Shown here one piece after another: positions 1 to 15,215 of a stretch of DNA of 15,215 nucleotides. The notes beneath the pieces were generated by a model, which ran no database searches, was not told the DNA's origin, and saw only the letters and a program-made list of their open reading frames with translations. The translations under genes were made by a program, and so were the position numbers. The stretch is from Candidatus Thorarchaeota archaeon (GTDB taxonomy: Archaea > Asgardarchaeota > Thorarchaeia > Thorarchaeales > Thorarchaeaceae). How positions within the stretch are numbered: position 1 is the first letter of the stretch; each line of letters begins with the position of its first letter. Where the stretch lies: positions 1-15,215 of the forward strand of contig JAEOTX010000249.1 in the NCBI GenBank assembly GCA_016839605.1, written 5' to 3'.

Positions 1-2
1 AT

Positions 3-986
3 AATCACATCGATGCTACTGCTTCATTCCTTGATGGTAGAAAAGTTGAGAGTGCCAAGACTATAGCAGGTTTGGTCTACGGCCTCACCAGATTCAAAGA
101 ACACCTTGAGCAGGGGATGTCCATGAGCCTTCGAGATTACTACTACATGCACAAGGTGAAACGAGTTCAAGCAGCACTCAGCATTGGCACACAAAATGAG
201 ACCAATAGAGCAATCAACCTTTGTGAACGAATTCTCAGGTCAAACGGAGAATCTATTCCGCGTGAGGAATTCGGTGTCGTTAGTTCTCCTAAAGGCACGT
301 TCTATGGTGATGTGACTCTCTCAGACCTTTCTGGAAAGAAAATCAATTGTGCAGGTGCTGGGGAGTATGGTTGGTTCATTTCATCGCGACCCTTTGAAGT
401 GAAGATTCATGACATCAACATAGATGCAGCCGTACTCGTGGAGAAAGAAGCCATGGCGCGAAACCTCATCGAGCTAGGAATCCCTGAAGACATGAAGCTC
501 GGAATAGGATCATTGTTTGGTCAGCCTGGGAGAAACATGCGAGCCTGGATTCGAAGGCTAGCAGATGCCGGTGTTCCGATTTTGGTTCTCGTGGACATGT
601 CGCCTTGGTCGCTGCGAATCTTCTCGACCATAAGGAACAACTCTATCGAACTTGCTAATATCGGAGGACTTGCGACGCCTGAGGCTCGTTTAATTGGGCT
701 AAGTATTGAGGATTTCTGGCGCAAGAAGGGAATGCTCAAGGACATCGAACACTCACTTGAGATGATGAGCAGCTCGGATATCAAGTGTGCACGTCAAAAC
801 CAATCCATTCCAGCTATAAGCCAGGATGAAATACTGAAACGTGAGAATGATACGATGCTAAAGAAGAAGAGGAAAGGAGAACTTGAAGCGTTCAAAGCAT
901 TTGGGCTCCCACTAAATCAATTAAAAACCGCATATATGAAATACATTCAGTCCAAAGCACGAGGCTTTGATGTGAAACTGATATAA
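3..986 (+). CDS. top6A: DNA topoisomerase VI subunit A / Spo11 family protein, divergent (5'-truncated)
   Basis: Frame is open from position 3 (NHIDATASFLDGRKVESAKTIAGLVYG...), so the true start lies upstream of the window. Collinear Top6A motifs: SLRDYYY (catalytic Tyr motif, 126-146), REEFGV..KG, VLVEKEA (Toprim Glu at 441-443), GQPGRNMRAWIRRL, LVDMSPW (DxD position, 594-602), LATPEARLIGL, KGELEAF. Confidence 0.9.
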   Translation, partial: NHIDATASFLDGRKVESAKTIAGLVYGLTRFKEHLEQGMSMSLRDYYYMHKVKRVQAALSIGTQNETNRAINLCERILRSNGESIPREEFGVVSSPKGTFYGDVTLSDLSGKKINCAGAGEYGWFISSRPFEVKIHDINIDAAVLVEKEAMARNLIELGIPEDMKLGIGSLFGQPGRNMRAWIRRLADAGVPILVLVDMSPWSLRIFSTIRNNSIELANIGGLATPEARLIGLSIEDFWRKKGMLKDIEHSLEMMSSSDIKCARQNQSIPAISQDEILKRENDTMLKKKRKGELEAFKAFGLPLNQLKTAYMKYIQSKARGFDVKLI

Positions 987-1022
987 GATACTGAATAATC
1001 AAGCATGTTTGGTGGAGATACT

Positions 1023-1679
1023 ATGTCAATGGACAAGGAGAATACGCTCGAAGATTTTGACAAATTGAGAGAATCTGTTGTCAAATTGCTGGATGAGCAT
1101 GACCGGCTAACTGGTGAGGTTGACAGCTATTCAAGTGAAGCAGAAGAGCTCCGTTCGGCAAAGAGAGAAGCTGAGGAAAAATCCTGGGCGGCTGAGGAAA
1201 GAGCGGACAAAGCGGAGAGCGCTCTCGAGGAGTCAGAGTCCAAATTGAAGAGTTCTACCGAGGAATTGGAGACTCTGAGGTCTGATACAACAAAAGACTC
1301 CGAGATAGACGACCTCAGAAAGGAGCGTGATGAGCTCAGATCTGAGATGGATGAGATAAATTCAAAGCTTGCACGAGTATCCGAGCTGTATCGGGAAACT
1401 TCGGCAGAGAAGGAGAAACTCCAAGAGAAAGTAGATGTGAGTGACCTGCTGGCAATCTACATTATTCTAATTGAGAACATCTTCGGTGGCAAGCCTCACG
1501 CAAGGGTGCTTTACACTCTGCACAACACAAAGACCGCCATCACTAGGAAAAATATCGAATCCAGTACAGGGATTATGGCTACAGCTGTTATGAAAGCAAT
1601 CCATGATCTAAGGAACGCTGAGCTTGTTTCCTACGATGATGATACACAAGAGGTCAAGCTGATAAAGGAAATAATGTAG
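1023..1679 (+). CDS. Coiled-coil protein with C-terminal winged helix-turn-helix domain
   Basis: About 140 aa of acidic heptad-rich sequence, then PHARVLYTL...ITRKNIESSTGIMATAVMKAIHDLRNAELVSYDDDTQEVKL (wHTH pattern with wing). Start moved to ATG 1023 because GGTGGAG (1011-1017) is a good RBS; ATG 1005 is the alternative. Confidence 0.75.
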   Translation: MSMDKENTLEDFDKLRESVVKLLDEHDRLTGEVDSYSSEAEELRSAKREAEEKSWAAEERADKAESALEESESKLKSSTEELETLRSDTTKDSEIDDLRKERDELRSEMDEINSKLARVSELYRETSAEKEKLQEKVDVSDLLAIYIILIENIFGGKPHARVLYTLHNTKTAITRKNIESSTGIMATAVMKAIHDLRNAELVSYDDDTQEVKLIKEIM

Positions 1680-1722
1680 GTCCAGAGAAGCATCTGGCGA
1701 TTGACCCTGAGAGTGTAAACCT

Positions 1723-2724
1723 GTGGGAAGAATAAAGTATGCACCAGAACTGAAGAAGTACGTGAGAAGGTACAATCTGGGAGAGAAACTCAGCTCCATT
1801 TTCTACCTTCTTGGCAACGATGCACAAAACGTAGTAAACTGGGCATTCAAAGAATCCAAAAGGAAACAAGAAGGGAGAAAGACACTACAGGGCATAGAAC
1901 TTGGAAAAGCAATGTTTCATTTGCTTGGAAGAACTGCAGCGGTTCGCCTAGTACAACAGAATCATGCTCGGAGAAGACTGACAACTAAGAGCGAGGTTCG
2001 GCTTAAGACCGGTCAAAAGATGGAGATGCCAGTCCTCTACCAAGAAGCCGGTCTTCGCCATCCCCAGGAAGCGCGGAACCTCAGGCATAACCTATTCCAT
2101 GAGGCATTTCACGCTTTGATCACTCATCTGTTCCCCGATGTAGAAACAAGTGTTCCTTCAACCGGAGAAGGACTTACCCCTGATCTTATGGTCAAGCACA
2201 AAGACCCAGCATGGACAATCTCAGTTGAGTATAAGGGGTATCGCTCAATTACTCTTCTTAGTGAGTCAGAGATTCTAAAAGGGATGCGATATCAAGCTGC
2301 CTACGGCACTGCATGGCTAGTGACCTCGACAACGAAGGATGTAAGCAATCTATACGGCACCACGATAAGTTCAGAGGAAGTTATTGAAAGAGGCTTAGCA
2401 CGACTCCGCAATATCTCAAAAAGAAGGGTCTATACATCTGAACAGAAGGAAAACAAGGGTATTGCCAGAAAAGGGATTTCACACCTGCAGAAACATGTCG
2501 GTGATGGTCTGCGTTGTAAGGTATTCTCCGCAGCTGACCTGCTAGACTCCTGTAAGGCAGGCAAACCCCTGAAAGGATTAGCTGTAACAACAGGGCTCGA
2601 TTTTGTTGACATGCTTTGTGATGTTGGAATGGAAAAGCATGCAGACAACGTATTAAGAATCATGAAAACTCCCGCTCGTTCGATACATAGTGACACGGTG
2701 ACATCAGTCAGGCTCATAGGATAG
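1723..2724 (+). CDS. PD-(D/E)xK restriction-endonuclease-like fold protein
   Basis: Helix NLFHEAFHAL, then TPDLMVK (PD at 2179-2184) and ISVEYKGY (ExK at 2227-2235), then a helix and the strand AWLVT. Basic helical N-terminal region. GTG start. Confidence 0.65.
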   Translation: MGRIKYAPELKKYVRRYNLGEKLSSIFYLLGNDAQNVVNWAFKESKRKQEGRKTLQGIELGKAMFHLLGRTAAVRLVQQNHARRRLTTKSEVRLKTGQKMEMPVLYQEAGLRHPQEARNLRHNLFHEAFHALITHLFPDVETSVPSTGEGLTPDLMVKHKDPAWTISVEYKGYRSITLLSESEILKGMRYQAAYGTAWLVTSTTKDVSNLYGTTISSEEVIERGLARLRNISKRRVYTSEQKENKGIARKGISHLQKHVGDGLRCKVFSAADLLDSCKAGKPLKGLAVTTGLDFVDMLCDVGMEKHADNVLRIMKTPARSIHSDTVTSVRLIG

Positions 2725-2833
2725 ACCGAAACTACTCGGTGGGACATATGCTCCCAAGCTTTATTTGCTGCCAGCCTCCAATCAAATAGTAGTGCCGTCT
2801 GAGAGATGGCCTATTTATTCCGAGGGATGGAAG

Positions 2834-3226
2834 TTGGTACAACCTGGCGCCGAAGAAGTGCCCAACATTCTCAAAGAGGTTCTGAAGAAGCTCTCCAATA
2901 ATTCGCCAATACTTGGTGCTGCCATCCTATCCGTGGAGGGATTACCACTTGTAAGTCATTTTCATGGTAGAACCGAAGAAGTTGCTGTTGCTGCGATGGT
3001 GGCAGGCATCCATTCGGCCGGAGAGCAGACAGTTCGAGAGTTGCGTCAGGGGAATCTCAAATCCATTATCATTCAAGGGAATCGAGGTGCCACCCTTGTT
3101 ATTTCGATGCCCTCAGATTACCTCCTTGCAGTGACTGCTCCTGAAAATGCGAGATTGGGTCTAATATTCAATGATGCCAAACGAGCAGCAAGGGAAGCAA
3201 GCAAAATTATCCGAGAGCTTGCTTGA
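2834..3226 (+). CDS. Roadblock/LC7 (MglB/LAMTOR-like) domain protein
   Basis: Classic pattern LKKLSNNSPILGAAILSVEGLPLVS...VAAMVAGIHSAGEQTVRELRQGNLKSIIIQGNRG...LAVTAPENARLGLIF. Start proposed at in-frame TTG 2834 (GAGGG at 2822-2826); GTG 2858 is the alternative. Confidence 0.9.
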   Translation: MVQPGAEEVPNILKEVLKKLSNNSPILGAAILSVEGLPLVSHFHGRTEEVAVAAMVAGIHSAGEQTVRELRQGNLKSIIIQGNRGATLVISMPSDYLLAVTAPENARLGLIFNDAKRAAREASKIIRELA

Positions 3227-3237
3227 GTGAGTGAGCA

Positions 3238-4062
3238 ATGGATCTAGCCTATCCTCCTGAACGTCATCCATGTTGGTCTCATTCCAGGTTCCGTATCTGG
3301 GAGCGGATTCATCTCCCAGTTGCTAAATCCTGCAATGTAAAATGTGCCTTCTGTGATTGGAATCACACTTCAAGCTGCCACACTCCAGCACCTGGGTCAT
3401 CCCGAATTCTAATGAACCCTGAAGAAGCTGTGAACAGAGCTCTTGAGGAAATTGAAAAAAGACCCAACCTCAAGATTGCTGCTGTATCAGGGCCAGGAGA
3501 GCCATTGGCAAATAATGAAACATTCAATACTCTCCAAGGAATCAAAGCAGCAATCCCTGACATTCATTTCTGTATAAGCACAAATGGGATACTTTTGGCA
3601 AACCAGGTTTCAAGGCTTTTGGAGTTGGATGTTGAAACAGTTTCTGTTTCAACAAGTACTACTAATCCTCGCTCTGCAGCAAGAATCTATGAATGGGCAG
3701 TGATTGATGGGAAACTGCTGCGAGGAGAAAAGATGGGGAAAGCGGTTATCAAGAAGCAGCTAGAAGGAATCTGTAAAGCAGTAAGTGCAGGCATTCGTGT
3801 GAAAGTGAATACTATTTTAATGCCCTCTATCAACGGTTATGATATTGGTGATTTGGCTAGACGAATTGCCAAAGCTGGGGCTACACTTCAAAATATCGTG
3901 CCCCTCGTTCCAACTGCCAACATGATGAAGGTTCCCGCACCATCTCTAGTGGAATTGGAGAAGGCAAGGCAAGTTGGCTCCTTATTTATCGACCAGTTCC
4001 ATCATTGTTATCAATGCAGAAGTGATGTTGTAGGAATCCCTGGAGATGATACACCCCTATAG
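3238..4062 (+). CDS. NifB-like single-domain radical SAM protein
   Basis: HPC (3265-3273), RIHLPVA, CNVKCAFC (CxxxCxxC, 3331-3354), SGPGEPLAN, FCISTNG, KVNT, QNIVPL and C-terminal CYQCRSDVVG match the NifB family layout. The ExRP and TxTxN signatures are altered, so the nifB symbol is withheld. Confidence 0.85.
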   Translation: MDLAYPPERHPCWSHSRFRIWERIHLPVAKSCNVKCAFCDWNHTSSCHTPAPGSSRILMNPEEAVNRALEEIEKRPNLKIAAVSGPGEPLANNETFNTLQGIKAAIPDIHFCISTNGILLANQVSRLLELDVETVSVSTSTTNPRSAARIYEWAVIDGKLLRGEKMGKAVIKKQLEGICKAVSAGIRVKVNTILMPSINGYDIGDLARRIAKAGATLQNIVPLVPTANMMKVPAPSLVELEKARQVGSLFIDQFHHCYQCRSDVVGIPGDDTPL

Positions 4063-4068
4063 AGTGTA

Positions 4069-4899
4069 TCAGACCGTGGTGAGACAACCATACTCCACAA
4101 GCTTGTTGATTAGGAACCAAAGCGCATTGCGGTCGTAGCGGTCGTTCTGTAGTGACTCGAAGACCTCACTGATTGATTTGACACCATCAAAAGTAGCAAA
4201 TAGACTATCTACAGCATTGGTCTCATATTGGCTTCGAAGCTTGTCCAGATCAGAGTCATCACAATCACTACATACAAGAATATCATTTTCAGAAAGCCTG
4301 CGCTTGAAGCCGATCCATTTGTACTTGGCAAGAGCAGAAACTGCACCAAGAACCTCCTCTTCAGGTAAGCCGATTAAGTCCAATATCTCTGCGACCGTGC
4401 GTTTTCCGTTGATGAAAGCCTCAACCTGCTCGAGCTTCCTATCAACATCACCCACACGGAATCCGATTCGAACTCCCCCAGACCTGCGAATCGGCACTAA
4501 ATCAAGGTCAATATCGAAATATGGAAACTCCTTGATGATATTAAGTGCAAAGTCCCTAAAGATTCTCACATCGCCCTCGAAATCTCTTAGCTTTCTGCCA
4601 TGCGTTGACTCAACATTTTGCAGAATTTTCTGCAGCTTCTCACGGTATGGTGCCTCGTCTGGAACTGGATCAACTACAAGAAGAACGAGTACTGTATCTC
4701 CAACTTCAATCAGGATATCGTATGCTGCTTTCCTGATTGTCCTAATAGGTGTCTTGGCAAAGATAATAACTGCCGTGACAAAGCCAGCAATAAGGTCTGG
4801 GTCAACGGTCATCTCAGCGTAGGGAACATTGAGAACGGATTCTCCACCTTCCATTCGGATAAGAGAGATATATCTGACCTTTTTTGTGTCAACAGTCAT
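4069..4899 (-). CDS. Longin-like domain + tandem winged-helix protein (NPRL2/NPRL3-like architecture), paralogue A
   Basis: N-terminal EGGE...DPDLIAGFVTAVIIF...FEGDVRIFRDF is typical of Asgard longin-like domains. Two wHTH modules: FINGKRTVAEILDLIGLPEEEVLGAVSALAKYKWI and FDGVKSISEV...INKLVEYGCL. RBS GGAGG at 4911-4915 (minus strand). Confidence 0.7.
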   Translation of the reverse strand: MTVDTKKVRYISLIRMEGGESVLNVPYAEMTVDPDLIAGFVTAVIIFAKTPIRTIRKAAYDILIEVGDTVLVLLVVDPVPDEAPYREKLQKILQNVESTHGRKLRDFEGDVRIFRDFALNIIKEFPYFDIDLDLVPIRRSGGVRIGFRVGDVDRKLEQVEAFINGKRTVAEILDLIGLPEEEVLGAVSALAKYKWIGFKRRLSENDILVCSDCDDSDLDKLRSQYETNAVDSLFATFDGVKSISEVFESLQNDRYDRNALWFLINKLVEYGCLTTV

Positions 4900-4948
4900 G
4901 CTGAAACATTCCTCCTATCCTATGTTCACTAGTGTGGTATGCTGTGAG

Positions 4949-4977
4949 AGACAAAGCCATTTTAATAGACTTTGTCT
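4949..4977 (-). promoter_or_regulatory. TATA-like box bracketed by a perfect 8-bp inverted repeat
   Basis: AGACAAAG (4949-4956) and CTTTGTCT (4970-4977) flank a 13-nt spacer containing minus-strand TATTAAAA (4960-4967), upstream of paralogue A. Confidence 0.45.
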
Positions 4978-4997
4978 GTGAAGAGGCAACGCAATGC

Positions 4998-5852
4998 CTA
5001 CGCGGTTTCCAGATCATGGTAACCCAGCACCCCCGCATCGATCAGGTTTTTTGCTACTGTTTTGACCGCCTCCATATTATACGGTAAGGACTCGCATACT
5101 TCATGGAGTGTTCTCGTGCCATCACAGAGTTCCACAAGAGCTGTCAGTTGGTCCCCATATACTCCTCGCAGTAGAAGAGGAGGCTCCATCACCTTCACAA
5201 GTATACTCTTCTCTTCCAAACGTCTATTCAATGTGATCCATTTGTAGCGGTCAAGCATTGAGAGTAATGCTAATGCTTCACCTTCCGGCAGCTCAGATTG
5301 GTCGATTATTTCGCCTATAGTTCGTTTCCCATTTATGAAGCCAGAGATTCGCTGTAATTTCTCATCAGTTTCGCCAACACTCCAAGGTATAACAGCCTGA
5401 AGATCAGGTGCTGCTTCAGATTTAGTTACCATTCGAGGAACCAGCTCCCAATCCAGTTTTCTGTATTGGAATATTTCGAGAATGTTGAGTGCGTACTCTC
5501 TGAATGGGCGGATGTCACCCTTCCAGTTCTGCAAATGCACTTCATATTCCGATTCAAATCTCTCAATGAGTTTGATGAGTGCTTGACGATACTCGGCATC
5601 ATCGTCCACTTTATCTATAATGAGAAGTCCGACCACATACTGCCCTTCTTCGATGACTACAACATAGCCTTCCTTAGTAAATGTCTTCAATTGCCGGTTC
5701 TCGAAGATGATGATGGCCAGCACAAAACTCGCGACCAAGTCCGGATCCACTGACATCTCACGATAGGGGATGCCAATTATTGGCTCACCTCCCTCCCTTC
5801 TCACCAATGAGAGGTAGCGGACCTTTGCACCTTGGTCTTTGGAGTCACTCAT
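4998..5852 (-). CDS. Longin-like domain + tandem winged-helix protein (NPRL2/NPRL3-like architecture), paralogue B
   Basis: Collinear with paralogue A (about 58 of 121 N-terminal residues identical, counted by hand without gaps). wHTH modules FINGKRTIGEII...LSMLDRYKWI and CDGTRTLHEV...KNLIDAGVL. Start reassigned to ATG 5852 (MSDSKDQG): it matches the start of paralogue A, removes the overlap with the upstream gene, and has TTATAT about 30 nt upstream (5881-5886). Confidence 0.7.
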   Translation of the reverse strand: MSDSKDQGAKVRYLSLVRREGGEPIIGIPYREMSVDPDLVASFVLAIIIFENRQLKTFTKEGYVVVIEEGQYVVGLLIIDKVDDDAEYRQALIKLIERFESEYEVHLQNWKGDIRPFREYALNILEIFQYRKLDWELVPRMVTKSEAAPDLQAVIPWSVGETDEKLQRISGFINGKRTIGEIIDQSELPEGEALALLSMLDRYKWITLNRRLEEKSILVKVMEPPLLLRGVYGDQLTALVELCDGTRTLHEVCESLPYNMEAVKTVAKNLIDAGVLGYHDLETA

Positions 5853-5898
5853 TATGATTAGTTGCAGGACAATTGACCAGATATAACTTGTCTGAACA

Positions 5899-6792
5899 TC
5901 ATATGAAATCAAGAAGGCCTGTTTGGGACACTACTCTCACGTCAGATGTGTCATCTAATTCGTAGCCAATCAATTCTGACAGGTTGGCTACCGTGAAAGC
6001 TGAGTCAATCCTAGTCACAAGTAGTGAACCTTTCATTCCTACAACCTGTCCCATCATCTGGAGACCCTCAATAGAGGTTCTCCCAGTCCGCCACCTTTGG
6101 GGTTCCGCATTCAATGAATCAATGTTATAGTGATTCGATAAGTCCTGCAGCCTTACCTCTGATTCAATTTCGATCTCCTTGACCGAATTGAGAAATCCTT
6201 GGGCGATGTCCTGAGCGATTTCCACACCAATAGGTTTCAGTAGGTGCATCGCCTTACGTTCAGCTCTGACTTGTTTCTTGACGTCGGGGCTAGTCCCTAG
6301 TCTACGTTCAATCTGACGCGCTTTCAAACCACCCTGGACAACTCCAATGATTCCACCGAAGTCAGCTCCCTGTTCCACCCAGCGAGTGACGACTCTTGAT
6401 TTCGAAGAAACACCAATCTTCAACGTATTATCATTGAAGACTGCAAGATAAACTGCGTATTCTGTTGATAGGCACCATTCTTTTCGTGAATCGCTCGCAT
6501 TGCAATCTCTGCCATCGCATCGAATGCATGGGTCCATCTCATCCATTGCAGAACATGGCCCACATCTACGCATCCCTCGTCGAACTAGGCTATTCTCAGG
6601 ACATCTTATCGGAACGCCATTTGAGTCTACACTACCTATGCAACGCTTTGGTCCATGGATTGTCCACGCTACTTCGTATCCTGATGGTAGAGGTAAGAAG
6701 CGGGGCGCGTCTGTATCATCTGACCAAACTCTGAGTCCGGATTCAAAGAAATCTCCACTCATAGGTCTCCACAAGACGTTCATCACTTGCAT
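5899..6792 (-). CDS. DUF2797-family protein (Cys-rich Zn-binding N-terminal part, C-terminal PIP-box-like motif)
   Basis: RCIG..CP..CGPC..CIRC..C..WC, then YAVYLA..LKIGVS..RWVEQGA..ARQIE..GQVVGMKGSLL..LSELIGY. Start reassigned to ATG 6792 (AGGAG at 6801-6805 on minus), which removes a 151-nt overlap with the upstream gene. Confidence 0.8.
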   Translation of the reverse strand: MQVMNVLWRPMSGDFFESGLRVWSDDTDAPRFLPLPSGYEVAWTIHGPKRCIGSVDSNGVPIRCPENSLVRRGMRRCGPCSAMDEMDPCIRCDGRDCNASDSRKEWCLSTEYAVYLAVFNDNTLKIGVSSKSRVVTRWVEQGADFGGIIGVVQGGLKARQIERRLGTSPDVKKQVRAERKAMHLLKPIGVEIAQDIAQGFLNSVKEIEIESEVRLQDLSNHYNIDSLNAEPQRWRTGRTSIEGLQMMGQVVGMKGSLLVTRIDSAFTVANLSELIGYELDDTSDVRVVSQTGLLDFI

Positions 6793-6803
6793 ATCAAAGA
6801 CTC

Positions 6804-7850
6804 CTAGAAGAATTTCAAGCGTGATGTGCCCTCGCCCATCCATCGCACTCCTTGAATATTCAGGTCTGCATTGCACTTGGGACATCGCCCTTGGTCGTTC
6901 AAATGGTTCTTCTTCAAATATACTGCGTAGCGTTCTATTGCTTTGAATCCACATTCTGGACAGTATGTGTTTTCATAGTCATGCCCACCAATATTTCCAG
7001 AATAGACAAACGTCAGTCCAGCTTCTTTCGCAATCTTGATGTGCTTCTCCAACATTCTTGCTGGAGTCCGTGGTAGACCTGTGATTTTAAATGTGGGAGA
7101 AAATGCTATAATGTGAAGAGGAGTCCGAGGGCCAAGATTTTCCACAACCCACTCTGCCAATGTTCCAGTATCATCCCCATGATCACCGATCTCTGGAATG
7201 ATCAAATTCGTGATTTCAATAAAGATGCCCTTCTCTTTCATGCGAACCATTGAATTGTATATTGGCTCAGATTTCGGAACATCCATGTATCGCTGCATGA
7301 ACTCCTTGTTCGCACTTCCTTTGAGGTTTATAGATGCCGCATCAAGGAACGGTGCAATGTAATCAACTGCTTCTGGAGTCATGTAACCGTTCGTGACGAA
7401 GGTGTTGAACATACCTTTCGAATTTGCTATCTTTGCAGTGTCATGCGCAATCTCCATGAAGATTGTTGGCTCTGTGTATGTGTACGTTATTCCAGCACAC
7501 TCAGTCTGTTGAGCCTGAGTCACGATTGCTTCAGGACTCATTTGACGACCTACTGGATTCTCTCTGTGGGAGGAGTGATAGTTCAGACAAAATTGACATC
7601 TAAAGTTGCATGATGAAGTGCTTATTGAAAACGTTCTAGAACCAGGTGCGAAATGAAATAATGGCTTCTTCTCAATTGGATCAGCAGCCATTCCATCAAT
7701 AAGCCCATAAACAGAGGTGTATAGCTTGGATTCTTTCAGGCTCCTAACTCTGCAGAAGCCAGTCTCACCCTCATGTATGACACACCTGCGGGCACACAAA
7801 TCGCATCTGACGCCTTTTTTTAAGCTGGAATAAAGCACGGCCTCTTTCAT
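6804..7850 (-). CDS. amrS: AmmeMemoRadiSam system radical SAM enzyme (PFL-activating-enzyme-like)
   Basis: MKEA start; CDLCARRC..GFCRVR; DPIEKKPLFHF; CNFRCQFC; YTYTEP; VTNGY; EITNLIIP; VYSGN..ENTYCPECG; CPKC. Start reassigned to ATG 7850. Confidence 0.92.
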   Translation of the reverse strand: MKEAVLYSSLKKGVRCDLCARRCVIHEGETGFCRVRSLKESKLYTSVYGLIDGMAADPIEKKPLFHFAPGSRTFSISTSSCNFRCQFCLNYHSSHRENPVGRQMSPEAIVTQAQQTECAGITYTYTEPTIFMEIAHDTAKIANSKGMFNTFVTNGYMTPEAVDYIAPFLDAASINLKGSANKEFMQRYMDVPKSEPIYNSMVRMKEKGIFIEITNLIIPEIGDHGDDTGTLAEWVVENLGPRTPLHIIAFSPTFKITGLPRTPARMLEKHIKIAKEAGLTFVYSGNIGGHDYENTYCPECGFKAIERYAVYLKKNHLNDQGRCPKCNADLNIQGVRWMGEGTSRLKFF

Positions 7851-7946
7851 ATTCAGGCTATCGTTCCCGCTGGCTCTTATTCGTCTTATGGTGCGTAATC
7901 GCAAAAGGGCGTGTGAAGATTAAAATGAGATTACATCTTATTACAG

Positions 7947-8399
7947 ATGGTTTCTCTCATGAGAGCGCCGAAGAATCTAGAAACACTCAGCGGTCTGTTT
8001 GGATCTGTGACAGATAGAACTAGACCATTTCTTAATCGGTGTTCTGAAACGAAGTATCTAGCTGTGACAGATTTCAGCAAAGCCACTGACCAGTATTTTG
8101 CGTTAGCTAAGCAAGCATTAGAAGGTCCTGAGAAGAAGATTGCTTCAGAAAGGAAATGTAAGGAGCAGTATCATGCCGTGAAGAGTGCCCTTGAGTCAGG
8201 CCAGCTCGGCCCTGAACTTGTTGATGCTCTCCAGTGTCTTAGGAGAACGTATGTACAGAATATTTTGAGGCCGGCAATGCAGGATTATATGAACAGTTCA
8301 GGAACTTCAACTAGAGTGGAGAAACTCTATGAGTGTGTACTACAGATAGATGGTCTTTTGGAAGTGGTCCAGTTCTTCGGAAAAGTACAGAAGGCTTAG
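7947..8399 (+). CDS. Hypothetical, predicted all-helical protein
   Basis: 150-aa ORF filling the gap between two minus-strand genes. AT-rich TATA-like ATTAAAA (7919-7925) lies about 25 nt upstream of the ATG, as expected for a leaderless transcript. No recognisable motif. Confidence 0.65.
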   Translation: MVSLMRAPKNLETLSGLFGSVTDRTRPFLNRCSETKYLAVTDFSKATDQYFALAKQALEGPEKKIASERKCKEQYHAVKSALESGQLGPELVDALQCLRRTYVQNILRPAMQDYMNSSGTSTRVEKLYECVLQIDGLLEVVQFFGKVQKA

Positions 8400-8403
8400 A
8401 CTA

Positions 8404-9861
8404 TCACTCCTCTTCTTCTTCCAGCACTACTAGCATTTTGTCCAAAACTATAGTCTGTCCGTCAGCCTCTATCCTTGCGATTCCCAGCTTCTGGTAATCC
8501 TCAACCCATTTTCTGACAATTGGTTGAGAAACACCTAATGCACTTGCTATCGCTTTCACAGACATCTCAGTATTTTCTTCGACCATCAAGAACCCCTTTG
8601 TCTTGTCGGTCGCTTCCATCAGACCGAGATATCCATCTAGACGAAACTCAGTGTATCGCAAACGTGCCAGGGTTTTGTTGTGATCTGTCTTCAGCCTTTC
8701 AAGAGTCGCGTTAATCCGTTCATGCTCGCTTTGGAGACGTTCCAGCTCCCGCATCTTATCTCCCGATTCGTAAGACCGAAGACGGCCCCGAAGATCATCG
8801 ACCTCAAGTAGTTGTTCCCTTGTGGCATCAATCTGAGTCTGTAGTCCAGTTACTTGAGCCTTCAAGTCACCAATCTCAATTTCCTTCTTCGCAACCATTC
8901 CTCTTTGTTCAGCAGAAGCCTTCTCTGCAAAATTAGCTCGGCTCTCTTCTTCACCTACTTTCTTTGTGAGAAGGTCACGTTCAGTATCAAGAGATTTCAC
9001 CTTTTGCCGGAGATCAACTAGGACATCTGCGTCAACTTGAGGGGTTGCCTTCATTTTTGCAATTGTCTCCTCAAGCAAGTCTTCTTTGGCCTTTGCTTCG
9101 ATGAAGTCACTCTGAACTCGAGCTATTTCCTCTTCCCTGTTCTTCAGACGCTCCTCGGCTACTCCTAGATCACGCGTGAGCTCTTCGACTTGTCGATCCA
9201 GCTCCTTAACTCTGTTAGTGAGTTCTACTGAAGTGATTTCTTTGGGTTTCATTAGTAGCTCTTTGGAGAGAAACTCAAGCTCGGTGGTTGCTCTCTGCGT
9301 GAAACCATCCACGCTTGTCTTTAGTGTGCCCATTTCTTCGAAGGTAGTCTTCATGGAACCCTTGAGACCTTCAGTGATATCCTTCACTTTCTCCATTACA
9401 GGTGCAGACATTCCAGTTGTGAGAGTTTCCTCGACCTTCTCAAACTCTTCATCAACTATGGACTTGACCTCGGTCTCAACATAAGAGGCCTGCATGTTGG
9501 TCTTAGCTCTACGTTTGCTCCTTCCAATAATAGTCGTTCTGAGGTTTACCAGATTCCCCTTCAGTCCGACCAAAAAGGAGAGGACAACAGGAACAAGGTC
9601 ACGTTCAACCCTGTCAACAGTTGCATCAACATTCATCATGTTACGTTCAAGGAGGACAAGACTATCTCTGAGTCTCTCCGCACTCCGTTCAATTTCCAAA
9701 CGACGACGAACCTGTTCTGCAGACTCGACCATGAATACGTCAGTCTGCAACCGTCCTGAGTCGATGAGTTCCTTCTTCAGACTATCATCGACACCGAGTT
9801 CCTCCAGCAATTCGTCGACCACTCCCGTTCGGTCGGGGGAGTCCTTAGGATCTTTGCTCAT
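8404..9861 (-). CDS. Long coiled-coil protein with C-terminal winged helix-turn-helix domain
   Basis: Extensive heptad-rich helical sequence, then KTKGFLMVEENTEMSVKAIASALGVSQPIVRKWVEDYQKLGIARIEADGQTIVL and an EEEEE tail. RBS-like AGGTGAGTGAGGT upstream (9868-9880, minus). No Walker motifs. Confidence 0.8.
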   Translation of the reverse strand: MSKDPKDSPDRTGVVDELLEELGVDDSLKKELIDSGRLQTDVFMVESAEQVRRRLEIERSAERLRDSLVLLERNMMNVDATVDRVERDLVPVVLSFLVGLKGNLVNLRTTIIGRSKRRAKTNMQASYVETEVKSIVDEEFEKVEETLTTGMSAPVMEKVKDITEGLKGSMKTTFEEMGTLKTSVDGFTQRATTELEFLSKELLMKPKEITSVELTNRVKELDRQVEELTRDLGVAEERLKNREEEIARVQSDFIEAKAKEDLLEETIAKMKATPQVDADVLVDLRQKVKSLDTERDLLTKKVGEEESRANFAEKASAEQRGMVAKKEIEIGDLKAQVTGLQTQIDATREQLLEVDDLRGRLRSYESGDKMRELERLQSEHERINATLERLKTDHNKTLARLRYTEFRLDGYLGLMEATDKTKGFLMVEENTEMSVKAIASALGVSQPIVRKWVEDYQKLGIARIEADGQTIVLDKMLVVLEEEEE

Positions 9862-9973
9862 AAGCGAACCTCACTCACCTATCACTCGTCGAGGCAATAG
9901 GTCAGGAGTAGCAGACAACACATAAATCTATTCGCAGTAGGAACGACTTGTTCCAATTAAGTGAGGCAGGGTA

Positions 9974-10810
9974 GTGAGACTGCGAATAGAGATGCAAGCT
10001 GACGTACTAAATCGGGGTAGATCCAAGATTCACAACGGACGACTGATTTGGCATCTCTTTACAGACATGGACAATCAATTCGTAGAGATGATTGATGTCT
10101 TTCCTCCTGCACGCGTGATGCAACGGGCAGAAAAGAACATCGTTGCAATCATGAAGGTTCCTGAAATAAGTCCAGGAGAAGCCTTCTCACCCACTGCAAT
10201 CCTACGGATTGATACAACATCCAGAGATTGGTTAATCAAACAGCAAAGAATCCCGGAGTCAGTAAGAAAATCAACAATTGGAATGTATAGCTCGATGCAG
10301 AAGTACTGGGAAATTGACAACCCAGTAATTCAATCCCTATCTCAAAGCATCGCTGAGAAGAGTGACGGGGATTTTACATTTGGCAAGCTTGCTTTTCAGG
10401 TGGTTCGAGAGCAAGTGAAACTGAAGACTCATCTTGATGAGAGGAGAGGCGCGGCCAGAGCAGCCGTAGAAAAGGAGGGGGATTGTGATGAACATGCAGA
10501 CCTATTCATCGCACTCACTAGAGCTGTAAACATTCCCTCCAGAAGAGTAATCGGTCATTTCTTCAAAGGGAAACCCGAGCCAGAGCCACATGCATGGTGT
10601 GAGATTTTCCTTGAGGATAATGGATGGGTGCCGGTGGACCCCGCCCTGGGTCGTTTTGGTGTTCTCAGTGAGAATTACTTCTCTCGAATTCGAGAGGGAC
10701 TTGTATCACAAAGACCCACAATTCAACTAAAAACGAGCAACTTAGACTCGGGATTGTTAAGCATCGAAGAGAATGTGACAATGGCGATTGTTAGAAACAA
10801 TCATGCTTAG
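9974..10810 (+). CDS. Transglutaminase-like (Cys-His-Asp triad) protein
   Basis: GDCDEHADLFIALTRAVNIPSRRVIG...HAWCEIF...GWVPVDP. GAGG RBS before the GTG start. No signal peptide evident. Confidence 0.9.
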   Translation: MRLRIEMQADVLNRGRSKIHNGRLIWHLFTDMDNQFVEMIDVFPPARVMQRAEKNIVAIMKVPEISPGEAFSPTAILRIDTTSRDWLIKQQRIPESVRKSTIGMYSSMQKYWEIDNPVIQSLSQSIAEKSDGDFTFGKLAFQVVREQVKLKTHLDERRGAARAAVEKEGDCDEHADLFIALTRAVNIPSRRVIGHFFKGKPEPEPHAWCEIFLEDNGWVPVDPALGRFGVLSENYFSRIREGLVSQRPTIQLKTSNLDSGLLSIEENVTMAIVRNNHA

Positions 10811-11538
10811 AAGCCAGAAATCTTCCCAGACTCCAATAGGGTCACAAACATTTCAGCGCCGAATTCCCAGCATCCATGTGTATCAAAGATGCAGCATCGA
10901 ATTTTAGGCAGAAGCGGAGCATCGAACGCGCTTCTAAGGGTTCCAGCAAGATGATGAGCCATCATCTCGCCATAAGCCGCGATTTGTGGCATTACTTCTA
11001 AGAATCGATTACCAATGGATCGCATAGGACCTGGTTTGTAATCGCATACTTCAACGGTATCACCCACAAACCGAAGCAGGTCTATATGTCCGGAGAGACG
11101 ATATCGGTCAGACCACACGGGGACTTCGATGGCAATTGTATTAGGATCACGAAACAGAAACTCTCTCACTATCTTATGGTCAGCATTGTAAGACAAATCA
11201 TTAGTTGCCCGATGGTAATCCCTTAGCTTGTCGACGAGGTCACTATCGATGAAACGCTTCACTGAGCCAGTACGGAAAAAACGGTTTCTCAACGCTGCCT
11301 TTTTGGCAGCATTCATTTTCGGTAGTTTGAGTGAGGATGCTCTAGCATAGAATGGATCTGAGAATGGTTCAGATGGAACTTTGCCTGAGGTGATAGTTAT
11401 CATATGAGCCCATAGTGAAGCGAGATCCCCCTCATGTTTTCCGAGCCGTTCATGGTGCGTCTTATTCCATTGAAAGCCATAAGCAACCTTTCCATGCTTG
11501 AACTCACGTCGCGCGATATCAGGCTCCCTAGATGACAT
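10807..11538 (-). CDS. PD-(D/E)xK nuclease, RecB/AddB-like motif set
   Basis: H..V..F...IAIEVPVW...LSGHIDLL...VCDYKP...QIAAY contains the E, GxxD, DYK and QxxxY motifs. GGTGA RBS upstream. Stop overlaps the convergent gene by 4 nt. Confidence 0.8.
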   Translation of the reverse strand: MSSREPDIARREFKHGKVAYGFQWNKTHHERLGKHEGDLASLWAHMITITSGKVPSEPFSDPFYARASSLKLPKMNAAKKAALRNRFFRTGSVKRFIDSDLVDKLRDYHRATNDLSYNADHKIVREFLFRDPNTIAIEVPVWSDRYRLSGHIDLLRFVGDTVEVCDYKPGPMRSIGNRFLEVMPQIAAYGEMMAHHLAGTLRSAFDAPLLPKIRCCIFDTHGCWEFGAEMFVTLLESGKISGF

Positions 11539-11607
11539 GACTCACCGAATTACAGCTAGTGCTCAATCTTTTTAATTCACCGAACTCATAGTATTTCGGG
11601 GACTAAG

Positions 11608-11904
11608 ATGACGTATTCGTTTATTGTGTTCTACCGATTCCAACTCATGGATGAGGAAAAGGCAAAGAAGGCCAAGAAATTCTGGACAATCTTCTCAAAG
11701 GATGATTGGCCAAGCGACATTAAAATCGTGGGGGACTATCGTCATGCATGGGGAAGTGACTGGAGTGGGTTTCTATTCATTGAAGTCGAAAATCCAGAAC
11801 GCTTCTTCGAGTTCTGGCCGAAGTTCCGTGATAAGACTCGATTCTATCTAGAAAACACGCGTACCATCATCGGCGTCAAGAGAGAAACAGATGAACGGCT
11901 ATAG
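11608..11904 (+). CDS. Small ferredoxin-like / dimeric alpha+beta barrel protein (DUF3303/GYD-like)
   Basis: beta-alpha-beta-beta-alpha-beta pattern: FIVFYRF / helix / IKIVGDY / WSGFLFIEVEN / helix / TRTIIG. TTTTTAAT at 11569-11576 is a candidate TATA shared with the divergent gene. Confidence 0.55.
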   Translation: MTYSFIVFYRFQLMDEEKAKKAKKFWTIFSKDDWPSDIKIVGDYRHAWGSDWSGFLFIEVENPERFFEFWPKFRDKTRFYLENTRTIIGVKRETDERL

Positions 11905-11938
11905 CCGCAGCTAATATGAGTGAAGCAGAGCGAGGACC

Positions 11939-11961
11939 GGGAGGGCCGCCTAGGCCCACCC
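11939..11961. terminator. GC-rich hairpin between convergent genes
   Basis: GGG-A-GGGCC-gccta-GGCCC-A-CCC lies between the stops at 11904 (+) and 11966 (-). There is no U-tract, so terminator function is uncertain. Confidence 0.4.
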
Positions 11962-11965
11962 AGAA

Positions 11966-12724
11966 TTAGCCATGGTTTAGAGCGGCGTCCTCCATCAATC
12001 CTACAATCCATTTGAGATCCTTCTCTGCGATGCCCTCGCCACTACGATAGATCATCAACGAACCAAGATCTGCATTGACGGTAGTTGTATGCTGTGCGCC
12101 ACTCGGATATGGAAACGTGCCACGGAAGCGCGAAATCTCTCCTCTATACTTACGAGTGTATAGGCCTATCTCTGCTTCATTCTTGATAGATACGCCACGG
12201 AACTCAGCCTGGGTGAGATTGCCCCTCTCCACGCCAGATAGCATGACGGATGCGATATCAGTGGCCTCCCCATATATCGATTTCATGCCTTCAGAATTGA
12301 GATTTAGAGGTGTAAGCTTAGCGCCTGTATGTTCCTCCATTAACATTCGGAACTTTCTTGCGATACGCTCTGATCCTCTGACTTCGACAGTGCGTTTTCC
12401 AGTCTTGACAAACACTTGCGCTTTGCTTACGCTTATGTAGTGCACGGGCTCCAATCTGCCACCTGTGCCATAGGTCAGAATAGGCACTTTGAACCCTGCA
12501 ATGATTTCTCCCTGAACAGTCTTCCCTGTTGCACTAACTTTGGAGAATCCTGCTCCAGCATGTTTCTTGCTCTTAGGTGCATACTTGACCTTTTTTAGTG
12601 CTGTCGCGATCTGAGCAGCATTGCTCTTGGTCCCTTCGTATTTGTAGAGCTTTACCGAAAGTCCCACGCCTGTGGGTCTCAGTAATTCCGGCTTCTTCTT
12701 TTTCTTCTTCGTTGTCTTGCTCAA
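11966..12724 (-). CDS. Hypothetical strongly basic alpha/beta protein with N-terminal poly-Lys tract
   Basis: 252-aa ORF with TTG start, beginning MSKTTKKKKKKP and Lys/Arg-rich throughout. TATA-like TTTATATT on the minus strand at 12811-12818. Confidence 0.7.
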   Translation of the reverse strand: MSKTTKKKKKKPELLRPTGVGLSVKLYKYEGTKSNAAQIATALKKVKYAPKSKKHAGAGFSKVSATGKTVQGEIIAGFKVPILTYGTGGRLEPVHYISVSKAQVFVKTGKRTVEVRGSERIARKFRMLMEEHTGAKLTPLNLNSEGMKSIYGEATDIASVMLSGVERGNLTQAEFRGVSIKNEAEIGLYTRKYRGEISRFRGTFPYPSGAQHTTTVNADLGSLMIYRSGEGIAEKDLKWIVGLMEDAALNHG

Positions 12725-12893
12725 GATGTCTCAACTCGGTGTGTTTCATGTTCTCCGAGGTATCAGTGTCAACTGACCTTCGTTTCCGATGGAAATAAGG
12801 GTATGGATTCAATATAAAGAGAACATCAAATCCAGACAATAGCAGCGTGTAGCTGGAGCAATACGTACATACTAATCCGGGTATGAAATCGGA

Positions 12894-12952
12894 CCCCTCC
12901 AAGAAATAGGCCTCGATATGCTATTTCTTATTTGGCGCCAAATAGGGAGAGG
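12894..12952. repeat. Adjacent inverted repeats: 9-bp IR plus 16-bp perfect palindrome inside a purine/pyrimidine closing stem
   Basis: AAGAAATAG (12901-12909) / CTATTTCTT (12921-12929); TATTTGGCGCCAAATA (12929-12944); CCCCTCC (12894-12900) can pair with GGAGAGG (12946-12952) with one mismatch. Confidence 0.6.
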
Positions 12953-13411
12953 TCAGTCAGAATCGCCAATAATATTCAGGATTAACCCGTGTGCTCGAGG
13001 TTTGTCTGATACGAAGGGGACGAATGTCTTTGAGCGTGCCTCTTTGATGCAATCCTCTAGTGAATCAGGATCGCGGCACCAGATGAGATGGTCTCTTCTT
13101 GCCAGCTCCCCAATCAACTGTGCTTGATGTCCTTCCATCAGAGTAGTGTTCTCAACTACAACCAGTCGTTTTCCTTTTGTCACACATTCAATGGTTGTAC
13201 CTGCTCCCCCCGTACTCACAATGATATCAGCTGCTTCGTAAGCCCTGTTGAGTGACTTGATGAATCGAAAGAATCGCATATTTCTTGGTTCATACTGTCC
13301 TCGACCAATCTGAGCCACAACAGTCTCTTTGATGATTCCATCTCTAACCAGCTTGTCCATTACCTTCACGAGTGGGTCAAACATGGCAGTGCCAACTGTA
13401 AGAAAAATCAC
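12953..13411 (-). CDS. alg13: Alg13-like glycosyltransferase subunit (GT28 C-terminal / PssE-like)
   Basis: IFLTVGT.FDPLVK..D.L...VVAQIG...ADIIVSTGGAGT...LVVV...HQAQL. The GTG start overlaps the alg14 stop (GTGA, 13408-13411), which suggests translational coupling. Confidence 0.85.
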   Translation of the reverse strand: MIFLTVGTAMFDPLVKVMDKLVRDGIIKETVVAQIGRGQYEPRNMRFFRFIKSLNRAYEAADIIVSTGGAGTTIECVTKGKRLVVVENTTLMEGHQAQLIGELARRDHLIWCRDPDSLEDCIKEARSKTFVPFVSDKPRAHGLILNIIGDSD

Positions 13412-13890
13412 AGAAGCTGACCTCCATAGACCGCCTCTGGGATCCTATCGGCAAGATCAGGCCATTGAACCAGAAAGAGGTCAGTCTTTCCTCTTAGCAG
13501 TCTTCCAGTAATCGAAAGAGACTCCACTCTTGACATGCTCTCAATGAATACTGTCTTGATGCCTAGGAGACGCGCAGCATAGAACACTGGCACAGTGAGA
13601 CCAGTCCCGCAACTCACTACAACAACTGGGCGATACAAGACAAAGTAGATGATAGAGGCTATCAATGTGAATAGAGTGCGGATCACTGACAAGATGCGAG
13701 AGTCCTGAGGTAGTAGTCTCGGTGCAAAGACACGCCGTATCTTACCTTTGATGCGAATCTTCGTCGGAGTTAGACGATCTAAGAATCCAATCAAATAGAG
13801 ATAGCTAAATCGGTCACCAAGAAGGTCGACGAGGGCGAATGTCTGCGCTGTGTGACCGCCACGACCTAAGACAACAGCTATTCTCTTCAT
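13408..13890 (-). CDS. alg14: Alg14-like glycosyltransferase subunit (PssD/CpsF-like)
   Basis: VVLGRGGHT...RPVVVVSCGTG..VP...VFIESMSRVESLSITGRLL...FLVQWPDL...YGG. Start reassigned to ATG 13890 (MKRIAVV). Confidence 0.88.
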   Translation of the reverse strand: MKRIAVVLGRGGHTAQTFALVDLLGDRFSYLYLIGFLDRLTPTKIRIKGKIRRVFAPRLLPQDSRILSVIRTLFTLIASIIYFVLYRPVVVVSCGTGLTVPVFYAARLLGIKTVFIESMSRVESLSITGRLLRGKTDLFLVQWPDLADRIPEAVYGGQLL

Positions 13891-14019
13891 TCCGACGTCA
13901 CGCACATCTAGTGATTTCTGCAATGCTAGATAAAGAGTTCTCGATGGCTAGATTCCAAGTGGAAGACAAACGCTGACTACTTAAAGCAGATTTAACCCAC
14001 CGTGCTTCGAGGGAATCCT

Positions 14020-15215
14020 ATGACAATTGTCGAGCCTTCAGGTACACATCCCCTGTACAAAGAGATCAAGAGCATAGTCGGTGAGGCCCGAGTCAATGAT
14101 AATCAGCTGATTATCTCAGCATATAGTCAGGATGCATGTCATATCACAGCTGAGAGACCTGGCATTGTAGTCATGCCCGAGAGTGTGGAAGAGATTCAAG
14201 CTATTGTAAAGCTGTGTGGAGAATCCAAGACACCGCTTGTGCCTGCAGGTGGAAGGAATGGAATATGCGGTGCGTGCCTTCCTCGGGTACCAGATGCCGT
14301 GATGCTCGATATGGTCAAGATGGATGAGATTATTGAAATCAACGACGATGTCATGTCGGTGACAGTTGAAGCGGGACAGAGGTGGGCAGAACTCATCCAC
14401 CGACTTGATGACAAGGGCTACAAACTGGGCTTTCGAGGTCCATACGGCGGGAATGTAGGAACCGTTGGGGGCGCAACTAGCATAAACAGTATTGGATATG
14501 CAGCTTCCAAGTATGGCCCATCAACTGAAGGAGTTGTTTCGCTCGAAGTTGTTCTAGCAAATGGCGAGGTCATTCAGACAGGTACTGGCTGGAACAAAGG
14601 TGCAGAGCTCTTTGGTAGATACTCGACATATAATGACTTGACTGGAATATTCCTTGGAGACCATGGCACTCTCGGAATCAAGACGAAAGTGACTCTCAAG
14701 ATTTACCCAAAGGCGGAGCACATAACATATGGAGACTTTGGATTCAAGACACTTGAGGAGGCAACCGCCGCCTTTCTTGAGGTTCAGAAGCGAGGACTAA
14801 CTGAAGAACTCAATCTATTAGCAGACAGACAATCAACTGATACATTCTTTCCTGGATTCTTGGACAGCCACCCCGAAATCCATGCTATGTTCGCATCCAT
14901 TGTGCAAGAATCTGACGAACAACTGGCTCAGCGTAAGATGGAGATAGTGAGGGAAATCGCGCTAGAACATGGAGGGAAGGATCTAGGTAATTTTGCCTCT
15001 CAGATGCATTGGACAGAGCTCTTCAATCTAGTTCAGCCTCTCTACAACAATGGGTTCTGGCTGAACACCTGTCACCTCAGACCGATCACAACAATTCCGG
15101 GGCTAATGAAGAAACTGTGGGCAATCTTTGATAAACATAAGATGCTGAAGAACGGAATCAAATGGATTGCCAGCTGCCTGGGAGCAGACCGAGCATATGC
15201 CACTGGATGGATTAC
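14020..15215 (+). CDS. FAD-binding oxidoreductase, GlcD / D-lactate dehydrogenase / alkyl-DHAP synthase (VAO/PCMH) family, 3'-truncated
   Basis: Absent from the ORF track because there is no stop in the window. Translated by hand: MTIVEPSGTHPLYKEIKSIVG...AYSQD...RPGIVVMPESVEEIQAIVK...LVPAGGRNGICG...LDMVKMDEIIEIN...VTVEAG...TVGGATSIN..G...KYG...SLEVVLANGEVIQTG...DLTGIFLGDHGTLGIKTKVTLKIYP. GAGGG RBS at 14009-14013. Confidence 0.92.
   Translation, partial: MTIVEPSGTHPLYKEIKSIVGEARVNDNQLIISAYSQDACHITAERPGIVVMPESVEEIQAIVKLCGESKTPLVPAGGRNGICGACLPRVPDAVMLDMVKMDEIIEINDDVMSVTVEAGQRWAELIHRLDDKGYKLGFRGPYGGNVGTVGGATSINSIGYAASKYGPSTEGVVSLEVVLANGEVIQTGTGWNKGAELFGRYSTYNDLTGIFLGDHGTLGIKTKVTLKIYPKAEHITYGDFGFKTLEEATAAFLEVQKRGLTEELNLLADRQSTDTFFPGFLDSHPEIHAMFASIVQESDEQLAQRKMEIVREIALEHGGKDLGNFASQMHWTELFNLVQPLYNNGFWLNTCHLRPITTIPGLMKKLWAIFDKHKMLKNGIKWIASCLGADRAYATGWI

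Follow-up and report, generated by a model that had tools for sequence, protein, structure and literature searches.

Paralogous longin/winged-helix proteins encoded in tandem in a Thorarchaeota genome resemble NPRL2 and NPRL3 in their predicted build

Two paralogous genes and their neighbourhood

The stretch of Thorarchaeota DNA that was analyzed (the window; 15,215 nucleotides) contains two neighbouring genes, designated A and B, that share one orientation and are separated by a 98-bp gap (Table 1). Their products are paralogues. BLASTP aligned the two proteins with 114 of 274 residues identical (42%, E 4e-66), in agreement with a preliminary description of this DNA that had claimed a pair of co-oriented, neighbouring paralogues. 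That description had also arrived, by hand count, at approximately 48% identity over the N-terminal domain; the computed value for the longin domain is 57/126 (45%), followed by 32/63 in the first winged helix and 16/57 in the second. The motifs that it quoted can be read directly in both translations. These are LVP...D.KL..FINGKRT(V/I).EI and (V/L)S.L..YKWI, together with a further DG element, which reads FDGVKSISEV in A and CDGTRTLHEV in B. The longest open reading frame of B begins with a TTG at 5912 and overlaps the stop codon of the upstream gene; the ATG start is used here.

Table 1. Genes and predicted domains at the locus (positions in the window)
Feature	Position	Strand	Details
Roadblock/LC7 gene	2765-3226	plus	Robl_LC7, E 9.8e-15; neighbour, given as context
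NifB-like radical-SAM gene, between the roadblock gene and A	3238-4062	plus	kept in 19/20 loci
Gene A, NPRL2-like protein	4069..4899	minus	ORF, 276 aa, ATG start
A, predicted second winged helix	4072..4263 (residues 213-276)	minus	carries FDGVKSISEV
A, predicted first winged helix	4264..4452 (residues 150-212)	minus	carries FINGKRTVAEI...YKWI
A, predicted longin domain	4522..4899 (residues 1-126)	minus	beta-beta-alpha-beta-beta-beta-alpha
Gene B, paralogue sharing the three domains of A	4998..5852	minus	ORF, 284 aa, ATG at 5852
B, two predicted winged helices	5001..5375 (residues 160-222 and 223-284)	minus	from model secondary structure
B, predicted longin domain	5466..5852 (residues 1-129)	minus	GGEP precedes strand 2
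DUF2797 gene, upstream of B	5899-6954	minus	Pfam/NCBIfam; kept in 16/20 loci
AmmeMemoRadiSam-type radical SAM gene	6804-7904	minus	Pfam/NCBIfam; kept in 20/20 loci

Only 46 bp separate the stop of the DUF2797 gene from the start of B, and the AmmeMemoRadiSam gene, the DUF2797 gene, B and A may belong to one operon. On the other side of A, the convergent roadblock gene that had been placed about 0.85 kb away was recovered; its end lies 842 bp from the stop of A, and it is one of eight Robl_LC7 matches in the genome. The same syntenic block encodes two coiled-coil/HTH proteins. Open reading frames and Pfam searches revealed no NTPase gene within the window, which upholds the earlier caveat that no GTPase is present there.

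Predicted domains and fold

AlphaFold2 models of A (pLDDT 89.2, pTM 0.79) and B (pLDDT 82.3) indicate that each protein consists of an N-terminal longin domain and two downstream winged helices. By DSSP (E, strand; H, helix), the longin domain of the A model consists of E8-15, E21-26, H34-47, E54-56, E61-66, E70-76 and H83-105, and that of the B model of E11-18, E24-29, H37-51, E57-60, E63-69, E73-80 and H86-102. In the A model, the first winged helix comprises H150-162, H169-176, H180-192, E196-200 and E207-210, and the second H215-224, H227-236, E238-242, H243-251, H257-269 and E273-275. The N-terminal longin fold that had been claimed is borne out by this topology and by comparison with solved longins. 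The A domain matched the Sec22b longin with Z 15.4 (rmsd 2.1, 118 residues aligned) and 3egd_C with Z 14.3 (rmsd 2.8, 122 aligned), and for A and B together the Sec22/VAMP7 longins gave Z 14.0-15.4 with rmsd 2.1-3.0 over 118-122 residues.

A roadblock/LC7 (MglB-like) identity of the N-terminal domains was considered and rejected. The roadblock/LC7 topology is alpha-beta-beta-alpha-beta-beta-beta with an N-terminal helix, whereas A and B begin with two strands and have no such helix. Neither protein matched Robl_LC7, and roadblock chains scored Z 8.6-11.1 over 89-101 aligned residues, as against 14-15 for longins.

The winged helices of A and B are all acidic, with net charges of -1 to -6; the lowest value belongs to the second winged helix of A, and the whole-protein pI is approximately 4.85 for both A and B. 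Pfam and NCBIfam comparisons of the second winged helix of B returned two weak matches, one to HTH_47 (E 0.019) and one to PqqD (E 3.2e-4). The latter, along with a PqqD match in the homologue P0136 (E 7.9e-4), raises the idea that A and B are radical-SAM accessory proteins, with the second winged helix serving as a PqqD-like peptide-recognition domain for the AmmeMemoRadiSam-type or the NifB-like enzyme. The co-oriented position of B and A behind the AmmeMemoRadiSam gene and the retention of both radical-SAM genes (Table 1) are consistent with this idea. However, the PqqD match of B reaches 20.5 bits, far under the curated cut-off of 46. Further, tblastn found no homologue of the two radical-SAM proteins of the window at three loci outside the order, a Radical_SAM domain was present in 0/17 neighbouring ORFs scanned at those loci, and other paralogues pair with NTPases rather than with radical SAM genes. 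We therefore regard an accessory role of this kind as very improbable.

Relationship to NPRL2 and NPRL3

The closest structural matches of both proteins in the PDB are subunits of SEAC and GATOR1. Foldseek searches of the PDB with the A model placed SEAC/GATOR1 chains at ranks 1-13 (E 2e-7 to 1.8e-4, 320-369 alignment columns), and with the B model at ranks 1-4, 6, 7 and 9; the lowest E-value to such chains across the two proteins was 1.6e-7. Among the best 50 VIA-wide matches of each model, the whole A protein was covered only by Npr2/NPRL2 and the whole B protein only by 8fw5_C/Npr2. Full-length VIA alignments to 8adl_S, 8fw5_B and 8fw5_C had Z 9.9-10.5 with 244-251 residues aligned and rmsd 8.4-12.0 Å (for B, Z 10.5 with 8fw5_C and 10.3 with 8adl_S). 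Thus, the Foldseek comparison with GATOR1 structures that had been proposed turned out in favour of the earlier view, the best and only full-length PDB matches being Npr2, NPRL2 and NPRL3 chains. The likeness is a distant one: whole-chain superpositions by Foldseek and VIA are loose for A and B (TM 0.33-0.42, rmsd 8-14 Å), and identity to GATOR1/SEAC chains in the structural alignments is 7-16%.

A one-to-one correspondence, with A as NPRL2 and B as NPRL3, is unsupported since the top four Foldseek chains, all Npr2/NPRL2-type, are identical for A and B. In the VIA-wide comparison, the best chain of 8fw5 was B (named NPRL2) for A and C for B, a tie at Z 9.9 versus 10.5; chain C is presumably NPRL3, judging from the chain numbering.

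At the sequence level, three profiles were compared: a broad family profile of 27 members (A1), a profile of A orthologues only (A2) and a profile of B orthologues only (A3). The best PDB match of A1 was human NPRL2 (6ces_N, E 0.0037; residues 118-215 of A against 155-251), and yeast Npr2 followed with E 0.19. The NPRL2 motif that the preliminary description placed directly after the longin domain is indeed present in residues 155-251 of 6ces_N, and the match is real with the broad profile. NPRL2 was not among the nine PDB matches of A2, and A3 had no PDB match. The NPRL2 match is thus lost with orthologue-only profiles, so the case for sequence homology comes down to one marginal match. A PDB search with the single sequence gave nothing meaningful (best E 0.35, SNF12), and ESM Atlas matches were confined to clusters of archaeal hypothetical proteins. 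The expectation that the Pfam profiles NPR2 (PF06218) and NPR3 (PF03666) would recognize the pair failed, as neither matched A or B at E<=0.1; they also had no match at E<=1 anywhere in the genome, which is 80% complete.

Two local features of longin GAPs were also compared. A GP motif has been described just before longin strand 2 in these proteins (PMC12290439). At the predicted pre-strand-2 site, placed by the DSSP strands, a strict GP motif is absent from A and B. In its place, A has G18-G19-E20-S21, invariant in 24 A orthologues, and B has GGEP (G21-G22-E23-P24), invariant in 17 B orthologues and of the form G-x-P rather than GP. The catalytic arginine finger has been assigned to NPRL2 R78 and Npr2 R84 (PMC8534245, PMC12999518). 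All or nearly all of the 24 A orthologues keep R53 and R56, which lie in the loop from helix 1 to strand 3. Arginine is not conserved at these positions in B, and the R53 column, the candidate basic position, reads R/K/S/V/M/E over the wider family.

Distribution, duplication and NTPase-linked copies

Homologues of A number 283 at E<=1e-3, and those with names are mostly from Candidatus Thorarchaeota. The A/B protein family was matched in all 76 genomes of the source organism's own family and in 180 of 301 genomes sampled from the phylum. The B-to-A tandem is kept in 17/20 related loci (16 genera). In one genus, three genomes that are 96-99% complete have A without a B orthologue, and B is therefore not obligatory. 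A quick tree recovered the A clades with SH-aLRT 99 and the B clades with 100, and had no resolved branching among A, B, the single copy of the sister family and the other paralogues. Since identity is 42% between A and B as against 7-16% between these proteins and GATOR1/SEAC chains, the sequences suggest that the tandem arose by a duplication inside Thorarchaeota, apparently independent of the eukaryotic one.

Other copies in the same genome are linked to P-loop NTPases. One paralogue of about 647-648 aa has an Arf/Ras-type G domain followed by the longin and two-winged-helix module. The gene for a 624-aa paralogue immediately precedes that for a 176-aa Ras-family GTPase (E 2.2e-45), and the gene for a 301-aa paralogue immediately precedes that for a ParA/MinD-type ATPase; the ParA-linked copy means that the longin/winged-helix module does not go with small GTPases exclusively. 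Of three full-length homologues from outside Thorarchaeota, all of them single-copy, one lies two genes from an Arf-like GTPase.

These linked copies bear on the view that A and B are transcription regulators, with the longin domain as the sensor of a ligand or partner and the winged helices as the DNA-binding part. Members of the family have weak, sporadic matches to wHTH families that bind DNA (TrmB, HTH_24, IclR and MarR-type PDB chains), and the two coiled-coil/HTH proteins of the syntenic block would suit such a role. Against this stand the acidity of both winged helices in A and B, the whole-length structural matches (among the best 50 VIA matches, these are non-DNA-binding NPRL2/NPRL3 chains only) and the fusion or adjacency of paralogues to NTPases. 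We consider DNA-binding regulators improbable.

The preliminary description had proposed a proto-GATOR1-like heterodimer that may act with roadblock proteins in nutrient sensing. Spelled out, A and B would together be a GAP that uses an arginine finger on a Rag-like GTPase, with the roadblock protein as a Ragulator analogue. Part of this proposal stood, namely the longin/winged-helix build and the whole-length structural matches to NPRL2/NPRL3. The predicted build and the arginines of A, R53 and R56, which are conserved in the A lineage and not in B, are in its favour. So, at first sight, is the roadblock gene, which has a homologue in the same position at 20/20 related loci and adjoins directly in the sister-family genome. 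However, these loci are syntenic throughout the 15-kb block, which reduces the 20 cases of roadblock adjacency to a single event, and no roadblock gene lies near A/B homologues at any of three loci outside the order. The roadblock neighbour is taken here as context, not as an established partner. As to the remaining GATOR1 partners, IML1/DEPDC5 (PF12257) has no match at E<=1 in this 80% complete genome, and a GTPase of the Rag type that carries a roadblock tail was likewise not found there. Gtr1_RagA has seven matches, which lie either in open frames of 180-217 aa or within the 648-aa fusion, and the two that were scanned both score far better as Ras. Together with the absence of the strict GP motif, the variable arginine position across the family and the loss of B from one genus, these results make a proto-GATOR1 nutrient sensor as doubtful as the DNA-binding role.

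Interpretation

Taken together, these analyses suggest that A and B belong to an Asgard 'NPRL2-like' family, that they stem from a duplication within Thorarchaeota that has been kept since, and that they would form a longin dimer that binds a P-loop NTPase, as a parallel to GATOR1 rather than a proto-GATOR1 nutrient sensor. We give this reading a probability of about 0.6. In the models, the build is that of NPRL2/NPRL3 minus the insertions, a minimal longin domain with two acidic winged helices. By analogy with all solved longin regulators, the longin sheets would pair, presumably in A:B dimers in genomes that have both genes and in A:A dimers in those that lack B. The dimer would then provide a platform for a P-loop NTPase, most probably an Arf-like or Rab/Ras-like small GTPase of the genome, and could set or read the nucleotide state of the bound NTPase. 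The winged helices would serve as protein-protein adaptors rather than as DNA binders. A more specific version, in which an asymmetric A:B longin heterodimer acts as GAP or GEF for a Thorarchaeota Arf-/Rab-like GTPase, with A giving R53/R56 and B the GGEP loop, is a speculative extension that we think unlikely, if less so than the DNA-binding or nutrient-sensing roles.

If the A:B heterodimer is real and acts in this way, Asgard archaea would have evolved on their own, or would already have had in minimal form, the design of GATOR1, folliculin and C9orf72-SMCR8 in which two paralogous longins cradle a GTPase. If A and B regulate a small GTPase, they would constitute the smallest known module of the NPRL2/NPRL3 type. 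Such a pair would offer a tractable, soluble-sized system for the pre-eukaryotic origin of GTPase switching by longin dimers, and the NTPase-linked sister copies name concrete candidate partners.

Comparison with known systems

A family with a longin domain and an NPRL2-specific C-terminal domain, present in most Thor MAGs, was described by Liu et al. 2020 (bioRxiv 10.1101/2020.10.19.343400). As outlined there, this 'NPRL2-like' family agrees with A and B in architecture and distribution, and A and B probably belong to its asCOG. The Asgard study is said to have appeared later in Nature (2021). The pair thus appears to be another instance of a family catalogued in 2020/21. The words 'tandem' and 'heterodimer' do not occur in the main text of the preprint (bioRxiv 10.1101/2020.10.19.343400), and three points are accordingly added detail: the B-to-A order is strictly kept, one genus has lost B, and three sister copies are fused or adjacent to P-loop NTPases. 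A full-text search found no literature linking a Thorarchaeota longin with a GTPase and a winged helix, and Tran et al. 2024 (PMC10933270) make no mention of GATOR, NPRL or winged.

Similar to A and B, NPRL2-NPRL3 and Npr2-Npr3 begin with a longin domain, continue into winged-helix-like modules and are encoded by paralogous genes. In the A1 profile match, NPRL2 also aligns with the first winged helix through the motif VP...D...IDG/ING.R...I. GATOR1/SEACIT, in which NPRL2-NPRL3 (Npr2-Npr3) are the longin subunits, acts as GAP on RagA/Gtr1. In contrast, A and B are approximately 100-300 residues shorter, lack the insertions and have neither a Pfam NPR2/NPR3 match nor the strict GP motif or a mapped arginine finger. 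With respect to GATOR1/SEACIT as a whole, neither Iml1/DEPDC5 nor a Rag-type GTPase was found in the 80% complete genome, and B is dispensable in one genus.

In bacteria, roadblock and Ras-like GTPase genes occur together with winged helices of the HTH_47 type and of the conservon protein CvnC (DUF742). CvnC has a DG.RT-type winged helix like that of A and B but no longin domain. Matches to DUF742 and HTH_47 occur in 1 and 2, respectively, of the 27 A1 members and are sporadic and mostly below cut-offs; DUF742 or HTH_47 was matched by two single-copy homologues from other Asgard families.

There is precedent for paired longins that cradle a small GTPase (PMC8213707, PMC8534245). Other longin-dimer regulators share the fold, and VIA comparison with A gave Z 13.7 for Fuzzy, 10.6-10.8 for Mon1/Ccz1 and 9.5 for C9orf72-SMCR8. 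Of these regulators, FLCN-FNIP and C9orf72-SMCR8 are GAPs, and Mon1-Ccz1 and Fuzzy-Inturned are GEFs. The fold does not reveal whether a putative A/B activity would be that of a GAP or of a GEF. In all four pairs, the longin domain is followed by DENN or further longin domains, whereas in A and B it is followed by the two predicted winged helices.

Results

Genes A and B lie on contig C221 of a 3.08 Mb, 80%-complete genome, and public near-identical proteins bear the label Candidatus Thorarchaeota. Scans of both proteins left A and B unnamed by Pfam and NCBIfam. As the preliminary description had it, they are adjacent, co-oriented paralogues: their BLASTP alignment spans 274 residues at 42% identity (E 4e-66), and every motif that it quoted is readable in the translations. 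Of the three domains the first winged helix is the most alike (51% identity), ahead of the N-terminal domain (45%, against about 48% in the earlier hand count) and the second winged helix (28%).

Features of the gene neighbourhood and sister copies in the host genome (G000)
Feature	Position	Strand	Description
Block order	window 1-15215		topo VI A, coiled-coil wHTH, orf1723, roadblock, NifB-like rSAM, A, B, DUF2797, AmmeMemoRadiSam rSAM, orf7947, coiled-coil HTH, transglutaminase, PD-(D/E)XK, orf11966
Coiled-coil protein	1005-1679	+	long; ends in HTH/winged-helix domain
Roadblock gene	2765-3226	+	Robl_LC7 E 9.8e-15; convergent to A, its end 842 bp from the A stop
NifB-like radical-SAM gene	3238-4062	+	274 aa; between roadblock gene and A
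Gene A	4069-4899	-	276 aa ORF
Gene B	4998-5852	-	284 aa counted from ATG; 98 bp upstream of A
DUF2797	5899-6954	-	longest ORF
AmmeMemoRadiSam radical-SAM gene	6804-7904	-	overlapped at its end by longest DUF2797 ORF
Coiled-coil protein	8404-9861	-	long; ends in HTH/winged-helix domain
Sister copy with G domain	G000:C65:8790-10733 (L004/L065)		647 aa; N-terminal domain, Arf/Ras-type G domain, low-complexity linker, then A/B-type longin + two winged helices
Sister copy	G000:C113 (L068:4062-6553)		624-aa paralogue; directly upstream, same strand, of 176-aa Ras-family GTPase (E 2.2e-45)
Sister copy	G000:C38 (L069:46-1869)		301-aa paralogue; directly upstream, same strand, of ParA/MinD-type ATPase
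Third close paralogue	G000:C116:19503-20126 (L003)		207 aa, 40% identity to A; longin + first winged helix only

AlphaFold2 models fed with family alignments (A, pLDDT 89.2, pTM 0.79; B, pLDDT 82.3, pTM 0.79) give both proteins a beta-beta-alpha-beta-beta-beta-alpha domain, a short LVP-bearing strand and then two winged helices. The N-terminal domain matched Sec22b (Z 15.4, rmsd 2.1, 118 residues) and 3egd_C (Z 14.3 for A, 14.0 for B), with roadblock chains weaker (Z 8.6-11.1). On these models the domain is a longin in both proteins, as had been proposed. Foldseek against the PDB placed chains of SEAC/GATOR1 entries exclusively at ranks 1-13 for A, led by 8adl_S (Npr2; E 2e-7, 356 columns), with longin-only matches such as sigma-adaptins below; ranks 1-4 for B were the four chains that lead the list for A, all SEAC/GATOR1. 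In an independent VIA-wide structure search, the only chains spanning the whole model among the 50 matches listed were 8adl_S (Z 10.3, 251 aligned) and the NPRL2 chain 8fw5_B (Z 9.9, 244) for A, and 8fw5_C (Z 10.5, 247) and 8adl_S (Z 10.3, 245) for B. The anticipated likeness across longin and winged helices was therefore found, in superpositions that are loose over the whole chain (rmsd 8-14 Å, TM 0.33-0.42). Judged from the models, A/B and the NPRL2/3 chains have their domain order in common and differ in its rigid arrangement.

Sequence profiles also touched NPRL2. A broad family profile (A1, 27 diverse members) had human NPRL2 as its top PDB match at a marginal E of 0.0037, aligning residues 118-215 (from LVP to where the first winged helix stops) with NPRL2 155-251, and yeast Npr2 next (E 0.19); the NPRL2 motif given in the preliminary description is visible in the human alignment. 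The A-orthologue profile returned nine PDB matches, NPRL2 not among them, and the B-orthologue profile returned none. Pfam NPR2 and NPR3, proposed earlier as a check, matched neither A nor B, nor anything in the whole genome at E<=1. Because the narrow profiles lose NPRL2 and these Pfam families are silent, A and B are kept outside the curated eukaryotic NPR2/NPR3 families, their build being NPRL2/3-like.

In catalytic subunits a GP motif is described just ahead of longin strand 2, beside the arginine finger (Traffic 2025, PMC12290439). The strict motif is missing from A and B at this position: A has GGES, invariant among its orthologues, and B has GGEP, likewise invariant, with the proline one residue later. 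Arginine fingers are reported at NPRL2 R78 and Npr2 R84 (PMC8534245, PMC12999518). R53 and R56 of A, in the helix 1-strand 3 loop, are invariant or almost so in 24 A orthologues and are not conserved in B; over the wider family the R53 column holds R, K, S, V, M or E. These residues speak neither for nor against GAP chemistry in A/B.

A profile search of 7227 ORFs of at least 70 aa in G000 found the family's domains in 15. The G domain of the 647-aa sister copy matched Arf at E 2.7e-17. The C116 paralogue is retained across the genus and sits after an ABC-transporter gene pair. The genome has eight roadblock matches and seven Gtr1_RagA-type matches, all of the latter in small frames or the fusion protein, and IML1 had no match in this 80%-complete genome.

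A B query against 1.84 billion representatives gave 101 matches at E<=1e-3, of which 32 were Pfam-scanned. Nine had Ig/PKD-type domains, with the longin C-terminal in very large proteins; Arf/Ras domains, KaiC ATPase domains, PCI/wHTH arrays, prenyltransferase repeats, and helix-turn-helix or winged-helix families alone were each found in two, and 15 had no Pfam family. The nine (P0157, P0160, P0170, P0174, P0195, P0201, P0209, P0211 and P0217; 841-2774 aa, Ig/PKD-like repeats) carry the longin-type domain at or near the C-terminus, two with an additional KaiC-type ATPase domain, an arrangement suggestive of surface proteins whose output domain is cytoplasmic.

Family matches occurred in 180 of the 301 phylum genomes searched and in 76/76 of the window's own family. 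Across 20 loci compared with the window genes (16 genera of that family plus one sister-family genome), the B-to-A tandem was present in 17. The sister-family genome had one copy, with 31% identity to A and likewise to B, and both loci of one related genus (g4) had A without B. Since a B query in three g4 genomes (96-99% complete) returned solely the A-type gene (39-45% identity), B is dispensable there. A quick maximum-likelihood tree supported the A clade at 99, g4 genes inside, and the B clade at 100, leaving deeper branching open. Because A and B share 42% identity versus 7-16% with GATOR1/SEAC chains in structural alignments, we infer a duplication inside Thorarchaeota, probably separate from the NPRL2/NPRL3 split.

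The convergent roadblock gene, noted earlier at about 0.85 kb, is confirmed, and its homologue holds the identical position in 20/20 loci. However, the whole 15-kb block is syntenic across 16 genera, from topoisomerase VI A to the PD-(D/E)XK gene (loci L037-L056). The roadblock adjacency therefore counts once, as part of this conserved arrangement, and not separately at each locus, and the neighbourhood says little on function. In other Asgard families, the surroundings of full-length single-copy homologues held a roadblock gene at 0/3 loci; one of the three has an Arf-like GTPase two genes away.

Both coiled-coil genes are retained in the block, and HTH_23 matched the 485-aa protein at E 2e-5. 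The radical-SAM protein beside A had NifB as top match (207 bits, well under the equivalog cut-off of 343.65) and is a NifB-like core without the remainder of NifB. DUF2797 is absent at 4/20 related loci; its translation probably begins further downstream, since the longest ORF overlaps the AmmeMemoRadiSam gene end by about 150 nt. At L052 (G155:C4), tblastn recovers three genes in two pieces apiece (B, the NifB-like gene and the transglutaminase gene); these splits may be frameshifts or assembly errors, not true gene breaks.

Discussion

The analysis establishes how A and B fold, that they resemble NPRL2/3 along their whole length, that their tandem is conserved and that sister copies are linked to NTPases. 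On the best-supported reading, A/B would act as a dimeric longin platform that serves a P-loop NTPase. A and B would pair via their longins, the partner would most likely be a small GTPase, and the platform may have GAP or GEF activity. The winged helices are acidic (net charge -1 to -6) and would serve as protein adaptors.

The words 'tandem' and 'heterodimer' are absent from the main text of the preprint on the Asgard NPRL2-like family (Liu et al., bioRxiv 10.1101/2020.10.19.343400), whose Fig. 5c or supplements may already show the pair. That text places the family in most Thor MAGs and describes the NPRL2-like longin domain as fused to many signalling domains, and the varied partners of the B homologues agree with this remark. 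In build and distribution, the A/B pair fits this already published family.
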